Origin: an uncultured Pseudomonadota bacterium
GTDB taxonomy: Bacteria > Pseudomonadota > Alphaproteobacteria > RF32 > CAG-239
Length of the DNA: 64,000 bases
NCBI GenBank assembly: GCA_949295915.1
Contig: CASFNB010000006.1
Span: 10,541-74,540, forward strand
Reading direction: 5' to 3'
Below the pieces are notes generated by a model, which saw only the letters and a list, made by a program, of their open reading frames with translations, did no database searches and was not told where the DNA came from. This document shows positions 1 through 64,000 of this stretch, in pieces. How positions within the stretch are numbered: the stretch's first letter is position 1; the number at the start of each line of letters is the position of its first letter. The position numbers and the translations under genes are program-made.

Positions 1-1046
1 ACTTTAGAGTTCAACCAATAAGAAACCATAGAGGTCAAAATCATCAATAAGCGCATAGCAAAAATCCAAACGATGAGTCGAGCTTGAATATCAATACCGT
101 TTTGCATCATGGCAAGTTCGCCGTTCGGCATATACATCATACCGGCACCAAGAACGATAAAGCTGATAAGAGCCACACCGGTCACACCGTAAGTTTCAAA
201 ACCATCGGCAGTAGGACCAACGGAGTCGCCGGCATTATCACCGGTACAGTCGGCAATCACACCTGGATTACGCGCATCATCTTCATCGATTTTGAAAATA
301 ATTTTCATCAAATCGGCACCGATATCGGCAATTTTGGTAAAGATACCGCCGCAAATACGTAAAGCGGAAGCACCCAAAGATTCGCCGATGGCAAAACCGA
401 TAAAGCAAGCCCCTGCACTCTCACGAGAAACGAAGAGAAGGATGGCAATCATCATCACGAGTTCGACGCAAATGAGCATCACGCCGATAGACATACCGGA
501 GCGAAGCGGCAAACTCATAACGGAATAAGCTTGACCTTTAAGGGAGTCAAAAGCGGTACGAGAATTTGCATAAGTATTGATTCGCATACCGAACCAAGCC
601 ACGCAGAAAGAACCCAAAATACCCAAAATTGACCAACCTAAAATGGTGAACACTTTAGAAAGAGGAGTCTCTTGCAAACCGTAGAAATAATAAAAGATAC
701 AAGCTGCAATAAAAATTTCCAAAACCACCAAGAGTTTAGCTTGCTGTTTCATATAGGTTTTGCAGGTAGAATAAATCAAATTAGAAACATCGAGCATAGA
801 TTTATGAGCCGGAAGTTTTTTAATTTTGATAAATTCATACAAACCAAACAAAAAGCCCAATAAACAAATTCCCAAACCATAGAACAAGATTTGGGAACCC
901 GTAATTGCATAGCCGAAAATTTGATAGTCAACATCGAGCATCGGAATATTCAAGTCAATTTCCGAAGCTTGAGCTGAACCGGCAAAAGCTGTCAGAAGCA
1001 GAGCAATACTGGCAGCAAAAGCACCAATTTTTTTCAAACTCAACAT
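1..1046 (-). CDS. hppA: Membrane proton-translocating pyrophosphatase, N-terminal ~348 codons (gene continues past window start)
   Basis: My minus-strand translation from ATG at 1046 (MLSLKKIGAFAAS...) stays open to base 1. It contains H+-PPase motifs GGIFTKIADIGADL and DDARNPGVIADCTGDNAGDSVGPTADGFETY. Absent from the ORF track because there is no stop inside the window. Confidence 0.9.
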   Translation of the reverse strand, partial: MLSLKKIGAFAASIALLLTAFAGSAQASEIDLNIPMLDVDYQIFGYAITGSQILFYGLGICLLGFLFGLYEFIKIKKLPAHKSMLDVSNLIYSTCKTYMKQQAKLLVVLEIFIAACIFYYFYGLQETPLSKVFTILGWSILGILGSFCVAWFGMRINTYANSRTAFDSLKGQAYSVMSLPLRSGMSIGVMLICVELVMMIAILLFVSRESAGACFIGFAIGESLGASALRICGGIFTKIADIGADLMKIIFKIDEDDARNPGVIADCTGDNAGDSVGPTADGFETYGVTGVALISFIVLGAGMMYMPNGELAMMQNGIDIQARLIVWIFAMRLLMILTSMVSYWLNSK

Positions 1047-1262
1047 ATAAAATTTCCTTATATAATTGAAACTATTTTTCATATAACGGAACATGGGTCA
1101 ACACAAGACTCAGATTCGTTTTCGTTATGGTTAAGATGTTACGCTCAAGATTCTAAAGATTCAATTAATTATTCTGTTTAATAAAATTTTAAGCAGAAAA
1201 AATATATCTGTTCAAATAAAGAAAAATAAGGTATAATTAAATTTGCTTTGAGGAGAAAAGAA

Positions 1263-1535
1263 ATGAAGAAATTATTACTTTTAGGCATGATTGCCCTAAT
1301 TTCCGCCTGCAGCAGCACACCGGAAACATATCCATATGGCATGAACGAAAAAGAATGGAACGAGCTTTCCATCAAAGACAAAGCAGCCATCCGTCGTGAT
1401 TTTTATTTTTATGAACGCGGCAATATGAACTTTGTTAATCCGCAATTAGAAGTGGAAGGAAAAACAGAAAGCAGTAATGTTTTTATGAAAGACAAAAAAA
1501 ATCACAAAACACCCAAACCTTTGATAGTGGATTAA
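1263..1535 (+). CDS. Small lipoprotein, unknown function
   Basis: MKKLLLLGMIALISAC lipobox signal. Start moved to the ATG at 1263 inside ORF 1248-1535. A hairpin terminator follows. Confidence 0.6.
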   Translation: MKKLLLLGMIALISACSSTPETYPYGMNEKEWNELSIKDKAAIRRDFYFYERGNMNFVNPQLEVEGKTESSNVFMKDKKNHKTPKPLIVD

Positions 1536-1538
1536 TCA

Positions 1539-1570
1539 GAAAAGGCTTTGACTAAAATCAAAGCCTTTTC
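1539..1570 (+). terminator. Hairpin terminator
   Basis: AAAGGCTTTGA / TCAAAGCCTTT stem followed by a short T-run. Confidence 0.5.
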
Positions 1571-1608
1571 TATGATAGGAAACAGCCTTAGATTAATAGG
1601 AAAAAAAT

Positions 1609-1956
1609 ATGAAAAAACACATTTTTGCTCTTTTTATAATGGTAGGAATCCTCTGTGGCTGTGATAATCAAGCTAAAATAGATAATAATAAAATTTATTT
1701 TTTCTTTTATGATGGTTGTCCTTATTGCCACTATGCCATGGAATATATCAACAAAAAATATCCCGATTTGGAAATGACCAAAGTTGATGTTTACCAAGCT
1801 GAAGGCTACAAACTTTTTGAAGCCTGCGGCGATAAGTTTAACTTGGAAAGTATCGGAACCCCGCTATTTTGCATGGGAGATAAATATATCATGGGCTGGT
1901 CTAAAAACAATGAACGCAAATTTGACCGCTTTGTAAAGCCGTTTATAAAGGAATAG
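1609..1956 (+). CDS. Thioredoxin/glutaredoxin-fold lipoprotein (CPYC motif)
   Basis: Lipobox MVGILCGC, followed by the redox motif GCPYCH in a ~100 aa domain. Confidence 0.65.
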   Translation: MKKHIFALFIMVGILCGCDNQAKIDNNKIYFFFYDGCPYCHYAMEYINKKYPDLEMTKVDVYQAEGYKLFEACGDKFNLESIGTPLFCMGDKYIMGWSKNNERKFDRFVKPFIKE

Positions 1957-2002
1957 AATGAATATCTTAAAAAGAGGCCGATAAACAGCCTCTTTTATTT
2001 TA

Positions 2003-2234
2003 TGGCGTACCCGGGGGGCTTGAGGAAGAAATAATCTCCGGTGGAGATTATTTCAACGAAAGGCGCAGATTTGTTAGTTTTGAGGCAAGTGATAACGCTG
2101 CCGATAAAGCGTTACAAATCAAGTGACCGCAGCGCAGTTTGTGAGCTTGCGAACTTACAAGCAAGAACGAACCCGGGTTCGACCATCCGGAAAGCCATGA
2201 CAAAAAAGCCGTCTTCATCAGACGGCTTTTTTTA
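2003..2234 (+). repeat. tRNA-end-associated mini-element, Arg-type unit 1 (232 bp) carrying a tmRNA-tag-like frame
   Basis: Plus-strand order is as follows. TGGCGTACCCGGGGGG copies the last 16 nt of the adjacent tRNA-Arg. A 12-bp hairpin lies at 2028-2054. A start-less frame reads ...RRRFVSFEASDNAADKALQIK-TGA (tag-like part 2085-2126). Then come a hairpin holding the stop codon, a GCTTG-N8-CAAGC hairpin, a T-arm/acceptor mimic CCCGGGTTCGACCATCCGGAAAGCCA, and a hairpin with A/T runs at 2202-2233. Confidence 0.85.
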
Positions 2235-2466
2235 TGGCGTACCCGGAGGGCTTGAGGAAGAAATAATCTTCGGCGAAGATTATTTCAACGAAAGGCGCAG
2301 ATTTGTTAGTTTTGAGGCAAATGATAACGCTGCCGATAAAGCGTTACAAATCAAGTGACCGCAGCGCAGTTAGTGAGCTTGCGAACTTACAAGCAAGAAC
2401 GAACCCGGGTTCGACCATCCGGGAAGCCATAACAAAAAAGCCGTCTTCATCAGACGGCTTTTTTTA
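2235..2466 (+). repeat. tRNA-end-associated mini-element, Arg-type unit 2 (232 bp)
   Basis: Near-identical to 2003-2234 with an exact 232 bp period. Begins TGGCGTACCCGGAGGG. Tag-like frame at 2317-2358 reads ANDNAADKALQIK-TGA. Directly abuts the CCA end of tRNA-Arg. Confidence 0.85.
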
Positions 2467-2543
2467 TGGCGTACCCGGGGGGATTCGAACCCACGACCCT
2501 CGGCGTCGGAGGCCGATACTCTATCCAACTGAGCTACGGGTAC
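2467..2543 (-). tRNA. tRNA-Arg (anticodon CCG)
   Basis: Hand-folded cloverleaf: acceptor GTACCCG/CGGGTAC, D stem GCTC/GAGT, anticodon stem TCGGC/GCCGA with loop CTCCGAC, T loop TTCGAAT, encoded CCA. One U-C mismatch in the T stem. Confidence 0.9.
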
Positions 2544-2718
2544 ATCAAACAAACACCATACTCTTACACCGCTTTAACACACTTTTCCAGCAAAATTTTG
2601 CACTTTTTCGCACCTTTACTCCTCATTTTACAAAATTTCACTTGACTATTTGTCTAAATCTATGTATTAACAAGCAACAAGTTCTGTTCAAAAGATAAAA
2701 TTTAAGGAAAAAATAACA

Positions 2719-2997
2719 ATGGCTAAAAAGTGTGATATTTCAGGCACCGGCGTTATGAGCGGCAACAATGTCAGCCACGCTAACAATAGAACCCGTCGTC
2801 GTTTCTTGCCTAACTTACAAGTTGTTTCACTCTTAAGTGAAAAACTTAACCGAATTTTCAAATTGAAAGTTTGCTCAAAAACTTTGCGTTCTATTGAACA
2901 CAATGGCGGTTTGGATGCTTATTTAGAATCCACCTCTAACAGCAAATTGAGCGATGAAGCTATCAAAATCAAAAAAACTATTGCTAAAGCAAAATAA
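2719..2997 (+). CDS. rpmB: 50S ribosomal protein L28
   Basis: MAKKCDISGTGVMSGNNVSHANNRTRRRFLPNLQ matches the conserved L28 N-terminus. Terminator follows. Confidence 0.9.
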   Translation: MAKKCDISGTGVMSGNNVSHANNRTRRRFLPNLQVVSLLSEKLNRIFKLKVCSKTLRSIEHNGGLDAYLESTSNSKLSDEAIKIKKTIAKAK

Positions 2998-3022
2998 TAA
3001 TCAGGCTTCATAAAAAAGTTTC

Positions 3023-3055
3023 AAATACCTTCTCTTTTGAGAAGGTATTTTTTTA
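3023..3055 (+). terminator. Rho-independent terminator after rpmB
   Basis: ATACCTTCTC / GAGAAGGTAT stem followed by T7. Confidence 0.75.
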
Positions 3056-3153
3056 TCCCCGATATCCACAAACCTCTATGTAGAATTTAGATTGTATTTA
3101 ATGTTTTTTTTGTTTATAAAATCAGCAGCCAATAATTTAATTGAAAGAAGACC

Positions 3154-4635
3154 ATGGATACCGCTATTGACGTCAGCAAACTTCCGCAAAGCATTGAAGC
3201 CGAACAAGCCCTGTTAGGCGCTATTTTAGCCAACAACAAAGCTTATGAAAAAGTTTCTGAATTCTTAAAACCGCAACATTTTGCCGATTCGACTCATGCC
3301 AAAATTTTTGAGGTAATCTCCAAGCTCATCACCCGCGGTCATGTTGCCGATGTTATTACCTTAAAAAACTATTTTGAGCAGGAAGGCACATTAAATGAAG
3401 TCGGCGGGCATCAATATTTGGTCAAATTGGCAGACAGCGCCACACCTTTAACCAACGCCGAATACTATGCGCAATTTATTTATGACAAATATCTGCGCCG
3501 CGAGCTGATAGCTACCGGTTTTGATATTGTAAATGACGCCAGCAAAGAAGACATCGATTCGGATGCCATGGAGCAAATCGAGTCGGCCGAAAAAAAACTA
3601 TTTGAGCTTGCCAATCAAGGCGAACATCAAGGCGGCTTTGTAGATTTTGGCGAAGCTTTAAACATTTCTTTGAACAACATTGAAGAAGCTTACCAAAAAG
3701 AAGGGAAAATTTCGGGTTTACCCACGGCTCTTGATGCTTTAGATAACAAAACCGGCGGTCTGAACAACTCTGACCTAATCATTATCGCTGCCCGCCCGGC
3801 CATGGGAAAGACGGCATTAGCCACAAATATTGCCTATAACGTAGCCGATTATATGTATCACAACAAAAACATGGAACAAAGCAAAAAGGGAGTGGCTTTC
3901 TTTTCTTTGGAAATGTCTGCAGACCAGTTGGCCAGCCGTATTCTTTCCACCGTTACTCAAACCAACGCGCACAAAATGCGTACCGGAGAGTTGGATAATG
4001 CCGAATTCACACGCATTGCCGCCGCCGTAAGAGAATTAGAGAATATTCCGCTTTATATTGATGACACACCGGGGTTAACAATCAATTCCATCCGCACTCG
4101 CGCCCGTAGATTAAAAAGGAACAAAGGCTTAGGGTTAATTATCATTGATTATATTCAATTAATTATGGGAAGCGGCAGCAAAAAAACCGAAGGCAACCGC
4201 GTGCAAGAATTGTCCGAAATCTCCCGCGGCTTGAAGATTTTAGCCAAAGAGCTCAACTTACCGGTAATAGCCCTGTCGCAATTAAACCGCGGTGTTGAAC
4301 AAAGGGATGACAAACGTCCGCTCATGTCCGACTTACGTGAATCCGGTTCTATCGAGCAAGATGCGGATAGTGTTATGTTCATTTATCGTGAAAATTACTA
4401 TCTGCAAAATGAAGAACCACAACAAAAAGCCTCCGAAACACCGGAACACTTGCAAAAGCGCCATGAAGAATGGGAAGCCAGAGTCAGAGCCACGCAAAAC
4501 ATTTCTGAAGTTATTATTGGTAAAAACCGTCACGGCTCAACCGGAACCATTCAACTTTTCTGGAACGGTGAATTTACCCAATTCGGCAACTTGGCAAAAG
4601 AAGAATATTTACCGGACCAAATCGGAGCTGAATAG
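3154..4635 (+). CDS. dnaB: Replicative DNA helicase DnaB
   Basis: LPQSIEAEQALLGAIL N-terminus, Walker A ARPAMGKTALA, and the IIIDYIQLI and SGSIEQDADSVMFIYR motifs. Confidence 0.95.
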   Translation: MDTAIDVSKLPQSIEAEQALLGAILANNKAYEKVSEFLKPQHFADSTHAKIFEVISKLITRGHVADVITLKNYFEQEGTLNEVGGHQYLVKLADSATPLTNAEYYAQFIYDKYLRRELIATGFDIVNDASKEDIDSDAMEQIESAEKKLFELANQGEHQGGFVDFGEALNISLNNIEEAYQKEGKISGLPTALDALDNKTGGLNNSDLIIIAARPAMGKTALATNIAYNVADYMYHNKNMEQSKKGVAFFSLEMSADQLASRILSTVTQTNAHKMRTGELDNAEFTRIAAAVRELENIPLYIDDTPGLTINSIRTRARRLKRNKGLGLIIIDYIQLIMGSGSKKTEGNRVQELSEISRGLKILAKELNLPVIALSQLNRGVEQRDDKRPLMSDLRESGSIEQDADSVMFIYRENYYLQNEEPQQKASETPEHLQKRHEEWEARVRATQNISEVIIGKNRHGSTGTIQLFWNGEFTQFGNLAKEEYLPDQIGAE

Positions 4636-5069
4636 TGACAAAAGATTTTTGGCAACATAAGAAATTATCCGAGTTTTCAGAAGCCGAATGGGAAAGCATT
4701 TGCTGCCGTTGCGGTCGTTGCTGCCTGATAAAACTGCAAGATGAAGATAGTGATGAAGTTTATTACACAGACTTAGTCTGCCGCTATTTTAATCATGAAA
4801 ACTGCACCTGTACAGAGTATCAAAATCGCTGCAAACTGGTACCCGAATGTTTAAAACTAGATAAGGATAATGTTGATAAAATCAGCTGGATGCCGAAAAA
4901 CTGCGCTTATCGTTGGTTATCTGAAAAAGGTATCTTGCCGCCATGGCATCCGCTGATAACGGGCAAGCCCTTAGAAGAACAACATAGCATCAAAAACCGC
5001 TGCATTTCTGAAACTCTTGTCCCCGAAGAAGAATGGGAAGACCATATTTTGGAGGATGAAGAACCATGA
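4635..5069 (+). CDS. ycgN: UPF0260 (YcgN-like) cysteine-rich protein, copy 1
   Basis: FWQHKKLSEFSEAEWESICCRCGRCCL ... CAYRWL ... PPWHPLITG closely follows the E. coli YcgN pattern. Confidence 0.8.
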   Translation: MTKDFWQHKKLSEFSEAEWESICCRCGRCCLIKLQDEDSDEVYYTDLVCRYFNHENCTCTEYQNRCKLVPECLKLDKDNVDKISWMPKNCAYRWLSEKGILPPWHPLITGKPLEEQHSIKNRCISETLVPEEEWEDHILEDEEP

Positions 5070-5575
5070 GTTCGGACAATAAAAAATTTGCCTCGGAAGA
5101 ATATGATCCGCAAAGCCGCTTTGACCATCTTGACCGATTCGAACCCGAATTTTGGAAAAAGAAAAAACTGGAAGAAATGAGCAAAGAAGAATGGGAATTG
5201 CTTTGCGACGGTTGCGGAAAATGTTGCTTGAACAAAATTGAAATTAAGGGCAAAATTAAATTTACCAACACGCGCTGCCGATTCTTAGATTGTAAAAATT
5301 GCTTATGCCGCATCTATGAGCATCGCTTTGAAAAAGTTTCCGATTGTCGCGATATTGACATAAAGGCTATCAGAGAAAAACCACGTTGGTTACCGAAAAC
5401 CTGTGCTTATTGGTTGCTTGACAACGGCTATGACTTACCTTCTTGGCATCCGTTAATCACAGGAAAAGCCAAGAGCGTGCATGAAGCCAAAATGTCTTTG
5501 CAAGGACGCGAAACCGTATCTGAAACGGGAATAGAAGACTATGAAAATTACGTTATTGACTGGCAAGACCTTTGA
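5066..5575 (+). CDS. UPF0260 (YcgN-like) protein, copy 2 (tandem paralog)
   Basis: FWKKKKLEEMSKEEWELLCDGCGKCCL ... CAYWLL ... PSWHPLITG ... IDWQDL. ATGA overlap with copy 1. Confidence 0.8.
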   Translation: MSSDNKKFASEEYDPQSRFDHLDRFEPEFWKKKKLEEMSKEEWELLCDGCGKCCLNKIEIKGKIKFTNTRCRFLDCKNCLCRIYEHRFEKVSDCRDIDIKAIREKPRWLPKTCAYWLLDNGYDLPSWHPLITGKAKSVHEAKMSLQGRETVSETGIEDYENYVIDWQDL

Positions 5576-6251
5576 TATTCAAGCCGCATTGAATATGGAT
5601 ATCAAAATCATCAAATCGCCAAAGGCCAAACGCTTGACCTTGCGAATTGATACCAAAGAGCATTTGCCGATTTTAACGATTCCCAGCCGTTGCAGTGCCA
5701 AAAGAGCGGTTGAATTTGTAGAAATGCACCGTACATGGCTGGAAGAAAATTTAGAAAAAATTCCGGTAGCCAAACGTTTTGAAAATGGCGAGATTATTTC
5801 CATCATGGGCAAAGAATACACCATCAATCATTGTCCGCAAAAACGCTGCGGTGTTTTGATAAATGAAAACACTCTGATTGTATCCGGTGCAAAAGAATTT
5901 ATGCATCGCCGCATTTGCGATTTCATTAAAAAAAATGCAAAAGAAGAGCTATTCAAAAAATCTAAAATTTTGGCAGCCAAAATCGGTTGTCACGTTAACT
6001 CAGTCAGCATCAAAGACACCAAATCTCGCTGGGGAAGCTGCTCAAGTCTCGATAACATAAACTACAACTGGCGTATTAGTTTAGCCCCCAAATATGTTAT
6101 CGATTATCTGGTAGCCCATGAAGTTTCACACCTTCTGCACCAAGATCATTCAAGAGAATTTTGGCAATGCGTCAAAAAACTTTGCCCCAATGCAGCCAAA
6201 GGCAGATTATGGCTCAAAAATCACGGCAAAGAATTATACCTATATGAATAA
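5541..6251 (+). CDS. YgjP-like (DUF45/M48-type) metal-dependent hydrolase
   Basis: C-terminal HEVSHLLHQDHSREFW zinc-binding HExxH signature typical of this family. Confidence 0.75.
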   Translation: MKITLLTGKTFDIQAALNMDIKIIKSPKAKRLTLRIDTKEHLPILTIPSRCSAKRAVEFVEMHRTWLEENLEKIPVAKRFENGEIISIMGKEYTINHCPQKRCGVLINENTLIVSGAKEFMHRRICDFIKKNAKEELFKKSKILAAKIGCHVNSVSIKDTKSRWGSCSSLDNINYNWRISLAPKYVIDYLVAHEVSHLLHQDHSREFWQCVKKLCPNAAKGRLWLKNHGKELYLYE

Positions 6252-6320
6252 GGATGGTTGATTTTTGCCAAAACTTTCCCTATATTATTTTTTAGAACAA
6301 TTAAACAGGAGAAAATATCT

Positions 6321-7037
6321 ATGGAAACTAAAGTAAATACACAAGCCAAAACTTATGTTGATGAAGGCTTGCGTCAATATATGCTCAAAATTTACAACTA
6401 CATGACCGGAGGTCTTTGCTTGACCGCTTTAGCGGCTTATTTAGTTGCAAACACCTCCCTCATCCGTTTATTTTTCAACATAACACCGCAAGGTGTAAGC
6501 ATGAGCGGCTTAGGCTGGTTATTCTTGTTTGCCCCCTTGCTTATGGTTTTTGCCTTTGGTTGGGTTTTGCAACGCGGAACTCTGCCACAAGTTCAAGCCA
6601 TGTTCTGGGGCTTTTCTGCCGTTATGGGCATTTCCTTAACCCCGATTTTGATGGCTTACACCGGCGCCAGCGTCACCAGAGTTTTCTTGATTACTGCCGC
6701 TATGTTCGGCGGCATGAGCTTATACGGCTACACCACGAAAAAAGACTTGAGTGCCATGGGCTCATTCTTGATTATGGGTGTTTGGGGCTTGATTGTGGCT
6801 TCTATCATTAACATCTTTTTCCAAAGTCCGGGCTTAAGCTATGCCGTATCTGTTATCGGTGTTTTAATTTTCACCGGTTTAACCGCTTATGACACACAAG
6901 CCGTTCGCCAAATTTATTACAGCGCAGATAATGAAGATACGATGTCACGCAAAGCCATTGCCGGTGCTTTGAACTTGTACATGGACTTCATTAACATGTT
7001 CATCTATCTTTTGCGCTTGATGGGTGATCGCCGTTAA
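6321..7037 (+). CDS. Bax inhibitor-1/YccA family membrane protein
   Basis: LRQYMLKIYNYM N-terminus, seven hydrophobic segments, C-terminal LLRLMGDRR. Start set at ATG 6321, preceded by AGGAG, rather than ORF-track start 6258. Confidence 0.8.
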   Translation: METKVNTQAKTYVDEGLRQYMLKIYNYMTGGLCLTALAAYLVANTSLIRLFFNITPQGVSMSGLGWLFLFAPLLMVFAFGWVLQRGTLPQVQAMFWGFSAVMGISLTPILMAYTGASVTRVFLITAAMFGGMSLYGYTTKKDLSAMGSFLIMGVWGLIVASIINIFFQSPGLSYAVSVIGVLIFTGLTAYDTQAVRQIYYSADNEDTMSRKAIAGALNLYMDFINMFIYLLRLMGDRR

Positions 7038-7239
7038 TAAGGAACAAAAAAAATAAAAAAGAAGGGCTTAAATCAAAAATTTAAGTCCTTTTTTTATTGA
7101 CTTTGATTGGATTTAAATTTATAAAACGAGTGTTCTGAATAATCAGAGCACTAATTCCGAGAGGCTCTCCAAGATAAGAAGAGCCTTTAAATAATAAATA
7201 ACAATCGGCGGAACAATCCGCCTCAACCGGAGAAAAAAA

Positions 7240-7374
7240 ATGAAACGTACTTATCAACCGAGCAAATTGGTTAGAGCTCGCCGTCACGGCTTCCGTACTC
7301 GTATGGAAACCAAAGGTGGTCGCAAAGTCTTGGCAGCACGTCGTGCAAGAGGTCGTAAAAGACTTTCAGCCTAG
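7240..7374 (+). CDS. rpmH: 50S ribosomal protein L34
   Basis: My translation: [44 protein letters not shown]. Too short for the ORF track. Precedes rnpA as in most bacteria. Confidence 0.95.
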
Positions 7375-7386
7375 TCTGGAACCATT

Positions 7387-7755
7387 ATGGTAGAAGTTTT
7401 TATCTTAAAAAAGAGAAAAGATTTCGTTAGAGTCGCCTCTAAGGGATTAAAGGTTGTTACATCCGGCTTAATCCTGCAGGCGGCTCTCAGTTTATCTGCG
7501 CCAGAAAACACCTGCCACATTGGCTATACTGCCACCAAAAAATTGGGCAAAGCCCATATCCGAAATCGCACCAAAAGAAGATTGCGCGCTGCCGTCCGCG
7601 AAGTTTTCCCGCAAACAGCATTAAGCGGTGTGGATTATGTCTTAATCGGTAGATACAATACCGCCACCTGCGATTTTCAAAAACTCAAACAAAACATGCA
7701 AAATGCTCTTGAACAAATCAACCTTCAACTGCAAGCAAAGAAAACCGCCAAATGA
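7387..7755 (+). CDS. rnpA: Ribonuclease P protein component
   Basis: Position after rpmH. Basic protein with [17 protein letters not shown] motif. Confidence 0.85.
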
Positions 7756-8009
7756 CCGAAATCATCAAAAAAATATTGATTTTGCTGGTCAGATTTTATC
7801 AAAAATTTCTCTCTCCGCTATGCCCGGGAGTTTGTCGCTACCAACCGACATGCTCGCAATATATGATAGAAGCCATTGAAAAGCATGGAATTTTTAAGGG
7901 AGTATGGCTTGGTTGCAAACGCTTAATGCGTTGTCATCCATGGGGCGGCAGCGGTTATGATCCCGTCCCGCCGACAAAAGCAAAGAAAAGCAAGCATAAC
8001 CCAAGATAA
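7752..8009 (+). CDS. yidD: Membrane protein insertion efficiency factor YidD
   Basis: [31 protein letters not shown] signature. ATGA overlap with rnpA. Confidence 0.9.
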
Positions 8010-8138
8010 ACCCTTGCTTTACGCAAATAAATCCACTAAATTATGGGAAATTAAATAGGAATATGTAAGAAAATAAATTTACATACAAAATTGCTCGCCG
8101 CGCGTCGGTTAAACTTTCTTTAATTGACGTGCTGCGCC

Positions 8139-8189
8139 GGAAGTTTTTGACGACGTGTACATTTAAAGGTACACGAGGAGAAAATTTCC
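8139..8189. repeat. Palindromic element copy PE1 (core CGTGTAC-N8-GTACACG flanked by GGAAGTTTTT / AAAATTTCC)
   Basis: Nested inverted repeat immediately upstream of the yidC start. Same family as the copies at 56.5-57.0 kb and 59.8 kb. Confidence 0.7.
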
Positions 8190-8193
8190 AAGC

Positions 8194-9900
8194 ATGACGT
8201 TAATTAAAGGAAGTTTAAAAAAAATGAAAGATGATGTAAAAGGCCTATACCTTGCTGTTATCGCGTCCATAATCGTGATTTTTGTAACCAATTTACTGTT
8301 CCCCAAAGAGCAGATAAAGCAAGCTCAGCCGGCTCCGCAAATTGAAGAAAGCATTGAAAATGACGAAACAAACAAAAATGACACCGTTGTTTTTAATGAA
8401 GCAACACTTGATAAACAAACAGCCTTAAATCAAGACAAACGCATTCAAATTAAAACACCGGCTTTGCTCGGTAGCATTCGCGTTAAAGGCGGTCGTTTTG
8501 ATGAGCTTTACCTTGATAAATATAAACAAACCTTAGATGCCGATAGTGAAGATGTTGAGTTATTTGCGCCTGCCAAAACCGAAAATGCTTATTATGCCGA
8601 TTTTGGTTGGATTTCTATGGATAAAAGCATCCTCTTACCTAACAGCAACACCAACTGGAACGTAAAGGGTAAAGAATTAACACCTGACACGCCGATTGTT
8701 TTGGAATGGAACAACGGACAAGGCATTCGCTTCATTCGCAAAATTTCCGTTGATAAAGACTATATGTTCACATTGGAACAAGCCGTAGAAAACAACTCCG
8801 GCAAACAAATCAGCTTATATCCTTTTGGTTTGATTAAACGCAGCTTTGACCCCAAAAACGCCAATCGTGCCATTATTCATGAAGGCATGACCGGTGTTGT
8901 CGACTCTTCCTTAGAAGAAATTAAATACAACGACTTAGAAAAAGGCGAAAAAGAAGAATATAAAACCAACGGCGGTTGGGCCGGTTTTTCTGACCACTAT
9001 TGGTTCTCAGCTTTTATTTTGGATAAGAACAGTGAAAGCAAAGTCAAATTCAGCAACACCGGCAAAAACAGCTATCAGGTAGACTATGTCGGTGCCGAAC
9101 AAAAAATTGACAACGGTTCGGTCGGCATTGTCGATTTGAAAATGTTTGCCGGAGCTAAAGAAATCAAATTATTGGATAAATACACCAAACAATTTGATAT
9201 TGAAAAATTTGATTTAGCGGTTGATTTTGGTTGGTACTACTTCCTGACCAAACCATTCTTCTATATTTTAGACTTTTTCTACCATATCATCGGCAACATG
9301 GGCTGGGCAATTTTGCTCTTTGCCGCTTTGCTTCGTTTGGTTATGTACCCGATTGCCAGTAAATCTTTTGACAGCATGTCCAAGATGAAAAAGTTGCAAC
9401 CCAAAATCAAAGAATTGCAAGAGCGTTATGGCGACGACAAAATGAAATTGCAACAAGAAACCATGTTGCTCTACCGCAAAGAAAAAATTAATCCGGCAGC
9501 AGGATGTTTACCGATGCTCATCCAAATTCCGGTATTCTTCTCTTTGTACAAAGTTTTGAATATCTCGATTGAGATTCGTCATGCACCGTTCATCGGTTGG
9601 ATTAAAGACTTGTCTGCTCCCGATCCACTGACCATTTCTCGCATTATCCATTTTCCTGTCCCCGGATTTTTGGATATTGGTGTTTGGCCGATTATCATGG
9701 GTATCACCATGTATATTCAACAAAAACTCAATCCGGCGCCGACCAACAAAGATCAAGCCCGCATGTTTATGCTGTTGCCGCTTATCTTCACATTCATGCT
9801 CGGACATTTTGCCGCCGGCTTGGTGATTTACTGGAGCTTTAGCAACCTTTTATCCATCATTCAACAAAAAGCCATCATGCGCAAAAACGGAGTAGACTAA
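8194..9900 (+). CDS. yidC: Membrane protein insertase YidC
   Basis: Large periplasmic domain followed by the conserved C-terminal core ([50 protein letters not shown]). Alternative start at 8224. Confidence 0.95.
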
Positions 9901-10544
9901 TGGAATTTGCCACCCCCGAGTATCAAGAAGATTCCTTAAAAGAAGCCGAAGCTTTTTTCAAACAACCCTGCACCTTTGTACTCGGGGTAGCAAAATTAGA
10001 GCAACTTCCGCTCTCTGATTTGCCGGAAGTAGCTTTTGCCGGACGTTCCAATGTCGGCAAATCCAGCATTATCAATGCCCTTACCGGACAAAAAAGTCTG
10101 GCTAAAACCTCCAACACCCCCGGACGCACGCAACAGCTAAACTATTTTAACTTGAGCGATAAAATCCATATTGTCGACCTCCCCGGTTATGGCTTTGCGC
10201 AAGCACCGGAAAGCATGGTCAAGCAATGGCAAAACCTCATTTTCGCTTATTTGCAAGGTCGTGTAAACTTAAAAAGAGTTTTTGTGTTAATCGATTCGCG
10301 CCACGGGATTAAAAAGGTTGATTTAGAAATTATGGAAATGCTGGATAAAGCCGCCGTAACCTACCAAATTGTTCTGACCAAAACCGATAAAATCAGTGAG
10401 AAAGCTTTGGAAAAAGTTTTGGCAGAAACTCAAAAGACAATCAAAGACCATGCCGCCGCCTATGTCACGGTTTTAGCCACCAGCTCGGAAAAGAAAAGCG
10501 GCTTAAACGAACTGCGTTGTGAAATTCAATCTTTAGCATTGTAA
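9900..10544 (+). CDS. yihA: Ribosome biogenesis GTP-binding protein YihA/EngB
   Basis: G1 motif [15 protein letters not shown]3 DLPGYG, G4 TKTDK. Conserved position after yidC. Confidence 0.9.
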
Positions 10545-10634
10545 AAAAATTTTCACATTTTAAAGCTTGCAAAATAAAATTTTGAACAATAATATTTTGC
10601 TCATAAAAATATTATTAATTAAAAAAATAAGTAT

Positions 10635-11015
10635 ATGAAAAAATTAGTATCATTCTTGTTGTACCTTGTCATATTAGGCGGAGGTGCGGGTGTTGTATAT
10701 GGATTGATTAATGAAACATCAAGACCATATACTGTTGCATTCGTTTTGTTAACATGGGGTTTAGCACTATGGGAAATAAAAAAACTTCCCAAAGAGAAAC
10801 TGAATCCAGTAAAAAAAATAAAGAATAAAATAGCCCAAAAGATGATGGCAAACGTATTAGCCATAATCTTTATATTTGTTCTCCTAAGTATAATGGGAGG
10901 CATGGCGTATCTGTTTTACAACCCAAGCACCAGAATATACATGACATCCTTTGTCATATTGGTATGGTGTCTTATCTTTTGGGAATTATATCGAAGTATT
11001 GTAAAAAAGATATAA
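10635..11015 (+). CDS. Small membrane protein with internal duplication, unknown function
   Basis: Four hydrophobic segments. The two halves resemble each other (VAFVLLTWGLALWEIKKLPK versus TSFVILVWCLIFWELYRSIVKK). Confidence 0.5.
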   Translation: MKKLVSFLLYLVILGGGAGVVYGLINETSRPYTVAFVLLTWGLALWEIKKLPKEKLNPVKKIKNKIAQKMMANVLAIIFIFVLLSIMGGMAYLFYNPSTRIYMTSFVILVWCLIFWELYRSIVKKI

Positions 11016-11030
11016 ATTTCCTTGGATCAT

Positions 11031-11066
11031 AAAAAAACAAGAAGCAGTCACGCTTCTTGTTTTTTT
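11031..11066. terminator. Bidirectional hairpin terminator between convergent genes
   Basis: A7-ACAAGAAGC...GCTTCTTGT-T7. Confidence 0.7.
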
Positions 11067-11763
11067 ATGCAAATTTTTTAAAAAAATCTTTACGCGCACG
11101 TCGTCCCATACTCCAAAGATTACCGATTCCGTTAATCGGTTGAACCTTATAAAGAGACTTAAAATTAAAATTTCTGGAAAAGAAAATTGAAGTTGTTTTG
11201 GTATAATTATTCATCGGGCAAAAACCATAAAAATCCACCTGCAACAGATTTGCTTGTTTTAAAATTTCCACGGCATGCACATATTCCAAACTGGTATTGA
11301 TACGGTCGCTGTCATCAAGAATAATCATACCGCCTTCGGCTAATTTTTGCACTGCGGCTTCGGCACATTTTTCACGGCGCTTACCGTCAATTACAATCAC
11401 ATCATATTTAGTTTCATCTTCAAAAATGGCTTGCTCGTATATTTTCCCTTCATCACGCCAGCGAATCTCCAAATTTTGCATATGAAATTCATTTTTCCAA
11501 CGCTCAAAATAAGATTGATTATCTTCAATGGAAGTTACGGTTTGAGCGCGACTTGCCCAAAAAGCGGAAGAATACCCACAGCCGTATTCAAATATGTTCT
11601 TATCACCATAATCAAATTGCAGCAAATATTCTATAGCCGGATAAGTATACCACGGCAACGGATTTCCGTCTTTATCGGCGCAAATTTTTTCATCTATGCT
11701 TTTTTCAAGAGCATATTCCTTTGCCCAAACATCAATCACTTTTTGAAATTTTTTACTATACAT
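11065..11763 (-). CDS. Putative class I SAM-dependent methyltransferase
   Basis: EYGCGYSSAFWA (motif I-like), and later YDVIVIDGKRREKC and GGMIILDDSDR, as in O-methyltransferase-like folds. Confidence 0.5.
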   Translation of the reverse strand: MYSKKFQKVIDVWAKEYALEKSIDEKICADKDGNPLPWYTYPAIEYLLQFDYGDKNIFEYGCGYSSAFWASRAQTVTSIEDNQSYFERWKNEFHMQNLEIRWRDEGKIYEQAIFEDETKYDVIVIDGKRREKCAEAAVQKLAEGGMIILDDSDRINTSLEYVHAVEILKQANLLQVDFYGFCPMNNYTKTTSIFFSRNFNFKSLYKVQPINGIGNLWSMGRRARKDFFKKFA

Positions 11764-11849
11764 TTTTATATCCCGTTGAAAATATCATATTCATACATAT
11801 ATCAAAATTGTTACAACAACAAACCTTTTTTTTGGTAAGGATAAACAAG

Positions 11850-12035
11850 ATGAAAATGATAAGAAAAATTGCTTATATATTAACCTTAATCGGAGCCTTA
11901 AACTGGGGCTTGGTCGGCATCGCCGGATTTGATTTAGTTGCCGCTATTTTTGGTATCGGTTTAATTGCCAACATTATTTATTCTTTAGTTGGCATTTCTG
12001 CTCTGTGGCTCATTTTTGCCCCCAAAGGCGAATAA
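11850..12035 (+). CDS. DUF378-family small membrane protein
   Basis: LIGALNWGLVGIAGFDLVAAIFG signature. Start set at ATG 11850 inside ORF 11721-12035. Confidence 0.7.
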   Translation: MKMIRKIAYILTLIGALNWGLVGIAGFDLVAAIFGIGLIANIIYSLVGISALWLIFAPKGE

Positions 12036-12090
12036 TTTTTATAACCGCACTCTCCTAAAAAAATAAAAAGAGCCTGAGGCTCTTTTTATT

Positions 12091-13125
12091 TTATGCAATT
12101 TTAGATAATTTTGAGGCAGCCGAAGCAATTTGCATAATGGTATAAGAAGCAATCTCTTCCACAGGCATATTTGTTGTTTTGCATTCTTTTTCAGCCTTAA
12201 ACAATAGTTCCAAAACAGACAATACACGTTCTCTCGGCCAAATGGTTACTTGACGCTTAAAACTGGATTCGCGAAAAAAAATAATTTTTGGCACCAACTT
12301 AAAAACTGCTTTATCAAGAGTATCACCTTTTTCCATAAAAGCTTTAACAGTCAAAATTTTGTTAAAATGATAAGAAAGAGAACGAATGATAGAAATTGGC
12401 TCATTTCCTTCACAAACCAATTTTCTAAAAGATTTTAATGCTTTGTCAGTTTGTCCGTTGGCTGCAAAATAACAAACATCATCTCCGCTTGCTGCCGATT
12501 GGTCACTGATGCAAATTTGAATATCATCGGCTGTAACATTTTTCTTATCTCCCATATAGGTAATAAGTTTTTCTATCTCACCGAGATTCGTTTTTCTGTC
12601 ATTAGAAAGGCGAGAACACAAAAGCTGCAAAGCTTCATTATTAATTGTTAATCCGTTTTCAACAAACATGAAGCGCGCCGTTGCAAAAATATCTTCATCT
12701 CTGTCTTCATAACAAGCAATCAAACCCATATCTTCACGCTCTTCCGCCAAAGCAACCAAAGAAGATTTTTTGTTTAATAATGTTGAAGATATAATCACCA
12801 AAGTATCGGAAGGCGTCCCGTCGAACATGATTTTGAGATGTTTGGTCAGATTGTTATCGGCATCTTTAACCACAATCACACGTCTGCCACCCATCAAAGA
12901 CTGACTGGTATATTCGGCAAACAAAGAGCCTATATCAGCCAAAACATCGGCACAATTAAAATAAACCACTGAAAAGGGATCATACAAATCTTTAGAAACG
13001 GTTTGAACAAGTTTTTTAACATATTCATTAACCAAACCGTCATTAGAACCGTAAATAACAAAAGCTTTTAGGGCCAAATCAGGCTTTTTCAAATATTTAT
13101 CTATTTGTGCCTGTTTATATATCAC
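12091..13125 (-). CDS. holA: DNA polymerase III subunit delta
   Basis: Length, the N-terminus (YLKKPDLALKAFVIYGSNDGLV) and position downstream of lptE/leuS. Confidence 0.8.
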   Translation of the reverse strand: MIYKQAQIDKYLKKPDLALKAFVIYGSNDGLVNEYVKKLVQTVSKDLYDPFSVVYFNCADVLADIGSLFAEYTSQSLMGGRRVIVVKDADNNLTKHLKIMFDGTPSDTLVIISSTLLNKKSSLVALAEEREDMGLIACYEDRDEDIFATARFMFVENGLTINNEALQLLCSRLSNDRKTNLGEIEKLITYMGDKKNVTADDIQICISDQSAASGDDVCYFAANGQTDKALKSFRKLVCEGNEPISIIRSLSYHFNKILTVKAFMEKGDTLDKAVFKLVPKIIFFRESSFKRQVTIWPRERVLSVLELLFKAEKECKTTNMPVEEIASYTIMQIASAASKLSKIA

Positions 13126-13653
13126 TACTGGTTTCCTTTCTTAAAACGAGCATGAAAATACGCTCCGATACGAAGAGTTATATCATTGGCAATAATTTTT
13201 GCAGCATCGGTTTGTGTTTTTTTCTTGGCAAAGGTTGTCGAATAAGGATTAGCCAAAATATCATAACTAACATAGGCAATACTATCTCCGAGAAGATTCG
13301 GCACTAAGCAGACGATAATTAACTTTATATCTGACACGTTCACGTGTTGCGGTAATATCATCACGCATGGCTTGTTGCGTAATTTCAATCGGAGCAACGT
13401 CGACAAACAATCGATAAGTCGGATTTTTAGGTGCGCCGAGCGGTGTCAACATATCCAACAAATCATTTCTGAGCTCTTGTCCAAAACGCTCGGCAATGGT
13501 TTGAACCTTAATTTTAGCCATTTCGGCAGAAATGGAAGTATCAAACTCACCGCCAAAATACCACAAGCTTTCTTGTTTTTTTTGCACATATAAAGGCTCA
13601 AAACCGCAAGCAGAAATAAAAAGCACCAAAAACAAAAGCCAACATTTTTTCAT
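13125..13653 (-). pseudogene. lptE: LPS-assembly lipoprotein LptE, split by a 1-nt frameshift (or assembly error)
   Basis: The N-terminal part (MKKCWLLFLVLFISACGFEPLY..., ORF 13282-13707) stops at 13282. The C-terminal part (LGDSIAYVSYDILANPYSTTFAKKKTQTDAAKIIANDITLRIGAYF) continues in another frame (ORF 13125-13406). The junction is near TCTTCTCGG at about 13290-13300. Confidence 0.65.
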
Positions 13654-13771
13654 TATAAAAATCCTCAAAACAAAATTTAAGCCAACTTTAGCATAAATAC
13701 CGCGCAAGGCAACGATTTTTTATTGCCAAAACACATTTATCTGTTTATTTTGAAGAAAGAAAATAATTATC

Positions 13772-14605
13772 ATGAATATATTAACTTTAATTCTTATCAT
13801 TATGAAAACAAAAGAAGAACTTCTGGCTGTTTTACAAAATTTAGGTTTAAGTTTTTGCATCAGCAACCCCATTCAAGAAGGAACATGGGTTTTCAAATTT
13901 GACAAAGCACTGAGCTTTATGCAAAAAGACAGTATTAACACTGAAATTGACTACCACTTTGGTTACATGGTTTCATGGCACAAAAACTGGCTCACGGTCT
14001 ACCCGGAAATTCAGAGTCAAGTTTTGCGCAATTTCAGAGACACTGTAGATAACGTAGGTGAAGCGCATCAAGCCTATTTTAAAACGTTTACCTTCCGCGA
14101 GCAGAAAAATCTATCCCCTAAACAATTTATTATTAGGATAAATTTTGATGCACCCGCTACAAAAAAAATATTAAAGGAAATTTGCTGGAAATTTCAAGAA
14201 AGAAACAATACCTTCTGCAAGGTCTTAACCAACAATGAATTTCTGATTGATTGCGCAGCACAGGTAGACATTGAAGCTTTGAAAAAAGAACAACAAGAGG
14301 CCTTAAAGAAAAAACATTATGCCGACGAATGCGGAAAATTATCGCGAAGATTGGACATTCCTTTTATTAATGTTTTAGCTATGGGAACAGATGAGAAACT
14401 TTTGGAAAGACACTTGGTAACAATGAACCGAGCCGCCGGCTTAATTGCCGCGCAAGACAAGAGCGAAAAGAAACTTCTTTTTTATCAGATTTTTAAAGGC
14501 GATAAATTAAGCAAAGAAAAAGCCATCAAAAGCTTGGGAATTGAAATTGGTAACGCAGATGTTATGCGTATTGATTTTTCGAGTTTGAAAAATGCTTTTA
14601 AGTAG
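13772..14605 (+). CDS. Hypothetical protein, opposite strand, inserted between lptE and leuS
   Basis: Long ORF with a terminator. No motif recognised. Likely start at 13802 (MKTKEEL). Confidence 0.5.
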   Translation: MNILTLILIIMKTKEELLAVLQNLGLSFCISNPIQEGTWVFKFDKALSFMQKDSINTEIDYHFGYMVSWHKNWLTVYPEIQSQVLRNFRDTVDNVGEAHQAYFKTFTFREQKNLSPKQFIIRINFDAPATKKILKEICWKFQERNNTFCKVLTNNEFLIDCAAQVDIEALKKEQQEALKKKHYADECGKLSRRLDIPFINVLAMGTDEKLLERHLVTMNRAAGLIAAQDKSEKKLLFYQIFKGDKLSKEKAIKSLGIEIGNADVMRIDFSSLKNAFK

Positions 14606-14649
14606 CAAAAAAAAACACGCTGAACACAAAAATTCAGCGTGTTTTTTTA
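14606..14649. terminator. Bidirectional terminator
   Basis: A-run, ACACGCTGAA / TTCAGCGTGT stem, T7. Lies between convergent genes. Confidence 0.75.
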
Positions 14650-14659
14650 TTGATAAAAC

Positions 14660-17137
14660 TTAGGCAACAATATTGCAGATTTTGTTCGGAACAACAATAA
14701 TTTTCTTAATTTCTTTGCCTTCAAGCTGACGTTTCACATTTTCGACCGCCAAAGCCGCAGCCTCAACATCAGGACGAGGAGCATCTTTCGGCATAGTGAT
14801 AGTGCCGCGAACCTTACCGCAAATTTGTACGGCAATGGTCACTTCGTTATCTTGCGCGAGCTTTGTATCACCCTTCGGCCAAGCTTCGGCAACAATTAAA
14901 GTTGTTTTACCCATACGCGCCCACATTTCCTCTGCCAAATGCGGGGTGAACGGAGAAAGCAGTTTGAGCAAGTTCAAATACATTTCTTCAGGAATTTTCT
15001 CCATTGAGCTCATATAGTTCACATATTCCATCAAAGAAGAAACGGCAGTATTAAACTTCATTTGGTCAATACGTTCGGTCACTTCCAAAATGCACTTGTG
15101 TATAGCTCGCAAGTCTTTCTCATTTGCTTTAACATCAGCAACCTTTTTGAACAAACCGTAAACTTTGTTCACAAAACGGTATACACCCATCAAGCTTTCT
15201 TCTGACCACATAGCAACTTGGTCAAATGGTCCGATAAACATTTCATACAAACGGAATGTATCGGCACCATAAGCATCGACAATATCATCGGGATTGATGA
15301 CATTACCGCGAGATTTAGACATTTTCTCGCCGTTTTCAGCCAAAATCATACCATGAGAGGTACGTTTGTTATAAGGCTCGTTTGTCGGAACCAAACCGCA
15401 ATCATAGAGGAATTTATGCCAAAAACGAGAATAGAGTAAGTGCAATGTGGTGTGTTCCATACCACCGTTGTACCAATCCACATTCATCCAATAGTCAAGA
15501 GCCTCTTTAGATGCAAATTCTTTTGTATTATGCGGATCGCAATAGCGCAAGAAATACCAAGAAGAACCGGCCCAGTTCGGCATGGTATCGGTTTCTCTTC
15601 TGGCATATCCGCCGCATTTCGGACATTTGGCATTGAGCCAATCACCGGCTTTAGAAAGCGGAGATTCGCCTTCATCATTGGGGTGAAAATCAGGAACTTC
15701 CGGCAAGGTTAACGGCAATTCAGATTCCGGAATTGGTTGCCATCCGCATTTTTCGCAATAAACCATCGGAATAGGTTCACCCCAATAGCGTTGACGAGAA
15801 AATACCCAGTCACGCAGTTTGAAGTTAACTTTTGCCTGTCCGAAACCGTTTTTAACCGCATAATCGGTCGCAGCCTTCATGGCATCGTTTTTGTTCATAC
15901 CGTCTAAGAAACCGGAATTGATATGCGGACCGTCTTCTTCAAAAGCCTTTTCGGAAATATCACCACCGTCCAAAACTTGAATAATCGGCAAGTTGAAAGC
16001 TTTGGCAAAGTCATAGTCGCGTTGGTCATGCGCCGGAACCGCCATAATCGCACCGGTACCGTAACCGGTCAAAACATAATCGGAAATAAAGACCGGAATC
16101 AAATCACCTGTATAAGGATTTTTAGCCTTAATACCTTTGAGTTCAACACCGGTTTTGCTATCGGTCATCGTACGTTGCAAATCAGACTTCTTTGCAGTTT
16201 CATCAACATAAGCTTTAACTTCGGCGGCATTTTCAAACTTATCCATCAGCTCGGCAACAAATTTGTGTTCCGGAGCCATAACCATGTAGGTCACGCCGAA
16301 AGCCGTATCCGGACGTGTGGTAAATACGGTCAATTTGCGGTTTAAAGATTCGCCGTTTTTATCAGTTAAGCCGAAGTCGAGCTCAGCGCCTTCGGAACGA
16401 CCGATCCAGTTAATTTGTTGAGATTTAACACGGTCGATAAAATCAACATCTTTCAAGTCATTAATCAATCTGTCGGCATATTTGGTAATGGCAATCATCC
16501 ATTGTTCTTTATTTTTACGAACGACTTGCGCGCCGCAACGTTCGCAACAACCGTTAACAACTTCTTCGTTTGCCAAACCGACCTTACAGCTCGGGCACCA
16601 GTTAATAGCGATTTTATCTTTGTATGCCAAACCTTTTTCAAAGAATTTGATGAACATCCATTGTGTCCATTTATAATATTCCGGATCACAAGTAGAAATA
16701 CATCTGTCCCAGTCAAAGCTGAAACCCAAAGACTTTAATTGTCTGGTAAAGTTTTCAATATTGGCTTTGGTAGAAATAGCAGGATGCACACCGGTTTTAA
16801 TGGCATAGTTTTCAGCCGGCAAACCGAAAGCATCAAAACCCATCGGATACAAAACATTAAAGCCTTGCATGCGTTTTTTACGAGAAATAACATCGAGTGC
16901 GGTATAAGAGCGCGGGTGACCGACGTGCAAACCGGCACCTGACGGATAAGGAAACTCTACCAGCGCATAAAATTTTTCTTTATTTTTATCTATTTCAACT
17001 TTATAGGCTTTTTCTTTTTCCCAAATAGACTGCCATTTTTTTTCAATAGCTTTGAAGTTATAACGGTCTTCCAGTTTCCATTCTTTAGACCATTCATCAA
17101 AGCTTTTACCGTTATATCTATCACAATTTTCACACAT
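14660..17137 (-). CDS. leuS: Leucine--tRNA ligase
   Basis: HVGHPRSYT (HIGH), KMSKSRGN (KMSKS) and the CP1 editing domain. About 24 extra N-terminal residues precede the usual YNFKAIEKKWQ start. Confidence 0.95.
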   Translation of the reverse strand: MCENCDRYNGKSFDEWSKEWKLEDRYNFKAIEKKWQSIWEKEKAYKVEIDKNKEKFYALVEFPYPSGAGLHVGHPRSYTALDVISRKKRMQGFNVLYPMGFDAFGLPAENYAIKTGVHPAISTKANIENFTRQLKSLGFSFDWDRCISTCDPEYYKWTQWMFIKFFEKGLAYKDKIAINWCPSCKVGLANEEVVNGCCERCGAQVVRKNKEQWMIAITKYADRLINDLKDVDFIDRVKSQQINWIGRSEGAELDFGLTDKNGESLNRKLTVFTTRPDTAFGVTYMVMAPEHKFVAELMDKFENAAEVKAYVDETAKKSDLQRTMTDSKTGVELKGIKAKNPYTGDLIPVFISDYVLTGYGTGAIMAVPAHDQRDYDFAKAFNLPIIQVLDGGDISEKAFEEDGPHINSGFLDGMNKNDAMKAATDYAVKNGFGQAKVNFKLRDWVFSRQRYWGEPIPMVYCEKCGWQPIPESELPLTLPEVPDFHPNDEGESPLSKAGDWLNAKCPKCGGYARRETDTMPNWAGSSWYFLRYCDPHNTKEFASKEALDYWMNVDWYNGGMEHTTLHLLYSRFWHKFLYDCGLVPTNEPYNKRTSHGMILAENGEKMSKSRGNVINPDDIVDAYGADTFRLYEMFIGPFDQVAMWSEESLMGVYRFVNKVYGLFKKVADVKANEKDLRAIHKCILEVTERIDQMKFNTAVSSLMEYVNYMSSMEKIPEEMYLNLLKLLSPFTPHLAEEMWARMGKTTLIVAEAWPKGDTKLAQDNEVTIAVQICGKVRGTITMPKDAPRPDVEAAALAVENVKRQLEGKEIKKIIVVPNKICNIVA

Positions 17138-17160
17138 ATTTACTTTACCTTGTCTTATTT

Positions 17161-17601
17161 TTATTGATTAAAACTTTGTTGATATAAAATTCTTGCTCTT
17201 TTTAAGATAGAGAGTTCAATCACCTGCTCCATTTGCAAAGACATATCTTCGATTTGCCATTTTCCGTTCACGAGTTTTCGACTTTGTCCTTCAACTTTAA
17301 CCCCATCGGAACGCAATTCTTTAGAAAGGATATGAACCTGAAGTTTGAACTGCTCTTTTGCTTTCGGAGATTCTTTATACCAATCGGTCTCAATTATCCC
17401 CGTTTCTTGATTTTTGCTTTGAATGGACATAAAACCCAATTTGTCAAGAGATGCTTGCCACAAGAACGGATTAACTTTCGATTCGTGAATTTCTGTCTGC
17501 GGCTTTTCTTCTGCCCACGGATTCCATTGTTGCATATAAGCACAACCGTTAAGCAGAAATGCACCGATTATCACCAGAGGAACAAACTTTTTCATCGTCA
17601 T
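17161..17601 (-). CDS. Lipoprotein (DUF3576-like)
   Basis: Lipobox LLNGC, then NPFLWQASLDKLGFM...ETDWY. This type of lipoprotein neighbours leuS in alphaproteobacteria (family assignment from memory). Confidence 0.55.
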   Translation of the reverse strand: MTMKKFVPLVIIGAFLLNGCAYMQQWNPWAEEKPQTEIHESKVNPFLWQASLDKLGFMSIQSKNQETGIIETDWYKESPKAKEQFKLQVHILSKELRSDGVKVEGQSRKLVNGKWQIEDMSLQMEQVIELSILKRARILYQQSFNQ

Positions 17602-17730
17602 TTTCCTTCATTTTTTTCAAAATTAATTAAACCTATAATAATTTTGTTGAAAACACAATAGACTTAATGCAAAACTTCCACTAGAATGCGACAAAAGATT
17701 GAATAATTTTAATCGGGAAAAGAAAAAAAA

Positions 17731-19017
17731 ATGAACACCATTCGCCAAACGGCGGTAGAAATGCTGAAAGATGTGCTGGAAAACAAAAACTTTTTCAGCG
17801 AAGTAAAATCTGAAAAAAGCCAATTATCCTCTCAAGATTCGGCTTTTGCCAACATGCTGATTTTAACCACATTCAGACATCTGGTTTTCATCAAAAAAAT
17901 TTTGAAAAAATTTGTTAAGAAAAAGCTCCCTCTCTCAGCAATTAACGGGCAATATGCTCTGTTTTTGGGCACATGCGAAATTTTATATCTTAACACGCCG
18001 GACTATGCCGTTATCAACTCTTATGTCGAGGTCACAAAACACATGGCGGACAAATATGTTGCCGGTTTTGTTAATGCGGTTTTACGTAACATTTGCAAGC
18101 AAAAAGAAGAACTCAAAAAAGAAGAAAACGGCGAGTTTTTTCCACCTGAATTTTTCCATATTTTGAATCAAGATTACGGCAAAAAGACCATGCAAAAGAT
18201 TCAGTCTGCAGCCATGGTTGAACCCAAACTCGACATCACCGTTAAAAGCGACGCCAAGCATTGGGCCGAAACTTTGGATGGACAACTTCTCCCCTCAGAT
18301 ACGATTCGCTTGGAAAACAACGGCAAAATAACGGCGTTGCAAGGATATGATAGCGGCGATTGGTGGGTACAAGATTTTGCCGCTGCTTTGGCTGTTAAAG
18401 CTCTTCCCGATATCAAAGACAAAAAAGTTTTGGATATGTGCGCCGCCCCCGGAGGCAAAACCGCTCAGCTAATCAACAAAGGGGCTAAAGTTACGGCTTT
18501 GGATATATCGGCTACACGCTTAAAAAAATTGCAAGAAAACCTTAAAAGATTGCATTTTAATGCAGATATTGTTTGTGCCGATGCTCTTGAATATATGAAG
18601 AACTATCAAAAAGAAGACTATGATGCCGTTTTGTTAGATGCTCCCTGCTCTGCCACCGGAACGATTCGCCGCCATCCCGAACTTGTACATATCAAACGCT
18701 TAAAAGATGTTGAAAAACAAGCCGAATTGCAAAAAGAGATTTTAGCGCAAACGCCAAAAATCTTAAAAAAAGGCGGTATCTTAATCTATTGCACCTGTTC
18801 CATCTCCAAATTAGAAGGAGAAAAACAAATTACCGCCTTTTTAGAAGCCAACCCAACCTTCAAAATCGTTCCGATAACTTCTCAAGAACTCTGCGAAACA
18901 GACGCCTTGAATGAAATCATCACAGAAGAAGGGTTCATCCGCACCTTGCCGCAACATTTGGCAAATCATGGAGGTACCGATTCGTTTTTTGTAGCCCGAT
19001 TAAAAAAGGAAGCCTAA
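17731..19017 (+). CDS. rsmB: 16S rRNA (cytosine-C5)-methyltransferase RsmB/Sun
   Basis: NusB-like N-terminus, SAM motif DMCAAPGGKT, catalytic DAPCSATGTIRRHPE and CTCS. Confidence 0.9.
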   Translation: MNTIRQTAVEMLKDVLENKNFFSEVKSEKSQLSSQDSAFANMLILTTFRHLVFIKKILKKFVKKKLPLSAINGQYALFLGTCEILYLNTPDYAVINSYVEVTKHMADKYVAGFVNAVLRNICKQKEELKKEENGEFFPPEFFHILNQDYGKKTMQKIQSAAMVEPKLDITVKSDAKHWAETLDGQLLPSDTIRLENNGKITALQGYDSGDWWVQDFAAALAVKALPDIKDKKVLDMCAAPGGKTAQLINKGAKVTALDISATRLKKLQENLKRLHFNADIVCADALEYMKNYQKEDYDAVLLDAPCSATGTIRRHPELVHIKRLKDVEKQAELQKEILAQTPKILKKGGILIYCTCSISKLEGEKQITAFLEANPTFKIVPITSQELCETDALNEIITEEGFIRTLPQHLANHGGTDSFFVARLKKEA

Positions 19018-19968
19018 ATGTTTTTCAAAAAAAATCATCCGCAAACCGAAATTGAAAAAATCGAATTTAACACATCTGAAAAGCCGATTTACATTCTCGG
19101 TGATGATGACTTAGCTCTCTTTCTGGCTGCCAAGCTTCAGGAAAATGAACAAAACGTTATATTGTTAACAACCAAAGCACCGGCTTCCGGCATGCAAAAA
19201 CTCAAAATCACTTTAAAAGAAGAATATAACTTACAAAAAAATGATATTTTTCTTTTAACCACTTCTTATATCAAACAAGCTCCGGCAGCAATTTTGATAG
19301 CAAGCAAACTTAATTCTTTTCGAGCACATTTAACCTTATTACCGAAAATGCAAAATTTTAATATTCCGGTTGTCTACTTTAACCCCATGTCAGACTTAAC
19401 GGAAATACACCCCTTATTTGGCGCTTCTTTTTACAAAGCTTATTTCAACGGCTATTTAAGTTTTAACGGCTCCAACTTAACATCTTGCGGTTTAATGCCC
19501 GAAATATTAATTTCTGCCAAAAAAGAAAATGATAAAAACTTGCCTGTGGAACAAATTTTAGCACTGACCGGTCTAAAAATAGTCGTTCACGAAAAAGATG
19601 CTTACAATTTTTGGAAAAACAATGCCTCTCGCATTATTGGTTATCTGACGACATATCCCAAGCAACACATTTTAGACATCCTCAACAACAAAGACGGCAA
19701 AGAAAAATTAATATCCGCAGTACACGAAATATGCCGGCTGGCAAAATATGAAAAGATAAAACTCTCGGAAGATGAAATTGTCAGAGAACTTCTGGATACG
19801 CCTCGAGAATTTTATTATAAAAAAAGCACATTTTCTAAAATTGAAAATGCCTCTTTTTTAGAAAAACTGTATAACATGCTAAGCGAAAAAGCTCGAACTT
19901 ATAAATGTAAAATTCCAGAACTCAACCAATTGATAAAAAAAAACTACGAATATCTCTTAAGAAAATAG
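19018..19968 (+). CDS. Hypothetical protein, degenerate ketopantoate-reductase (ApbA/PanE)-like
   Basis: Rossmann-like IYILGDDDLALFLAAKL lacking GxGxxG. The overall layout resembles ApbA plus its C-terminal domain. Weak call. Confidence 0.35.
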   Translation: MFFKKNHPQTEIEKIEFNTSEKPIYILGDDDLALFLAAKLQENEQNVILLTTKAPASGMQKLKITLKEEYNLQKNDIFLLTTSYIKQAPAAILIASKLNSFRAHLTLLPKMQNFNIPVVYFNPMSDLTEIHPLFGASFYKAYFNGYLSFNGSNLTSCGLMPEILISAKKENDKNLPVEQILALTGLKIVVHEKDAYNFWKNNASRIIGYLTTYPKQHILDILNNKDGKEKLISAVHEICRLAKYEKIKLSEDEIVRELLDTPREFYYKKSTFSKIENASFLEKLYNMLSEKARTYKCKIPELNQLIKKNYEYLLRK

Positions 19969-19986
19969 GCACGGCATAATTTATGA

Positions 19987-21129
19987 TTGATGCTTGAAGA
20001 AAATACAAAAACAAGATATAACATGGTTAATATAAACAACGGGGCTTCTACCATGACAAATGAGTTCATTTTAACTTTGGTTACTTTGATTGCGGGAATT
20101 TCTTTCGGCTTTACCGGTTTTTATGTCTACAAACAAAAAGCCCAAACATTATCCTCCGCCTTTTTAAAAAAAGAATTAGCATTTGCCCCAATTTATATCA
20201 GTAGTGTTATTATACTCTCACTTTTATATTTCATCACCCCCAAGGAAGATGACTTTATCCATGATTTTTCTGCCCTGGAACTTTTTGTACCGCTCTTGCT
20301 CGCCGGCATCTGCTATGTACTGACTTTATTTACCCAAACGGCAAAATTTATCAATATTTTTATCATTGCGGCAATAAGCATCTCTGTTTATTTTCTGCCC
20401 CCCGATTTTTTAATGTTTAAAGGCTACCTCTCGTTATGGGCTGACCGCCTTGCCATCATCTTGTTATGGTCTGTTTTTTCTTGTTTTTACTATATTTTGA
20501 ATGGTGTTGACGGTATTTTACCTATTTTCAGCGCCTCCTATCTGATTTGCTTGATTATACTATCCTTATTTGATGCCGCCCCTGCTTTTTACGGCTTGAC
20601 CGGACTGGCACTGTTGTGTATCAACGGCTCTTTTTTGGCATACAACTGGTTTCCCGCCAAAATAACATTAAGCAACAATTCATGCAAAATTTTTGGTTTT
20701 ATGTTAGGAGGTATTATGACATTTGCCGGTTCGGAAAATCTGGCACCATGCTTTGCCATAATATTAACAATTTTTGCATTAGAACTTTTACAAAGCATTT
20801 TCAAAAAACTTTCTTTACGCAACCGCTACGCCGATTTGAACACCAATACAATTTGTTACCAAGCTCATATCAGCGGGCTCACTCCGAACCAAGTTTGTTT
20901 TGCCATATTCAAAGTTCAAATTTTATTTATCATATTAGGATGCTTCCAAGCCTACCTTCCCAATAATTATTCATTGCCGATTGCCTCTTTGTTCTTAGCG
21001 GCATGGTTCTTAAACAAACTCAAAAACTGGGATGAACCGACACAAAGCTTAAAAGAAATCAATCAAGAATTTGTAAGTGATTTACGCCAAAACATAAACG
21101 ATATAAAAAACAGCTTAAAACGAGATTAA
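19987..21129 (+). CDS. Polytopic membrane protein, MraY/WecA (glycosyltransferase family 4)-like
   Basis: About 10 hydrophobic segments and an LNGVDGI motif resembling the DGxDG(L) of polyprenyl-phosphate sugar-phosphate transferases. Likely start at 20053. Confidence 0.45.
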   Translation: MMLEENTKTRYNMVNINNGASTMTNEFILTLVTLIAGISFGFTGFYVYKQKAQTLSSAFLKKELAFAPIYISSVIILSLLYFITPKEDDFIHDFSALELFVPLLLAGICYVLTLFTQTAKFINIFIIAAISISVYFLPPDFLMFKGYLSLWADRLAIILLWSVFSCFYYILNGVDGILPIFSASYLICLIILSLFDAAPAFYGLTGLALLCINGSFLAYNWFPAKITLSNNSCKIFGFMLGGIMTFAGSENLAPCFAIILTIFALELLQSIFKKLSLRNRYADLNTNTICYQAHISGLTPNQVCFAIFKVQILFIILGCFQAYLPNNYSLPIASLFLAAWFLNKLKNWDEPTQSLKEINQEFVSDLRQNINDIKNSLKRD

Positions 21130-21130
21130 C

Positions 21131-22498
21131 ATGAACTTATTAAACAAAATAAAACAAATGTTTTTCTCATCCGGTTCTCGAAAAAATGAACCGGAGTTTG
21201 TTTTTGATATCAGTAATCTGATAAAATTCAAAGTTGTTGTTATTGAGTTTTCAGACAATGTAGAAAGCAGAAGTGGAGAAATCATTGCCAAAAAGCTTCA
21301 ACAACAAGAAGGATTGGAGGTTTCTTATTTTGAAGATCCTTTTCCCAAAAATTTTCTCAATTTAGATAATCGCACTTTATTTGACCTAATAGATAAAGGG
21401 CTCAACATAATAGACCACACACACGCCGATGTCTTAATCTGGGGTTATCGCGAAGGAGATAAAATCCGTATCAATTTTCAAAATGCCAAACAATATGAAA
21501 AAGATGACAATGCTTTCATTTCTTTAATGGACAGTTTTTACATTCCGGCAGATTTAAGCAGCTCTGAGGTCGATTTTCCCCCGGCATTAAACAATTTGAT
21601 TTACGGTGGTGTTATCAGCGCTATCAACCCGCACAATAAAGAAACGCAAATTCAAAAAAAATTTCTTCTGAAAAAAATTATCAATAGTTTATCAAAAGAC
21701 AATTCTGCCAAGTCATTATCCATTGAATATATGCCTTATATCATGAACTTGCTTGGTGTCATTTATTTGAGCTATGCCTATGATCGCGGCGACGGTAAAG
21801 ATTATAAAATTGTCAAAAATTTATTTGATACGGCACTCAGTCATCAAGATTTAATCAAGAACCCCATTCACCTCGGCTGTATCTACAATCATTTGGGGCA
21901 ACTTTACGATGCCTCCAGCGAATATTCTATCAAACGCCCGATAAATCACCTGCGTAACGCCATAAGTTATTTTAGGCAAGCGCAAAAATATTTAACAAAA
22001 TACAATTATCCTTACGATTATGGTTATATATCCTATCGCTTATCACAATTATTCTATACTTACTGGCGACAAAAAGATGATATTCAAGCCTTGCGTGATG
22101 CTGTTTTCCAACTACGTGAAGCCGAAAAAATTTATACCTACGCCCTTTTCCCCGAATTTTGGGCAACCATTCAAGGCGAACTGGCACATATGCTATCTTT
22201 ACTCGGAAACTTCAGTAACAGTGAAGAACTCTGTGAACTTGCCATTGCCAGCTACAAAAACCGTCAAAAAGTAATAACCGAAAAAAGAGATCCGCTGGAA
22301 TGGGCTAATATTCAAACCCATATTGGCGAAATCTACTATCGTTTAGGCAAAAACAGTGAAGACAAATCTTTGTTGGAAGAAGCTTTGGAATATTTCCACG
22401 ATGCCTTATATGTGTATGAAGATAAACAAATGACAGAAGAAACCAAAAAAGTTTCAACTGACATAGCCAAAGCCAGCCATAGCCTCAATTTTTTGTGA
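21131..22498 (+). CDS. Hypothetical protein with TPR-like helical repeats in the C-terminal half
   Basis: Repeating about 34-40 aa helical units (…W..IQ..LG..Y…). No catalytic motif. Confidence 0.45.
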   Translation: MNLLNKIKQMFFSSGSRKNEPEFVFDISNLIKFKVVVIEFSDNVESRSGEIIAKKLQQQEGLEVSYFEDPFPKNFLNLDNRTLFDLIDKGLNIIDHTHADVLIWGYREGDKIRINFQNAKQYEKDDNAFISLMDSFYIPADLSSSEVDFPPALNNLIYGGVISAINPHNKETQIQKKFLLKKIINSLSKDNSAKSLSIEYMPYIMNLLGVIYLSYAYDRGDGKDYKIVKNLFDTALSHQDLIKNPIHLGCIYNHLGQLYDASSEYSIKRPINHLRNAISYFRQAQKYLTKYNYPYDYGYISYRLSQLFYTYWRQKDDIQALRDAVFQLREAEKIYTYALFPEFWATIQGELAHMLSLLGNFSNSEELCELAIASYKNRQKVITEKRDPLEWANIQTHIGEIYYRLGKNSEDKSLLEEALEYFHDALYVYEDKQMTEETKKVSTDIAKASHSLNFL

Positions 22499-22505
22499 GA
22501 AGGAA

Positions 22506-22970
22506 ATGATTTTTTGTTCCATTATGAACACGCCTTATGGAAACATCTTGCTTGAAGCCGAAAATGATCAATTAATCGGCTGCCGTTTTATTTTTACTTC
22601 CTCATTCAAAAATGACAACCAAGAAACCCCTTTTTTACAAAATGTAAAAAAACAGTTGGAAGAATATTTTTCCGGCATCAGAAAAATTTTTGACATCAAA
22701 ATGGCTCCTACGGGAACGCCTTTTCAACAAAGCGTATGGCAAGCCTTACAAAAAATCCCATACGGACAAACTGCAAGCTACCAAGAAATTGCCAAAAGAA
22801 TTAATAATCCCCAAGCTTCCCGCGCGGTAGGCATGGCCAATAATAAAAACCCCATAGCCATAATCATTCCTTGTCACCGCGTAATCGGAAGCAACGGCAA
22901 GTTAGTTGGTTACGCCGGAGGCTTAAATTTAAAACAACAACTTTTAGAATTAGAAAAAAATAACCTATAA
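22506..22970 (+). CDS. ogt: Methylated-DNA--protein-cysteine methyltransferase
   Basis: Active site IIPCHRVIGSNGKLVGYAGGL and the upstream YGQTASYQEIA helix. Confidence 0.9.
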   Translation: MIFCSIMNTPYGNILLEAENDQLIGCRFIFTSSFKNDNQETPFLQNVKKQLEEYFSGIRKIFDIKMAPTGTPFQQSVWQALQKIPYGQTASYQEIAKRINNPQASRAVGMANNKNPIAIIIPCHRVIGSNGKLVGYAGGLNLKQQLLELEKNNL

Positions 22971-22980
22971 GAGAAAAAAC

Positions 22981-23322
22981 ATGAGACAATTTTATCCCAT
23001 AATTCTTTTAACCATATCAAATATATTCATGACTTTTGCTTGGTATGGGCATTTAAAGTTCAAATCCACGGCATTATGGATTGTCATTTTAGCCAGCTGG
23101 GGTATTGCTTTTTTTGAATATATTTTTTAAGTTCCGGCCAACCGTATCGGACATGAGTTTTTCAGTGCCGCACAACTAAAAATTATGCAAGAAGCCATCA
23201 CCATTATTATCTTTTGCATATTTTCAATTCTGTATTTAAAAGAAGACTTAAAATGGAACTATCTTGTCGGCTTTGCCCTAATTTTACTTGCCGTCTTTTT
23301 TGTGTTTAAGAAATGGGATTAA
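22981..23322 (+). pseudogene. DUF486 (DMT-superfamily) membrane protein with in-frame TAA at codon 50
   Basis: My translation: MRQFYPIILLTISNIFMTFAWYGHLKF...FEYIF-TAA(23128-23130)-VPANRIGHEFFSAAQLKIMQEAIT...KKWD. Homologs have a sense codon at this point in the conserved VPANRIG context. Confidence 0.65.
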
Positions 23323-23455
23323 AATTAAAGCCGATAGGCTTTTGCGACCTACTCTCCTCAACAAAAAAGCCCGCTTTCGCAGGCTTTTTTATGGCGGTGT
23401 AGTAAACTTAAACGGTACCAGGCATACTAAAGCTTCACATTGCCCAAGCCAAATA

Positions 23456-23584
23456 ACAGGGAATCTACAGGGAATTTTATCTTATTTCTCTCCCCTCATA
23501 CTATCATGTTTACCTTGAATTACTTAGCTTATCCAAACATCCCTCCCCAAATTATCAGGGAATTTAAAATAAAAAACAGGGAAA
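23456..23584 (+). repeat. Four direct copies of (A/T)CAGGGAA(T/A) upstream of hamA
   Basis: ACAGGGAAT at 23456 and 23467, TCAGGGAAT at 23555, ACAGGGAAA at 23576, all in non-coding DNA at the left edge of the AT-rich island. Confidence 0.6.
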
Positions 23585-23680
23585 TAGTAAAAAAATAAAC
23601 CCATAGTATAAAAAGTTTTAAATATTGAATATTCCTCAATTTTTAATAAAATCACTAACATAAAAATAAGGAAGGACTGC

Positions 23681-24628
23681 ATGGTTGAATATAAAAAAAC
23701 ATCATATTCAGACGGATTTGGAATTTTTAATAGAATTCACAAAGAAGATTTGGATGGTGTTAATAATAACGTCCTCAATCTCTACATGTTAAATACAGAA
23801 AATAAACTTTTTAATTATGACCAGTTATATGAATATTTGCTTCAAAATATCTGCCAATATGTTTTTGACCGAAGAAAAATAAACGAAACACAAAATGATC
23901 CTATTAAATCAAGAACAATCATTCTTGATGCTCTCAGTCAATTGAGAAAAATAACCTCGGATAAGGATCAAGGTGCTGGTGGAGAATTAGGAGAAATTTT
24001 ATTATATATTTTTTTAGAACAAGATTTAAACGCCCCTAAACTGTTTAGTAAGGTAGAATTGAAAACAAATCCTCAAGATTATGTAAAAGGAGCAGACGGA
24101 ATTCATTTTAAATTCCGAACAGATACGGAAGGAAAGAAAATTCTACAACTAGTGATCGGTGAGGCGAAGATAGATAATGATCTAAACAATGGAATTAATG
24201 CGGCATTTAAATCTATTAATACATATTTATCAAATAATACCCAAGATATTATACTGCTTGATACTCATTTAATGAACCAAATGGTAAATGAAGAAGAAGC
24301 AAACGAACTTAAAGAATATATTTTATCTGTTCCTCGAAAGAAAAAAGAAACCATCTTTGGTATATTTATAGGATATAGCATAAAATATGAAGGAAAAGAA
24401 GATAATAATGACAATTATGATAAAAAAATAATTCAAGAAAATTTGCAACAAGTTATGAATTACAGACAAAAAATAATTGATAAAATTAACGATTATCATG
24501 TTAGTAATTACGAATTTAATTTTTATTTCTTACCTTTTCACAATGCGATGAATGATCGAAAAATTATTATTGATCAACTTACCTCTGGACATCCCCATTT
24601 TTCACGGAAGGAAATTCGTAATGGTTAA
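23681..24628 (+). CDS. hamA: Hachiman defence protein HamA (DUF1837, PD-(D/E)xK-type nuclease)
   Basis: GELGEILLYIFLE motif. GADGIHF ... VIGEAK gives the D...ExK nuclease signature. Overlaps the downstream helicase gene, matching the Hachiman two-gene layout. Confidence 0.75.
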   Translation: MVEYKKTSYSDGFGIFNRIHKEDLDGVNNNVLNLYMLNTENKLFNYDQLYEYLLQNICQYVFDRRKINETQNDPIKSRTIILDALSQLRKITSDKDQGAGGELGEILLYIFLEQDLNAPKLFSKVELKTNPQDYVKGADGIHFKFRTDTEGKKILQLVIGEAKIDNDLNNGINAAFKSINTYLSNNTQDIILLDTHLMNQMVNEEEANELKEYILSVPRKKKETIFGIFIGYSIKYEGKEDNNDNYDKKIIQENLQQVMNYRQKIIDKINDYHVSNYEFNFYFLPFHNAMNDRKIIIDQLTSGHPHFSRKEIRNG

Positions 24629-27224
24629 AAATTTAGCTGATTTTCTCCTTAAAGATATTGCAGAAGATGCTAAATTAAAACAAAGTTTTGCTTATCTCTT
24701 GACAACATATCTAAATTATTTAACCGGCCATGGAGAGATTCAATATAATGATAAATTTCAGTTATTATTGCAATATGCTGATTTATTATCTCTATCAAAT
24801 ATAGAACAACACCAAAATATAGCTCAGCAAATTGTAATTCTATTATCACTGCTTTTTCCTCAAAAAAACATTGTAAACATCGTCAAAGAAAATATTTATA
24901 AAAACGTTTCAAATTTTGCATCAATAGATTTATTATTAAAAAATAATAAATTAGCAAAAATTAATAATGAATTTATGCATAATGTAATGTATACTATGCA
25001 TCGTATTGAAAACAATATTCCCGATTCCGATAAAAGCTTTTTTGATGCACAAAAAACAATATTATCCTCTTTGGAAACAAACCAGTATTATAGCTTTTCA
25101 GCTCCAACATCAATGGGAAAAACCTTTGTATCATTGAGTTTTATTAGGAATATGTTAAAACAAAATTCTTGTGATAATTTTGCCATTATCGTTCCAACTA
25201 GAGCATTGCTATCAGAAATTGCAAATAAAATTATTAATGATTTTAAAGATTATCTCGGAAATAATCGTCACAAAGTGGTTACCACAACCGCAGTTGTACA
25301 GGAAGGAGAAAAATTTATAGCGGTTTTAACTCCTGAACGTTTATATTATTCTATACTAAAGAAACCTGAAGTTCAATTCAAATACATATTTATTGATGAA
25401 GCACATAAAATTTCTGGAAACGACAAAAGAAGTATTATTTATTATAAAATACTGGATATGTTCAAAACAGATAATAACATTCATATATATTTTTCTTCAC
25501 CTATAATTCCTAATCCAGATATCTACTTAGAACTTACAAATTTTTATTCAAACAGCAACTCTTCTGGAAAGGCCTTTGTTTTTTCACCTGTAATACAAAA
25601 TAAGATTTATCTTAACTTTCTAGAACAAAAAATTCAGATATATAACAATATAACAAATGAAGTTCTCAATGGAACGTCATTTCCTCACAATATTACTGAT
25701 AAAATGCAAGCTCTGTTATTTTTTGGCAAAAATAAATGTAATTTGATTTATGTTTCATCGGCAAATAAAGCTATTAAATATGCTTTAGAACTAGCGAATA
25801 CTGTAGAAACATATAATTTATTTCCTCAAACAGATGAGGTGAAAAAAGAATTAGAAAAAGCATCAAAACAAATAGAACAAAAAATACATCAAGACTATTA
25901 CTTAGCTAAATTAATTCGACAAGGTATAGCTTATCATATAGGAGCTCTTCCTGGAGAAGTAAGAACACAAATAGAAGATCTTTTAAAAAAAGGATATTTA
26001 CGGTATTGTTTCTGCACAAGTACCTTACTAGAGGGTGTTAATGTTCCTGTTGATAATCTCTTCATATTTGACAGTAAAAAAGGTAGAAGCGAAATGTCAA
26101 CAATTGACGCTTTCAATTTGATAGGAAGAGCTGGTCGAGTAACCTTAAATGAATATGGTAATGCCTTTATAATTATTGAAGATAATAGAACTCAGCAATA
26201 TTTTAATAAGGTTTTACTAAATCCTCTTCCTCATCAAGATTTGTTACCTCAAAAGACCTTACAAAAAAAACATAAAAAACATATTGTTTCTGTTCTATTA
26301 GATGGAAAAACAAACCTCCTAGAAGAAGGAGAAAAATATTCTTCTCACGGATTTAACGAAACAACATATGAATACGCCACAAAATGTCTAAATATGCTTT
26401 TACAAGATATATGCACTAAAAATAAAAGTTATATAGTTAAAGATTTTGAAAAAGATGAAATTCTATCACCTCAAAATATCATTGACATAAGAAACAAATT
26501 TTCAAATTTCCAACAAGATGATAACGATATAAACTTATCTGCTCTACAAAAAAATAGTTTATATGATGCTGTTTTAAATAAAAATATAAATTACCCTAAT
26601 TCATTTGATTATCAATCATGTCTAAGTTTTTTAAAGGAACTGTCAGAAATATTTCAATGGCAAATATATGAAAGAACTTCATTAGGTAGAGGAGAAAGTC
26701 TAAAATATTATACTGTTATTTTAACACAATGGATGCAGGGAAAAGGTTTACATGAGATAATTAGGAGTGCAATTAATTATTACAGAGAACACTCATGCCA
26801 ATTACAAGTCTATGAACCCACTTATAGACTCGTAGATTATGATGATTCCTTAGAACACAAAAACATTATAATTAACGAAACAATGAAAAATATAGAAGAA
26901 ATTATTAATTATAAATTCTCAATGTACTTTTTAAGATTATCAGAAACGCTAATAAAATTACAAGGTGAAAGTGCGTTAATTAATGATTGGTACGAATATG
27001 TAGAGTATGGAACCAATAATCATTTAGTTATAACATTACAAAAATATGGATTTTTAAGAGAGGAGGCAATTTCTCTCATTAATCCTCAGTATATAAAATA
27101 TATTAATTTAGTCGAAAATCATATACAAATTGATATTGATCTCATAAATGTTGTTCCTCTTGAACTTAAAAACTCTATACAAACAGTAATGATTAACTAC
27201 CCTGAAATTTTTTATATTGAATAA
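24621..27224 (+). CDS. hamB: Hachiman defence helicase HamB (SF2 DExH helicase)
   Basis: Motif I APTSMGKTFV, motif II FIDEAHKI, motif V LLEGVNVP, motif VI LIGRAGR, and a long C-terminal domain. Start set at ATG 24621, overlapping the hamA stop by 8 nt (ORF-track start is 24552). Confidence 0.8.
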   Translation: MVKNLADFLLKDIAEDAKLKQSFAYLLTTYLNYLTGHGEIQYNDKFQLLLQYADLLSLSNIEQHQNIAQQIVILLSLLFPQKNIVNIVKENIYKNVSNFASIDLLLKNNKLAKINNEFMHNVMYTMHRIENNIPDSDKSFFDAQKTILSSLETNQYYSFSAPTSMGKTFVSLSFIRNMLKQNSCDNFAIIVPTRALLSEIANKIINDFKDYLGNNRHKVVTTTAVVQEGEKFIAVLTPERLYYSILKKPEVQFKYIFIDEAHKISGNDKRSIIYYKILDMFKTDNNIHIYFSSPIIPNPDIYLELTNFYSNSNSSGKAFVFSPVIQNKIYLNFLEQKIQIYNNITNEVLNGTSFPHNITDKMQALLFFGKNKCNLIYVSSANKAIKYALELANTVETYNLFPQTDEVKKELEKASKQIEQKIHQDYYLAKLIRQGIAYHIGALPGEVRTQIEDLLKKGYLRYCFCTSTLLEGVNVPVDNLFIFDSKKGRSEMSTIDAFNLIGRAGRVTLNEYGNAFIIIEDNRTQQYFNKVLLNPLPHQDLLPQKTLQKKHKKHIVSVLLDGKTNLLEEGEKYSSHGFNETTYEYATKCLNMLLQDICTKNKSYIVKDFEKDEILSPQNIIDIRNKFSNFQQDDNDINLSALQKNSLYDAVLNKNINYPNSFDYQSCLSFLKELSEIFQWQIYERTSLGRGESLKYYTVILTQWMQGKGLHEIIRSAINYYREHSCQLQVYEPTYRLVDYDDSLEHKNIIINETMKNIEEIINYKFSMYFLRLSETLIKLQGESALINDWYEYVEYGTNNHLVITLQKYGFLREEAISLINPQYIKYINLVENHIQIDIDLINVVPLELKNSIQTVMINYPEIFYIE

Positions 27225-27252
27225 AAAAGGTTTCGCTATTTCAAATATTTAT

Positions 27253-27747
27253 TTAAAAAATGTCAATAACACCGTTCCTTTTTAATTCTATTAATAATTT
27301 ATCCAGAGTTTGTCCTGCCCAAATTATCAATTTAATATTATTTACAGATGGAACTTTTGAACCATGAAAGAAGTTACAGCGTATTTTATAAACGACTTTC
27401 AAATAATAATAAAGATTATTTTTGTTGCTATTAAAACGTGCTATAATTTTTTCTTTCCCATAAAGTCCTAATCTGCTGCCTTGTTCATCCTTGTAAGGGA
27501 TCATTTTAAATGATTGCACAAAACCATTTTTCAAAGCATTATAAACCTTTTGAGCCGCTTTATTTTTAGATAATTGCACCGATCCTAAAACATCTTTCAT
27601 ATGATATGTTTTAGAATACCAACTATTATATTGCATCCAAGTAAACATAAAATGAAGGACTTCTTGTTGTTCTTGTGGTAACAAATCTCCTCTCATCCAA
27701 AACGTCCAATCGGCTACTGTTAACTTCTCATTTTTCCTTGTTACCAT
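27253..27747 (-). CDS. HEPN-domain protein (Rx4H), candidate stand-alone abortive-infection RNase
   Basis: YKIRCNFFHGSK contains the R-x4-H HEPN catalytic motif in an all-helical ~160 aa protein. Convergent with hamB. Confidence 0.55.
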   Translation of the reverse strand: MVTRKNEKLTVADWTFWMRGDLLPQEQQEVLHFMFTWMQYNSWYSKTYHMKDVLGSVQLSKNKAAQKVYNALKNGFVQSFKMIPYKDEQGSRLGLYGKEKIIARFNSNKNNLYYYLKVVYKIRCNFFHGSKVPSVNNIKLIIWAGQTLDKLLIELKRNGVIDIF

Positions 27748-27755
27748 ATCTCAAA

Positions 27756-28019
27756 TTACTCTCCAATGACTTTCAGCAAATCATCATATGTTTCGATGAT
27801 TTTATATTTAATGGTATCAGAGCTGATGGCAGCGAAATGTTTTCTGGCACAAGCTGTTTTTGATTTTTCAACACCTCTTAATTCCAGCTCTAAATTTTCC
27901 ATATTTCCCTTAGTTTTGTTCGCTTTTATTAAAACCTTATCATAGGGCTTAATTTTCAGCCCGAACTTTTCAATTTTAACTCCTACTGTTTTCTTAGCCC
28001 TTATGGCTCCTTTTAACGG
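27756..28019 (-). pseudogene. Remnant resembling the C-terminal domain of restriction-enzyme/helicase R subunits
   Basis: An open frame with no credible start reads ...KIKPYDKVLIKANKTKGNMENLELELRGVEKSKTACARKHFAAISSDTIKYKIIETYDDL. This follows the pattern (x)E(x)KG...K..AA..F...n...Y.i seen at such C-termini. The only ATG ORF inside is 48 codons (27756-27902). Confidence 0.3.
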
Positions 28020-28616
28020 TTACATATTTTTGATGTGGATGGTTAGGTTTGTCTGGGTACATTAACTCCAAACTTCCTTTTTTTATTAAAATATTTAAAA
28101 TGCTTTCTTTGAAATATTTTCTATCTTTATACCCCATAAACTCCATTATATCCAACGCCTTTTTAGGTACCTGACAAAAAGTAAGAATTTTCTCTTCTAT
28201 TGTACCATCAACCGCATTTCTAGCTTGGGGGGGGTAACTTGAGGGGTAACTTGGGGAGTGTCCTTAGGGGTATTGGGAGCAAACTGACGGAAAAAGTCAA
28301 TTTTCCAGTCAACTTTAAACACTTCGCTGTCTTCCAATACCGGTTCATGACCGGCATAGGACTTGGCATACTTGGTTATCTTTCGCACTCCGGAACCTAA
28401 TTCATCGGCCAAACCAATCTCTTTAAAGAAGTTCGCCAAAATAGGATTTTTCGGGTGCGGTATATTTATATCAGGGTTAATATTGCCATGGATAAACGGT
28501 TTATTAGCATTTTCTATGGTTATTTTGTCTGCCTCAATAATCAAACGGGCGTAATAACGATAGGTAAATTCTCTGTGAATCAGCATATTGACCGCAATTT
28601 CTCTAAATAAAATCAT
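27994..28616 (-). pseudogene. Fragment of an AlbA_2/HATPase_c_4-type (RecG-like) ATP-binding regulator, 5'-truncated and frameshifted
   Basis: REIAVNMLIHREF...NPILANFFKEIGLADELGSGVRKI...TPQVTPQVTP stops at 28197. The expected wHTH tail continues in another frame (IEEKILTFCQVPKKALDIMEFMGYKDRKYFKESILNILIKKGSLELMYPDKPNHPHQKY). The frame change coincides with a G8 run at 28227-28234. Confidence 0.6.
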
Positions 28617-29097
28617 TTATCAGAAGGATCGCCTGACATTCTTTTTTAATACCGATCCGATAACCCTCTCAGCCTATAGTGGCGATTCGCTGAACCAAAA
28701 CGATAATCCACTGGAGTTTATAGCAGATAATGTCAACAACCAAATCATCTATGAAAAACAGGTCGTTATCAACCGCGGACTGTCAAGCAATGTCTATAAC
28801 GCCGGAAAAGTTGGACTGATGAGTATCAATGATAACAATCGACTCATTGTCCGTGCCTTAGCTTATACTTGGAAATTTAAGAAACTCTACGAAAAGGGAC
28901 TAAGCACCGATGACATAGCCAAACAAGAAAAAATGTCGAAACGAACCATCTACAAATACCTAAATCTTGCCTACCTCTCACCAAGAATAGTTAATCAACT
29001 TCTCGATGGAACCTTAAACATTAACCTTCAAACACTTTTTGAAATCGCCTCTAAAAACCTGAGTTTTGACGAGCAGGAAAAGATGTTAGCTATTTAA
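28588..29097 (+). pseudogene. C-terminal fragment of a serine-recombinase-type protein (mobile element remnant)
   Basis: LIVRALAYTWKFKKLYEKGLSTDDIAKQEKMSKRTIYKYLNLAYLSPRIVNQLLDG resembles the HTH tail of resolvase/invertase-family recombinases. No catalytic N-terminal domain is present. Confidence 0.4.
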
Positions 29098-29153
29098 TAG
29101 CCTAATTTACATTAAAAATTTTTCAGAATATCATTCATTATGGCAAAAAATTT

Positions 29154-29798
29154 GTGGATAAGAAAATGAGTGAGATTCAAAAACAATACTATCAACAACT
29201 TCAAAACCAGCTAAAGATTATGTGCAGTGCAACTATTCACGCACTAATTGATACCTATATGCTTATGTTTCCTGAGGCATACAAACAGGAAAACAAAAAT
29301 ACCTTTATGTTTCGATATACTTTTTATGCTTTTCAGCAAAGAGCTATGATTTCTGTTAGAAAGTTAATTGAACCTTCAAGTAAAAACAAAATTACAATTG
29401 AATCTATTGTTAAATTAGCTACGAAACCAGATTTTTCACTTTTGTCTGAAAAAGAGAAAACTGCATTAAAAGCTGATTATGATGAGCTATTCAACTCAGA
29501 AGAAACAAAAAGGATAAAAGAATTTCGAGATGCTTTGTGTCATAATCTTTTAGATGGAGATAAAGCAATGTATTATTATAATGATTTTATGTTTATTGTT
29601 AGCGGATCAATTCATATTTTAGAACAACTATACCTGATTGTTCTATCATCGCTCCCAACTTTTTTTGTTGAAGCTCGAAATATTGCAGAATATTTAGCAG
29701 CTAATTATTGGCAAGCTTTTGATAAAGCCGCAAAAAATTCTAACAATAATCATGATATAAATACTAAATTACAGAAGCTTCTAGATGGTGAATTTTAA
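29154..29798 (+). CDS. Second HEPN-like protein (Rx4H; AbiU2-like candidate)
   Basis: KEFRDALCHNLLDG contains R-x4-H. Helical protein of about 210 aa next to tRNA-Ser at the island edge. Confidence 0.45.
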   Translation: MDKKMSEIQKQYYQQLQNQLKIMCSATIHALIDTYMLMFPEAYKQENKNTFMFRYTFYAFQQRAMISVRKLIEPSSKNKITIESIVKLATKPDFSLLSEKEKTALKADYDELFNSEETKRIKEFRDALCHNLLDGDKAMYYYNDFMFIVSGSIHILEQLYLIVLSSLPTFFVEARNIAEYLAANYWQAFDKAAKNSNNNHDINTKLQKLLDGEF

Positions 29799-29972
29799 GG
29801 AATGAAGTGACTCTGCAAAAATCGGCAATGTATGTAACTGCCGGAAATTTTGCGTTTTTTGATTTTAAACGAGCTTACCATAGTCAATTTAGCAAAGTCA
29901 AGCGCCAGCAAAGCCCGCAATTCCGCAGGATGCAAAAAAAGACGCTATATCTAAGCGTCCTTTCAACTAAAA

Positions 29973-30064
29973 TGGCGGAGAGATAGGGATTCGAACCCTA
30001 GGTACCCGTTACCGAGCACAATTGATTTCGAGTCAACCGCATTCGACCACTCTGCCATCTCTCC
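29973..30064 (-). tRNA. tRNA-Ser (anticodon CGA)
   Basis: Acceptor GGAGAGA/TCTCTCC, anticodon loop CTCGAAA, long variable arm, T arm TAGGG-TTCGAAT-CCCTA, encoded CCA. Confidence 0.9.
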
Positions 30065-30137
30065 ATTTCTTTTGATACTAATAAATTTTATTCTCTCTTT
30101 TGGCAAGAACTATTTTTAAATTTCGCACCCAAACAAA

Positions 30138-30719
30138 CTACTCTCGCCCGTCATCTTCCAACCCGCGACGACGTAATCTTTCTATCTGAGCGGCTTTTTC
30201 TTTTTCATCTATGCCTTCTTCATCACTATGAACAATTCTTTGGCTCACGGGATGCCATTTTTTTTCTTCCTTCAATATCTGTTTAACCTCAGAAAAAGTT
30301 TGCTTAAAAGAGCGCGCCTCTTCTTGTTTGGCATCTCGCCCTTCTTCAAGATGTTCATTTGCTTTATCTCGTTCTGTTTCAGAAACCTGCAAAGGCATAA
30401 TTAAAATTCCGACAACATGATTAAGTAACTGTTCTTCAAAACTAAATCGACGATTTAAGCGGATTCTGACTTCTTCCTTATTATCATATCCAAAAACTTT
30501 AGACGGCAGTAAAGTAACCAAATCGTCGCAACGTTCAAAAACCAACAACCCGCGCACCAAACATAATACTCTCTCATTGGTATCTTGACATACAAATTCA
30601 ATAACATCGTTAAGTTTGATTTTCTGATGTTCTTCATCAAATAGCTTAACTTCAATGCGTTTTGTTCCATTAACAATTTTATCAAAAGAAAAACGCATTA
30701 GATACATTGTATGTTTCAT
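30138..30719 (-). CDS. ASCH-domain protein with a long charged C-terminal tail
   Basis: The N-terminal ~100 aa (FDKIVNGTKRIEVKLFDEEHQKIKLNDVIEF) fit the ASCH beta-barrel pattern. The tail is E/K/R-rich. Confidence 0.45.
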   Translation of the reverse strand: MKHTMYLMRFSFDKIVNGTKRIEVKLFDEEHQKIKLNDVIEFVCQDTNERVLCLVRGLLVFERCDDLVTLLPSKVFGYDNKEEVRIRLNRRFSFEEQLLNHVVGILIMPLQVSETERDKANEHLEEGRDAKQEEARSFKQTFSEVKQILKEEKKWHPVSQRIVHSDEEGIDEKEKAAQIERLRRRGLEDDGRE

Positions 30720-30903
30720 GTTTTCTCTCCGGTTATAATATAGATAGAATAAACCAGAAAAAAATAAGTTTCAAATAATTAGTATATCAACAAGAGCACA
30801 ATATCATATTAATAAATAAGATACTATTAATTTAAGTTAAAAAAACATTAAGTTCCATACCATCTCTGCTTTTCTCGAGAGGAAATAAAATCATTTTATA
30901 AAC

Positions 30904-31512
30904 TTACACCTTATTATAAATTTTCAATCTTGGCGCCAAAGGTAAAAACGTTTTTTCTTCAGGAACAGTCTCTACACTACCGAAAGGCATTTGAGCTAAT
31001 AATTTCCATGTTGAGGGAATATCCCATGTTTGAGCAACCATTTCATCTATCAACGGATTATAATGTTGTAAACTTGCCCCCAATCCGGCTTCTTCCAATG
31101 TTGTCCATACAATATATTGCAACATTCCGTTAGATTGCAAAGACCATTTATAAAAATTTTCCTTATACAAAGGATATTTTTGCTCCAAATCGTGAATAAC
31201 ACTTTCATCCTCAAAAAATAATACCGTTCCGATACCTTGAGCAAAGGAATTAATCTTAGCTTCCGTTGCCGCAAATTTTTCCGAAGAGACAATTTCTGCT
31301 AATTTTTGTTTTACGTTATTCCAAAATAAAACATAATCATAACCCAAAAGGAGCACAATTCTCGCAGATTGAGAATTAAAAGCCGTCGGGGCATATTTTA
31401 GAGAACAAGAAATCATCTCACAAATCTGCTCTTGAGAAATCTCTACATTTTTTCCTAAAGCATAAACAGAACGTCTGCATTTCACAGCATTCAAAAAACA
31501 ATCATTTTTCAT
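30904..31512 (-). CDS. Nitroreductase-family oxidoreductase
   Basis: RRSVYALGK near the N-terminus, APTAFNSQSARIVLL, and a typical length. Start set at ATG 31512, preceded by AAGGGA. Confidence 0.6.
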   Translation of the reverse strand: MKNDCFLNAVKCRRSVYALGKNVEISQEQICEMISCSLKYAPTAFNSQSARIVLLLGYDYVLFWNNVKQKLAEIVSSEKFAATEAKINSFAQGIGTVLFFEDESVIHDLEQKYPLYKENFYKWSLQSNGMLQYIVWTTLEEAGLGASLQHYNPLIDEMVAQTWDIPSTWKLLAQMPFGSVETVPEEKTFLPLAPRLKIYNKV

Positions 31513-31662
31513 AACATAACTTCCCTTTTGCAAATAATTACACCCAATTTAAATATAGAAATGAAAAAGAAACCTTCAAGAACAAAAAAAAATAAACAAA
31601 AAAAATAGACAAATAAAAAATATAATGTTATATGTTGACTGAATCAAAAATACGAGGAATAC

Positions 31663-32184
31663 ATGAAAAAGTTTTTAACAACATTTGCTTTATTGTTTAT
31701 GACAATCAATTCAACCCCGGCACAAGCAGACTTAGTGCTGGGAGCAGATGTTTACAGAACATTTATTGACACCAGCCAAGAATTTGAAAACTATACCGAA
31801 AGCAATTATGACATGATTGCCGCTGTTTTAGGATTTGATTTTAATGGGGTTGGTATCGAAGGTTTTTATCAAATATCGGATGATAACATAAATAACAATA
31901 ACTTCAGTTCCAAAACAACATCTTACGGCGCCGATTTTGTTTTAAGATTACCCACTTCCGAATATTTGGATTTTGTTACCTCTCTCGGATACGTAAATTA
32001 TAAACTTGAAAATCGCCTACGAGATTTAGAAAGTGACGGATTGCGCATTGGTTTTGGTTTTCAATTCAACTTTAACAAACATCTGGCTATTAGAGCCATG
32101 TACCATTATTCTGCTCTGACAGAAGAAGTAGATAATCTAAAAAGCGTTAATGAAATCAGTGCCGGTATTCGTATTAAATTTTAA
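31663..32184 (+). CDS. Outer-membrane beta-barrel protein (OmpA-beta-barrel/OmpW-like size)
   Basis: Signal peptide ending AQA, alternating-hydrophobicity strands, C-terminal ...GIRIKF. Confidence 0.55.
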   Translation: MKKFLTTFALLFMTINSTPAQADLVLGADVYRTFIDTSQEFENYTESNYDMIAAVLGFDFNGVGIEGFYQISDDNINNNNFSSKTTSYGADFVLRLPTSEYLDFVTSLGYVNYKLENRLRDLESDGLRIGFGFQFNFNKHLAIRAMYHYSALTEEVDNLKSVNEISAGIRIKF

Positions 32185-32654
32185 TCAAAAACGGCATAAA
32201 TCTTTTCCAAAAAATGTATCTTTTGTTGTTTAAATGCAAAATGTTTAAACAATAAAAAATTAAACGACGTAAGCACAAACAAAATTAAAGCTTGAGAAAG
32301 ATAAGGGTCCCACAACAAATTTTCTACAAAAGCCCACAAAAAGAAAGTATTGAGAAGATAACTCCAACTCAAAATAGCCGTTGACTTAAAATATTCACGA
32401 AGATGATTTCCTTCGGTTGCAAAAACCAAAAACTTATATCCGACAAAGGCCGAAAAAAACGACAACAACCAAGATAATAAAAGACTAACTTGATAATGCT
32501 TAGGATAAAAAAACACCAAAACGGCAAATACTAAATATTTTAAAATAACATTAACTACGGCAACCGTTAAATAGCGCCATCGTTCATTAATCTCAAATCA
32601 ATGATCAATATATGATTTTTCTTTAAGAAACCAAAGTTTTATATTTTGAAACAT
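32181..32654 (-). pseudogene. GtrA-family membrane protein with in-frame TGA at codon 19 (or shorter gene from GTG 32519)
   Basis: MFQNIKLWFLKEKSYIDH-TGA(32598-32600)-FEINERWRYLTVAVVNVILKYLVFAVLVFFYP... continues in frame into ORF 32181-32519. The conserved GtrA N-terminal helix lies after the stop. Confidence 0.5.
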
Positions 32655-32725
32655 ATATTTTCCTCCCTTTCATCTTTCAAACAGAAAATATAACTTTCAA
32701 AATCATACTTTCAACTCTAACAAAT

Positions 32726-33142
32726 TTATTTATTAATAATCTTTCTGATTGATGTTGTAGAGCGTTCAGGTAATCCTGGCTTTGGTTTTCTTTCACTAAC
32801 GACATACTTAATGCCCAAGTTTTCAATAACTTGGCGTTTTTCGGGACTATCTCCGTCACTGTTTACAAAAAAGATATCTGGCTTCACATCTTTTATAACA
32901 TCAAGAAAATCTATTTTTCCCATACCGGTAGCAATATAAGCCCCTTTAACGACACGCAAGGCTGCAACCATATACAAACGCTCTTCTTCAGTATAAAGAG
33001 TATCTCTGTTTTTAAGAGCTTTCACATTAGCATCGGAACCAACGGAAACATACAAATCGCCATATTGGGCAGCTTCTTCAAAAAAAGCAATATGCCCACT
33101 ATGCAAAACATCAAAACAACCTGAAACCAAAACCTTAGTCAT
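32726..33142 (-). CDS. Cytidylyltransferase-family protein (TagD/RfaE-domain-II-like)
   Basis: GCFDVLHSGHIAFFEEA (HxGH nucleotidyltransferase motif), ~138 aa. Confidence 0.8.
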   Translation of the reverse strand: MTKVLVSGCFDVLHSGHIAFFEEAAQYGDLYVSVGSDANVKALKNRDTLYTEEERLYMVAALRVVKGAYIATGMGKIDFLDVIKDVKPDIFFVNSDGDSPEKRQVIENLGIKYVVSERKPKPGLPERSTTSIRKIINK

Positions 33143-33242
33143 TATAAAAAAACTTTCATTGTTGATAATATAAAAAGACTATTCTATCAAAGAACATTTA
33201 TCAACCATTTTCTATTCAAAGGTCACAAAATTAATAACAATC

Positions 33243-33378
33243 AGACAGCGCCGACGATAAAGCCTTACAAATCGAGTGACCGCAGCGCCGTTAGTGAGCT
33301 TGCGAACTTACAAGCCAGACAGGGATTTTAATCCCTTCACCCAGATACAAAAAAACCTCCACTACGGGAGGTTGGAAT
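33243..33378 (+). repeat. tRNA-end-associated mini-element, Gly-type partial unit (5'-truncated)
   Basis: Retains ...SADDKALQIE-TGA (stop 33277-33279), the conserved CCGCAGCGCCGTTAGTGAGCTTGCGAACTTACAAGCC core, the tRNA-Gly-like T-arm/acceptor mimic CAGGGATTTTAATCCCTTCACCC, and the hairpin CCTCC-N6-GGAGG. Confidence 0.8.
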
Positions 33379-33620
33379 TGGAGCGGGCTGAAGGAAAGAA
33401 AAAACTTCTGTGAAGATTTTTCTGACGTCAGGCGAAGATTTGTTAGCTTTGAGGCGAGTGACAACGCCGCCGACAAAGCGTTACAAATCGAGTGACCGCA
33501 GCGCCGTTAGTGAGCTTGCGAACTTACAAGCCAGACAGGGATTTCAATCCCTTCACCCGTATAAACTAAATTTGAGATAAAAAAAAGACCTCAACACTTT
33601 TCGTGGAGGTCTTTAGAAAT
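33379..33620 (+). repeat. tRNA-end-associated mini-element, Gly-type full unit (242 bp)
   Basis: Begins TGGAGCGGGCTGAAGG, a copy of the tRNA-Gly 3' end with one inserted C. Hairpin at 33397-33423. Start-less frame ...RRRFVSFEASDNAADKALQIE-TGA (33454-33495). Ends with CAGGGATTTCAATCCCTTCACCCG and a hairpin that has a T8 run on the minus strand. Abuts tRNA-Gly. Confidence 0.85.
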
Positions 33621-33695
33621 TGGAGCGGGTGAAGGGATTCGAACCCTCGACATCAACCTTGGCAAGGTTGCGCTCTACCCCTGAGCTACGCCCGC
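33621..33695 (-). tRNA. tRNA-Gly (anticodon GCC)
   Basis: Acceptor GCGGGCG/CACCCGC (one C-A mismatch), D stem GCTC/GAGC, anticodon stem CAACC/GGTTG with loop TTGCCAA, T loop TTCGAAT, encoded CCA. Confidence 0.9.
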
Positions 33696-33848
33696 ATCAT
33701 CAGAACGAGATATTTAATACCATATAAAAAAAATATTGCAAGCATTTTTTTCAAATTTTTTAACTTTTTTTTATGGAGGCATAATCTTCCTTGCTTTTCC
33801 TAAAAATTTTTCATATTTTTACAATAAACTAACAAAAGGATAATAAAA

Positions 33849-34619
33849 ATGCAGCTTTCCGTTTATATCATTACATTGAATGAAGAAACCAGAATCGAAA
33901 CCACAATCAAGCAAGCAAAAAAAGTTGCCGATGAAATCGTTGTGGTTGATAGTGGTTCTAAAGACAAAACCATCGATATTGCCAAAAAACTGGGTTGCAA
34001 AGTCATTCATCATGATTGGGAAAGCTATTGCAAACAAAAATCCTTCGCCGAAAAACAATGCTTCAACGATTGGGTTTTAATGCTTGATGCCGATGAAGTT
34101 TTGTCAGAAGAATTGGTAGCAGAATTAAAAGCATGGAAAAAAACAACCCCTGAGTTTAACGCCTATAAACTCAAAATCTGCAATATGTTTCCTAATGATA
34201 AAAAGCCGCGCCGCTTTACACATACTTTTAACGTTGTGCGTTTATACAATCGTCAATTTGCCCACATGCCGGAAGATTTAATGAACAAAGACCGCATAAA
34301 AGTTGATGAAGGTCAAAAAATCGGACAATTCAAAAACGTGATACACCACTTCTGCATTTTGAGTTTGGAACAAGCTACGGCAAAATATAACATTCACAGT
34401 TCAGAATTGGTTAAAACCTTAGCTAAAAACAAGCGCAAAATTTCTAAATTGCGCATTTTCACCGAATTTCCGCGCCAATTTCTGCATTACTACTTTGGCA
34501 AAAGATATTGTTTGCTTGGTACCGAAGGCTATATTCAAGCCTTGGTTTTGGCCAACTTTCGCTTTTTGAAAATTGCCAAATATTATGAATATATGCAAAA
34601 AGAAAAGCCGAAAGCATAA
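33849..34619 (+). CDS. Glycosyltransferase family 2
   Basis: LSVYIITLNEE...VVVDSGSKDKT...LDADE (DxD) pattern of GT2 enzymes. Confidence 0.8.
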   Translation: MQLSVYIITLNEETRIETTIKQAKKVADEIVVVDSGSKDKTIDIAKKLGCKVIHHDWESYCKQKSFAEKQCFNDWVLMLDADEVLSEELVAELKAWKKTTPEFNAYKLKICNMFPNDKKPRRFTHTFNVVRLYNRQFAHMPEDLMNKDRIKVDEGQKIGQFKNVIHHFCILSLEQATAKYNIHSSELVKTLAKNKRKISKLRIFTEFPRQFLHYYFGKRYCLLGTEGYIQALVLANFRFLKIAKYYEYMQKEKPKA

Positions 34620-34655
34620 CATCTGCTTTCGGCTTTTTAATCTAAGGTTGATTGG

Positions 34656-36317
<1,662 letters not shown>

Positions 36318-36328
36318 TCACAAATCGA

Positions 36329-36619
36329 TTATTCTGTAATGATAGCTAAGATTTCAGGTTCTTTAATAATGAGGCGGTCTTCGCCTTTAACCTTGATTTC
36401 GGTACCGGACCATTTACCGAATAGAACCTTATCGCCGACTTTAACGGTCATCGGCACGAGTTTTCCGTCAGGAGTAACCATTCCGGGACCTATTGCTTCG
36501 ACAATACCTTCGCTGGGTTTTTCTTTAGCGGTATCGGGAATGATGATTCCGCCGGCTGTTTTAGTATTTTCATCGAGTCTTCTGATGAGGACTCTGTCTT
36601 GTAACGGTTTAATCGCCAT
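36329..36619 (-). CDS. groS: Co-chaperonin GroES
   Basis: [33 protein letters not shown]. Immediately upstream of groEL. Confidence 0.97.
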
Positions 36620-36652
36620 AATTTTTCTCCAATATTACATTTTCTGATTCAG

Positions 36653-36682
36653 AAAGTAGGTATTGAAAAAAACAAAGTCAAG
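36653..36682 (-). promoter_or_regulatory. Sigma-32 (RpoH)-like promoter upstream of groES
   Basis: The minus strand reads CTTGAC-N16-CCTACTTT, resembling the CTTGAAA / CCCCATNT heat-shock consensus. Confidence 0.4.
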
Positions 36683-36699
36683 AAAGCAAGCAAAAAAAA

Positions 36700-36739
36700 A
36701 TGAAAAAAAACCTTCCGACTTTAATCGGAAGGTTTTTTC
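36700..36739 (-). terminator. Terminator after the ion-channel gene
   Basis: CCTTCCGA / TCGGAAGG stem followed by long T-runs on the minus strand. Confidence 0.75.
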
Positions 36740-37477
36740 TTATTTCTTCAAATGATCCATCACGGTTATAATAGCATTCATAATAAACGATACCACCACC
36801 AAAAATGCCAATAAAATAAAAGAGGTAAAATAGAGCCAAGCATCAGGAAAGACCATCATCACCGGACGAGCAATGGAAGAAGCCCAACCATCAAGTGTAA
36901 ATGCCTGCATCAAAACAAACAAAGTAGACCCCAGTGTTGAAAAATCTTTAAACACATCCCCATACAAACTGACACCGATAACTGCAAAAGAATAGAAAAT
37001 CACGGCTTCAACGGCAAGAAGAGAAATAAAATTCGGCAACAATTTTATAAAAGTATCAACCAAATTATCCAAACTTTTAAAATGATCTAAAAACTTAAAC
37101 AAACGGAAGACACGAAATGTTCGCAAAACAATCAACGAACTGGCGTAAGGAACGGAAGAAACAGCCACGATAATAAAGTCAAACACATTCCAACCGTTTT
37201 TAAAAAAAGCTTTTCGATAGACATATATTTTGAGGAGCATTTCCATAATGAAAATCCCCATAAACAAACGATCAAGCAAGAACAACATATGACTGTAATA
37301 AACATCAAAAACATCGGAAGCCAAAAGACCCAAAACAAAAGCATCGACAAGGATAACCGAGATAATGAATAAATCAAAATTATGACTTTCCAAAAGACGA
37401 GCCAGCTTTCGTTTATCTTCGACAGGCTTTTTCAAGAATTTTTCGGAAATTAACTCTTTAACTTTTTCTAACTTCAT
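36740..37477 (-). CDS. Voltage-gated cation channel of the bacterial NaChBac/BacNav family (single 6-TM domain)
   Basis: S4 voltage sensor LRTFRVFRLFKFL with basic residues every third position. Pore and selectivity-filter segment LMQAFTLDGWASSIARPVM. Confidence 0.8.
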   Translation of the reverse strand: MKLEKVKELISEKFLKKPVEDKRKLARLLESHNFDLFIISVILVDAFVLGLLASDVFDVYYSHMLFLLDRLFMGIFIMEMLLKIYVYRKAFFKNGWNVFDFIIVAVSSVPYASSLIVLRTFRVFRLFKFLDHFKSLDNLVDTFIKLLPNFISLLAVEAVIFYSFAVIGVSLYGDVFKDFSTLGSTLFVLMQAFTLDGWASSIARPVMMVFPDAWLYFTSFILLAFLVVVSFIMNAIITVMDHLKK

Positions 37478-37517
37478 GATTCTTTGTCCTTAATATTTAC
37501 TTTTTTTTCATTTTATC

Positions 37518-38195
37518 TTAAAAGAAATAGAATGCAATAATTATTGCAGATATTGCCGCCGAGGGACCGTATGCCCCGCTTCTTTGGCGCAAAAACACAG
37601 ACTGCAAAGCAAACAGAAACACCGAAAGCAAAATTGCATAAATAAGCTTCTCCACCCCAAACCAAGCACCAATAGCAGCCAATAACTTAATATCACCTCC
37701 GCCGAACATATCTTTATTTTTCCAAACCAAAAGAAGAGTTGCCAACACCGGCATAAAATAACCGACAGCAGCTCCCAGCGCACTATCGGCGGCGAAAGTC
37801 CAATCTGCAATAAAGGAGGCATAAACAAACCCGATAATCAAGAGCGGAATGGTTAAAATATCGGGCAACAAAAACATCCGCCAATCAATTTCCGTCATCA
37901 GGAGTAAAGACCAGATAAAAAACAAATGCCAATAGATTCCATATTCTCCGAAACGCAAAAATGCGGCAAAGAACAAAGCTGAAGTAACCACCCCGCAAAC
38001 AACGGAACGCCAAAAAAATTTGTTTTTTAGTTTACGATAGCGCTCATCTTGACGTTTGGCAGCAGAGAGTCTTTTACCCACGCGAAAAATCTCAACCAAA
38101 GCATAAGCAAAGGTTGCCGGCATAAACTTGGCAAAACGTCTGGCCATATAGGGAATAAAACACCCTAAAACAAAACCGATTAAGGCATAAAACAT
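37518..38195 (-). CDS. Prepilin peptidase (A24 family)
   Basis: Polytopic membrane protein with GGGDIKLLAAIGAWFG, the second catalytic Asp motif of A24 peptidases. Confidence 0.7.
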   Translation of the reverse strand: MFYALIGFVLGCFIPYMARRFAKFMPATFAYALVEIFRVGKRLSAAKRQDERYRKLKNKFFWRSVVCGVVTSALFFAAFLRFGEYGIYWHLFFIWSLLLMTEIDWRMFLLPDILTIPLLIIGFVYASFIADWTFAADSALGAAVGYFMPVLATLLLVWKNKDMFGGGDIKLLAAIGAWFGVEKLIYAILLSVFLFALQSVFLRQRSGAYGPSAAISAIIIAFYFF

Positions 38196-38257
38196 AAGTA
38201 CACTCCTTTATCAACTATAAAGGAGTGTACGTTAAAAAGCATAAAAATTAATTAATT

Positions 38258-40096
38258 TTAGATAGCTTTCAAAATATATTCCGAAAGTTTTTCAGAATAG
38301 AATGAAGGATCAGAGATGGCTTCCCCTTCGGCAATTTTTGCTTGGTCAAGCAAGATTTTTGCCACTTCTTCCACTTTTCCCATATCTTTGTTTTCACCAA
38401 CCATTTCCGATAATTTGATAATCAGCGGATGATATGGGTTCAATTCAAGGATTCGTGTGCTGGCAAAAGCTGTTTGTTGCTGATGGTTGCGCATCAAACG
38501 TTCCAAGTGAATGGACATTTGACCGTTTTCTACTGTCAAACTTACCGGAGATTTTGTGAGCTTATCGGTTGTAACCACTTTACCAACTTCGGATTTGAAC
38601 ATTTCAGTCAACTTATCGATCAATTTTTGCATATCGCCGTCAGCGGCCTTTTGTGAGTTGCGCTCCAACTTCCAATCAATATCTGCCTGATTGATGTGTT
38701 TGATGGCGTATCCTTTGTAATTTTGCAAAGTCTGCGTCCAAAATTCATCAATCGGATCAGTCAAAAGTAAGACTTCAATATTTTTGGCTTTAAAGGCTTC
38801 CAACTGCGGATTATTACGCAAAACTTTTTCATCATCACCGGTAATATAGTAAATAACTTTTTTATCATCGTCGATTCGCGAAATATAATCATCAAGAGAA
38901 GTATATTTTTCGGTATCATGTGTTGACATAAAGCGAGAAAGAGAAGCAATTTCTTCACGATTATTAAAATCTTCATAAATACCTTCTTTGAAAGCGATTC
39001 CAAAATCTTTCCAGAAAAGCATATAATCGTCATAATTTTCGGCTCGTTTTTTAAGCTCTTTCAAAATTCTTGAAACCGTACCATGACGAATTTTCTCTAA
39101 AAGCGCACTTTGTTGCAACATCTCGCGTGAAATGTTTAACGGCAAATCGGAAGAGTCGATAACCCCGACCACAAAACGCAGATAAGAAGGCAAAAGCGCT
39201 TCAACTTTATCGGAAATAAAGACTTTGTTAACATAAAGTTTCAAGCCGATTTTCTTATCAGGCTGAAATAAATCATACGGAGCTTGTTTCGGAATATAGA
39301 GTAAACCGGTATATTCCATATTTCCTTCGGCTTTGAAATGAAGTGTCATCCACGGTTCATCAAAGTTTTTGGAAAGATGATGATAAAATTCTTTATATTG
39401 CTCTTGCGTAATTTCACTTTTATGACGCGCCCAAAGAGCCGAACCGGTATTAACATTCTCTTCGCCGGCTTCACCCAAGCAAAGAACGATAGGATAGTTA
39501 ATATGGTCGGAATAAGTACGAATAATGTAACGCAGATAAATGGTATCGGTAAAGTTTTTATCATCTTCTTTCAGATAAAGTTTAATATCGGTACCGTTCA
39601 CATCTTTTTGTGCCTCTTCAATTTCAAATCCGCCGATACCGTCCGATATCCACTTCCAAGCCTTGTCTTCACCGGCTTTTTTAGTAACGATTTCTACCTT
39701 AGAGGCAACCATAAAAGCAGAATAAAAACCCACACCGAATTGACCGATTAAATCGACACCGGAACCGTTATCTTTGGCATTTTTCACAAAATCAGCCGTA
39801 CCTGATTTGGCAATTGTTCCCAAATGATTAATTAAATCATCTTTGTTCATGCCGATTCCGTTATCGGCAATGGTTAAGGTATTTTCTTTGGCGTCAGGCG
39901 TAATTTTGATTTTGAACTCACCGGAACTTTTGGCAATATCCGGATTTGTCAAAACCAAATATTTGAGTTTATCGCAAGCATCACTGGCATTAGAGATAAG
40001 CTCACGCAAGAAAATATATTTTTCGGAATAAAGGGAATTAACCACAATATCCAAGAGTTTGCTGACTTCAGCTTGAAAATTCATTTTTTCCGACAT
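38258..40096 (-). CDS. htpG: Molecular chaperone HtpG (Hsp90)
   Basis: FQAEVSKLLDIVVNSLYSEKYIFLRELISNASDA and DNGIGM, GQFGVGFYSAF motifs. Confidence 0.97.
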   Translation of the reverse strand: MSEKMNFQAEVSKLLDIVVNSLYSEKYIFLRELISNASDACDKLKYLVLTNPDIAKSSGEFKIKITPDAKENTLTIADNGIGMNKDDLINHLGTIAKSGTADFVKNAKDNGSGVDLIGQFGVGFYSAFMVASKVEIVTKKAGEDKAWKWISDGIGGFEIEEAQKDVNGTDIKLYLKEDDKNFTDTIYLRYIIRTYSDHINYPIVLCLGEAGEENVNTGSALWARHKSEITQEQYKEFYHHLSKNFDEPWMTLHFKAEGNMEYTGLLYIPKQAPYDLFQPDKKIGLKLYVNKVFISDKVEALLPSYLRFVVGVIDSSDLPLNISREMLQQSALLEKIRHGTVSRILKELKKRAENYDDYMLFWKDFGIAFKEGIYEDFNNREEIASLSRFMSTHDTEKYTSLDDYISRIDDDKKVIYYITGDDEKVLRNNPQLEAFKAKNIEVLLLTDPIDEFWTQTLQNYKGYAIKHINQADIDWKLERNSQKAADGDMQKLIDKLTEMFKSEVGKVVTTDKLTKSPVSLTVENGQMSIHLERLMRNHQQQTAFASTRILELNPYHPLIIKLSEMVGENKDMGKVEEVAKILLDQAKIAEGEAISDPSFYSEKLSEYILKAI

Positions 40097-40129
40097 GTTA
40101 TAAACTCCTCAAAGTCTTAAGATTACAAT

Positions 40130-40159
40130 ATATATGGGAAGCGAAACGAGATTTCGCAA
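40130..40159 (-). promoter_or_regulatory. Sigma-32 (RpoH)-like promoter upstream of htpG
   Basis: The minus strand reads CTTGCGAA-N14-CCCATATA, a close match to the CTTGAAA-N13/14-CCCCATNT consensus. Confidence 0.55.
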
Positions 40160-40246
40160 GCATGAAAAAATAAAAAAGCTTGATTTTAAAATCAATCTGA
40201 CTAGAGTATGGCATGATATTAATGTAATTACATGGAGTTTTTTAAT

Positions 40247-40486
40247 ATGGTATCTGTAGTAAATGATTCCTGCATCAAATGCAAATCTTGCGTAGATGTA
40301 TGTCCGGTTGATGCTTTTCACGAAGGCGATTCTCAAGTAGTTGTAGATCCCGATGTATGCATTGATTGCGGCGTTTGCATTTCCGAATGCCCGCAAGGCG
40401 CCATCTGCAACGATGCTGATGCTGAACAAAAATGGATTGACTTCAATGCTGAAAAAGCAGCTGAATGGCCCTCAGCTAACGACTAA
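40247..40486 (+). CDS. Ferredoxin (two Cys clusters, FdxA-like)
   Basis: CIKCKSCVDVCPVDAFHEG and CIDCGVCISECPQGAI. Start set at ATG 40247. Confidence 0.85.
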   Translation: MVSVVNDSCIKCKSCVDVCPVDAFHEGDSQVVVDPDVCIDCGVCISECPQGAICNDADAEQKWIDFNAEKAAEWPSAND

Positions 40487-40506
40487 TCGTTAAAAAATTT
40501 ACATAA

Positions 40507-40538
40507 AGGCCCTGATATTTTGTCAGGGCTTTTATTTT
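40507..40538 (+). terminator. Terminator after ferredoxin
   Basis: GCCCTGA / TCAGGGC stem followed by TTTTATTTT. Confidence 0.7.
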
Positions 40539-40605
40539 GCCTTGCAGAATTCGCAAAACTATATTAAGTAAAGAAAGTAAGTTTAATTTATTTGGATTTT
40601 TCATA

Positions 40606-41628
40606 ATGATAACAAAATCGGATAACACATATTATGACGTTGTCGGCATAGGCAATGCCATTGTTGATGTTCTGGCAAAAGTCGGAGAAGGATTTTTAAG
40701 TGAAAGAAAACTCATCAAGGGAGGCATGACATTGGTTGAAGCCAAAGATGCCGGCAAAATATACCAAGATTTGATTCCGGAAAGAGAAATCTGCGGCGGT
40801 TCGGCAGCCAATACCGTTGCTTGCTTGGCTTCTTTAGGTGGCTCTCCGGCATTCATCGGCAAGGTTCATGATGACGAATTAGGTCAGCTTTTCAAAAGAG
40901 ATATCGGCGCTGCCGGTGTCGATTTTGATACACCCTCATTAAACGAAGGCCCCATGACCGGCAGAAGTATTGTTTTGGTAACCCCCGACGCCGAACGCAG
41001 TATGTTTACCTATCTCGGTGCCGCCAGAAAATTATCGGCAAACGACATTGATGAAAACATCATCAAAGCCGCCAAAATCATTTATATGGAAGGCTATTTA
41101 TGGGATACGTTCAGTGCCCAAAGAGCCATGCTCAAAGCATGCAAATTAGCCCATAAGCACGGACGCAAAGTTGCCTTCAGTTTATCTGATTGTTCTTGTG
41201 TTGACCGCCACCGAAGAGAATTCAGAAAAATAGTAGAAAAATATGTTGATATACTATTTTGTAATGAAGAAGAAATCAAAGATTTGTTTGAAGAAGAAGA
41301 TTTTTATAAAACCTTAAAATTAATAAAACCCTACGTAGAAATTGCCGCAGTCACGAGAAGCGACAAAGGTTCGGTAGTTGTCAACGGCAGAACCCAAACC
41401 TTTGTTGAAGCGGAAAAAGTAGCAAACGTCGTTGATACAACCGGAGCCGGAGATTCTTACGCCGCCGGCTTTTTATACGGCATCATCAACGGTCGTTCAT
41501 TGGGAACCTGCGCCACCATCGGCGGCATAGCGGCATCGGAAGTCATCTCTCACTATGGTGCCAGACCGGAAGTATCCCTGCGCGGTTTTGTCAGAAAGAA
41601 ACTGATAGAATATGGCATTAGAGTTTAA
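40606..41628 (+). CDS. PfkB-family carbohydrate/nucleoside kinase (adenosine-kinase-like)
   Basis: VVGIGNAIVDVLA N-terminus and the ATP motif DTTGAGDSYAAGFLYG. Start set at ATG 40606. Confidence 0.75.
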   Translation: MITKSDNTYYDVVGIGNAIVDVLAKVGEGFLSERKLIKGGMTLVEAKDAGKIYQDLIPEREICGGSAANTVACLASLGGSPAFIGKVHDDELGQLFKRDIGAAGVDFDTPSLNEGPMTGRSIVLVTPDAERSMFTYLGAARKLSANDIDENIIKAAKIIYMEGYLWDTFSAQRAMLKACKLAHKHGRKVAFSLSDCSCVDRHRREFRKIVEKYVDILFCNEEEIKDLFEEEDFYKTLKLIKPYVEIAAVTRSDKGSVVVNGRTQTFVEAEKVANVVDTTGAGDSYAAGFLYGIINGRSLGTCATIGGIAASEVISHYGARPEVSLRGFVRKKLIEYGIRV

Positions 41629-41667
41629 AACAAAAAACGGGACTTTTTTTAATAAAAGTTCCGTTTT

Positions 41668-41991
41668 TTATATTGATATGCGAGGGCGTTTGAACCGAGA
41701 GCATCCCCATAAGAGCAACCACTCTTCAATAAAGGGAATTGTCCAAGAAACGGCAACGGCACAAGCATATCCTTCAAAACTATGAAACCAATGCGGATTC
41801 ATAAATGCCAAAAAGATACCGGAAATAACAACAAGAATATAACCGATTATCCGCACCACCGACCAAGACCGCATAACCATTTTTTGCATAAACAGCTGAT
41901 ACAAAAAATTAAGCAAAACAAAGCCCAAGCCGACAAAAAACAAAATTGTAAATACTTGTACCATAAAGCATTTGTTTGCATCATAATTCAA
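41668..41991 (-). CDS. Small membrane protein, unknown function
   Basis: Three hydrophobic segments. No motif recognised. Confidence 0.45.
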   Translation of the reverse strand: MNYDANKCFMVQVFTILFFVGLGFVLLNFLYQLFMQKMVMRSWSVVRIIGYILVVISGIFLAFMNPHWFHSFEGYACAVAVSWTIPFIEEWLLLWGCSRFKRPRISI

Positions 41992-42178
41992 TAAAATATG
42001 ACAATATAATTTTTTTCATAAATATATGTTGCCACAAACCGATTAATGTATAATTAAAAAAACAAAAAAAATTACACTAAATTCTTGTATTTTAAATTTA
42101 AGTTGGTATTTTAGGGGTGAATTTTAAGAAAAAAGGCACATAAAAAAGAGAACAAGCCTTTTGAGAGGAAATAATTTT

Positions 42179-43999
42179 ATGAATTTAAGAAACATTGCCA
42201 TTATCGCCCACGTTGACCACGGCAAAACCACAATGGTTGACGGGCTTTTAAAACAAAGCGGCACATTTCGCGATAACCAAAAAGTTGAAACCTGCGTCAT
42301 GGACAGCAACGATCTGGAACGCGAAAGAGGGATTACCATTTTATCAAAATGCACATCCGTTAACTGGCACGGCACCCATATCAATATCGTAGACACCCCC
42401 GGACACGCAGACTTCGGCGGTGAAGTAGAACGCATTTTATCTATGGTTGATGGTGTTGTTTTGCTGGTAGATGCCTCGGAAGGACCTATGCCGCAAACCA
42501 AATTTGTAACCGGAAAAGCTTTAAAGCTCGGCTTAAAACCGATTGTTGTCATCAACAAAGCCGATAAACCCGACGCCCGTGTAGATGAAGTTCTTGACGA
42601 AATTTTTGATCTGTTTGTCAGCTTAAACGCCAATGATGAACAACTCGACTTCCCTGTTTTGTACGCTTCGGGACGTAACGGCTGGGCAGTTAAAGATATG
42701 AAAGATGAGAAAAAAGATTTAACACCTTTGTTTGAGCTCATCTGCTCATATGTTCCGGAACCGAACTGCGAACCCGACAAACCTTTCTCTATGTTGGCAA
42801 CAACTTTGGAAGCCGATAAGTTTGTCGGTCGGTTGCTCACCGGAAAAGTTCAATCCGGCACGCTTAAAGTAAATGATACCGTAAAAGTTTTGAATGCCGA
42901 AGATAAAGAAGTTGAAAGAGTCCGTATCAGCAAAATCTTGGCTTACAGAGGGTTGACCAGAGAATCTTTGGAAGAAGCCCATGCCGGTGATATCATCGCC
43001 GTTGCCGGTGTTGTTAAAGGTACCGTTGCCGATACAATATGCGCTTTTGAAGTTGAAAAACACATTCCGGCTCAACCGATTGATCCTCCGACATTGGCCA
43101 TGACCTTCTCAATTAACGATTCGCCTTTAGCCGGTCGCGAAGGAGATAAAGTAACTTCTCGTATGATTTGGGACAGATTGTGCAAAGAAGCCGAAGGCAA
43201 CATTGCTTTAAAAATTTCTCGCACCGATTCTACCGATTCTTTTGAAGTTGCCGGTCGTGGCGAATTGCAATTGGGTGTTTTGATAGAAACCATGCGTAGA
43301 GAAGGTTTTGAATTGTCGATTTCTCGTCCGCGCGTTTTGATGCACAGAGATGAAAACGGCAACTTGTTGGAACCGGTTGAAGAAGTTGTTGTTGATGTGG
43401 ATGAAGAATTTTCCGGTACCGTTGTTGAAAAATTAGGTTCTCGTCGTGCCGAAATGGTAGATATGATTCCCTCCCAAATCGGTAACAAAGTTCGTTTGAT
43501 TTTCAACGCGCCGTCTAGAGGTTTAATTGGTTATCACTCCGAATTTTTGACCGATACCCGTGGTACCGGTGTTATGAACCGCAGCTTCAAAGATTATGAA
43601 CCTTATAAAGGAGAAATTGAAGGACGCCGTTGCGGAGTTCTGATATCTTCCGAAGCAGGAACCGCCGTAGCCTATTCTTTATGGAAATTGCAAGACCGCG
43701 GTCCGATGTTCATTGAACACAACTCACCTGTTTATGTCGGTATGATAATAGGGGAACACACCAAACCCAACGATTTAGAAGTAAACCCGACCAAATCCAA
43801 ACAATTAACCAACATTCGTGCGGCAGGTAAAGATGAAGCCATTGATTTGATTCCACCGAGAAAAATGACTTTGGAACAAGGCTTGTCTTACATTCAGGCT
43901 GATGAATTGTTGGAGGTAACCCCAAAGAGTTTACGCTTGAGAAAACGTATTTTGGATCCGTTACAACGTAAACGTCAAAAACCGGATGTTGTTGAATAA
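42179..43999 (+). CDS. typA: Translational GTPase TypA/BipA
   Basis: RNIAIIAHVDHGKTTMVD, DTPGHADFGGEVER, NKADK. Start set at ATG 42179. Confidence 0.97.
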   Translation: MNLRNIAIIAHVDHGKTTMVDGLLKQSGTFRDNQKVETCVMDSNDLERERGITILSKCTSVNWHGTHINIVDTPGHADFGGEVERILSMVDGVVLLVDASEGPMPQTKFVTGKALKLGLKPIVVINKADKPDARVDEVLDEIFDLFVSLNANDEQLDFPVLYASGRNGWAVKDMKDEKKDLTPLFELICSYVPEPNCEPDKPFSMLATTLEADKFVGRLLTGKVQSGTLKVNDTVKVLNAEDKEVERVRISKILAYRGLTRESLEEAHAGDIIAVAGVVKGTVADTICAFEVEKHIPAQPIDPPTLAMTFSINDSPLAGREGDKVTSRMIWDRLCKEAEGNIALKISRTDSTDSFEVAGRGELQLGVLIETMRREGFELSISRPRVLMHRDENGNLLEPVEEVVVDVDEEFSGTVVEKLGSRRAEMVDMIPSQIGNKVRLIFNAPSRGLIGYHSEFLTDTRGTGVMNRSFKDYEPYKGEIEGRRCGVLISSEAGTAVAYSLWKLQDRGPMFIEHNSPVYVGMIIGEHTKPNDLEVNPTKSKQLTNIRAAGKDEAIDLIPPRKMTLEQGLSYIQADELLEVTPKSLRLRKRILDPLQRKRQKPDVVE

Positions 44000-44004
44000 T
44001 AAGC

Positions 44005-44039
44005 ACAAAAAAGGTCGGAAAAATTCCGACCTTTTTTTA
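44005..44039. terminator. Bidirectional terminator
   Basis: A-run, GGTCGGAA / TTCCGACC stem, T7. Confidence 0.75.
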
Positions 44040-45266
44040 ATCCATACTTACAAACCGAACATTGTCGGCAAAGCTATATTGATGAGGATTTCTCGCCCAC
44101 CAACACAACCGAAGCAGAATAATAAAACCATTTATCCGAGCCATCAAAAAAGCCCAAAAATTATGTTTCCATCCGCCGATTAAGTCAAAAACAGAAAGCT
44201 GTTTGGGTTTATTTGAAGAACTGTTTTCAATAGCATTCATCAAAATCGACATAGCGATTCGCTGCAATTTTAAAGAGGCATTACTCATATTCGGATACGG
44301 AGAAAATCCCAAAAAATCATGCTCGTGAATATACGATTTTTTTTGCTCGCTGTTTTGTTGATGCAAATTTTCATACCAAACTTGCGGATCAACACGTTTA
44401 AGAACACGAGGATTTCCTTCAACACCGCCTTTAGCATATTGAGCACAATAAAAAACTTTACCCCAAGAACCGCCCCAATAACTCAAACCGAAATCTTCAA
44501 CAAAAATGTTACGATGAACATAACGAATAAAACCGTTTCCATGTTGAATGGACAAATCAGAAGCCGAAGCAACGGAAATGAATTGAGTTTTGGAATAACC
44601 GAGCGGACAATCGGGAGAATAAGCCAAAACCGTAATACTCTTCAACAAACGTTTTTTCTGACGATTCGAATATTCATCTCCCATCAACAACAAATTTAAT
44701 TGTTCTTCAATTTTCATCCAAGTATATGCACCGTGGCAATAAGCAATAACGGTCAATTTTCGCAATCGCCGTAAAGCAATGTCAAAGGGAAGCAAATTAT
44801 GAGCTCTGTCACAAATTCTGGGTAAAAGAATCTTGGCATAAATTTCCGAAACATATTCGGGAAAAGCATATTCCACTTGTTCTTCCTCATCAAAATTCTT
44901 AAACTGAGCCATATAAGAAGGATAATCCTTATGATACAGATAAAGCAACCTACGAGCCATATCAGGATTAAAATATTTTCCGAAATGACAAACGGCAGCA
45001 CAAAGCAACAAATTTTTCTTTGCAGACGGAATTGAACCGAAGATAAAATTCTCAGTTTTTTTCAATAAACTGTTGCAAGCACGAAGAACATCGCGTTTAT
45101 CCGATGTTCCGGCAAGGAGCAGAACCAAAGGTTTATCGGGATCAAAATCCGAACAAATGTCGATTCCGTAAGGGCATTCTTCAGAATGAGGCACCTTCTT
45201 TACAAAAAACGCAAAACTTTTATTCGTTTCTTGTTTTTTTTGTTCAAAATAATCTTCAATTTTCAT
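44037..45266 (-). CDS. Hypothetical 409-aa protein, no recognisable family
   Basis: Long uninterrupted ORF flanked by terminators. It has only a weak hydrolase-like segment (VIAYCHGAY). Confidence 0.5.
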   Translation of the reverse strand: MKIEDYFEQKKQETNKSFAFFVKKVPHSEECPYGIDICSDFDPDKPLVLLLAGTSDKRDVLRACNSLLKKTENFIFGSIPSAKKNLLLCAAVCHFGKYFNPDMARRLLYLYHKDYPSYMAQFKNFDEEEQVEYAFPEYVSEIYAKILLPRICDRAHNLLPFDIALRRLRKLTVIAYCHGAYTWMKIEEQLNLLLMGDEYSNRQKKRLLKSITVLAYSPDCPLGYSKTQFISVASASDLSIQHGNGFIRYVHRNIFVEDFGLSYWGGSWGKVFYCAQYAKGGVEGNPRVLKRVDPQVWYENLHQQNSEQKKSYIHEHDFLGFSPYPNMSNASLKLQRIAMSILMNAIENSSSNKPKQLSVFDLIGGWKHNFWAFLMARINGFIILLRLCWWARNPHQYSFADNVRFVSMD

Positions 45267-45401
45267 AATATAGAAATTTAATAATTTTTATTTAGACAAA
45301 AATGTAGCATATATTTTATAAAAAGCAACAAAAAACCCTTCCGACTTGGAAGGGTTAAAATTTTTCTAAAATTGAGAAGTTTTATTATAAAAACTTTGTC
45401 A

Positions 45402-45668
45402 TTATCTGCCGTGATTTTTATCCATATTATTAATAAGCACATTACTTTTCGGAGCTTCATACTCAAAACCGTATTTAGCGGCAAAAGTTTCAAGCATTTC
45501 TTTATTACCGACGGAAAGAGCAGTTAATCTTCCATCAACAAAATCTTTAATTAAATTGTCTTTTTCTTGACCGGATGTCAAATCTTTAACCCATTGAGGA
45601 AGAGGCATTGAAGAATGCAAAGATTTGAGTTCACCATCCTTTGCCAAAAATTCATCTAAATTAGTCAT
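45402..45668 (-). CDS. Hypothetical 88-aa protein
   Basis: ORF with normal composition. No motif recognised. Confidence 0.4.
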   Translation of the reverse strand: MTNLDEFLAKDGELKSLHSSMPLPQWVKDLTSGQEKDNLIKDFVDGRLTALSVGNKEMLETFAAKYGFEYEAPKSNVLINNMDKNHGR

Positions 45669-45865
45669 AAAACTTCTCCTTAAAACTTCATCTCTTTTTG
45701 TCTATTATCGCAATATTGATTTTATTTGTCAACTACAAACTGATATAACTGAGGATAAAAAACAAAAATCTTCGTTTCATAAATCAAGAATTTTACTCGC
45801 TTTTGTCATATTTATACACTAGAATGCTTAAAATTCAATAAACAATAAAAACAAGGTTAATAAAT

Positions 45866-47449
45866 ATGTCCTTATTTAAATCAATCGCCACCTTCGGAAG
45901 CTTTACATTACTGAGTCGCATTACCGGCTTCATTCGAGATATGGTTTTAGCGCGTTTTTTAGGAGCCGGCATGATTGCGGACGCTTTTTTTGTCGCCTTC
46001 AAATTACCGAATTTATTTCGAAGTCTTTTTGCCGAAGGTGCTTTTACCTCAGCCTTTGTTCCGATGGTTTCACAAAAATTGGCGGGCGAAGGCAAAGAAA
46101 GTGCCGTCAAATTTGCTTCACAGGCAATTTCGGTTTTAGCAGTTATTTTAACCTTGTTTGTTCTGCTTATGGAGTTTGGCATGCCGTGGGTCGTTCGCCT
46201 CATGGCTCCCGGATTCTCTGATAATCCCGAAAATTTTGCTTTGGCAGTCAGCTTATCACGCATCACCTTTCCGTTTTTGTTGTTTATCTCCATAGTCTCT
46301 TTTCAATCGGGAATATTAAACTCGCTCGGAAAATTTGCCGCGCCGGCTGCTGCACCGGTAATCTTAAACTTAATGATGACGGGGGCTGTATTCATTTTTG
46401 TGCCATTCGGTTTAACACCGGCGCACGGTATCGCCTTTAGCGTAACCTTTGCCGGTTTTATTGAAATTTTATGGCTGACATATTTTTTGCATTGCCAAAA
46501 AGTATATATCAAACCTCAAGCCGATATTGGCAATATTATCAAAGACAAGGAAATTAAAACACTGTTTAAGCGCATCACTCCGGGGATATTAGGAGCCGGC
46601 ATTTATCAAATAAACATGGTTGTTGATACCATAATCGTATCATTGGTCGGTACCGGCGCGATCAGCTGGCTTTATTATGCCAACCGCCTGCAACAATTAC
46701 CATTAGGCGTTGTTGGTGCCGCCATCAGCGTTGCTGTTTTGCCGATACTATCCAAACACCTAAAAGAAAACAATATAGAAGAAGCCAAGCGTACACAAAC
46801 CAAAGCTTGCGAATACGGTGCTTTGCTTTCGATTCCGGCAGCGGTTGCTCTCATTTTTTTAAGCACGCCGATTGTCAACATTCTCTTTCAACATGGCAAA
46901 TTCGGCATTTTGGAAACGGAAATGACTTCACTTGCGGTAATTGCTTATTCCTTTGGTCTTCCGGCTTATGTTCTGGTCAAAGCCTTGACGCCGAACTTTT
47001 TTGCTCGCGGCGACACCAAAACGCCGGTAAAATACAGTATTGTCGTCTTTTTTGCCAATTTGCTTTTTTCCGTATCACTTATGCCTTTCTTTGGACACGT
47101 CGGTGTAGCCACGGCTACCTCCATCGCAGCTTACGTCTCGCTGTACCAATATGTACACGGTCTGAAAAAAAGAGGATACTGGCAGTTTGATTACCGCCTG
47201 ATTAAACAAATCATAAAAATCAGCATCAGCTCTTTAATCATGGGCGGTATTATTTTTGCTGCCGAATACGGACTGAATGCGTATTACGGCAACTGGCTGA
47301 ACTTGGTTTACTGGCTCAAAATATTGATTCTTGTGGGTTTGTGTGCTTTGGGGGTTGCAAGTTTTGCAATAGCGGCTAAAATAACAGGAGCATTGAATAT
47401 CAATGAAATCATTGCCCTCATTTTGAAAAAGAAGCAAAAACATGCTTAA
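45866..47449 (+). CDS. murJ: Lipid II flippase MurJ
   Basis: LLSRITGFIRDMVLARFLGAG...ADAFFVAFKLPNLFRSLFAEGAF N-terminal signature and about 14 TM segments. Confidence 0.93.
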   Translation: MSLFKSIATFGSFTLLSRITGFIRDMVLARFLGAGMIADAFFVAFKLPNLFRSLFAEGAFTSAFVPMVSQKLAGEGKESAVKFASQAISVLAVILTLFVLLMEFGMPWVVRLMAPGFSDNPENFALAVSLSRITFPFLLFISIVSFQSGILNSLGKFAAPAAAPVILNLMMTGAVFIFVPFGLTPAHGIAFSVTFAGFIEILWLTYFLHCQKVYIKPQADIGNIIKDKEIKTLFKRITPGILGAGIYQINMVVDTIIVSLVGTGAISWLYYANRLQQLPLGVVGAAISVAVLPILSKHLKENNIEEAKRTQTKACEYGALLSIPAAVALIFLSTPIVNILFQHGKFGILETEMTSLAVIAYSFGLPAYVLVKALTPNFFARGDTKTPVKYSIVVFFANLLFSVSLMPFFGHVGVATATSIAAYVSLYQYVHGLKKRGYWQFDYRLIKQIIKISISSLIMGGIIFAAEYGLNAYYGNWLNLVYWLKILILVGLCALGVASFAIAAKITGALNINEIIALILKKKQKHA

Positions 47450-48491
47450 AGATAACATAAAAAAAGTTATTACCGAACAAAAAGACCGGTTAAAACAAAT
47501 TAACTGGCGTACTTTATATTCTGAAAAATATTCTAAAAAAATAAGCACTTTGGCCTCTCATACTTTTAGTTTCATTTCATCATGGTGGCATGTTCTTTTG
47601 GCTGGAATCATTTTATTTTTATGCCTTTATTATCCGCTGGGAGGATGGATTACAAATAACATAGACCGCAACACAGATTATGAAATAAATACAACAAACA
47701 AGAAACAATCGGCAACGGCGGAGATGGCTGCGTTCATCATCAATCGTGAAGTTAACGACAAGCTTTGGACAGCCAATGTACCGTTTTTCTTTCCGTCATA
47801 TTTTCTGGACAACATGCCGAATTTTCAACTGGGTATGATTAATGCAACATCAAATGTTGTTTCATCCTTAAGCAAAAGAATAGATTCGCCGATAATCAAC
47901 CATGAACAAACTTCTGTTTTGCAAAAAGCGGCGGAACAATTAAAATACGACGGCAAGATTTGGATGTTTTCACCGACCAATCGTTTTACACCGGTTCCCT
48001 CGGCCAACACACAATATCGTAAAGCCAGAAAGAATCTGATTGCTTTCAACCAAGCATTAAATGCCGACGAAATCATCTTTTATCGTCGTCCTGAAGATTT
48101 AGTATTCATCCTCAAACGAATCAATACCAATCTCAAAAAATCTCTCGATTCTATCGATAATCAAATTCGCGAAGAAAGTACAAGTTGGACCGATTTTAAG
48201 GCTGATGACATTTTTTATTACAACCAAGGCAAAGCTTATGCGTATTATCTTTTGTTAAAAGCCATCGGACATGATTATAAAGATATTTTGGTTGAAAAAA
48301 ACATCTACATCCTTTGGACAAAGACATTAAAAGCTTTGGAAGATGCGTCAAAGATAGATGCTTTTTCTATCCGCAATGCCGAGATAAACAGCTTAACGGC
48401 TCCCAATCATTTGGTTTATTTGGCATATTATATAGAAAAAGCACAAAACACAAACAAAGACATCATTCAATCTTTGCAAATAAAAAAATAA
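47442..48491 (+). CDS. Membrane-anchored hypothetical protein (possibly DUF2333 family)
   Basis: One N-terminal TM segment plus a ~280 aa domain. Family assignment from memory only. Confidence 0.35.
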   Translation: MLKDNIKKVITEQKDRLKQINWRTLYSEKYSKKISTLASHTFSFISSWWHVLLAGIILFLCLYYPLGGWITNNIDRNTDYEINTTNKKQSATAEMAAFIINREVNDKLWTANVPFFFPSYFLDNMPNFQLGMINATSNVVSSLSKRIDSPIINHEQTSVLQKAAEQLKYDGKIWMFSPTNRFTPVPSANTQYRKARKNLIAFNQALNADEIIFYRRPEDLVFILKRINTNLKKSLDSIDNQIREESTSWTDFKADDIFYYNQGKAYAYYLLLKAIGHDYKDILVEKNIYILWTKTLKALEDASKIDAFSIRNAEINSLTAPNHLVYLAYYIEKAQNTNKDIIQSLQIKK

Positions 48492-48499
48492 GGAAAACA

Positions 48500-49057
48500 A
48501 TGTTAATAGAGACTCAAAAAACCGCTGATAGCGAAGTTATGAATTTTTTTCCGCCGGTAAAACTTTTAAAAGCCGGAAGGGCAGAATTTATAGATTCAAA
48601 ATCAATACGTCGTTCGCCGTTAGCAGAAAAATTATTTGATTTAGGCGGAATAAAATCTATTTTCATCACGGAAGAGCTTATTTCCGTAACCAAAAATCCG
48701 AATGCCGATTGGGAAGATTTAAAACCGCAAATTTTAGCAGAAATAATGGATCATATTTCTTTGGGAGAAGAAACCATTGTTAACACGGAAGATGTTGCCT
48801 CCCAAGAAAAGAACAATATCATCGGGCAAATCATCGGTTTATTAAATGCGCGCATTCGTCCGGCAGTCAAACAAGATGGCGGAGATATTGTTTTCAAATC
48901 ATTTGAAGATGGGATTGTTTATGTTGAAATGAAAGGCAATTGTGCCGGCTGCCCCTACGCTTTGGTCACCTTAAAAGAAGGGGTTGAAAAAATATTAAAG
49001 GCCTACATTCCCGAAGTAAAAGAAGTTAGAAACTTTGAAAAGGCAAAAGGAGAATAG
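48500..49057 (+). CDS. NifU-family Fe-S cluster protein (Nfu N-domain plus NifU C-domain)
   Basis: PLAEKLFDLGGIKSIFITEELISVTK and the CxxC motif KGNCAGCPYALVTLKEGVE. Start set at ATG 48500. Confidence 0.8.
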   Translation: MLIETQKTADSEVMNFFPPVKLLKAGRAEFIDSKSIRRSPLAEKLFDLGGIKSIFITEELISVTKNPNADWEDLKPQILAEIMDHISLGEETIVNTEDVASQEKNNIIGQIIGLLNARIRPAVKQDGGDIVFKSFEDGIVYVEMKGNCAGCPYALVTLKEGVEKILKAYIPEVKEVRNFEKAKGE

Positions 49058-49059
49058 CC

Positions 49060-50022
49060 ATTAAACATTTAGCTTTAATTATTTGTTATTTAGTTCTCCT
49101 GAATGCCACGGCATTTTCAGGATTTGCTTCCGATTCAAAAAATAATCAAGGTTTAGTGTTTGAAAACATCAGCGTTTCCGAACTGCAAAAAACTTTTGTC
49201 AAAAACAACAGCAATTATTTTATACCGCGCGACAATTGGGAAGTTCCGGCAATTTTTTTAAAACAATTTCCGCAAGATTTTTATCAAATTTCTGATGAGA
49301 ACCGGCGCAACGAATTATTCATTCAAATTTTAGCACCGTTAGCCCTCAAACTAAACAATGAAATTCTTGCCGAAAGAAAAGAACTGGAAAAAATTGAAAC
49401 AGATTTTAAAAACGGAAAAGATTTAGCCTCAAAACAAGAGACATGGTTAGACATTAAAGCAAAAAAATATGATGTTTTCACTCGTTTGCAAGGGAAACAA
49501 AAAACCGACGTCTTAATATTCAAACTCAAAGAAAAAATAGATATCATCCCCCCCTCAATTCTCATAGCCATTGCCGGCATTGAAACCGATTGGGGGCAGT
49601 CTCGTTTTGTAAAAGAAGGCAACGCCCTTTATAAAGAAGTTTCATGGAACGATAGAAGCGGCATGGATCCCAATGACCCAAAGGACAGCACTTACAGCAT
49701 CAAAAAATTTTCCTCTTTATATGAAGCAATGAAATCATTTGCCTTAAAAATAAATTCGGGCATCAACTACACCGATATGAGAACATTAAGAGCAAATTTG
49801 AGAAGCCGCCATAAAATCATAGAAGGAAGATCTTTAGCCAGTAGCTTTGTTTTATATTCACCGCAAAACAATTTTATCGGACTGTTAGATTACACCATAA
49901 CCTTTTACGAGCTAATCCACATAGATGCGTCAAAATTAATTTATCAATTACCATTAAAAAAACCGGCAAGACAAGAATTGTCACAAAAAATTAACGAAGG
50001 AATTGACAAAAATATAATATAA
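49060..50022 (+). CDS. Secreted glucosaminidase-domain (Bax-like) protein, proposed ATT start
   Basis: ILIAIAGIETDWGQSRFVKEGNALY glucosaminidase motif. In frame upstream of the ORF-track GTG (49156) lies a signal peptide (I)KHLALIICYLVLLNATAFSGFA. No ATG/GTG/TTG is available there. ATT at 49060 sits 7 nt after AAGGAG. Confidence 0.6.
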   Translation: MKHLALIICYLVLLNATAFSGFASDSKNNQGLVFENISVSELQKTFVKNNSNYFIPRDNWEVPAIFLKQFPQDFYQISDENRRNELFIQILAPLALKLNNEILAERKELEKIETDFKNGKDLASKQETWLDIKAKKYDVFTRLQGKQKTDVLIFKLKEKIDIIPPSILIAIAGIETDWGQSRFVKEGNALYKEVSWNDRSGMDPNDPKDSTYSIKKFSSLYEAMKSFALKINSGINYTDMRTLRANLRSRHKIIEGRSLASSFVLYSPQNNFIGLLDYTITFYELIHIDASKLIYQLPLKKPARQELSQKINEGIDKNII

Positions 50023-50053
50023 TATATTCTAGGAACAAAAGCGGACAAAAAAA

Positions 50054-51157
50054 ATGAGCAACGACTTAAACAAAGAAGATATTGTAACGCTGTCAAAAGA
50101 ACCGAATGCGGTAAATAGATCCGTTACCGCAGAGAAAGTTGGTGCGCTATATAAATCGGGGCAAATTTCAAGTCAAGCGCTGAGTTTAGCAGAAGACATA
50201 TTCCGCATTTTGGTAAAAGATATAGAGATAAAAGTTCGGGAATCCCTCTCGGAAAGTTTGAAAAATTGTAAGAATCTTCCATCCGATATTGTAAAAGAAT
50301 TAATAAACGACGTTGACAGTGTCTCAATGCCGTTTATTAAGTATTATGCAGATTTATCACAAGAAGATATCATAAGTATAATCGATTCGCAAAATATCAA
50401 CAAACAAAAAGCAGTAGCAATGCGAACAGATTTAAAAGAAAATATATCACATTATATAGCGCAAAACTGTTCGGAAGATGTTGTCGGCGTATTGATTTCT
50501 AATGAAAGTGCACATATAGAAGAAGACACTTTTGATGTTATCATTGATCGTTTTCCGAAAAGCGACGCAATAAAAAAGAATATGGTTTATCGTTCGGAAC
50601 TTCCTGTATCTATTATAGAAAAAATTGTCCATTCACTATCGGATGAATTACTGCGGCATTTGGTTTTGACCCACAATCTTCCCAACGACATCGCTTGCGA
50701 TATTGTTGAACAAGTTAAGGAAAAAACAACCTTAAAAATATCGGAAGAATATAGTTCAGACAAAAAAATCGAAGAGTTAATACACGAATTATACACTTCT
50801 AATCGCTTAACGGCTTCATTGGTTGTTCGCGCTATATGTATGGGAGATTTAAAGTTTTTTGAATATGCTTTGGTTTATCTGTCAAACACACCGATTTTAG
50901 AGGTCAGAAAAATTCTCTTTAACAATTCAATGGACTTTATGGTCCGCAACCTTCTTCGCAAAGCCTACATTCCAAAATCAATGTTTCCGGCTGTTTTCAG
51001 CGCATTAAAAGTCATCAAAGATATCCGTTTTGACTATAAGAAGAATGATAGCACGTCGTTTGCACACAAAGTAATAGAGAGGATATTATCCTACGGTTCT
51101 GCCGGAGAAGATTTGAGCGAAGATGATGTTAATTATCTGATATCAAAAATTTGCTAA
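50054..51157 (+). CDS. DUF2336-like helical-repeat protein
   Basis: HEAT-like repeats (IKVRESLSESLKNCKNLPSDIVKELINDVDSVSMPFI). Family assignment from memory. Confidence 0.45.
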   Translation: MSNDLNKEDIVTLSKEPNAVNRSVTAEKVGALYKSGQISSQALSLAEDIFRILVKDIEIKVRESLSESLKNCKNLPSDIVKELINDVDSVSMPFIKYYADLSQEDIISIIDSQNINKQKAVAMRTDLKENISHYIAQNCSEDVVGVLISNESAHIEEDTFDVIIDRFPKSDAIKKNMVYRSELPVSIIEKIVHSLSDELLRHLVLTHNLPNDIACDIVEQVKEKTTLKISEEYSSDKKIEELIHELYTSNRLTASLVVRAICMGDLKFFEYALVYLSNTPILEVRKILFNNSMDFMVRNLLRKAYIPKSMFPAVFSALKVIKDIRFDYKKNDSTSFAHKVIERILSYGSAGEDLSEDDVNYLISKIC

Positions 51158-51256
51158 AAAATCCCAAAATAAAGACAAAAAGAAACATTTTTTATAAAAA
51201 TGTTAATAAATATACTTATATTATAAAATAAAAACAAACTTTTCTGGGAAAAAAAA

Positions 51257-52939
51257 TTGCAATACGAATCTTCAACAATTTTAGAAGAATTTTTAGATAT
51301 ATCCGACTCAATTATCAAAGAACCGGATTATTTAATATCAATAAGTAAAATCATTGATTTAGCTGGACATTCATGTTCAGCCGAAGCCGGTTTTTTTTAT
51401 ACATTCACCGATGACAAATTTTTAAATCTGGAATACAGCTATAATGAAAAACTCAACATCAAAAAATTCGGCTCTGATAATAATGTATACCAACCAAGCA
51501 TTTTTATTCCGGAAAGTAAAAGCAAACAAATAAAATCGGCCGTAGAAACTTGTATTATCAATAATGAAGTAATTAATCTTCCGAACATATATGCCACAAC
51601 AAAATTAGATAACACATTTTTTGCAAACTATGATGCCTTAAATAACTATACATCCTTATCTTTGTTGACGCTTCCGTTGATTAACCGCAAAGGCTACATT
51701 ATCGGAGCGGTGCAATACATAAATTGCCAAGATATCAAAGGTAAAAACATTTCTTTTACCAAAGACATGCAAAAAGAAATATCGGCATTTTGCAATTTAG
51801 CATCATTAATTTTAGAAAACAGAAAACTAAATGAAGACTACGGACAATTATTGGAATCTTTCATTGAGGTTTTAGCAAGAGCCATTGATGCCAAATCTCC
51901 ATATACGGGAACTCATTGTCAAAGAGTTCCTGTTATAGCGCGAATGTTAGCAACGGCAGCCGTACAAGAAGACAGCGGGCCGCTGAAAGACTTTGAAATG
52001 AGTAACGATGATTGGTATGCTTTAAATATTGCTTCATGGCTTCACGATTGCGGCAAAGTTACCACTCCGGAATATATTGTTGATAAAGCAACCAAACTCG
52101 AAACCATATACAACCGCATTCACGAAATAAGAAACAGATTTGAAATTTTGCGCCGAGATGCTCATATAGAATATCTGAAAAAGCGTCTGGCAAATGTAGC
52201 GCCGCAAGAAACACTGCAAGCAGAATTCATCAATAAAATCAGAGAACTGGAAAACGAATTTGATTTGGTCGCCAAATGCAATATCGGGGACACCCCGCTC
52301 ACGGATAACGAAATAGAAACACTTGAAAACATTGCAAAGAAACAATTTGTACGTTATTTCAGCCGAGCCAAAGGCATATCATGGGCAGAAAGAGATCATA
52401 TGGATGATCTTGAATCTGCCTCTCATCCCGGATACGAAAATCTGTTACAAAACCGCAAAGATCAAATTTGGGGACAATACAATCGTGGTGAACTCTACAA
52501 CTTAAAAGTTCGCAGGGGAACCATCAACAAAGAAGAAAGAGAAAAGATAAATGAGCATATTATTGTAACTATAGATATGCTGAAAGCATTACCTTTTCCG
52601 AAAGAATTATCTAATGTTGTCGAATATGCCGGAGCCCATCATGAACGTATAGACGGCAAGGGCTATCCCAACGGCTTGACCGGTGACCAAATGTCTATAC
52701 CGGCAAAGATCATGGCCATTGCCGACATTTTTGAAGCATTAACCGCCAACGATCGTCCTTACAAAGAACCCAAAAAAATGTCCCAAGTATTAACCATTAT
52801 GAAGCAAATGAAAGATAACGGACATATTGATCCTGATTTATATGAAGTATTCATCCGCTCTGGGGTTTATAAAGAATATGCAGAGCAATATATATCTAAA
52901 GAACAAATAGATGATATCAATCCTGAGGATTATTTATAA
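51257..52939 (+). CDS. GAF plus HD-GYP domain protein (c-di-GMP phosphodiesterase type)
   Basis: WLHDCGKVTTPE (HD) and HHERIDGKGYPNGL (GYP). TTG start. Confidence 0.85.
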   Translation: MQYESSTILEEFLDISDSIIKEPDYLISISKIIDLAGHSCSAEAGFFYTFTDDKFLNLEYSYNEKLNIKKFGSDNNVYQPSIFIPESKSKQIKSAVETCIINNEVINLPNIYATTKLDNTFFANYDALNNYTSLSLLTLPLINRKGYIIGAVQYINCQDIKGKNISFTKDMQKEISAFCNLASLILENRKLNEDYGQLLESFIEVLARAIDAKSPYTGTHCQRVPVIARMLATAAVQEDSGPLKDFEMSNDDWYALNIASWLHDCGKVTTPEYIVDKATKLETIYNRIHEIRNRFEILRRDAHIEYLKKRLANVAPQETLQAEFINKIRELENEFDLVAKCNIGDTPLTDNEIETLENIAKKQFVRYFSRAKGISWAERDHMDDLESASHPGYENLLQNRKDQIWGQYNRGELYNLKVRRGTINKEEREKINEHIIVTIDMLKALPFPKELSNVVEYAGAHHERIDGKGYPNGLTGDQMSIPAKIMAIADIFEALTANDRPYKEPKKMSQVLTIMKQMKDNGHIDPDLYEVFIRSGVYKEYAEQYISKEQIDDINPEDYL

Positions 52940-53649
52940 TGTTAAAAATCTATCCGATTTTATGTCGTGCCGGCGTTATGGATAACTACGCCTATTTAAT
53001 CATAGACCAAGAAACACAAACGAGTGCCATCATAGACCCATCGGAAGTTAAACCGATAATTCAAAAATGCGAAGAATTGCAGATTAAACCTAAATACATT
53101 CTCAATACGCATCACCATTTTGATCACACGGACGGAAATTTTGCCTTAAAACAAAAATATCAATGTCAAGTTGTCGGAAACATTAAAGATTCATCTCGCA
53201 TTCCCGAATTTGACATAGGCGTAGAAGACGGAAAAAGTTTTTCACTCGGAGCAAGTAAAGCAGAAATCATAGATGTTTCGGCTCACACTCAAGGACACAT
53301 CTTATGGTATTTTCCGGAAGACAAGGTTGTTTTTACCGGAGATACCTTATTCAATCTTTGTGTCGGAGGACTTTTTGAAGGTACGGCGGAAGAAATGTTT
53401 ACGGCTTTGCAAAAAATAAAAGCATTACCTGACGATGTTGAGTTTTACCCCGGACACGAATACACCATGCACTTTGCCAAAGAAGCCTTCGTCTTAGCAC
53501 CTTCCGTAGAATTGGCAGAATATATCGACCGCGCACAAAAACGCTTAAATCAAGGCTTGCCGGTAGCTCCGGTATCGTTAGGAGTTGAAAAAAAATGCAA
53601 TCCATACTTACGAGCCAACAATTTAACAGAATTGCAACAACTTTTATAA
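52939..53649 (+). CDS. gloB: Hydroxyacylglutathione hydrolase (glyoxalase II, MBL fold)
   Basis: NTHHHFDHTDGN metal motif and C-terminal CNPYLR. Confidence 0.8.
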   Translation: MLKIYPILCRAGVMDNYAYLIIDQETQTSAIIDPSEVKPIIQKCEELQIKPKYILNTHHHFDHTDGNFALKQKYQCQVVGNIKDSSRIPEFDIGVEDGKSFSLGASKAEIIDVSAHTQGHILWYFPEDKVVFTGDTLFNLCVGGLFEGTAEEMFTALQKIKALPDDVEFYPGHEYTMHFAKEAFVLAPSVELAEYIDRAQKRLNQGLPVAPVSLGVEKKCNPYLRANNLTELQQLL

Positions 53650-53722
53650 ACAAAAAAATAGACAAAATCGAAAAATAGTGTTATATTATATGTAAGATTA
53701 AAATTTCACACGGAGAACACAG

Positions 53723-54871
53723 ATGGCTCAAACTTTTGAAGAATATAAAAAAGAAATACAAGATAAGCTTCCCAAAGGTTATATTTTGGATGAAGATAAA
53801 ATGGATAAATTAAAAGAGGCATTTGATAAAGGTGAAAAAATAAACGAACAAGATTTTGCCAAACCTGAAAAAGATTCTCAAAAACACGAAGAAAATAATA
53901 AAGACCAAAAAGATAAAAAGGTCACCCGCGTCAGCGAAGACTTAGCTGCTGAGGAAGAAAATGCAAACTCACAAGATGTTTCATGGAAAGAAGCTTATGC
54001 TAAAGAATGGAAACTATGGGGAGACTATAATCACCTTGAATTTAAAGATGCCTCGATTCCGACAAGAGATAATGCTTTAAGTTTTCGTTTTTATGAAGGA
54101 AAAAGCAAAGACTACGCAGCCGAAATCACCTACAGCTCGCCTTATAACATAAGCCTGCGCGGCAGCAACGGACAAATTCCGGACAGCAAATACTTTGAAA
54201 AAGCAGTAAGCATGGCTGTTAATAACGGCACTGCGATTGAGTTTGGTAATATATCTTCACCGGAATTTAAAGCAAAATTATTAGCCGCCTGCTACAAACA
54301 AGGCAATGCTCAAATTATCAATGGTCCGACAGAAGAAGAAATGTCAAAATGGCCGGATGAACTAAAGAAAATGGTAGCTGATGCCCAAGCTGCCAGCCAG
54401 CAACAAACTCCTCCGACACAAGAACAAACACAACAACCGCAAGAGCAAACGCCGCCACAACCGGAAATGACACCGGCAATGAAACGTATTGCAGAATTAA
54501 GAAAACAAATTGAGACCAGACAAAGCAAACTTGAAGACGCGACAAAAGAAGGAAAAACCTTATCTGCAGAAGAACAAAAGGCCATTGAACAAGAAGGCAT
54601 GAGCGCAGAAGAAATCAAATTGCGCGAGCTCCGCGGACAAGCCAAAGCCGGAGATAAAAAAGCAGGACATGAACTTGATACACGTCGCTATAACACCATG
54701 ACGGACGAGTTCAAATATAAAAGATTGACCAAAGAAGAAAATGGTAAAGAGGTTTTTGTAAAAGACGACAATGGTAACTACATCTACGAAACCGACGACA
54801 AAGGTAAAAAAATAAAATCAGATGCCTACAAAGCTTTCTTAGCCAAAGCAGGAAATAATTTAACCCACTAA
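53723..54871 (+). CDS. Hypothetical protein with a Q/P/E-rich low-complexity linker
   Basis: ORF with a globular central region and the stretch QQQTPPTQEQTQQPQEQTPPQPE. No family recognised. Confidence 0.5.
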   Translation: MAQTFEEYKKEIQDKLPKGYILDEDKMDKLKEAFDKGEKINEQDFAKPEKDSQKHEENNKDQKDKKVTRVSEDLAAEEENANSQDVSWKEAYAKEWKLWGDYNHLEFKDASIPTRDNALSFRFYEGKSKDYAAEITYSSPYNISLRGSNGQIPDSKYFEKAVSMAVNNGTAIEFGNISSPEFKAKLLAACYKQGNAQIINGPTEEEMSKWPDELKKMVADAQAASQQQTPPTQEQTQQPQEQTPPQPEMTPAMKRIAELRKQIETRQSKLEDATKEGKTLSAEEQKAIEQEGMSAEEIKLRELRGQAKAGDKKAGHELDTRRYNTMTDEFKYKRLTKEENGKEVFVKDDNGNYIYETDDKGKKIKSDAYKAFLAKAGNNLTH

Positions 54872-54901
54872 ACCGAAGCCCGTCAAAAGCGGGCTTAATT
54901 A

Positions 54902-55378
54902 TTACTTAGAAATTTTTGGAAAACCATTGGTCTGGCGCAAACATTCTCCCACCACCATCACGGCAGACACCGCAACATTGATAGAGCGCGCATTTTCGTT
55001 CATCGGTATCAGTAAGCGGGCATCAACCATTTCATGCACTTCTTGCGGCACACCGGCACTCTCACGCCCCATCAAAATAATGTCATTGGGTTTGAACTCA
55101 AAATTATAATAGGGCTCTGTTGCATGGGTTGTGAGCAAAACTATACGCCCATACTCTTCCGGATGTTCCTCACGGTAGTTCAAAAAATCATACCAAGAAT
55201 TATGACGGCGATATTTCACCAAGTGTAAATAATCCATACCGGAGCGTTTAAGTGTATGTTCCGAAAAAACAAAACCGCAAGGTTCTATAATATCCAACTC
55301 AACATCCAAACAAGCTCCCAAACGGAGCAAGGTTCCGGTATTTTGCGGAATATCCGGTTGAAAAAGTGCCAATCTCAT
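54902..55378 (-). CDS. trmL: tRNA (cytidine/uridine-2'-O)-methyltransferase TrmL (SpoU family)
   Basis: LALFQPDIPQNTGTLLRLGA N-terminus and the C-terminal knot motif LIPM...RSINVAVS. Confidence 0.8.
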   Translation of the reverse strand: MRLALFQPDIPQNTGTLLRLGACLDVELDIIEPCGFVFSEHTLKRSGMDYLHLVKYRRHNSWYDFLNYREEHPEEYGRIVLLTTHATEPYYNFEFKPNDIILMGRESAGVPQEVHEMVDARLLIPMNENARSINVAVSAVMVVGECLRQTNGFPKISK

Positions 55379-55493
55379 CTATGTTCTCCTTAAAATTATA
55401 GGATTCAAATACAACCAAGAAGAAGCAAAATCAAGCAAAAAAAAACAGGTCTCATCATCACGATGAAACCTGCTCTAAAATAAATGTGGCAAA

Positions 55494-56117
55494 TTAGAAC
55501 TTACCGTACGCCTTGCCAAAGAGAACGTCAGCAAGTTGACTTATGGTTTTTGCCTCATAAAAAGAGGCATTATATTTAAAATAACCATAACGATTGCGAA
55601 TGGTATTTTTGAGTTTTCCCACGGCAAGAGCGAAAGCCATTTCTTCGCGAAGATATTGGTCTTTTTCCAACTTGGTTGCTTTTGCCTCATCAATCGGCTT
55701 TGGCAGCAATTCTGAACATAACAGTTCATCCGGCTGATACACATGCCCTGTTTTATCTGTAATGAACTTCTGCAATCTTTCCACGAAAATGGCTCTTGCC
55801 TCATTGTGCTTTGCAATGATAGAAGACCATTCATGAACGAAATCTTCAATAGTCATCAAATGCGGAACGAAATTCGCCCGAATTTTCAATTCATCACAAA
55901 TCTTCATCCACAAGTTCGTACCATTTTTGGCGTAAACAACCATGTCCTCCTCAATCCCTGTTCTGATTCCGGAAACATCAGAAAATTTTTCACAGACTAA
56001 ATCCAACAGCCATTCTTGGTTTTCTCTTATACCCATAGCTAAATAATTTTTAATAGTTAAACAATAAATAATATATTCTCTGCGACTCCATATAACACAG
56101 AAATTTCTTATTGTCAA
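55494..56117 (-). CDS. Hypothetical protein
   Basis: ORF with no recognised motif. The true start may be the internal ATG at 56036. Confidence 0.45.
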   Translation of the reverse strand: MTIRNFCVIWSRREYIIYCLTIKNYLAMGIRENQEWLLDLVCEKFSDVSGIRTGIEEDMVVYAKNGTNLWMKICDELKIRANFVPHLMTIEDFVHEWSSIIAKHNEARAIFVERLQKFITDKTGHVYQPDELLCSELLPKPIDEAKATKLEKDQYLREEMAFALAVGKLKNTIRNRYGYFKYNASFYEAKTISQLADVLFGKAYGKF

Positions 56118-56337
56118 TTTTTTGTCAAAAAATATTTGCAGAAAATTTCACAAGGAAACAAGGAACGGCAAGAATGTGAGATGGGGCGAGGCACAAAAGA
56201 GACGCCAATGACGGAGTTTACACTAGGCACGAACAGCTCGGCAGTCAAACCGATGCGATCGAACGCGCTGCGTTCGGCCGGCGGCAGCCAAACATTCCAC
56301 ACTGTCATGCTGAACTTGTTTCAGCATCTCATAAAAA

Positions 56338-56638
56338 ATGACTGAAAATTTTATTCGCAGTTTCTGCCCTAATCGCCCATTATACAAACATTTGCTCAAG
56401 GCAACACGAGGCGCTAAAAAAGTTCGGAGACGGCCGAAAAAGAAAGCACTTGAATGTGCTTTCTTTAAGGAGACGCAATGAGACTTGGCTTTGGCAGAAT
56501 GCGACAGCTTTCAGGGCAAAGCCTAGTCGGAATTGGGAAAATAGAGTGATTTTAGGAGCGAGAAAAATTCTAATGTACAAAAGAGTACATGAATTTTTCG
56601 AGACGACAACAAATCGCTCTAGTTTCCCGTTATACGAA
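56338..56638. repeat. Long non-coding direct repeat, copy a (301 bp, carries a ~105 nt insertion relative to copy b)
   Basis: ATGACTGAAAATTTTATTCGCAGTTTCTGCCCTAATCGCCCATTATACAAACATTTGCTCAAGGCAA... ...GAAAATAGAGTGATTTTAGGAGCGAGAAAAATTCTAATGTACAAAAGAGTACATGAATTTTTCGAGACGACAACAAATCGCTCTAGTTTCCCGTTATACGAA. Includes palindromic element PE2 (56559-56602). Confidence 0.85.
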
Positions 56639-56682
56639 TTTTTGCAAAAAGGTTGTTATGTGAGAAAGATAATAAGATTTCA

Positions 56683-56733
56683 GGAAAATTACGATAGAGT
56701 GTACATATTGGTACATGACAGAGTAATTTATCC
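56683..56733. repeat. Palindromic element copy PE3
   Basis: GGAAAATTAC-gatagag-TGTAC-atattg-GTACA-tgacaga-GTAATTTATCC nested inverted repeat. Confidence 0.7.
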
Positions 56734-56805
56734 GCAAAATCTGTATTAGCTTTCCACAGAACGAGCTTTTATAAAGGCTTGGAGAATGTGGCGAGTAGTA
56801 AGAAA

Positions 56806-56855
56806 CCAGAAAAAATTTGAAGGAGTTTACATATTAGTAAATGACTGGAAATTTT
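56806..56855. repeat. Palindromic element copy PE4 (degenerate core TTTAC-N6-GTAAA)
   Basis: Same layout as the other copies, with core gagTTTACatattaGTAAAtgac. Confidence 0.55.
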
Positions 56856-57039
56856 ATTCGCAGTTTCTGCCCTAATCGCCCATTATACAAACATTTGCTC
56901 AAGGCAAAACGAGGCACTAAAAAGTTCGGAGAACGCGGAAAATAGAGTGATTTTAGGAGCGAGAAAAATCCTAATGTACAAAAGGGTACATGAATTTTTC
57001 GAGACGACAACAAATCGCTCTAGTTTCCCGTTATACGAA
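56841..57039. repeat. Long non-coding direct repeat, copy b (199 bp)
   Basis: Collinear with 56338-56638 except for the indel and a few substitutions. Includes palindromic element PE5 (56960-57003). Ends 8 nt before the ychF stop codon. Confidence 0.85.
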
Positions 57040-57046
57040 CTTTTTT

Positions 57047-58156
57047 CTATACGTTGAAAAGGAACTCCAATATATCCCCATCTTGAACGACGTAGTCTTT
57101 GCCTTCGGAGCGCATTTTGCCGGCTTCTTTACAAGCTTGTTCTCCGCCTAAGGATACATAATCATCATAAGAGATAGTTTCGGCACGGATGAAACCGCGT
57201 TCAAAATCGGTATGGATGATTCCGGCACATTGCGGAGCTTTAGAGCCTTTCAAAAATGTCCAAGCATGGACTTCTTTGGGACCACAAGTAAAATAAGTTT
57301 GCAAACCCAAGAGATCATATCCGGCACGGATGATTTTTGATAAACCCGATTCTTCCAATCCTAAAGAAGAAAGAAACTCTTTCTTTTCTTCTTCGGTTTC
57401 AAGCTGAGCTACCTCCGATTCGATTTCGGCAGAAATAATTACCGCTTTGGCGTTTTCTTCGGTAGCTTTTTCAAATACGCGCTTAGAAAAATCATTACCG
57501 GTTGCGGCAGAAGCTTCATCCACGTTGCAAACATAAAGAACCGGCTTTGAAGTCAAAAGTTGCAACATTTTATAAGCCTTCCAAGCATCTTTGTTAGAAA
57601 CATCGGGAGCAGCCACGCGAGCAGGCTTACCCTCGCGCAAAGCCTCAATAATCGGTGTCATGACTTGCACATTGACAATGGCGTCTTTGTCCCCGCCTTT
57701 AGCTTTTTTATTCACTTGGTCAAAGCGTTTTTCCAAAGAGTCCAAATCGGCAATCATCAACTCAGTCTCCACAATCTCGGCATCGCGAATTGGGTCAACC
57801 GAACCGATAACATGGGTAATATTATCATCTTTGAAGCAACGCAAAACATGAATAATGGCATCGGTTTCCCGAATATTTGCCAAGAATTGGTTGCCCAAGC
57901 CCTCACCTTTGGATGCGCCTTGCACCAGACCGGCAATATCCACAAATTCAAGCTGAGTCGGCACCACAGATTTTGGCTTAACCAACTCTACCAACTTATC
58001 CAAACGTTTGTCCGGCACCGCCACGCGACCGGTATTCGGCTCGATGGTACAGAAAGGAAAGTTTGCAGCCTGAGCGGCAATGGTTTGTGTTAAAGCATTA
58101 AAGAGGGTCGATTTCCCGACATTAGGCAAACCGACGATACCACAATTAAAACCCAT
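57047..58156 (-). CDS. ychF: Redox-regulated ATPase YchF (Obg-family)
   Basis: [22 protein letters not shown] and the C-terminal TGS-like [18 protein letters not shown]. Confidence 0.95.
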
Positions 58157-58217
58157 AAAAAAACTCCGTTTAAATTAAATAACTTAAACAGAGTTTTATA
58201 TGATAAAACAGCCTTTT

Positions 58218-58640
58218 TCAAGCAATATTTTGCATTAAATCACCCAATGCTTTACGTATTTTCAAAACCAAAGGATATTCAAAATTAAAGCCTTCTTCCG
58301 AATATTGCAAATTTGGTTTCATATAATCTTTTTCTAATTCCGTTTCAATTTTATGAGAATACAGAACCACATTTTCAGGAACGGAGATATCGGTATTGCC
58401 ATAATTAATAACAAACAATTTAAATGGTCTGCCTTCCCGCATTTTTTGCAAATATTCAAGCAAACCAGCAAACACTTTTTCGAAACGCCTGATAGTTGCA
58501 CCTTTATGCGTATGAAAAAGCTTATTCAAAAATGCATCAGTTTTACTACGAAGCTCGACGCGCAAACGTCTTTTAGGAATATAAAAGAACAAAGCCTTAG
58601 AAAACTGATATATAGAATCTTCAATATAAGACATCAGCAA
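58218..58640 (-). CDS. Hypothetical 140-aa protein
   Basis: ORF directly downstream of the acetyltransferase gene. No motif recognised. Confidence 0.4.
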   Translation of the reverse strand: MLMSYIEDSIYQFSKALFFYIPKRRLRVELRSKTDAFLNKLFHTHKGATIRRFEKVFAGLLEYLQKMREGRPFKLFVINYGNTDISVPENVVLYSHKIETELEKDYMKPNLQYSEEGFNFEYPLVLKIRKALGDLMQNIA

Positions 58641-58650
58641 AAATCCTCAT

Positions 58651-59193
58651 CTATTTTTTCCCAATTTTTTGAATTAATTTTTGAAAAATAAGTTTGGCTT
58701 CATCCAAATCTTTATTTCACCAATCGGAAGCTATAATTCTCTTCTGCACTTCGGGCTCAAAACGATAACGAATAATTTTAGCAGGATTTCCTGCTACAAT
58801 AGCAAAATCGGGCACATCTTTATTAACAAAAGAATTTGCTCCGACAACGGCACCGTTTCCGATTTTAACTCCTCTTCTGATAATACTATCCACGCCAATC
58901 CAGACATCATTTCCGATAACACAATCTTTCTCGCATAAAATATCAAAAGGACTATCATAAAACCAACCCGAAGTAGAAAACATTGCTAAATCATGCTCAC
59001 CGGGACCAATTGTAACATTATTTCCGATAGAAACATATCTTCCAATCTGAGCTTTTGTAACAGTACATCTATCTCCGATATACGTATAATCACCAACGGA
59101 AGTATATTTGTCGACTTTTGAGTTCCTGATTTCAATATGTTTTCCCAAAAGCTTACAGCGTGGTCTTTTTCTAAATAATTTCAGTATTTCCAT
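58651..59193 (-). pseudogene. Hexapeptide-repeat xenobiotic acetyltransferase (CatB/Vat-like) with TGA at the conserved WW position
   Basis: Left-handed beta-helix repeats (IGNDVWIGVDSIIRRGVKIGNGAVVGANSFV). The ORF stops at 58717-58719 after ...IIASDW. The same frame continues NKDLDEAKLIFQKLIQKIGKK to TAG at 58651, matching the usual ...WWNW...tail of this family. Confidence 0.6.
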
Positions 59194-59196
59194 ATT

Positions 59197-59763
59197 TCAC
59201 TTCATCATCCCGAGTTGACCGGAAAACTTCGCCATACCATCTTTAAGCAAAATTGGCAAAGTTTCGCAAATAATTTGAATATTTTTTTCAATCACTTCGG
59301 CATCGGCTTTGGAAAAGCGTGAGAGCACATGGTTGACCACCGTCTCACCATTGCCTTGCGGATGACCGACCCCGATTCTAATTCGATTATAATCAGGAGT
59401 TATGGCGGCATCAATAGATTTTAGTCCGTTATGCCCACCGGCACCGCCGCCGATTTTAGCCTTGATTTTGCCGACCGGCAAATCCATATCATCATGAATA
59501 ACAATTATATTCTGTGGTAAGATTTTATAGAAATTAGCAGCCTTAACAACCGAGTTACCGGAAAGATTCATATAGGTTTGGGGTTTCAAGAGATAGACTT
59601 TTTCACCATTAATATTTCCTTCGGCAATCAACCCATCAAATTTAGATTTAAAGGGAGAAAACTTGTAGACAGAGTGTAAAGCATCAGCGGTCATAAAACC
59701 CATGTTGTGACGCGTTTTATCATATTCTGCACCGGGGTTGCCCAAACCAACAATCAAAAACAT
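59197..59763 (-). CDS. pth: Peptidyl-tRNA hydrolase
   Basis: LIVGLGNPGAEYDKTRHNMGF and GGHNGLKSI motifs. Confidence 0.95.
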   Translation of the reverse strand: MFLIVGLGNPGAEYDKTRHNMGFMTADALHSVYKFSPFKSKFDGLIAEGNINGEKVYLLKPQTYMNLSGNSVVKAANFYKILPQNIIVIHDDMDLPVGKIKAKIGGGAGGHNGLKSIDAAITPDYNRIRIGVGHPQGNGETVVNHVLSRFSKADAEVIEKNIQIICETLPILLKDGMAKFSGQLGMMK

Positions 59764-59831
59764 ATCTATACCCTCATCAAAAAAGGAGCCATTAAAATAA
59801 GGCGGAGTTTGAGCTTAGTAATAAGAAATAA

Positions 59832-59881
59832 GGGAGAAAGTACCGCAGTGTACATAGACGTACATGAGGAAACTTTCTCCC
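59832..59881. repeat. Palindromic element copy PE6 (best-formed copy)
   Basis: GGGAGAAAGT-accgcag-TGTAC-atagac-GTACA-tgaggaa-ACTTTCTCCC: a perfect 10-bp outer and 5-bp inner inverted repeat between rplY and pth. Confidence 0.8.
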
Positions 59882-59913
59882 GCAATTTCTGTATTAATAA
59901 GCCAAGATACGAC

Positions 59914-60204
59914 TTATTTTCTCAAGAAGTCGACGTGAATCGGCATGTCCGATACCGGATGAAACTGAACATCTTGGCAAGAAACTTTTTCGGCTTTGCC
60001 ATTGATGACAATTTCAATATCAGAGCTGTAAAAATCAGCCATATTCAAAGCTTTTTCCAATTCAACCGGATGCAAACTAATCATTTGCGGATCTTTTTTG
60101 TTACCATAAATAACGGCAGGAACACGACCTTCTTTACGACATGCGCGAGCTGCCCCCTTACCTGCTTGTTCACGAACCAAAGCATTAAATGTAATTTTAG
60201 ACAT
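59914..60204 (-). CDS. rplY: 50S ribosomal protein L25, short (N-terminal-domain-only) form
   Basis: REQAGKGAARACRKEGRVPAVIYG...VQFHPVSDMPIHVDFLRK. Ends where Ctc-type L25 proteins continue into a second domain. Confidence 0.85.
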   Translation of the reverse strand: MSKITFNALVREQAGKGAARACRKEGRVPAVIYGNKKDPQMISLHPVELEKALNMADFYSSDIEIVINGKAEKVSCQDVQFHPVSDMPIHVDFLRK

Positions 60205-60380
60205 TTTATTACTTCCTTATAAAAAATTTTAACCAACATCGTTCAAACCTCCAGGGGTGTTCAAACGATTAAGCTGACTAATACACCGATTTTTCAGATA
60301 TTTCAAGTATTTTTTTAGCAAGAAAAAAGCAACAAAAAAACTCGCTTTCTTTTTTTTCAAGAAAACGAGTTTTTTATTTT

Positions 60381-60728
60381 TTACAACTCACCTATTGTTT
60401 GATACATATTTATGCACCAAATAAAAAGCGCACCAAACAAAACATCAGCGACAACCAAAACTACGGTAATGATATCACCGATAATGTTTGATACTTGAGC
60501 TTCCAATGCCCAAAACCACATAAATATCACACTCAATGTCACAAAAAATCCAAAACCGAGAAAAGCCCCGATTTCATGGATTTTTCGAACCAGTTGAACC
60601 TTACCGATAACGCGATGCGATTGTTGTTGAACATATTTGACGTTCTTATCACACTTTTTTAATGCGCAAACACCATATATATTCAAAGCCAGACACCCGA
60701 TAACGAAAGCAATTAAAATCAATAACAT
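60381..60728 (-). CDS. Small membrane protein B1 (cassette 1)
   Basis: 115 aa with 3 hydrophobic segments. Same architecture as 61415-61750. Confidence 0.5.
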   Translation of the reverse strand: MLLILIAFVIGCLALNIYGVCALKKCDKNVKYVQQQSHRVIGKVQLVRKIHEIGAFLGFGFFVTLSVIFMWFWALEAQVSNIIGDIITVVLVVADVLFGALFIWCINMYQTIGEL

Positions 60729-60754
60729 AATTTAAAGATTTTAAATGTTAGACA

Positions 60755-61288
60755 TTAATGCAACTCCTGCAACAGATACATTTTCTTTCTGTTGTCATAT
60801 TTCAGCACCACAACATTAATGACATTTGCCGAAGGCTTTTCATCAAGATAGCCAAACAGGCCTTCATGATACATATTAAATTTGCAAATCCACAGTCCTT
60901 TTTTCTGTTCTTCAACCGTTGCGTCCGTAATTATATTTTCACAAATTGAATGAGAAATATTTAATGCACTTCGCTTAATCAAATACGTTTTTCTCACCAA
61001 AACAAGCAAATAAACTGCCGAAACACTAAAAATAAGCAAACTCAATTTTTGTATCATATTTTGTTGTAGGTCATCCCACACGACCCAAATTACAAAGCAA
61101 AAAATAAAAAACAAAGCCAAAGAGAAGCTCATTAAAAGCTTACTCATGAATGCAAGCATCTTTAAGTCTTTTAAATTCTTTTCCCGCCAAAACAAATTAA
61201 AAACTTCTTTTGCCTGCTTTGGAAAAGAAAAGACATAATTTACAAACATCAGAAAAGCCGCCGAGACAATAAAAATAACATAATCCAT
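60755..61288 (-). CDS. Membrane protein A1 (cassette 1) with a conserved C-terminal soluble module
   Basis: 177 aa with 3 TM segments, then GLWICKFNMYHEGLFGYLDEKPSANVINVVVLKYDNRKKMYLLQELH, paralogous to the C-terminus of 61848-62138. Confidence 0.55.
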   Translation of the reverse strand: MDYVIFIVSAAFLMFVNYVFSFPKQAKEVFNLFWREKNLKDLKMLAFMSKLLMSFSLALFFIFCFVIWVVWDDLQQNMIQKLSLLIFSVSAVYLLVLVRKTYLIKRSALNISHSICENIITDATVEEQKKGLWICKFNMYHEGLFGYLDEKPSANVINVVVLKYDNRKKMYLLQELH

Positions 61289-61414
61289 AATGCTTAAATT
61301 TTAGAAAATTAATAATTTAATAAACCTCATAGAAAATAGCATATTTTTATTGTTTGTCAATCTGATAGGCAAAAAAAAAGACCCGTCTTTTCCTAAAAAA
61401 CGAGTCTTCTATTC

Positions 61415-61750
61415 TTATTTATCACCTCTATACATTATATACCGAGCCAAAATATAATTAATAAAGGCAACTACGGCAATAAGGATACCTTCCCACGCAA
61501 TTACTCTCCAGAAAAGAGAATGTTGTAATTTTTCCCAAAAAAGAACCAATAAAACCGTTGATAAAAAGAAATAAAAACCGGAGACACTTTCTGCTTCGCT
61601 TCCTTTTTTTTGTGCGGCATTAATCTGTTCTGCATTTTTTAGTTTAATTTTTTTTATCAAAGAAAAAATACTTTCGATAAAAATCAAAATAACGGCAGCT
61701 AACGCTACGATAAAAAAATATTTTTCCATATTCTTATAATTTTGAATCAA
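61415..61750 (-). CDS. Small membrane protein B2 (cassette 2)
   Basis: 111 aa with 3 hydrophobic segments. Confidence 0.5.
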   Translation of the reverse strand: MIQNYKNMEKYFFIVALAAVILIFIESIFSLIKKIKLKNAEQINAAQKKGSEAESVSGFYFFLSTVLLVLFWEKLQHSLFWRVIAWEGILIAVVAFINYILARYIMYRGDK

Positions 61751-61847
61751 TAATTATTTAATTGAGCAAAAAGTAACACACAAACACATAGTAGTCAACA
61801 TACAGACAAAAAAAGACTCGTTTCTAAAAAAAACGAGTCTTTTACAA

Positions 61848-62138
61848 TCAATTTTCGTCAAGCTCTTCAAGTTTGTAAAGCCCGATATTTTTGTTATACT
61901 CGGTAACAATGGCTTTTACTCTTTCCGAAGAAGGCTTTTTTTCAAAATAGCCCAAATGATCTCCGCAAAAATAAAACTTACAAAGCCAACGCCCGCTTTC
62001 TTCTTTTTTTAACCGAGCGGTAACAGTATAATTTTTGCACCGCATCAGTTTTCTTTTTTTTCTCGCAATCTTTATTTCGTTATAGACATACCATACATAA
62101 AATAAAAGAAATGCCACAATAAATAAACCTGTTTTCAT
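61848..62138 (-). CDS. Membrane protein A2 (cassette 2), short paralog of A1
   Basis: Start set at ATG 62138 (MKTGLFIVAFLLF...), because the longer ORF-track version overlaps pnp. C-terminus: GRWLCKFYFCGDHLGYFEKKPSSERVKAIVTEYNKNIGLYKLEELDEN. Confidence 0.5.
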   Translation of the reverse strand: MKTGLFIVAFLLFYVWYVYNEIKIARKKRKLMRCKNYTVTARLKKEESGRWLCKFYFCGDHLGYFEKKPSSERVKAIVTEYNKNIGLYKLEELDEN

Positions 62139-62259
62139 GATAATAAAAAATAAATAAGATTTTATATGGGAGGTAGTAAATAACTTTTTTAACCAAAGGT
62201 CAAGCAGAAACAAAAAAAAGGCACTCCCTGTGAGTGCCTTTTTTGAAGTAATCACGGAA

Positions 62260-64000
62260 CTATTTTTCCAAATCTTCACCTGTTTCTTGGTTAACTCTCT
62301 TAGCCGAAAGTTTAATCTTACCGCGATTATCGGTACCGAGGCATTTAACCCACAAGGTATCACCTTCTTTATAGAAGTCAGAAACGGAAGCAATACGTTC
62401 GTTCTTAACTTCTGAAATATGAACCAAGCCTTCGGTTGTACCAAGGAAGCGAACAAAAGCACCGAAATCCATAATTTTGGTGATAACACCTTTATAGATT
62501 TTACCTTCTTCCGGTTCAGCGACAATACCCATTACCCATTCAAGAGCGGCATCACCGTCTTCTTTTTTGAGAGAAGCGATTTTGACAATACCGTCATCGG
62601 TAATTTCAATTTTGGTATTTGTTTTTTCGGTAATTTCACGAATAACTTTACCACCGGTTCCGATAACTTCACGAATTTTATCGACCGGAATTTTGATTGA
62701 TACAATGCGCGGTGCTTTATCGGAAACATGCGGACGCGGTGCAGAAATAGCTTTTGCCATCTCACCCATAATGTGGATACGACCTTCATGAGCCTGAGCC
62801 AAAGCTTTTTCCATAATTTCTTTGGTAATGGAAGTAATTTTAATATCCATTTGCAAAGCGGTAACACCGTCTTTAGTACCGGCAACCTTAAAGTCCATAT
62901 CGCCCAAGTGGTCTTCATCACCCAAGATATCAGTCAAAATGGCAACACGACCATCATCTTCTTTAATCAAGCCCATAGCAATACCGGCAACCGGCTTTTT
63001 CAAGGGAACACCGGCAGCTTCCAAAGACATGGTTGTACCACAAACGGTAGCCATGGAAGAAGAACCGTTAGATTCCATAATATCGGAAACGACACGAACG
63101 GTATATGGGAAAGTATCGCTGTTTTTCGGCATCATCGGGTGAATAGCGCGCCAAGCGAGCTTTCCGTGACCGATTTCACGACGTCCGGGGCTACCCAAAC
63201 GACCGCATTCACCAACCGAGAACGGCGGAAAGTTGTAGTTGAGCATAAAGTCTTCTTTATATTCATCCAACAAGCCGTCAACGATTTGCGCATCATCACC
63301 GGTACCCAAAGTAGTAACAACCAAGGCTTGAGTTTCACCACGAGTGAACAAAGCAGAACCGTGAGCCATCGGCAAAACATCAACTTGGCAAGCAATCGGA
63401 CGAACGGTTTTGGTATCACGACCATCAATACGACGACCGGTATTCAAAACGCCTTCACGCATAACACGATGCATCAATTTTTCAATTACATCGTTAACAT
63501 ATTTAACTTCTATCTCATTTTCGGGATCGATGGTAGCTTTAACCTCTTCAGCCAAAGCGCCCAAGTTTTCGCCGCGTTTGAGTTTATCGGTTTCTTTGAA
63601 AGCTTCTTCATATTTAGCGCGGAATTGTTTGGCAACTTTCTCATAGAGTTCATCAAACTCTTTCGGGAAAGTTGGCATTTCCCAGCGCGGTTTACCGGCT
63701 TCTTTAGTCAAATCTTCAATCATTTGAATAACCGGTTGGAAGTTTTCAAAACCAAACATAACCGCACCGAGCATAACTTCTTCGGAAAGTTCTTGTGCTT
63801 CGGATTCAACCATCAAAACGCCTTCCTTCGTACCGGCAACGGAAAGTTCCAACAACGATTCTTTTTGTTGTTCAATGGTAGGATTCAAAATGTATTGTCC
63901 GTCTTTGTAACCGATTTTAGCCGCACCGATAGGACCTAAGAACGGAATACCGGACAAGCTCAAAGCAGCGGAAGCGGCAATCATGGAAATGATATCGGAG
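62260..64000 (-). CDS. pnp: Polyribonucleotide nucleotidyltransferase (PNPase), C-terminal ~580 codons (N-terminus beyond window end)
   Basis: Second RNase PH domain ([22 protein letters not shown]), KH domain ([11 protein letters not shown]) and S1 domain ([18 protein letters not shown]). The frame is open to base 64000. Confidence 0.95.

Follow-up and report, generated by a model that had tools for sequence, protein, structure and literature searches.

Introduction

The tandem repeats of the tyrT locus of Escherichia coli and the rtT/RttR RNA are reportedly traced to Egan & Landy (1978) and Rudd (1999). The tRNA-linked repeats (TLRs), a class first reported in 1978, comprise 22 sequences at ten E. 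coli loci, with one to five per locus, and the function of most of them is still without assignment (PMC8144298). They are expressed in the direction of the tRNA, and the class includes the rrA/rrB/rrF sRNAs, which are encoded between the first and the second terminator of rrn operons (PMC8144298).

We also checked the tyrT-tyrV locus of strain K-12 on its sequence. It contains a 178-bp unit, repeated 3.14 times, with a 19-nt copy of the tRNA-Tyr end at each unit. An internal segment of the unit is a perfect 10-nt complement of this end (GGGGAAGGAT; -20.3 kcal/mol), and is followed by a TCGACC-AA-GGTTCGA hairpin. In the original prediction for the DNA studied here, no element was said to be known in which units are stacked on the 3′ end of a tRNA gene and each of them repeats that end. 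This is incorrect, since the TLRs of E. coli have exactly such a layout (PMC8144298), as the tyrT locus confirms.

The array located behind tRNA-Arg(CCG)

The window (the whole stretch of DNA that was analysed, 64 kb in length) contains a tRNA-Arg(CCG) gene on the minus strand (positions 2467-2543; ARAGORN; 62.6 bits with the Rfam tRNA model), which is directly abutted by two 232-bp units, a proximal (2235-2466) and a distal one (2003-2234), delimited by the sequence itself, Tandem Repeats Finder and alignment. The repeat features are given without strand. The presence of two near-identical units had been predicted, and all of the coordinates were reproduced; Tandem Repeats Finder reported a period of 232 for region 1998-2482 (2.1 copies, 96% matches, 0 indels, score 914). 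The two units are 96.6% identical, with differences at 8 of 232 positions. Two of these eight constitute a compensatory change (C-G to T-A) in the hairpin AAATAATCT(C/T)C-NNN-G(G/A)AGATTATTT, which had previously been overlooked.

Both units and the tRNA gene open, on the plus strand, with a common segment, designated R (TGGCGTACCCGG(G/A)GGG; starting at 2003, 2235 and 2467). The prediction that each unit begins with the tRNA-Arg 3′ end was therefore correct. The source of R is the last 16 nt of the tRNA gene (plus-strand positions 2467-2482), comprising CCA, the discriminator, 7 acceptor bases and the complete 3′ strand (5 bases) of the T stem. As R spans the whole of this strand, it ends exactly at the border of the T loop. 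The tRNA-Arg gene carries a G/A polymorphism at 2479 (position 13 of R, within the 3′ strand of the T stem), which is mispaired in both alleles; the same applies to contigs L001-L020, described below. The same polymorphism recurs in the R copies, and a mismatch between these and the tRNA at their own locus is frequent, indicating that homogenisation of R and the tRNA is incomplete.

The proximal unit consists of (i) its R copy (2235-2250; TGGCGTACCCGGAGGG), (ii) a scaffold of four hairpins (2250-2399; nhmmer 152-154 bits), supported by covariation, (iii) an imperfect copy of the tRNA end in inverse orientation, which pairs with R (2415-2430; CCATCCGGGAAGCCAT), and (iv) a bidirectional terminator hairpin, A6-GCCGTC-TTCATCA-GACGGC-T7 (2434-2465). 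The respective positions in the distal unit are 2003-2018, 2018-2167, 2183-2198 and 2202-2233. The terminator hairpin, which closes each unit on the plus strand, had been foreseen, while the inverted copy within each unit had not. The array has the order R-S-R-S-R, with S lying between the copies of R, and is followed by a resident terminator, T0 (GAGGC..GCCTC; 1969-1997), placed between the array and a gene encoding a 115-aa protein. Read in the tRNA direction, each unit is composed of the terminator, the inverted copy (R′), a T-loop-like hairpin, the 150-nt scaffold and R.

Related units behind four tRNAs

The window holds further copies behind tRNA-Gly(GCC) (33621-33695, minus strand; ARAGORN), in an array (33233-33620) that had escaped notice. 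This array was detected by BLAST and nhmmer, and contains a full 242-bp unit (33379-33620), whose scaffold is 91% identical to that of the Arg unit and whose two ends match tRNA-Gly, and a second, 5′-truncated unit (33233-33378). In a local BLAST comparison, the central 102 nt of the Gly and Arg units share 91% identity. The Gly unit opens with TGGAGCGGG and, near its terminator, repeats the T arm and acceptor strand of tRNA-Gly in inverted form (AGGGATTTCAATCCCTTCACCCG versus GAGGGTTCGAATCCCTTCACCCGCTCCA of the tRNA). The terminators of this array are unlike those of the Arg units. An nhmmer search of the 64-kb window with the scaffold revealed no copies beyond the Arg and Gly arrays, and no unit was found at tRNA-Ser(CGA) by local BLAST.

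Screening of the GTDB genomes with a 20-mer of the unit body identified 5 loci, all of them tRNA-linked and all in MAGs labelled as uncultured Alphaproteobacteria. They are located behind tRNA-Arg, tRNA-Gly and a 3′ fragment, probably of tRNA-Lys, which has been displaced by a P4-type integrase island. A protein-database search with a spurious 105-aa ORF that covers the units (see below) led to contigs with two tandem units behind tRNA-His(GTG) (L026) and, in a more distant species (L027), an array of two cassette types (A+B, see below). The scan of a metagenome collection added one locus, L029, with two further tandem units behind tRNA-His. On the evidence of these exact-word scans of genomes and metagenomes (5 + 1 loci), in which diverged members are missed, the scaffold family looks restricted.

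The units thus abut tRNA-Arg, tRNA-Gly, tRNA-His or the tRNA-Lys fragment, and R is matched to each of them, having a length of 16 nt for Arg and Lys, 16-19 nt for His and 9-16 nt for Gly. L026 and L029 have different T stems in tRNA-His, and in each of them the difference is mirrored in R as well as in the inverted copy. Copies are few, each tRNA having a single locus, and every copy is linked to a tRNA. Exact-core scans of the IMG/VR viral contigs with the type A and type B cores gave 0 matches, and a phage or plasmid origin was rejected on these grounds.

Conserved secondary structure

An alignment of 14 units (A2) was used to define the common structure. On the plus strand, R (16-19 nt) is followed by a conserved CT(T/G)GAGGAA motif, hairpin 1 and a long hairpin 2 (GATTTGT..ACAAATC plus GCTTT/AAAGC). 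Next come an almost invariant unpaired stretch (GTGACCGCAGCG), hairpin 3, the sequence ..AGCMAGA, and hairpin 4 (CGAACC-NN-GGTTCG; AGGGA..TCCCT in the Gly version), behind which lie the inverted imperfect copy of the tRNA end and the terminator.

RNAalifold predicted 55 pairs, 22 of them with compensatory changes. In a fixed set of 44 pairs, 96.3% of the cells are paired, and two-sided changes occur in 19 pairs, compared with 9.3 ± 1.9 in column shuffles (0/500 reaching this value) and 1-7 when the partners were slid. In some members, the tops of hairpins 2 and 3 have been entirely replaced with retention of pairing. The fold of a single unit is far more stable than that of shuffled sequences on the two strands (z -5.3 and -6.5). 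Pairing of R with the inverted copy is found in every member (-12 to -26 kcal/mol); it leaves a 3′ overhang of 3-5 nt in the Gly, Lys and L026 His units, while CCA is paired in the Arg units and the L029 His unit. The consensus folding of the two strands is about equal (-45.95 versus -42.41 kcal/mol), and the asymmetry of G-U pairs is weak (12 versus 8), with a slight lean to the tRNA-antisense strand. A promoter scan revealed nothing conserved inside or upstream of the units.

Several other identities were considered for the units. An open frame (..RRRFVSFEASDNAADKALQIK*) with an ANDN-like motif, seemingly synonymous differences and tRNA-like ends, which lacks an in-frame start codon, might recall a tmRNA. 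A tmRNA-like RNA was rejected, as there was no ARAGORN or Rfam match, the frame is shifted in L022, the peptide is not kept in L029, and the conservation is that of the covarying hairpin 2; the frame appears conserved because this long hairpin coincides with it. A protein-coding gene was discarded as well: the spurious 105-aa ORF corresponds to only 8 short ORF calls, with no Pfam match, among 5.8 billion proteins, and an in-frame start codon is lacking. Searches of Rfam at E≤10 returned only tRNA and noise, with no HEARO, omega-RNA or other family, so that, apart from a weak match of the L027 type B cassette to RtT (see below), a known RNA family was also rejected.

Selection and vertical inheritance

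Units are present at the same syntenic site in the window and in two other species (L023 and L025). Their scaffolds are 91-95% identical between the window and these species, while the same species pairs share 85-88% identity in dnaB, 81-84% in the gene of the 115-aa protein, 80-87% in the intergenic spacers and 91% in rpmB. A scaffold that is better conserved than dnaB at one syntenic site indicates both selection and vertical inheritance. In L023 and L025, the distal copy is truncated at one common point. Taken together, the synteny, the conservation and the shared truncation show that the units are old, vertically inherited and under purifying selection, and that alleles without a unit are most simply losses.

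Allelic variation and a second type of cassette

Exact-protein look-ups with two flanking genes (that of the 115-aa protein and rpmB) retrieved 20 metagenome contigs from the same and closely related populations. These include alleles with (i) no unit, in which T0 directly follows the tRNA (L013, L016), (ii) one unit (L001/L018, L014), (iii) two units (L002, like the window, and probably L005 and L008, contigs that end inside the second copy), and (iv) 1.63 units (L003, L004, L009), generated by a deletion at an AAGAA microhomology. Across the alleles with 0, 1, 1.63 and 2 units and those with two cassette types in either order (A+B and B+A), all junctions lie in R, with the one deletion at AAGAA. 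The empty tRNA-Arg site that had been expected therefore exists (L013, L016), but the wide phylogenetic occurrence of the units makes a loss the better interpretation.

It had also been envisaged that the tandem duplication could be an assembly artefact. This is contradicted by independent metagenome assemblies from the same population, which contain two units with other SNP patterns, as well as 1, 1.63 or 0 units. The idea that the units are either such an artefact or the decaying remnant of an island end can point to the truncated copies (window 33233-33378; L023; L025), but we regard it as scarcely credible in view of conservation exceeding that of the neighbouring coding genes, the compensatory substitutions and the many independent assemblies; the cross-species conservation and the covariation tests refute it.

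Some alleles contain a cassette of 177-181 bp (type B) which is unrelated to the units described above (type A), although it likewise begins with R and ends with its own terminator. Its position relative to the type A unit is variable: the order is tRNA-B-A in L012 (type B at 5569-5749) and tRNA-A-B in L020 (5341-5517); a further copy is located at 1203-1384 of L027. The type B cassette is G+C-rich; the G+C content of the genome is 37%. In the window population, each cassette type has its own terminator, whereas in the more distant species (L027 940-1384) T0 and the A and B terminators are nearly one hairpin (CCACCCRCAAGGGGTGG), which suggests local gene conversion.

A 330-bp form of type B, designated B′, was found in L019. 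It exceeds type B by a segment of ~155 nt, in which the type A scaffold recurs in diverged form (z 8.7-11.7; nhmmer 80 bits). With respect to the tRNA, this copy (L019 5499-5654; L025 5469-5624) is inverted, and the scaffold is thus a separable module for which either orientation is possible in a TLR. The inversion could have arisen by recombination between the inverted repeats R and R′.

These observations bear on the possibility that the scaffold acts at the level of DNA, as a MITE-like palindromic module, small and either mobile or invertible, that became established in TLRs, its hairpins being DNA structures or protein-binding sites. Equal folding of both strands, the discrete, inverted ~155-bp insertion in type B cassettes and the inverted repeats R and R′ that flank the scaffold would all fit such a module. 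We nevertheless consider it rather unlikely, as the copy number is very low, every copy is tRNA-linked, no transposase is present, and unpaired stretches such as GTGACCGCAGCG are strongly conserved.

Islands at the same tRNAs and the question of integration

In some strains (L002/L011, L015, L017, L009, L010) tRNA-Arg is separated from the proximal unit by an inserted island of ~16.4 kb, with genes for a large serine recombinase, a DUF927 protein, a small resolvase, HTH proteins and type I restriction-modification. L002 (island from 6603 onward) and L011 (island up to 5748) are derived from the same contig (ERZ16268202 scaffold_466). The sequence common to the junctions of this island is only TATGGCGT (8 bp), not the 16-nt R. 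The called ORF of its serine recombinase enters the tRNA gene by 66 nt on the opposite strand, and its last ~22 residues are consequently encoded by tRNA-gene DNA.

A different island is present in L024 (1258-2757), where a tRNA 3′ fragment, probably of tRNA-Lys and extending from CCA to the anticodon loop, adjoins genes for a P4-type tyrosine integrase (436 aa) and a small serine resolvase. The junction of this P4-like island is formed by the tRNA fragment of ~46 nt. One type A unit is located just behind the displaced fragment, with a 57-bp direct repeat (terminator + R) on its flanks. Neither this island nor that of L002/L011 shares any sequence with the units, and their junctions (8 bp and ~46 nt) differ from R. 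The units were therefore rejected as arms of the att sites of these islands.

The original prediction had named, as one option, miniature non-autonomous integrative elements bearing an attL/attR signature. [quoted passage not shown] Several features are compatible with this: the R-S-R-S-R layout, the precise empty site (L013, L016), copy numbers and cassette orders that vary inside a single population, a unit size equal to that generally given for a minimal attP, and a tRNA-specific R on a conserved body, as would be expected for related integrases with different tRNA targets. Similarly, cis-mobilisable elements (CIMEs) and other integrase-dependent tRNA islands have in common with the units an insert flanked by direct repeats of a tRNA 3′ end, tandem arrays and an empty allele.

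However, two recombinase queries confirmed the prediction that no integrase is encoded nearby (none within ~6 kb and none in the window), and none was found within 6 kb at the island-free loci. The units are ~100 times smaller than CIMEs and have no integrase or partner element. The att repeats of a CIME should be the crossover site of a co-occurring integrase, whereas islands at these tRNAs cross over elsewhere, at the 8-bp sequence or the ~46-nt tRNA-Lys fragment. Instead of the patchy distribution of horizontally acquired DNA, the units share one syntenic site across several species, are better conserved than the flanking genes, and are selected as a structure with covarying hairpins. The low copy number, with one locus per tRNA, and the 0 matches in viral contigs are also at odds with mobility. 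Integration of miniature elements is, in our opinion, an improbable explanation, and one that the data do not support.

Direction of transcription and function

The other option named in the original prediction, that of a small RNA gene propagating at the ends of tRNAs, comes near to the reading favoured by the evidence, and to this extent the prediction was partly supported. It is pertinent to ask which strand would yield such an RNA.

One tentative answer is that the functional product is an RNA antisense to the tRNA, with 5′ 16-19 nt complementary to the tRNA 3′ end, the scaffold, a masking mimic of the tRNA end and the terminator, and that it is guide-like or tRNA-sensing. The architecture (a variable 5′ match, a conserved scaffold and a terminator), the slight excess of G-U pairs on the antisense strand with its slightly better consensus fold, and the co-orientation of the same scaffold strand with the tRNA in B′ cassettes speak for this possibility. 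The omega-RNA of IscB (HEARO) and the bridge RNA of IS110 resemble it in architecture only, by combining a variable 16-19-nt segment that matches adjacent DNA with a structured scaffold and a terminator. The units differ from them in their low copy number and in the lack of a linked nuclease or recombinase gene and of an Rfam match.

Further points against an antisense product are that the region upstream of R, which directly follows a terminator, has neither room for a promoter nor conservation, that no effector gene is linked to the units, that no HEARO, omega-RNA or other Rfam family was matched, and that the TLRs of E. coli are expressed in the tRNA direction (PMC8144298). Moreover, complementarity to the tRNA is trivial for such a transcript because R copies the tRNA end. 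We thus consider an antisense product unlikely. A more specific version appears quite unlikely, namely that the scaffold is a programmable RNA module, whose antisense transcript uses its 16-19-nt 5′ segment to pair with the tRNA 3′ end, including CCA, under the restraint of the imperfect mimic, and acts in trans as a sensor or guide, with one copy per tRNA species and rewritten ends.

The explanation that we prefer is that the units belong to the TLR class, as conserved structured modules located behind tRNA genes, and that they are small-RNA modules of tRNA operons with a mimic of the tRNA end. We assign to it a probability of roughly 0.55. It builds on an anatomy, a structure, purifying selection and vertical synteny that are directly apparent, and on one scaffold standing behind four tRNAs with ends matched to each. 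In the tRNA direction, a unit comprises an intrinsic terminator, a segment complementary to the tRNA 3′ end, a T-loop-like hairpin of the GGTTCGA type, the scaffold and an exact 16-19-nt copy of the tRNA end. Judging from E. coli, it may be transcribed in this direction through read-through of the terminator and undergo tRNA-type processing, in which R and its complement would form a helix resembling the acceptor and T stems. Unequal recombination of direct repeats (R by itself or together with the terminator), a process requiring no integrase, would account for the changes in copy number and cassette order.

Several points count against this explanation. The two strands fold about equally well, the slight lean of the G-U pairs is towards the antisense strand, and sequence homology to the TLRs of E. 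coli is absent for type A and no more than suggestive for type B. A strong terminator opens each unit on the tRNA strand, which implies low read-through. In the Arg units CCA is paired, unlike in a tRNA end. Finally, the scaffold has the opposite orientation inside B′, so a simple sense-strand RNA model cannot fit both contexts.

Comparison with the TLRs of E. coli

The similarity to the TLRs of E. coli extends over the entire layout. In both cases, 1-5 tandem units of ~100-240 bp are located directly behind a tRNA (or 5S) gene and are co-directional with it, the final 16-19 nt of the gene upstream are repeated at the end of each unit, and the units are bordered by terminators. TLRs are placed directly downstream of a tRNA or rRNA gene, as are the Arg, Gly and His units and the unit at the Lys fragment. 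The 3′ end shared by unit and upstream gene measures 18-19 bp in E. coli and 9-19 nt here, and the one to five units per locus of TLRs compare with 0 to 2.3 units, or A+B combinations, at the present loci. The end architecture is also the same, in that the repeated end has its complement inside the unit, accompanied by a TCGAcc..ggTTCGA hairpin.

At the level of sequence, the type A body has no similarity to the E. coli TLRs and no Rfam RtT match (RF00391; E≤10). Type B shares GGTTCGACT, CCAGCGAGAG and GAGTAATCC with the tyrT unit at equivalent positions, the last of these just before R, and the global alignment of the two gives z values of 3.2-5.6. The RtT model matched the L027 type B cassette over exactly the full unit, on the tRNA strand, with 14.2 bits (E 6.7), which is below the gathering score of 45 bits, and it did not match the type B cassette of L020. 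The evidence for homology of type B with the enterobacterial TLRs is thus no more than suggestive.

Other differences from E. coli concern the use of one 150-nt scaffold behind four tRNAs, the strong terminator of each unit, the occurrence of the scaffold in both orientations, and the host, an uncultured low-GC alphaproteobacterium. Hence, the layout is not new; what is new is a scaffold subfamily of TLRs, in a new lineage.

Almost fifty years have passed since TLRs were first reported in E. coli; they have been treated as an enterobacterial curiosity, and they are found here in a distant, uncultured alphaproteobacterial lineage. Beyond what E. coli has shown, this lineage reuses one scaffold behind four tRNAs and keeps both ends of the unit matched to the local tRNA, under clear purifying selection and covariation, and with copy-number variation within a natural population. 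The alignment and the structure are now defined, and may be used for a search model and for experiments. Together, these findings are an argument for regarding TLRs as a functional and widespread class of RNA modules of tRNA operons, and not as recombination scars.

Follow-up and report, generated by a model that had tools for sequence, protein, structure and literature searches.

Introduction

IS200/IS605 derivatives lack inverted repeats, cause no target duplication, carry subterminal hairpins and transpose as single strands (PMC10055086). In IS200/IS605 elements, a motif in the 5′ flank (the TAM) is complementary to a guide lying just 5′ of the left hairpin, and the right end is organized likewise (PMC10055086). 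PATEs, which are derivatives of this kind, and REP/BIME elements are moved by Y1 HUH enzymes and have hairpins near both ends that act in single-stranded DNA (ssDNA).

Other mobile DNA is tied to tRNA genes. Integrase tRNA islands, CIMEs and tycheposon arrays integrate at tRNA 3′ ends, bring a replacement 3′ end and leave partial tRNAs at their borders. Repeated integration at a single tRNA, leaving partial tRNAs, has been described for tycheposons, and in arrays of this style newer elements displace older ones outward, with content that varies among strains (10.1101/2020.12.28.424599). In still other systems, exemplified by CTX-phi attP(+) with XerCD and by integron attC sites, structure is kept while sequence drifts, tandem arrays are seen and the element does not itself encode the recombinase (PMC3442271, PMC4246890).

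The locus analyzed here, a 64-kb stretch of DNA (the window) from an uncultured Pseudomonadota bacterium, has features of each of these systems. Its central component, a module of ∼150 nt, resembles PATEs and REP/BIME elements in being small, in lacking a protein gene, in having orientation-specific fixed ends with a hairpin close to the left one, and in being inserted right after a short motif (…GGG or GAG). As in PATEs, terminal inverted repeats and target-site duplication are absent, the latter judged from locus L005 versus the empty sites of L001 and L007. The units that contain the module resemble tRNA islands, CIMEs and tycheposon-style arrays in all of the traits named above, and they share with CTX-phi and integron sites the conservation of structure over sequence, the tandem arrays and the lack of an element-encoded recombinase. 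As for CTX-phi attP(+), the tRNA 3′ copy, terminator and inverted copy of a unit could fold into a mimic of the duplex target.

Three hairpins in the window

Three hairpins with 12-bp stems lie just downstream of − strand tRNA genes (Arg, Gly), at the positions given in a sequence-only reading of the window (Table 1). The matched substitutions described in that reading are borne out by the sequence. The hairpin of Arg unit 2 differs from that of Arg unit 1 by a C-G to T-A double change (C>T in one arm, G>A opposite), and the Gly hairpin has two further positions altered on both arms, along with a single A-A mismatch. First-order Markov simulations predict ∼0.33 perfect stems of at least 11 bp with 3–6-nt loops per 64 kb, and hence a chance origin of such stems is unlikely. 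The remaining long palindromes in the window are A-run/T-run terminators, unlike the three module hairpins.

Table 1. Positions of features in the window and in related loci, and variants of the 12-bp hairpin by context
Feature	Position	Strand	Details
12-bp hairpin, 3-nt loop, Arg unit 1	2028..2054	+	GAAATAATCTCC-GGT-GGAGATTATTTC; 12/12 paired
12-bp hairpin, 3-nt loop, Arg unit 2	2260..2286	+	GAAATAATCTTC-GGC-GAAGATTATTTC; 12/12 paired
12-bp hairpin, Gly unit	33397..33423	+	AGAAAAAACTTC-TGT-GAAGATTTTTCT; 11/12 paired, one A-A mismatch
Module copy Arg1, 148 nt	2019..2166	+	CTTGAGG...CAAGCAAGA; cmsearch match 2016-2142, 157 bits
Module copy Arg2, 148 nt	2251..2398	+	model match and boundary comparison
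Module copy Gly1, 148 nt	33388..33535	+	model match and boundary comparison
Gly0, older module copy, 5′-truncated	33245..33319	+	lacks the hairpin
Direct 16-nt tRNA-Arg 3′ copy, distal edge of unit 1	2003..2018	-	T-stem 3′ strand, acceptor 3′ strand, discriminator, CCA
Second 16-nt tRNA-Arg 3′ copy	2235-2250		
Segment X, unit 1: degenerate inverted copy of tRNA-Arg T-arm and acceptor 3′ strand	2167..2201	+	hairpin CGAACCCGGGTTCG
Segment X, unit 2 equivalent	2399-2433		arms 2421-2437 vs 2459-2475
Bidirectional terminator hairpin borne by unit 1	2202..2232		
Identical terminator copy, directly after tRNA-Arg	2434-2464		
tRNA-Arg(CCG), gene whose 3′ end is repeated	2467..2543	-	
Direct 9-nt tRNA-Gly 3′ copy, distal edge of Gly unit	33379..33387	-	CCCGCTCCA
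Segment X, Gly unit: inverted copy of tRNA-Gly T-arm and acceptor 3′ strand	33536..33565	+	
Terminator hairpin borne by Gly unit, directly downstream of tRNA-Gly	33584..33614	-	
tRNA-Gly(GCC)	33621..33695	-	
Type B element	L001:5355-5535; L005:5370-5725 (- strand view); L007:3559-3729		
Hairpin, Arg context			GAAATAATCTCC / GGAGATTATTTC
Hairpin, Arg2			..CTTC / GAAG..
Hairpin, L007 and L009			AAAATAATCTCC; A.C at foot
Hairpin, Gly context			AGAAAAAACTTC / GAAGATTTTTCT
Hairpin, L002			as Gly, plus 1-nt bulge
Hairpin, Lys context (L004)			AGAAAATTCTCC / GGAGGATTTTCT; one T.G
Hairpin, Pro context			GAAAAAACTTTC-AGT-GAAAGTTTTTTC; perfect
Hairpin, L005 type			ATCAAATAACCG / CGGTTATTTGAT; perfect, 6-nt loop

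A module with three covarying helices

Each hairpin is the 5′-proximal helix of a non-coding module of 147–155 nt with fixed ends (CTKRAG…GCMAGA), which has three covarying helices in all. The second helix is a 7-bp stem (GATTTGT…ACAAATC, with CATTTGT…ACAAATG in the Lys context and GTCTTGT…ACAAGAC in the Pro context); nested inside is a 6-bp stem (GCTTTG/CAAAGC, with variants GTTTTG/CAAAAC and, for Pro, TTTTGC/GCAAAA), next to which comes a short inner stem. Directly 3′ of the long hairpin, nearly all copies have an invariant stretch made up of AAGTGACCGCAGCG, one variable base and AGTTAG. The Arg1 copy comprises the 12-bp hairpin, the compound long hairpin GATTTGT…ACAAATC with its inner stems, the invariant AAGTGACCGCAGCG core and a 3′ hairpin (GCTTG-CGAACTTA-CAAGC). 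The left-end hairpin lies 9–11 nt from the module 5′ end in all copies. The right-end hairpin varies in position and sequence: the window type has GCTTG…CAAGC at a distance of 4 nt from the end, L005 has AATTTTTGT…ACAAAAATT at 11 nt, and the case of L027 is ambiguous. The two termini, CTKRAG… and …GCMAGA, do not form inverted repeats.

Relatives of the module are few. When 185,579 species genomes were scanned for an exact 20-mer, five loci came up, all from MAGs of uncultured Alphaproteobacteria: three tRNA-Arg arrays, one tRNA-Gly array and one locus beside a 46-nt tRNA-Lys fragment and a P4-like integrase. Look-ups of neighboring proteins added L007, L009, L012 and L021, which gave few new copies, with contigs mostly ending at the array. 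A JGI metagenome scan with a 21-base core pattern produced only a chance match (L006, in a high-GC coding region), and the match in viral contig L030 was also chance only. With blastn against GenBank phage records we found a 75%-identical homologue in MT837050.1 (L027), the tRNA-Pro locus of which is also present in two IMG/VR contigs. A covariance model (R1) was built from ten copies, with the hairpin of Arg unit 1 as its helix 1, and a search with this model revealed a far more divergent copy (67 bits) in a mini-element of a second kind in L005. This copy retains only the TGACCGCAGCGC portion of the invariant stretch. The module is known from a few gut Alphaproteobacteria; the source genome of the window has a G+C content of 37%.

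Record MT837050.1 is titled 'UNVERIFIED: Bacteriophage sp.' and contains a UDP-galactopyranose mutase-like gene, epimerases, RadC, methionine aminopeptidase and tRNA-Pro; judging from this gene content, it looks like a fragment of a bacterial chromosome, not a phage. Several contigs (L008, L009, L012, L021, L022, L023, L025 and L026) end in or just before tRNA-Arg or tRNA-Gly arrays. Copy numbers in the MAGs are probably underestimated, because repeats break short-read assemblies.

Thirteen full module copies were available, 12 of them distinct, adjoining four tRNA genes (Arg, Gly, Lys and Pro) and including one insertion in a mini-element; they go back to no more than about five independent lineages (Arg, Gly, Lys, Pro and L005-type), with the Arg copies closely related. 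In a MAFFT alignment of eight distinct variants of the hairpin, 96.8% of cells are paired, 5 of the 12 pairs are changed on both sides, and none of 500 shuffles was as good. The number of pairs changed on both sides rises to 7 once the tRNA-Pro homologue is included and to 10 with the divergent L005 copy (12 distinct copies, alignment fitted to the model), at which point pairing reaches 98.6% of cells. Every lineage has a stem of 12 bp, although the stem sequence has been almost wholly replaced. Uncompensated defects are few, namely the A-A mismatch of the window Gly hairpin, a 1-nt bulge (L002), a T.G (L004 Lys) and an A.C (L007/L009).

The sequence-only reading had proposed that the stem is selected as a structure, in RNA or as cruciform DNA, and is not neutral filler. 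Frequent uncompensated disruptions did not turn up among the further copies, and the covariation of 10 of 12 pairs, the constant length and the nearly complete pairing lend support to the idea that the hairpin is kept as a structure through matched changes on both arms. The other helices behave similarly. Over the 29 pairs of the three helices, 95.1% of cells are paired and 16 pairs are changed on both sides in the MAFFT alignment; with 12 distinct copies, these values are 95.4% and 22 of 29. None of 500 shuffles reached the observed values, and partners that had been slid out of register paired at just 38–58%.

A stem of this kind could also be unselected, with the palindrome homogenized by intra-strand template switching during replication (quasi-palindrome correction). 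Near-perfect palindromes with short spacers are substrates for quasi-palindrome mutagenesis, and the hairpin, with its 3-nt spacer, is a suitable one. The strand-neutral pattern of wobble pairs (see below) also fits a process at the level of DNA. However, helices 2 and 3, which span 40 nt and 23 nt, likewise show compensated changes, and this argues that short-range self-correction is not the whole explanation. Moreover, the 12-bp length is fixed across lineages that share almost no stem sequence, and the rest of the module is constrained, with invariant blocks. We regard palindrome correction as very unlikely to account for the stem.

Units at tRNA 3′ ends

In the window, the module forms the body of units of ∼232 bp, which in the tRNA sense consist of a terminator hairpin, an inverted copy of the acceptor 3′ strand and T-arm (segment X), the body, a direct copy of the tRNA 3′ end and the next terminator. 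The Arg site has two tandem units that are 96.6% identical over 232 nt, and the Gly site has one full unit and one 5′-truncated unit; beside the tRNA-Ser gene of the window, no comparable unit is present. The inverted copy of the Gly unit (33539–33559 versus 33626–33646) is 86% complementary over 21 nt. Direct tRNA 3′ repeats measure 16 nt for Arg and Lys, 9 nt for Gly, 12 nt for type B (below) and ∼36 nt plus the terminator for Pro. The tRNA genes themselves are left intact, with scores of 62–66 bits, so that the units show the pattern of a tRNA-associated element, namely direct repeats of the tRNA 3′ part beside an intact gene.

Given the many terminator hairpins in this region, one might take the 12-bp hairpin for an intrinsic terminator or attenuator serving the tRNA operon or a neighboring gene. 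But the stem is AT-rich, it is followed by no U/T run on either strand (AACGAAAGG on +, TTCCTCAAG on −), the terminator scan makes no call, and every unit is already equipped with a canonical terminator at a distance of 150 nt. On these grounds we rejected this candidate, which has hardly any likelihood.

The arrays differ among relatives. Two window-type units (A) are found in tandem in the window, B-A in L001, and A plus a partial unit in L003; L005 has a long B, then A, then a partial unit, L007 has an A/B fusion, and the tRNA-Gly site of L023 is empty, without any unit. Units at one and the same site are thus polymorphic in presence and in copy number. From these comparisons, the units appear to behave like integrase-type insertions, supplying a replacement tRNA 3′ end and terminator and displacing the older copy outward. 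Type B is a G+C-rich mini-element at tRNA-Arg, unrelated in sequence, with the same layout: it has a direct copy of 12 nt and an inverted T-arm copy, and it brings a terminator of its own. Since type B shares the layout without sharing sequence, the layout would belong to the integration process, with an exchangeable body. In L007, the type B terminator is identical to the outer native one, and the element is fused to the type-A module via a shared ACCCGG.

Other elements use the same tRNA sites in related loci, among them a P4-like integrase island and a serine-recombinase element. At L004:1249-2757, genes for a P4-like integrase of 436 aa and a small serine recombinase come after a 46-nt 3′ fragment of tRNA-Lys(CTT); the island uses the same tRNA with a different identity block (46 nt, anticodon-loop-type), not the 16-nt one. 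At L029:10185-12310, ∼1 kb past the tRNA-Pro array and at the edge of an IMG/VR 'viral' contig, lie a gene for a predicted large serine recombinase of 568 aa and a small upstream ORF of 135 aa. Beside tRNA-Ser in the window (28197–29097), only gene fragments are found; a 139-aa piece matches HATPase_c_4, and the sole match of a 169-aa ORF is the HTH_7 domain of resolvases. These fragments look like the remains of an island at that tRNA.

Two of the tRNA genes have unusual stems. In tRNA-Arg(CCG), the 50-64 pair of the T-stem is non-Watson–Crick in all relatives, U.C in general and U.U in L003 (L003:6150-6226). In tRNA-Gly, a C6.A67 mismatch interrupts the acceptor stem, and the tRNA-Gly of L024 is perfectly paired. 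The 3′ strands may derive from element-borne copies.

Contexts of the module

The same module ends are found in six sequence contexts, and the DNA on both sides is specific to each context. The 5′ flank ends in GGG, or once in GAG. Relative to the tRNA, the module runs antisense in the window, L001–L005 and L007, and in the same sense in L027–L029. In the window type, it interrupts a partial tRNA 3′ copy near the junction of T-loop and T-stem, and in the Pro type it follows G37 of a partial tRNA-Pro copy (GCTTGCTTTGGG, then the module, then CAAGATGCC...CCGACCA). The divergent copy of L005 (L005:5466-5595) lies within a type-B element, the orthologues of which in L001 and L007 are without insertion; this insertion has no target duplication and no tRNA-derived flank, and 2 nt of the target are missing. 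At L028:176-454, two bodies are in tandem with a period of 153 and with no tRNA repeat or terminator between them (junction GCCAGA/AGAGGAAG). Because its ends are constant over contexts, it occurs in both orientations and the L005 insertion is clean, the module looks like an insertion element with ends of its own that behaves as a small non-autonomous mobile element. One caveat here is that the L005 insertion could have come about by homologous exchange with another B element. Another is that copies are few (2–4 per genome) and lie, without exception, downstream of a tRNA gene at a distance of at most a few hundred bases, a distribution that fits hitch-hiking on tRNA-targeting elements equally well as independent transposition.

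These contexts also bear on whether the units are bare attP-like remnants (CIME-like) of integrase-mobilized islands, in which the module would be a double-stranded P-arm and the 27-bp palindrome would bind a dimeric protein. The tRNA 3′ direct repeats, the restoration of the tRNA, the tandem accretion and the strain polymorphism all speak for such an origin, as does the tycheposon report of repeated integration at one tRNA with partial tRNAs left behind (10.1101/2020.12.28.424599). On the − strand, three direct TCACT repeats resemble arm-type sites. Unit size offers a further parallel, ∼232 bp being about the size of lambda attP. Against this stands the finding that one and the same module adjoins the cores of four different tRNAs, lies in either of two orientations and in one case has no tRNA sequence beside it. 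The genome of the window holds two internally complementary hairpin variants, Arg-type and Gly-type, which argues against a sequence-specific site for a dimeric protein, and a protein site in duplex DNA would not call for the covariation seen in the long-range helices. Furthermore, tblastn with three recombinases from related loci (including the L004 P4-like integrase) detected no homologue in the 64-kb window, and the L004 island uses the 46-nt identity block instead of the 16-nt one. The units also differ from integrase islands and CIMEs in being just ∼232 bp long and gene-less, with very short repeats (9–16 nt) and one module combined with four tRNA specificities, and from a classical attP in bearing an inverted copy of the cognate T-arm by the terminator. 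An attP remnant is, in our judgment, an unlikely explanation.

Strand, transcription and coding

The module could instead be an RNA gene that tRNA-targeting mini-elements carry as cargo, its product being a small RNA with a structural role or one that acts in trans. The helices would then be RNA helices, the invariant 14–20-nt stretch would be a seed or protein site, and the hairpin would stabilize the 5′ end of the RNA. Covarying stems around a strictly invariant unpaired stretch are typical of base-pairing sRNAs, and the module is comparable with island-borne sRNAs in its size (∼150 nt), in its arrangement of covarying hairpins round such a stretch with a terminator next to it, and in its residence in mobile DNA by tRNA genes. 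In the Arg, Lys and Pro contexts, the + strand has a terminator with a good T-run after the module, and G.U pairs are present in the stems.

Other data point away from an RNA gene. There is no conserved sigma-70-type promoter on either strand of the module copies, and the DNA upstream of the module is different in each context. Read-through from the tRNA cannot yield the same RNA everywhere, because orientation relative to the tRNA promoter flips. The wobble evidence lacks strand specificity, with + strand-specific pairs about as frequent as − strand-specific ones. RNAalifold energies are similar on the two strands; those for window-type units are −44.7 kcal/mol (− strand) versus −48.2 kcal/mol (+ strand), and those for the module with the Pro copy included are −36.8 versus −42.1 kcal/mol. 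The Gly unit has no good + strand terminator, and the invariant stretch has no complementary target in the 64-kb window. In Rfam 15, only the three tRNAs of the window pass the gathering threshold and the module matches no family; permissive scans of 1900–2600 and of L005:5250-6100 gave only sub-threshold matches, the best being Phe_leader on the terminator (29.6 bits versus a threshold of 55). In lacking a promoter, an identifiable target, a clear strand and an Rfam relative, the module differs from island-borne sRNAs, and we consider the RNA-gene explanation a minority prospect, albeit one worth keeping in view.

In every type, a long open frame begins at a GTG in the hairpin loop and extends through the module (window 2040–2300 and 33409–33580, +). 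A protein-coding module was rejected, since differences are distributed 4/5/1 by codon position. Several other candidates were set aside. A tRNA-like or tmRNA-like gene is not supported by ARAGORN or Rfam, and the 5′ acceptor strand is absent; retrons, group I/II introns and IscB/TnpB guide RNAs give no Rfam signal, and the module is too short for them. A likeness of type B to E. coli RNase P RNA came to nothing, as blastn against E. coli genomes gave only matches with E = 7 in hrpB. As for an oriT or rolling-circle nick site, known nick consensus sequences are absent and the CTTGAT-like string falls within a covarying stem.

Discussion

Whether the module is a non-autonomous mobile element, with hairpins that act in single-stranded form and movement by an enzyme encoded elsewhere, is in our view close to an even call. 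Such a module would be recognized in folded single-stranded form, either as the transposing or integrating DNA strand or as its transcript, and this recognition would be the reason that the stems are maintained. The 12-bp stem would be one of the recognition or structural elements, and the recognizing machinery would be encoded elsewhere in the genome and act in trans. Each unit would integrate at the 3′ end of tRNA-Arg or tRNA-Gly, provide the new 3′ end with its terminator, and push the older copy outward.

The nearest mechanistic analogy is with PATEs and other IS200/IS605 derivatives, although we do not class the module as a member. Its flanks (GGGG, CGGG, TGGG or AGAG) are, by inspection, not complementary in either register to the pre-hairpin GGAA/GAAA, unlike the situation in PATEs. 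In contrast to PATEs and REP/BIME elements, no tnpA or tnpB was seen near module copies in the loci examined, and the low copy number downstream of tRNA genes is likewise a departure from both. Because the rule of flank–guide pairing does not hold and no TnpA was seen, we have not filed the module under IS200/IS605; nor did Rfam give any IS605-related or HEARO match. More broadly, neither transposase nor integrase nor reverse transcriptase was found near any module copy in the loci examined. The mobile-element explanation would make the module a variant of the known kinds of small non-autonomous mobile DNA.

It is also conceivable, by analogy, that these are gene-less elements of an undescribed kind, in which a module of ∼150 nt rides in or builds units of ∼230 bp and an ssDNA mimic of the tRNA-end duplex is recombined by a host or helper recombinase. 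The direct and inverted tRNA 3′ copies round the terminator loop would fold, as ssDNA, into a duplex mimic of the tRNA gene end, which could recombine with the chromosomal tRNA gene, as in CTX-phi/XerCD. Folding of this kind would account for the cognate inverted copy, the tandem arrays, the lack of genes and the conservation of structure rather than sequence. However, the target of a unit is a tRNA gene rather than dif or attI, and genes of filamentous phages and integrons are absent, with no intI in the loci. Inspection of the module ends and of the foot of the long hairpin also fails to show the R″(RYYYAAC)…R′(GTTRRRY) consensus of integron attC. We hold this scheme to be rather improbable.

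The module matches no described family, being absent from Rfam and without an equivalent in the literature searched, including that on gene-less mini-elements at tRNA ends. This rare family combines unusually clean covariation with an odd, tRNA-linked architecture. For the genomes of this clade, the tRNA-Arg and tRNA-Gly arrays break metagenome assemblies, and they have led to a bacterial fragment being filed as 'Bacteriophage sp.'. Should the module prove to be an RNA gene, it would represent a new RNA family, one whose covariation is well supported and whose invariant stretch of 14 nt lends itself to tests for targets. If it is mobile, it would be among the smallest structured mobile elements in bacteria, with a linkage to tRNA ends that follows neither classical integrase nor IS200/IS605 rules, and the enzyme, once found, could expose a new system of single-strand recombination or targeting.

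Follow-up and report, generated by a model that had tools for sequence, protein, structure and literature searches.

The stretch of DNA analysed here (the window, 64 kb) belongs to an alphaproteobacterial lineage of the human gut and holds, between a decayed DUF486 gene and a tRNA-Ser(CGA) gene, an island whose features are collected in Table 1. A preliminary description of this DNA had listed hamA and hamB, a recombinase tail and two other gene fragments among its contents, and each of these could be confirmed. The loci used for comparison (designated L and a number) all come from metagenome assemblies, and the relatives of the lineage include CAG:495 and Candidatus Scatocola genomes.

Table 1. 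Features of the island and its borders (positions in the window).
Feature	Position	Strand	Basis or remark
DUF486/DMT_6 pseudogene, host gene outside the island	22981-23322	+	Pfam DMT_6 on called fragment
Displaced native downstream flank of tRNA-Ser, hairpin 'terminator A'	23348-23390	.	Comparison with L005
tRNA-distal core copy ATGGCGG	23391-23397	.	Four-way alignment; same in L003, L013, L053, L118-L122
Element left end and hamA upstream region	23398-23680	.	
hamA, Hachiman DUF1837 nuclease effector	23681-24628	+	PADLOC, Pfam, PDB
hamB, Hachiman Ski2-like sensor helicase, 867 aa	24621-27224	+	PADLOC, PDB
p164, orphan, 164 aa	27253-27747	-	Motif YLKVVYKIRCNFFHGSK (Rx4H), invariant
Type III restriction-modification remnant, Mod::Res stub	27756-27998	-	L003 comparison, frame translation
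AlbA_2/HATPase_c_4/Fic-like_C gene remnant	27994-28616	-	Pfam and L105 comparison
Large serine recombinase C-terminus, ~164 aa, with HTH_7	28588-29097	+	tblastn against L115
Deletion junction AATAAAAT	28606-28613	.	Three-way comparison of window, L105 and L115
p214, orphan, variable cargo slot between recombinase and att site	29154-29798	+	
Element right end including hairpin 'terminator B', now downstream of tRNA-Ser	29803-29972	.	
tRNA-proximal core copy, last 6-7 nt of tRNA-Ser	29973-29979		ATGGCGG
tRNA-Ser(CGA)	29973-30064	-	ARAGORN; Rfam tRNA 58.9 bits; 100% identical to L005 tRNA

The island had been described as AT-rich with respect to its flanks, and sliding GC, tetranucleotide usage and GC3 all deviate in agreement with this. 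GC amounts to 0.303 in the region 23330-29972 and to 0.373 in the window, the 6.6-kb frame from 23251 has the lowest GC of all such frames (0.301, against a mean of 0.371 and an sd of 0.028), and the 500-nt GC profile drops to 0.25-0.30 across 23500-27500. The tetranucleotide distance exceeds the median by more than 2 sd in every 2-kb frame starting between 23001 and 26501, and the segment 23398-29972 is both the most AT-rich and the most tetranucleotide-deviant part of the 64 kb. At the level of single genes, GC3 is 0.20 in hamA, 0.17 in hamB, 0.205 in p214 and 0.255 in p164, against 0.39 +/- 0.057 in the 24 long background ORFs taken as reference. The AT-richness is nevertheless uneven, and the part that contains the HATPase fragment and the recombinase tail (28000-29100) is host-like, with a GC of 0.36-0.41.

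The DUF486 gene had been called a pseudogene, and comparison of its translation with 13 relatives locates the lesion in a single nonsense change (CAA>TAA, 23128-23130) at codon 50, which reads CAA (Q) in 10 relatives; the same stop is present in the independent assemblies L001 and L002. Since the L003 island has an intact copy beside it, and since the breaks in L005 and L024 arose independently, the decay of the gene looks unrelated to the island.

Target site and junctions of the island

The placement of the island on the 3' side of a minus-strand tRNA-Ser, as first described, is borne out by the mapping of the tRNA, and the junctions become apparent by comparison with L005, which represents the empty site. 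There, positions 14324-14460 read terminator A - ATGGCGG - tRNA-Ser, with terminator A directly against the tRNA; an unrelated pair of genes is inserted between DUF486 and the tRNA flank, away from the core. Read on the opposite strand, ATGGCGG is CCGCCA(T), the CCA end of tRNA-Ser(CGA). In a four-way alignment, the distal junction of the window consists of native flank, ATGGCGG and element left end, and the proximal junction of element right end, ATGGCGG and the tRNA-Ser beginning at 29973. The native flank of the tRNA has thus moved to the far end of the island, where window positions 23348-23397 match L005 14324-14374 at 92%, and the 7-bp core is all that the two junctions have in common. 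A repeat finder run over 22900-30200 did not pick up the tRNA-derived repeat, given a core of no more than 7 bp; a repeat of this length is trivial by chance, so that its weight comes entirely from the comparative alignment.

Both ends recur in other genomes. The left end is common to L003 (to 23582, 83%), L053 (23390-23488, 89%) and L118 (23391-23432 and from 23452), and four direct CAGGGAA repeats lie inside it at 23457-23583, out of six CAGGGAA sites in the 64 kb. The right end matches the tRNA-proximal ends of L023, L035, L098 and L107-L115 at 78-92% identity. The attB form of the site would read terminator A-ATGGCGG-tRNA and the attP form terminator B-ATGGCGG-TGTAGTAAAC. At the distal junction of L013, L120 and L122, the flank on the host side is 80-85% like the element right end over 65 bp, which makes the attP-like junctions ambiguous, and in these species the attB/attP picture is less clean than the simple model. 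The L013 junction may be attP or a tandem array; in L120, however, a host gene is followed immediately by this flank, which in these species might then be no more than the native flank of the tRNA. An Rfam scan at relaxed thresholds found the tRNA alone, promoter and terminator scans gave results at chance level, and the 15 IMG/VR contigs retrieved with ATGGCGGTGTAGTAAAC included none with extended similarity to the island and were counted as chance.

Working genes and gene debris

By its sequence, the window carries an intact Hachiman type I system. A PADLOC search of the island matched both components, HamA as HamA1 (E 5.5e-100) and HamB as HamB1 (E 1.7e-272). HamA also matches Pfam PF08878 over the full profile (positions 1-230 of 230, E 8.2e-47) and PDB 9wh1_A (E 5.6e-11), and has D139 and a G-E161-A-K163 motif, equated by motif with the ExK of the ECOR31 protein (E138/K140). 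HamB aligns with 9wh1_B over residues 7-863 (E 1.7e-72), with Walker A GKT at 166-168 and DEAH at 259-262; its gene overlaps the hamA stop by 8 nt, and the gene call in L001 is likewise 867 aa long. Against the copies in L118, dN/dS is 0.08 for hamA and 0.13 for hamB, values that show purifying selection on the cassette, and nucleotide identity reaches 94.4% over 3,774 bp. The dS of hamAB (0.13-0.18) compares with 0.6-0.78 for core genes against the closest relative, and transfer of hamAB between hosts is supported. We infer that this cassette is the working part of the island.

In the E. coli ECOR31 system, HamB surveys DNA and the HamA nuclease kills by abortive infection, and the catalytic ExK and DExH residues are required for defence (PMC12278908). 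By homology with it, the HamB of the window would survey DNA; a 3' ssDNA end or infection-born DNA damage would enter HamB, ATP hydrolysis would activate or release HamA, and this nuclease would degrade DNA indiscriminately, resulting in abortive infection (PMC12278908). The window shares with the ECOR31 and 9wh1 systems the two overlapping genes, a HamA with DUF1837 and D...ExK, and, as in 9wh1_B, a full-length Ski2-like HamB that includes Walker A, DEAH and the N-terminal helical region. It differs from characterised Hachiman systems in the high AT content of hamAB (GC 0.27) and in its presence, within an uncultured gut alphaproteobacterium, as cargo on an element with a serine recombinase, and from some Hachiman subfamilies, which possess accessory toxin-antitoxin or trypsin-MBL modules (PMC13064477; bioRxiv 10.1101/2025.09.03.673762), in having neither.

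The description of the two orphan genes as "two HEPN proteins" holds for p214 only transitively, through homologues that match HEPN_AbiU2, and neither p214 nor p164 matches a HEPN profile directly. The p214 family comprises 18 representative clusters among 1.84 billion proteins, and R125 and H130 (Rx4H) are invariant in its alignment. Three of ten family members match PF18734 (HEPN_AbiU2, best E 9e-6), p214 itself matching neither this nor another HEPN profile. The AF2 model of p214 is all-helical (mean pLDDT 84), and a Foldseek search of it against the PDB gave nothing below E 0.3, with weak HepT matches at E 0.6-1.3. The invariant Rx4H and the predicted all-helical fold are like those of AbiU2-like HEPN proteins (PF18734), whereas the tiny size of the family, the absence of a profile match for p214 itself and the lack of a significant PDB neighbour set it apart. 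We regard p214 as a candidate for a divergent AbiU2-like HEPN protein, which probably acts as a separate, single-gene abortive-infection RNase of HEPN type (AbiU2-like).

The p164 family is smaller still, with only 5 clusters among 5.8 billion proteins, and R123-x4-H128 is invariant in the 4 sequences aligned. p164 has no match in Pfam, PADLOC or NCBIfam and none to a HEPN profile; a PDB profile search returned a weak match to the HEPN region of ApeA (E 0.92), and the AF2 model (mean pLDDT 49) is too poor for a structure search. Sequence searches of both proteins against the PDB gave nothing significant, and hhalign found the two families unrelated. p164 may be a candidate HEPN RNase and maybe another abortive-infection RNase. 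It was also considered as a third Hachiman gene and rejected as such, given that homology of the window with Hachiman-bearing elements ends at the hamB stop codon and that a 40% homologue of p164 resides in an unrelated element without Hachiman.

The remaining genes are debris. In the type III restriction-modification remnant, the N-terminal ~30 codons of Mod are joined to the C-terminal 48 codons of Res, and the start codon is gone (ATG>AGG). L003 has the intact system (Res 1016 aa, Mod 675 aa), with a Res tail that matches window positions 27755-27916 and a segment (20838-20965) that matches 27931-28058, and L105 has an 81-aa Mod::Res fusion ORF. The AlbA_2/HATPase remnant (Pfam HATPase_c_4, E 4e-9; Fic-like_C, E 2.5e-9) is missing ~290 codons at its 5' end and has a frameshift between its two retained domains; the intact gene, of 487 aa, is found in L105 at 94% DNA identity. 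The truncated end of this regulator gene is joined to the recombinase tail at a deletion junction that lies inside an imperfect 22-bp microhomology.

In the recombinase tail (Pfam HTH_7, E 1.5e-5), residues 6-74 correspond in tblastn to L115 9786-9992 (85.5%), the end of a 450-aa Resolvase+Recombinase gene, and residues 74-167 to the next L115 ORF, of 95 aa (87%). The L115 gene, the sole near-full copy seen, has a 1-nt frameshift before its HTH tail, which may reflect either a true lesion or a fault of the assembly. The loss of the integrase, as proposed in the preliminary description, is evident in that the catalytic Resolvase/Recombinase part has been deleted from the window, which keeps the C-terminal tail and encodes no full recombinase. 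Homologue searches with the tail returned almost only proteins of 54-170 aa, and tblastn against plasmids only two weak, unannotated matches. The tail was also considered as an independent small HTH gene, a reading rejected on the grounds that the tail in L115 continues the Resolvase+Recombinase ORF and that the window ORF is in frame there. By this homology, the recombinase of the island is a large serine recombinase, where a tRNA island would usually suggest a tyrosine integrase, and the microhomology-associated deletion that truncated it has left the island immobile.

Intact relatives and the origin of the island

Intact relatives of the island are estimated to be ~15 kb long. This length and their gene map derive from overlapping loci, L118 and L115, joined via a 5.4-kb overlap at 97% identity, and the right half of a Hachiman-bearing intact element was not seen on one contig. 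The order is left end, (AlbA_2/HATPase gene), cargo, five genes including an EEP-family protein, HTH_3, TerL (phrog_38, E 5.5e-98), DUF5681, ParB/methylase, DUF2924, recombinase, slot gene and right end; no portal, capsid or tail gene is recognisable in these ~15 kb, five ORFs of which have no PHROG match. None of these conserved core genes is left in the window. L118 and L120 share 99.97% identity over 10,944 bp, with unrelated flanks that have a GC of 0.48, and an element of this identity follows ATGGCGG in three host contexts that are unrelated to one another. The L115 core is 97% identical to that of L118, with different cargo. Far from carrying the same genes in host-like composition, the closest relative, L003, has other cargo at this place, and L005 has none. 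L003 contains at the same junction an MmcB-like gene, a Beta protein with ImmA and the type III system, L053 a CBASS (phospholipase E 1e-93, cyclase E 3.5e-111, E2 E 5e-78), L107 a retron (RT_VI, E 1e-76) and L098 AbiH; the cargo slot of relatives includes AbiH, retron, Ymh and others, a Mrr-type restriction enzyme with methylase is another system at the tRNA-Ser site, and many lineages (L023, L113, L124) keep only small remnants.

The earlier inference of a degraded integrative element with partly retained cargo stood up in each part when set against these relatives, with hamAB intact and under purifying selection, and the type III and AlbA_2/HATPase genes reduced to debris. Hence, the segment 23398-29972 very probably derives, by internal deletion and loss of mobility, from a phage-related integrative element with a large serine recombinase. 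In uncultured gut Alphaproteobacteria, the parent element would have used this recombinase to insert into tRNA-Ser(CGA) at its CCA end, and the copy in the window would have brought as cargo the hamAB cassette, which still shares 94% identity with the copies that intact elements have. Thereafter, a deletion would have collapsed the type III system into the Mod::Res stub, the AlbA_2/HATPase gene would have acquired a frameshift, and another deletion would have taken place between this gene and the recombinase gene at a short microhomology.

Part of the evidence could also be accommodated without any site-specific integration, if the gap between DUF486 and tRNA-Ser were simply permissive and cassettes were exchanged there, once DNA had been taken up, by homologous recombination across its conserved flanks. 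Between the shared segments 23398-23582 and 27755-27916, the window has hamAB and p164 where L003 has four other genes; in the interval bounded by the common recombinase tail and the common right end, p214 takes the place of a 143-aa gene in L035; L005 has its unrelated insert off the core, and many lineages have nothing but small remnants. Exchange of this kind leaves unexplained, however, the displaced native flank and core at the distal junction, the recombinase tail, and the near-identical element behind ATGGCGG in three unrelated hosts, and we consider it very improbable as the sole process; homologous exchange probably took place on top of integration, not instead of it. Still harder to credit is the notion that the AT-richness reflects the gene-specific composition of ancestral host genes (e.g. 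through relaxed selection or function) and not a foreign origin. The neighbouring ASCH and nitroreductase genes are also lowish in GC3 (0.28) and part of the island has host-like GC, but the data already contradict this reading: the hamAB cassette retains a GC of 0.275, at 94% identity, in hosts with a GC of 0.48, its dS is several-fold below that of core genes between much closer hosts, and it is missing from the two closest relatives.

The nature of the parent leaves more room for debate. TerL, the ParB-methylase, the repressor-like HTH_3, DUF2924 and the large serine recombinase are all typical prophage genes, and the five genes without PHROG match could include divergent structural proteins, as would be expected if the island were the remnant of an ordinary temperate prophage and its ~15-kb relatives decayed prophages that keep their terminase. 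We find this unlikely, since portal, capsid and tail genes go unrecognised, no IMG/VR contig gives an extended match to the element end, and several hosts share one short gene order at 97-99.97% identity, which points to a currently transmissible unit of that size and not to independent decay. A tentative possibility, to which we would not yet commit ourselves, is that the parent belongs to an undescribed family of phage satellites or satellite-like integrative elements of ~15 kb in uncultured gut Alphaproteobacteria, with TerL, no capsid genes that can be recognised, a large serine recombinase for integration at the CCA end of tRNA-Ser and two defence hotspots, and that p214 and p164, which occupy such positions here, are new effectors. 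The scan of viral contigs, with its chance matches, identified no helper phage. The element family may be undescribed.

Relation to known elements and significance

Large serine recombinases of the phiC31/Bxb1 type are integrases of temperate phages and integrative elements. The recombinase of this family resembles them in its Resolvase and Recombinase domains, in the very short identity at the junctions and in its DUF2924 partner, and differs in its C-terminal HTH_7 tail, with no zinc-ribbon detected; of this protein, the window has the tail only. Defence hotspots are carried by prophages of P2-like and satellites of P4-like type (PMC9122126; PMC13586616), and in E. coli mobile elements that have degraded serve as defence islands (PMC10121019). 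As in these cases, unrelated defence systems replace one another at fixed positions of a conserved backbone, one hotspot adjoins the integrase and the att site, and frequent decay leads to immobile islands at the integration site. In contrast to them, the elements described here rely on a large serine recombinase and not on a tyrosine integrase, reside in a different host clade and target the very CCA end of tRNA-Ser with only a 7-bp common core. Their backbone is composed of TerL, DUF5681 and ParB-methylase, as opposed to the Sid, Psu and primase of P4. The island is an ordinary kind of defence island, the origin of which is here precisely traceable.

For the window itself, the analysis provides the limits of the island (23398-29972), its live genes (hamAB and probably p214 and p164 too), its debris and the cause of its immobility. 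We know of no cultured phage-host system for this human-gut alphaproteobacterial lineage. More generally, the defence repertoire of the lineage turns over at one tRNA-Ser site, where Hachiman, CBASS, type III restriction-modification, a Mrr-type enzyme with methylase, retron and AbiH systems are found, and the element, with copies at 99.97% identity in different host backgrounds, indicates the vehicle. The position next to tRNA-Ser is therefore a handle for the mining of new defence genes, and the candidate serine recombinase, with its 7-bp target core, a possible tool for genome engineering. Were the tentative satellite reading to be true, p214 (18 clusters) and p164 (5 clusters) would be new single-gene anti-phage effectors.

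Junctions, limits and composition of the island

The 455-aa TPR protein encoded in the flank of the island has hundreds of homologues, and 80 loci were taken from uncultured gut Alphaproteobacteria represented by species-level genomes, some recorded under the titles Proteobacteria bacterium CAG:495 and Candidatus Scatocola; their synteny was mapped with tblastn and blastn. The closest relative, locus L003 (TPR 96%), remains collinear with the window as far as 23582, beyond which it carries an MmcB-like nuclease, a Beta protein with an ImmA peptidase, and a complete type III restriction-modification system (Res, 1016 aa; Mod, 675 aa). Locus L005 (TPR 88%) has a 100% identical tRNA-Ser followed, as in the window, by ASCH, and no island at this tRNA in the synteny comparison. 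The same site thus holds different genes in the closest relative and no island in L005, in keeping with the preliminary description of the region as an integrated element.

In L005, the hairpin of the native tRNA-Ser downstream flank (terminator A) is followed by the 7-bp core ATGGCGG and the tRNA body (alignment A2). The window has the same terminator A and core at 23348-23397, directly after DUF486, and then runs on into TGTAGTAAAC..., a sequence found too in L003, L013 and L053; its tRNA-side junction reads terminator B (the hairpin of the element right end), core and tRNA body. As read from these alignments, the pattern is the one that site-specific insertion leaves behind, here at the final 6-7 nt of the tRNA, which read CCGCCA on its own strand, and the island is therefore delimited to 23398-29972. 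The element left end recurs in L003, L013, L023, L033, L053, L113 and L118-L122, and its right end (29803-29972) in L023, L035, L098 and L107-L115. The core repeat is absent from the output of the repeat finder; a 7-bp repeat is meaningless alone, and this one carries weight because relatives were compared.

Features of the island and its tRNA
Feature	Position	Strand	Details
hamA	23681-24628		PADLOC E 5.5e-100; PF08878 E 8e-47
hamB	24621-27224		PADLOC E 1.7e-272
p164	27253-27747	minus	orphan protein
Recombinase tail ORF	28588-29097		169 aa
p214	29154-29798	plus	orphan protein
tRNA-Ser(CGA)	29973-30064	minus	

The distal host-side flank in L013 (15154-15253), L120 (5956-6055) and L122 (5968-6067) resembles terminator B (80-85% over 65 bp), thereby giving attP-like sequences; the native tRNA flank may resemble the element's sequence there, or the remnant of an earlier element may persist. 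In L098 (11430-11816), the right end and core precede GGCGGTGAGATAGGGATT, similar to a fragment of a tRNA 3' end, and then roughly 100 nt that are not tRNA. Two copies of this unit lie in tandem, and intact tRNA-Ser was not found before the contig end, which suggests that additional elements or tandem remnants are stacked at one site. The homologous tRNA of L107 (13091-13181), whose surroundings align to window 29803-30091 at 78%, is called Ser(GGA), not Ser(CGA), by ARAGORN. Four of the six CAGGGAA sites on both strands of the 64 kb are direct same-strand repeats within 127 bp (23457-23583), kept in the left ends of L003, L118 and L053 (the first two only in L053), and may be bound by a regulator or by an accessory factor of the recombinase.

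The AT-richness initially noted is borne out. GC content is 0.303 in 23330-29972 versus 0.373 for the window, the lowest-GC 6.6-kb frame of which starts at 23251 (0.301; frame mean 0.371, sd 0.028); in a 500-nt profile, values of 0.25-0.30 lie between 23500 and 27500. Strand-symmetric tetranucleotide distance exceeds the median plus 2 sd in all 2-kb frames starting at 23001-26501, and GC3 is 0.20 in hamA, 0.17 in hamB, 0.205 in p214 and 0.255 in p164, against 0.39 +/- 0.057 in 24 long ORFs elsewhere in the window. The island is uneven, the GC of 28000-29100 being host-like. One further frame lies above the tetranucleotide cut-off (34501-36500); it is GC-rich (0.43-0.47) and contains a long minus-strand ORF (34659-36305), probably groEL (Cpn60) by synteny with L113 and L115.

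The decayed core gene reported at the island edge is confirmed: codon 50 of DUF486 is changed from CAA to TAA in the window and in two other assemblies. Its decay looks independent of the island, the gene being intact in ten relatives, among them L003, where an island adjoins it. DUF486/DMT_6 carries a 1-nt frameshift in L005 (11845-12190), for which MAG assembly error is an alternative explanation, and a different nonsense codon, at position 21, in L024 (11371-11715). Together with the nonsense codon in the window, these separate inactivations suggest that DUF486 is dispensable in the clade. L005 also bears a two-gene insert (12165-14289) between DUF486 and the native tRNA flank, away from the att core, encoding a 326-aa protein without assignment and a 409-aa MBL-fold/RMMBL nuclease-like protein; PADLOC gave no match for either, and the two could be an unrecognised defence pair.

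A recombinase tail and its parent element

Besides hamAB and the two orphans, the island holds three gene fragments. Homologues of the 169-aa ORF are nearly all small HTH_7 proteins, but an independent HTH gene is ruled out by locus L115. There, the end of a 450-aa Resolvase+Recombinase gene matches residues 6-74 of the window ORF (85.5%), and a 95-aa ORF following a 1-nt frameshift matches residues 74-167 (87%), both parts sharing one frame in the window; this identifies the window ORF as the C-terminal third of a large serine recombinase. Its catalytic domains are missing, in line with the preliminary view that the integrase had been lost. The L115 gene, the only near-complete copy found, is itself divided by that frameshift (9985-10005) into catalytic part and HTH tail. 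Such tails, left beside tRNA-Ser, account for many 54-170-aa proteins in the databases, and the tail with its slot gene (the variable cargo position between recombinase and att site) is therefore the longest-lasting remnant of the element. At 28606-28613, an imperfect 22-bp microhomology joins the broken recombinase to a truncated AlbA_2/HATPase_c_4/Fic-like_C gene. The metagenome contig L105, 94% identical to window 27106-28613, keeps a complete 487-aa copy of this gene, after which come an 81-aa Mod::Res fusion ORF and a p164 homologue; by comparison, the window fusion ORF lacks its ATG and the HATPase gene is frameshifted.

Loci L118-L123 contain hamA cluster members at 90% identity or above, and in these loci the core and left end are followed by an AlbA_2/HATPase gene, hamA, hamB, five genes of no known family bar one EEP, an HTH_3 gene, a large terminase (phrog_38, E 5.5e-98), DUF5681 and a ParB-methylase. 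L115 shares 5.4 kb with this map at 97% identity and extends it by DUF2924, the recombinase, a slot gene and the right end. The joined map spans about 15 kb, in which no capsid, portal or tail gene is recognisable. L118 and L120 share 99.97% identity across 10,944 bp within mutually unrelated host flanks (GC 0.48), and the element has therefore probably moved very recently. Left-end cargo comprises Hachiman (L118-L123 and window), an Mrr-type enzyme with a methylase (L115), CBASS (L053), and the type III restriction-modification system and others (L003); the slot is occupied by p214 in the window, by a type VI retron in L107, by AbiH in L098 and by a Ymh-family protein in L113. The parent is read as a capsid-less, terminase-bearing element with two cargo hotspots, probably mobile and possibly a satellite, circulating among uncultured gut Alphaproteobacteria.

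Hachiman and two orphan proteins

The hamA and hamB genes recognised at the outset are substantiated by PADLOC and Pfam profiles, and they overlap by 8 nt. Both proteins align to the solved Hachiman complex 9wh1, HamB over its full length; HamA retains D139 and E161-x-K163, and HamB retains GKT and DEAH, the counterparts of which are needed for defence in the ECOR31 system (PMC12278908). Hachiman would be the working part of the island, with a mechanism carried over from that characterised homologous system. Identity between window 23452-27216 and the L118 cassette is 94.4%, with dS of 0.13-0.18 versus 0.6-0.78 for window core genes against the closest relative, which shows horizontal acquisition of the cassette. 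The dN/dS ratios (hamA, 0.08; hamB, 0.13) show ongoing purifying selection.

Of the two HEPN proteins initially proposed, p214 stands as a candidate and p164 as a mere possibility. Relatives of p214 number only 18 representatives among 1.84 billion proteins, with R125 and H130 invariant. AF2 predicts an all-helical fold with confidence (pLDDT 84); Foldseek returned nothing significant with this model, the weak matches being to HepT toxins. The HEPN_AbiU2 profile is matched by three of ten family members (best E 9e-6), but not by p214 itself, a candidate divergent AbiU2-like HEPN. For p164, which forms five clusters among 5.8 billion proteins with an invariant KIRCNFFHG motif, profile searches gave no support and the AF2 model was too poor to use. 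It lies outside the Hachiman cassette, since homology to L118 stops at the hamB stop, and a 40% homologue sits in an unrelated element. That element (L100/L101, around 8001-8507) also encodes two large serine recombinases, an AAA_14/DUF4143 ATPase, a 217-aa protein without assignment and a PIN_10 protein; the trio of p164-like, 217-aa and PIN_10 proteins was seen repeatedly on several contigs. Window p164 and its L105 homologue (2614-3114) share 78% protein identity (dN/dS 0.47, dS 0.28) within flanks 94-100% identical. The differences cluster in the N-terminal two-thirds, the C-terminal 60 aa or so being identical, and reflect local rapid divergence or recombination.

The original observation and its reading as a degraded integrative element are both essentially right, and the island is of an already known kind, a defence island arising from decay of an integrated mobile element. 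Beyond that reading, the analysis adds an integrase of the serine recombinase type that would target the CCA end of tRNA-Ser, a putative capsid-less parent with a terminase, and, in cargo positions, two very rare orphan proteins.

Follow-up and report, generated by a model that had tools for sequence, protein, structure and literature searches.

Transfer RNA genes are classical landing sites for bacterial mobile DNA, where the target specificity is thought to lie in the integrase protein. The integrative elements residing at tRNA genes (P4-like elements and those using other integrases) regenerate the end of the gene, and sublocation classes for integration into tRNA genes were reportedly defined by Williams in 2002. 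Bacteria also harbor miniature palindromic repeats, e.g., RPE, Correia, and REPIN/BIME, among which the alphaproteobacterial RPEs (Rickettsia palindromic elements) can occupy RNA genes. Inverted triplications of the DUP-TRP/INV-DUP type are produced by template switching at hairpins or quasi-palindromes with fold-back priming. Here, we describe small units residing beside many tRNA genes of a group of gut and rumen Alphaproteobacteria. They are copies of a lineage-specific family of small, protein-less insertion units. The family probably represents miniature mobile DNA of a new kind, which does not damage the tRNA gene. Such elements were not described in the literature that we searched.

We analyzed a stretch of 64 kb from one genome (64,000 nucleotides, hereafter the window) together with 8-kb pieces of related metagenome-assembled genomes (MAGs). 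An earlier note on this DNA had claimed that one core sequence recurs at two tRNA genes. A 40-nt core pattern with two N positions matched the window four times, compared with no match in 100 shuffles, which confirms the claim. The copies at 2123-2162 and 2355-2394 are located at tRNA-Arg(CCG) and those at 33276-33315 and 33492-33531 at tRNA-Gly(GCC), all on the plus strand. The non-coding module of approximately 150 nt (CTKGAGG...GCMAGA), designated BODY, is present in two units adjoining tRNA-Arg(CCG) and in 1.6 units adjoining tRNA-Gly(GCC), for which we found the claimed tandem to consist of a truncated unit (33244-33378) and a full unit (33379-33620) (Table 1). The truncated BODY runs directly into the cytidylyltransferase promoter region, and the truncated unit is present alone in another contig (L105). 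Both arrays have housekeeping genes as neighbors (rpmB and dnaB; glycosyltransferase and cytidylyltransferase). The tRNA-Ser(CGA) gene, unoccupied in the window, carries a BODY unit in L012, L021, and L072 and a unit with a second cargo type (body2) in L055. In public protein sets, the arrays also appear as spurious ORFs of 63-141 aa, and they fragment metagenome assemblies.

Table 1. Features of the two arrays and the tRNA genes in the window.
Feature	Position	Strand	Remarks
Bidirectional terminator, native, of the upstream glutaredoxin-like ORF	1969-2002	.	Distal edge of the Arg array
X copy 1, TGGCGTACCCGGGGGG	2003-2018	+	Direct repeat; the 3'-terminal 16 nt of tRNA-Arg, with CCA, reverse-complemented
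BODY, Arg unit 1 (CTTGAGG...GCAAGA)	2019-2166	+	Helices P0-P3; from nhmmer, alignment, and covariation
R, Arg unit 1	2167-2197	+	Hairpin CGAACCC/GGGTTCG, then decayed sense copy of the tRNA-Arg 3' end, ending ...GCCA
Terminator hairpin, Arg unit 1	2200-2234	.	A-run, stem GCCGTCT/AGACGGC, T-run
X copy 2, TGGCGTACCCGGAGGG	2235-2250	+	
BODY, Arg unit 2	2251-2398	+	
R, Arg unit 2	2399-2429	+	
Terminator, Arg unit 2	2432-2466	.	Now serves the tRNA-Arg gene
tRNA-Arg(CCG), intact	2467-2543	-	3' 16 nt (2467-2482) are X copy 3
tRNA-Ser(CGA)	29973-30064	-	Unoccupied site
BODY of the distal Gly unit, left-truncated	33244-33319	+	From about model position 30
R of the truncated Gly unit, CAGGGATTTTAATCCCTTCACCCA	33320-33343	+	
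Terminator type T1 (CCTCC...GGAGG)	33347-33378	.	Strong on the tRNA strand
X of the full Gly unit, TGGAGCGGG	33379-33387	+	9-nt direct repeat of the tRNA-Gly 3' end
BODY, full Gly unit (CTGAAGG...GCCAGA)	33388-33535	+	
R, full Gly unit	33536-33559	+	Hairpin AGGGAT/ATCCCT
Terminator type T2 (GACCTC...GAGGTC)	33576-33620	.	8-T run on the tRNA strand
tRNA-Gly(GCC), intact	33621-33695	-	

Related MAGs and contigs provided approximately 60 copies of BODY. Covariation supports its fold, in which 95% of the cells are paired as opposed to 83.7% in shuffles and approximately 40% in slid controls; 21 pairs are altered on both sides, and none of 500 shuffles reaches this. Helix P0/P1 begins at nucleotide 1 of BODY, and P3 stops 4 nt short of the right end. 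The two ends are inverted only over 4 nt (CTKG...CMAG), and their K and M positions do not co-vary. The pairing is almost purely Watson-Crick (743 pairs, with 12 G:T and 10 A:C) and shows no strand asymmetry. Because G:T and A:C are about equally frequent, wobble pairs do not indicate the strand of function.

The units are approximately 220-245 bp in size and encode no protein. Outward from the intact tRNA gene, they keep a constant order of terminator, antisense copy, tiny loop, short sense copy, BODY, and remaining tRNA end, followed by the native flank. Read in the orientation of BODY, the left (L) and right (Rf) flanks are contiguous tRNA-gene sequence from which 2-4 target bases are missing at the BODY junction, and L always ends with GG(G). 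One flank extends to the end of the tRNA gene, often past its terminator, forming a direct repeat with the real gene of variable length (8 to ~70 nt). The interior flank comprises 7-12 nt, after which a 2-5-nt loop leads into an inverted copy of the uninterrupted target. The tRNA gene is intact at every locus. Insertions at the 3' end keep a strong terminator, and those at the 5' end keep an AT-rich promoter-like spacer for the tRNA gene.

At least 11 tRNA species are occupied (Arg, Gly, Lys, His, Val, Leu, two Ser, two Ala, and Pro). BODY resides at T-loop, acceptor, D-loop, and anticodon-loop positions, in both orientations and at both ends of tRNA genes; in L089, one tRNA-Arg is occupied at its 5' and 3' ends alike. 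Strains of one species contain zero, one, or two units, sometimes with body2. At tRNA-Arg, two contigs are empty (L004 and L007), where the orthologous terminator directly joins the 3' end of tRNA-Arg, two others carry one unit (L005 and L009), and the window carries two. A type-1 unit is followed by a type-2 unit in L003, the opposite order is found in L011, and L010 has a long type-2 unit. At tRNA-Gly, both the number of units and the terminator type vary. BODY is nested within body2 units as a simple insertion in L010, L057, and unit B of L059, indicating that it moves independently of its flanks. The nested BODY in L010 has no fold-back copy, and insertion and triplication are therefore not obligatorily coupled; a simple TSD or footprint model does not fit this insertion either. 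Among the copies sampled via BODY, we saw no decoy frame without cargo. A second metagenome scan yielded four true copies among 40 matches. The only match in a phage collection was MT837050, a 7.9-kb scaffold labelled “bacteriophage” (unverified), which carries the tRNA-Pro copy. The plasmid collection gave no match, and neither did viral contigs or JGI metagenome contigs when searched with the 20-mer GAGCTTGCGAACTTACAAGC.

The proposal that a conserved module carries target-specific, tRNA-derived ends is borne out and extends to 11 tRNA species. The end sequences co-vary with the identity of the neighboring tRNA. The longest exact inverted match to the own tRNA is 13–15 nt for Gly, 14 nt for Val, 13 nt for His, 9–11 nt for Leu, 7–8 nt for Lys, mostly 7–8 nt for Arg (5 nt in the right-truncated unit of L049), and 6–8 nt for the 5' Ala units, compared with a mean of 5.4 and a maximum of 9 against non-cognate tRNAs. 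As for the individual ends, the left end of the Gly unit is derived from the tRNA over the 9 nt of TGGAGCGGG (33379-33387), but CTGAAGG, which the earlier note had included, is the element's own left motif CTKGAGG and reads CTGGAGG or CTGGAGA in other Gly-locus copies. The right Gly end had been taken for a mimic of the tRNA-Gly T-arm and acceptor. It is better described as a hairpin whose 3' arm and extension, AATCCCTTCACCCG, are an exact 14-nt inverted copy of the T-arm/acceptor; the arms at 33539-33559 and 33626-33646 are 86% complementary over 21 nt. The resemblance of the right Arg end to tRNA-Arg is present but weaker than for Gly, with exact blocks of only 8 and 7 nt; in the Arg units, the terminator is spanned by a quasi-palindrome of 17 nt and 82% complementarity. 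The pairing of the two ends with each other holds for the Arg and Gly folds but not in general, since an acceptor-like extension is all but missing from the Val and His units. We therefore rejected the 5'/3' closing stem as a general feature.

The earlier suggestion that the element copies its target tRNA end in both orientations agrees with the comparative data, since the end of the neighboring tRNA is present in all units as one sense and one antisense copy besides the gene, and we agree that plain att duplication does not predict such target-specific ends. R, the terminator, and the gene end together make up a single long quasi-palindrome with the terminator loop at its center. The loops of the R hairpins are minimal (TT, GA, TC, and TTTA), and the turn-round point at the same tRNA-Lys varies among lineages. 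The far part of the inverted copy is decayed or missing in Arg, Val, and His. Conservation of the R hairpin is higher in its stems than in the adjoining spacers, while the loops vary; the stems are the same in the Val units of L034 and L058 and unchanged across six Gly-locus species. This conservation suggests that the hairpin has a function and is not just a passive scar. In L056, L024, L041, L053, and L101, the tRNA-proximal terminator is almost identical to the native terminator, which is now distal. The direct repeat thus consists of the terminator and the tRNA end, reaching ~60–70 nt, and is target-derived DNA that was not imported. The terminator of type-1 Arg units differs from the native one, which implies either that these units were imported as whole cassettes or that the terminator came from another strain.

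We found no recombinase recurring near the arrays by clustering 218 neighboring ORFs, which returned only syntenic housekeeping genes, and no integrase, transposase, or RT by Pfam among approximately 40 ORFs of the window. The tRNA-Arg(CCG) gene is a real integration hot spot, with an island in L002, L006, and L008 that carries a 509-aa large serine recombinase, a DUF927 protein, and a small resolvase. The junction of the L002 island has none of the architecture of the BODY units.

Based on these observations, the best reading is that BODY is a non-autonomous insertion module within a decoy copy of its target, the tRNA-specific flanks being made locally at founding. We favor it tentatively, with a confidence that stops a little short of probable. 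BODY would be served by an enzyme encoded elsewhere, and body2 presumably behaves alike. The tRNA-specific ends would not be carried between sites but made from the local target as a unit is founded, most likely by copy-choice (fold-back) DNA synthesis. The synthesis would turn twice, about 10 nt inside the insertion point and then in the terminator hairpin, and the resulting sense-antisense-sense triplication would act as the decoy, so that the essential tRNA gene survives. Later changes in unit number may reflect recombination between repeats. The occurrence of empty and occupied alleles within one species, and of the same BODY at 11 tRNA species, four sublocations, and both orientations, counts for this reading, and decay or absence of the far part of the inverted copy is what a by-product would show. 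Also in its favor are the cognate-specific flanks, the target-derived terminator copies, the quasi-palindrome with its minimal loops and shifting turn-round point, the nested BODY insertions, the supported fold, and the lack of an ORF, recombinase, or reverse transcriptase near the arrays or among the approximately 40 window ORFs. The conserved R hairpin stems, the non-native terminator of type-1 Arg units, and the nested L010 insertion speak against it, and allelic presence and absence could arise by homologous recombination alone. The copy-choice step is purely what we infer, and a folded attC/CTX-like site or a nucleic-acid guide is a possible alternative to it.

Among the other explanations, it is possible, though unlikely, that BODY and body2 are the nucleic-acid part of a templated insertion reaction (retro-type or DNA copy-choice) or of recombination programmed by their own target copy. 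In the templated case, priming would occur at GG(G) inside the tRNA gene, and the reaction would itself build the fold-back decoy of tRNA end and terminator, as a bacterial counterpart of the eukaryotic “safe-haven” strategy of tRNA-targeted SINEs and retrotransposons. We consider it rather unlikely that the whole unit of BODY, R, terminator, and X is the mobile entity, recombined site-specifically within X by a recombinase acting in trans. A mimic of the duplex target with BODY as a side branch would then be formed by R, terminator, and X, probably folded as single-stranded DNA; integrons (attC) and CTX-phi (folded attP) provide precedents. The units are indeed modular, as seen from the differing order in L003 and L011 and from the two terminator lineages combined in the Gly array of the window, and the regenerated target would permit tandem accretion. 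All pieces of a unit fit one dumbbell-plus-branch fold, the R hairpin stems are kept with variable loops, and the Watson-Crick pairing of BODY without strand asymmetry is as expected for DNA hairpins. However, this demands a protein recombinase that tolerates at least 11 unrelated cores at four kinds of tRNA position, and no recombinase gene was found beside any array. The mimic lacks its acceptor-side arm in the Val and His units, BODY occurs in either orientation relative to X, and the repeat often takes in the native terminator, pointing to an origin in place.

That BODY is a guide RNA scaffold, in the style of the bridge/seek RNAs of the IS110 family, is very unlikely. Its tRNA-matching segments would pair with both target strands at the crossover and could be programmed for any tRNA. 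One scaffold is common to many targets, its flanks equal the top strand left of the junction and are complementary to the top strand across it, and GG(G) always precedes the junction. On the other hand, Rfam gave no guide or bridge RNA match, no DEDD or other recombinase gene was found near the copies, and we found no conserved promoter. Donor and target share no dinucleotide core, as the left junction is GG/CT and the right one AGA/N with varied N. The variable direct repeats of 8-70 nt are not a product of IS110-type recombination, and G:U is not in excess over A:C. We regard as equally improbable a family of functional small-RNA genes, tRNA-like or tmRNA-like, whose ends mimic the adjoining tRNA for processing by RNase P, RNase Z, or the CCA enzyme or for regulating that tRNA, with arrays arising by duplication. 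The fold is strong (z = -6.9 and -4.8) and supported by covariation, and Arg, Leu, Ser, and Pro units have T-arm/acceptor-like 3' parts with a CCA-like end followed by a terminator. That end is paired with UGG of X in the Arg units rather than free. BODY occurs in either orientation to the tRNA-like parts, so that no single transcript design suits every copy. Rfam searches of both loci (at gathering, then at E<=10) returned nothing besides tRNAs, the Phe_leader and MIR395 matches being merely a terminator and a long inverted repeat, and ARAGORN found only three tRNAs in the window; neither identified a tmRNA. We found no ORFs in the units. A tag-like frame (ANDNAADKALQIK and ASDNAADKALQIE, each followed by a stop; ANDN...) was seen in the window only; L024 reads EKCDSTFDK... 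and L034 has an in-frame stop, and its seemingly synonymous differences are compensatory stem changes. We rejected the tmRNA-like reading because this frame is not conserved. Together with the missing ARAGORN and Rfam matches, the two orientations, and the Val and His units without a closing stem, this also speaks against the chimeric tRNA-like/mRNA-like RNA of the earlier note. A scan for sigma-70-like promoters found no conserved site in the units (one minus-strand match, TTGTAA-17-TATCAT, falls within the central hairpin, which is variable, and other copies do not have it), the terminators of Gly, His, and Val units are strong on the tRNA strand only, and unit-free strains exist. Also very unlikely are ordinary scars, i.e., collapsed attL/attR remnants of integrase-borne genomic islands that were later tandemly duplicated. 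Direct repeats of tRNA ends are their classical signature, and tRNA-Arg(CCG) does attract islands. But one 150-nt BODY, 80–90% alike, at 11 tRNAs would require islands that are almost the same and yet have 11 specificities. Neither an inverted copy of an uninterrupted target nor the fixed architecture belongs to att scars, and the L002 junction does not show them.

One protein-less 150-nt module has thus colonized at least 11 tRNA genes, with flanks built from the local target both ways. If the flanks arise during insertion, a mobile element would have a new way to create a harmless landing pad; if they direct insertion, they would constitute a naturally programmable targeting device. With its many targets, empty sites, and nested insertions, the family offers a comparative data set for the mechanism.

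In comparison with known systems, the units resemble tRNA-gene integrative elements in the intact tRNA, the direct repeat of its terminal segment flanking the insert, the insertion points at the T-loop, anticodon loop, or 3' end, the tandem accretion at a regenerated site, and the empty sites in relatives. They differ in their size of ~230 bp, the missing integrase of their own, and the use of one cargo at 11 tRNAs, including 5' ends, instead of one or few tRNA sites with a fixed identity block. Their repeat of 8 to ~70 nt often contains the native terminator, an inverted target copy is added, and 2-4 junction bases are lost. BODY shares its short length (100–150 nt), non-coding nature, richness in hairpins, and lineage specificity with RPE, Correia, and REPIN/BIME sequences, which, as is probable for BODY, are dispersed by a trans-acting or unknown enzyme. 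The ends of those repeats carry no copies of a cognate target, their sites are not limited to tRNA genes, and they display TIR/TSD or REP signatures that we did not see in BODY units. The inverted ends of BODY measure only 4 nt, compared with ~10 nt or more in MITEs, and there is no target-site duplication of fixed length.

CTX-phi-type IMEX and integron cassettes, whose recombination sites are folded single strands (see PMC3442271 and PMC4792948), share the inverted target copy, the short spacer, and the regenerated target with our units. Further common traits are the tandem arrays and the small promoterless units, each apparently ending in an imperfect palindrome. The quasi-palindrome of R, terminator, and X has arms of 17-21 nt that are 82–86% complementary, with no R'/R'' (GTTRRRY) boxes as in attC. 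The CTX-phi and integron systems use one fixed target (dif or attI) and the known recombinases XerCD and IntI, whereas BODY units have many targets and we found no recombinase at the site; the neighbors of the arrays are housekeeping genes, and neither intI nor attI was found beside them. As in IS110/IS1111 with its bridge (seek) RNA and in IS200/IS605, the element itself holds target-matching nucleotides, and its specificity could therefore be reprogrammed; the hairpins of BODY are subterminal and a long TIR is absent, which is reminiscent of IS200/IS605 derivatives. It differs from both groups by the absence of sequence or Rfam similarity and of an adjoining transposase, by much longer target-matching segments (11–15 nt or more), and by the long direct repeats. 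Compared with IS200/IS605 derivatives (PATE), the left flank always ends in GG(G), but 2–4 target bases are lost and long repeats flank the unit; compared with IS110, no DEDD or serine recombinase gene is nearby and a common core dinucleotide is missing. The sense-antisense-sense order of the copies is shared with DUP-TRP/INV-DUP rearrangements, as are the switch points within hairpins, here the terminator and the minimal loop. Whereas such triplications are sporadic, the units described here recur at 11 tRNAs, always with a specific cargo and a GG(G) junction.

A 40-nt core pattern has four matches in the window (37% G+C), two just 3′ of tRNA-Arg and two just 3′ of tRNA-Gly, and none in 100 shuffles. 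This bears out the statement of an earlier note, made from the sequence alone, that the Arg and Gly units share a core; its coordinates and sequences for the Gly array were also correct. The three tRNA genes of the window all lie on the minus strand. On the plus strand, a unit consists of X (the reverse complement of the tRNA 3′ end), the conserved non-coding BODY (148 nt, CTKGAGG...GCMAGA), R (a hairpin with an extension), and a terminator hairpin, after which the next X begins. TRF finds 2.1 copies of a 232-nt unit in the Arg array. The earlier note had taken the left end of the Gly units as the tRNA-Gly 3′ end, which holds for only 9 nt, TGGAGCGGG; comparison with other copies assigns the following CTGAAGG to the element's own left motif. 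Spurious ORFs of 63–141 aa arise from the arrays (2041–2358 and 2303–2698 in the window, 5556–5981 in locus L005), and public protein sets hold such ORFs as predicted proteins (eight matches, all from such arrays). The stem of the Arg-unit terminator, GCCGTCT...AGACGGC (2200–2234 and 2432–2466), shares 9 of 10 bases with the Neisseria DNA uptake sequence, probably by coincidence in view of the host and the differing terminators of other units.

Features of the window, body2 sites and tRNA targets of BODY (L-numbers denote loci from related contigs)
Feature	Record	Position	Strand	Remark
tRNA-Arg(CCG)	window	2467-2543	minus	ARAGORN, Rfam
tRNA-Ser(CGA)	window	29973-30064	minus	ARAGORN, Rfam
tRNA-Gly(GCC)	window	33621-33695	minus	ARAGORN, Rfam
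Gly array, left-truncated unit	window	33244-33378	+	
Gly array, full unit	window	33379-33620	+	
Three ORFs without Pfam match	window	19018-22498		island-like stretch
ResIII/DEAD helicase, 890 aa	window	24552-27224		island-like stretch
body2 site	L003	5569-5749		
body2 site	L011	5302-5517		
body2 site	L010	5380-5749		
body2 site	L055	6522-6830		
body2 site	L059	downstream of tRNA-Ser(GGA)		
Target Arg(CCG)	many loci			BODY
Target Gly(GCC)	many loci			BODY
Target Lys(CTT)	L024, L033, L056, L081			BODY
Target His(GTG)	L027, L102			BODY
Target Val(TAC)	L034, L058			BODY
Target Leu(CAA)	L014, L017, L018			BODY
Target Ser(CGA)	L012, L021, L072			BODY
Target Ser(GGA)	L059			BODY
Target Ala(CGC)	L016			BODY
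Target Ala(GGC)	L053	both ends		BODY
Target Pro(TGG)	L101			BODY

We compared the tRNA-Arg locus in ten contigs of one species-level lineage, which share an identical L28 protein. The site is empty in L004 and L007, where the terminator of the neighbouring gene directly abuts the tRNA 3′ end. L005 and L009 contain one unit and the window two; L003 carries a type-1 unit followed by a type-2 unit (with the second cargo, body2), L011 has the reverse order, and L010 has a long type-2 unit only. Relative to the empty alleles the units are insertions, and the tRNA is always kept whole. A genomic island occupies tRNA-Arg(CCG) in L002, L006, and L008 (approximately 1–5825); its products are a large serine recombinase (509 aa), one DUF927 and one HTH_17 protein, and a small resolvase. 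About 66 nt of the recombinase ORF overlap the tRNA gene in antisense, and the island junction lacks the BODY-type architecture. At tRNA-Gly, conspecific contigs carry the truncated unit alone (L105) or the truncated and full units together, the terminator being of one of two types. L114 (1–126), from the same species, departs from all others exactly at the start of the truncated Gly unit (..AATAACA followed by GGTTCTACGTCAAAGATGGGGG), suggesting a different arrangement, or a further insertion, at the distal edge of the array. The tRNA-Ser(CGA) gene is unoccupied in the window, with a BODY unit there in three other loci and a body2 unit in L055. The stretch 3′ of this gene in the window (19018–29972) resembles an integrated island; it also contains a RecG-C-like HATPase_c_4 fragment, a resolvase-type HTH_7 fragment, and further unknown ORFs, and may be a defence island or a remnant of one.

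Read in BODY orientation, the two flanks form contiguous tRNA-gene sequence with 2–4 bases missing at the junction, and GG(G) always closes the left flank. One flank reaches the gene end as a direct repeat with the real gene, of 8–9 nt (Gly, Leu), 16–20 nt (Arg, Lys, His, Val, Ala), or 23 nt (L089, 5′ site), and of about 60–70 nt in L056, L024, L041, L053, and L101 because the terminator is included. The interior flank extends for 7–12 nt and is followed by a 2–5-nt loop and its inverted complement, which runs on past the junction, reproducing the target in uninterrupted form. The exact inverted matches measure 14–15 nt at Gly, 14 nt at Val and Ala(GGC) 3′, 13 nt at His, and 11 nt at Leu; in Arg, Leu, and type-2 units the inverted copy extends, decayed, to a CCA-like end. 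Every locus therefore reads, outward from the gene, as intact tRNA, terminator, antisense copy, loop, BODY-interrupted sense copy, and native flank. R, terminator, and gene end make up one long quasi-palindrome centred at the terminator loop, in agreement with a chance match to Rfam MIR395.

The flanks are thus local tRNA sequence, often with the terminator, in both orientations, as the earlier note had envisaged for an element copying its target tRNA end both ways. The right end, described there as a tRNA-Gly mimic, does resemble the tRNA but is better seen as a hairpin with the inverted target copy extending its 3′ arm. The proposed relation between end sequences and the neighbouring tRNA was also found: measured by the longest exact inverted match, similarity to the unit's own tRNA averages 10.3 nt, vs. 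5.4 nt (maximum 9) for other tRNAs. Pairing of the two ends with each other held in part, a closing stem being predicted for Arg and Gly and missing in Val and His, whose R lacks an acceptor-like extension. By inspection of the unit sequences, the terminator beside the tRNA includes a long T-run when read on the tRNA strand; for Gly, His, and Val units, the T-run of the BODY strand is poor. Where the unit lies at a tRNA 5′ end, an AT-rich spacer containing promoter-like hexamers replaces the terminator. Because of the terminator or the promoter-like spacer, the expression signals of the gene would be retained at 3′ and 5′ insertions alike.

The junction falls where T-stem and T-loop meet in the Arg, Lys, His, Val, Ser, and Ala 3′ units; in Gly and Leu units it is in the acceptor 3′ strand. 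At 5′ ends it is in the D-loop (Ala(CGC), Ala(GGC), and Arg in L089), and in the Pro unit of L101, which sits inside a partial tRNA-Pro copy, it is in the anticodon loop at 37/38. Relative to the tRNA, BODY is antisense at most 3′ sites and sense at Ser, Pro, and 5′ sites. In L089 (1700–2400), a single tRNA-Arg(CCG) is occupied at both ends, by one unit 3′ and by an opposite-orientation unit 5′, both reading into the gene; the 5′ repeat is GTATCCGTAGCTCAATTGGATAG. Scanning the genome collection with an 18-base core pattern gave 49 loci. About 30 of them are true copies, every one in a MAG labelled as uncultured Alphaproteobacteria or Proteobacteria; these MAGs derive from human gut, roe-deer rumen, and similar sources. 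The other loci match by chance and belong to unrelated bacteria. Looking up neighbouring genes by exact protein led to further copies, as did a metagenome scan and the spurious ORFs called across arrays in public protein sets. Scans of the plasmid collection and of viral contigs found nothing similar, and a literature search found no description of such elements. The tRNA-Pro copy comes from a "bacteriophage" scaffold, MT837050. This record (MT837050.1, tRNA-Pro(TGG) and BODY unit at 4800–5170), unverified, from human faeces and labelled "Bacteriophage sp.", may come from a bacterium and not from a phage.

The 21 distinct BODY copies align with a mean column identity of 79%. RNAalifold, applied to the alignment, called P0 (three pairs, CUK with MAG; 10 G-C vs. 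8 U-A), P1 (an A/T-rich hairpin), P2 (long-range, GCG/CGC and GATTTGT/ACAAATC, enclosing a variable hairpin), and P3 (an irregular hairpin). Pair counts support the fold: standard pairs occupy 95% of cells vs. 83.7% in column shuffles, 21 of the 38 pairs show both-sided changes, none of 500 shuffles matches the observed values, and pairing falls to about 40% when partner columns are slid by 1–3. Nearly all pairing is Watson-Crick (743 cells vs. 12 G:T and 10 A:C), and since neither strand has a wobble excess, the constraint may operate at the DNA level or in both strands, which is a hint and not proof. AGTGACCGCAGCGC owes part of its invariance to the search pattern. We found no promoter conserved among units, no ORF conserved among BODY copies, and no Rfam family matching BODY at E ≤ 10. 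The core can be read as a tmRNA-like tag, ANDNAADKALQIK-stop (Arg) or ASDNAADKALQIE-stop (Gly), the two differing mostly at third positions. The chimeric tRNA-like/mRNA-like RNA suggested by the earlier note was nevertheless dropped, because the frame is destroyed in other copies, the "synonymous" core changes are all explained by base pairing (GGCA/TGCC to GGCG/CGCC, U:G to C:G), and ARAGORN and Rfam gave no signal.

A second non-coding cargo, body2 (about 75 nt, starting (C)TARGGAGGAG), differs from BODY and occurs in type-2 units at tRNA-Arg, as "body3" at tRNA-Ser(GGA) in L059, and in the tRNA-Ser(CGA) units of L055. Its frame is exactly that of BODY: terminator, antisense copy, loop, sense copy, cargo, and tRNA end. 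Some body2 units in turn contain a nested BODY: L010 and L057, where it is inverted, and unit B of L059. The nested copy in L010 is a simple insertion with two bases replaced and no new hairpin, so BODY behaves as an insertion module in its own right.

We favour an account in which a non-autonomous module inserts in a decoy copy of its target. The frame would be built from the target at the founding of a unit rather than carried in, because BODY lies in frames for 11 tRNAs, the native terminator is often in the repeat, and the turn-round point differs among lineages at one tRNA (e.g., two designs at tRNA-Lys). DNA synthesis may have switched template twice, by fold-back or copy-choice, since the switch points are a minimal loop and the terminator hairpin in sense-antisense-sense order. 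Turn-round always lies 7–12 nt from the BODY junction, which suggests that it is linked to BODY insertion. The decoy would take the insertion and the gene survive. The enzyme would have to act in trans: neither the surroundings of the arrays nor about 40 ORFs from the window yielded a recombinase, transposase, or reverse transcriptase.

The weaknesses of this account are that the stems of the R hairpin show stronger conservation than the sequence around them, that type-1 Arg units carry a foreign terminator, and that the nested insertion shows no fold-back. For these reasons we retain a folded-site cassette model, similar to attC or CTX-phi, as a serious rival; the stem conservation suggests a function for the R hairpin. 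A guide-RNA model is a weaker rival. We give the decoy-copy account as a whole slightly less than an even chance and hold its observed part, namely insertion, the intact tRNA, and the locally derived flanks, much more firmly. That the mechanism is of a new kind seems rather unlikely.

Like tRNA-targeting integrative elements, the units regenerate the gene and accrete in tandem, but with no integrase and many targets they fall outside that class. They share their size and lack of coding capacity with RPEs, the alphaproteobacterial palindromic repeats, whereas cognate target copies at the ends are a feature of the units. The inverted target copy beside a regenerated target recalls CTX-phi and integron attC sites, and the segments that match the target are reminiscent of IS110 bridge RNAs and IS608 guide sequences, although the units contain none of the defining genes, cores, or motifs of CTX-phi, integron attC, IS110, or IS608. 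We file the family with the small non-autonomous mobile elements associated with tRNA genes.
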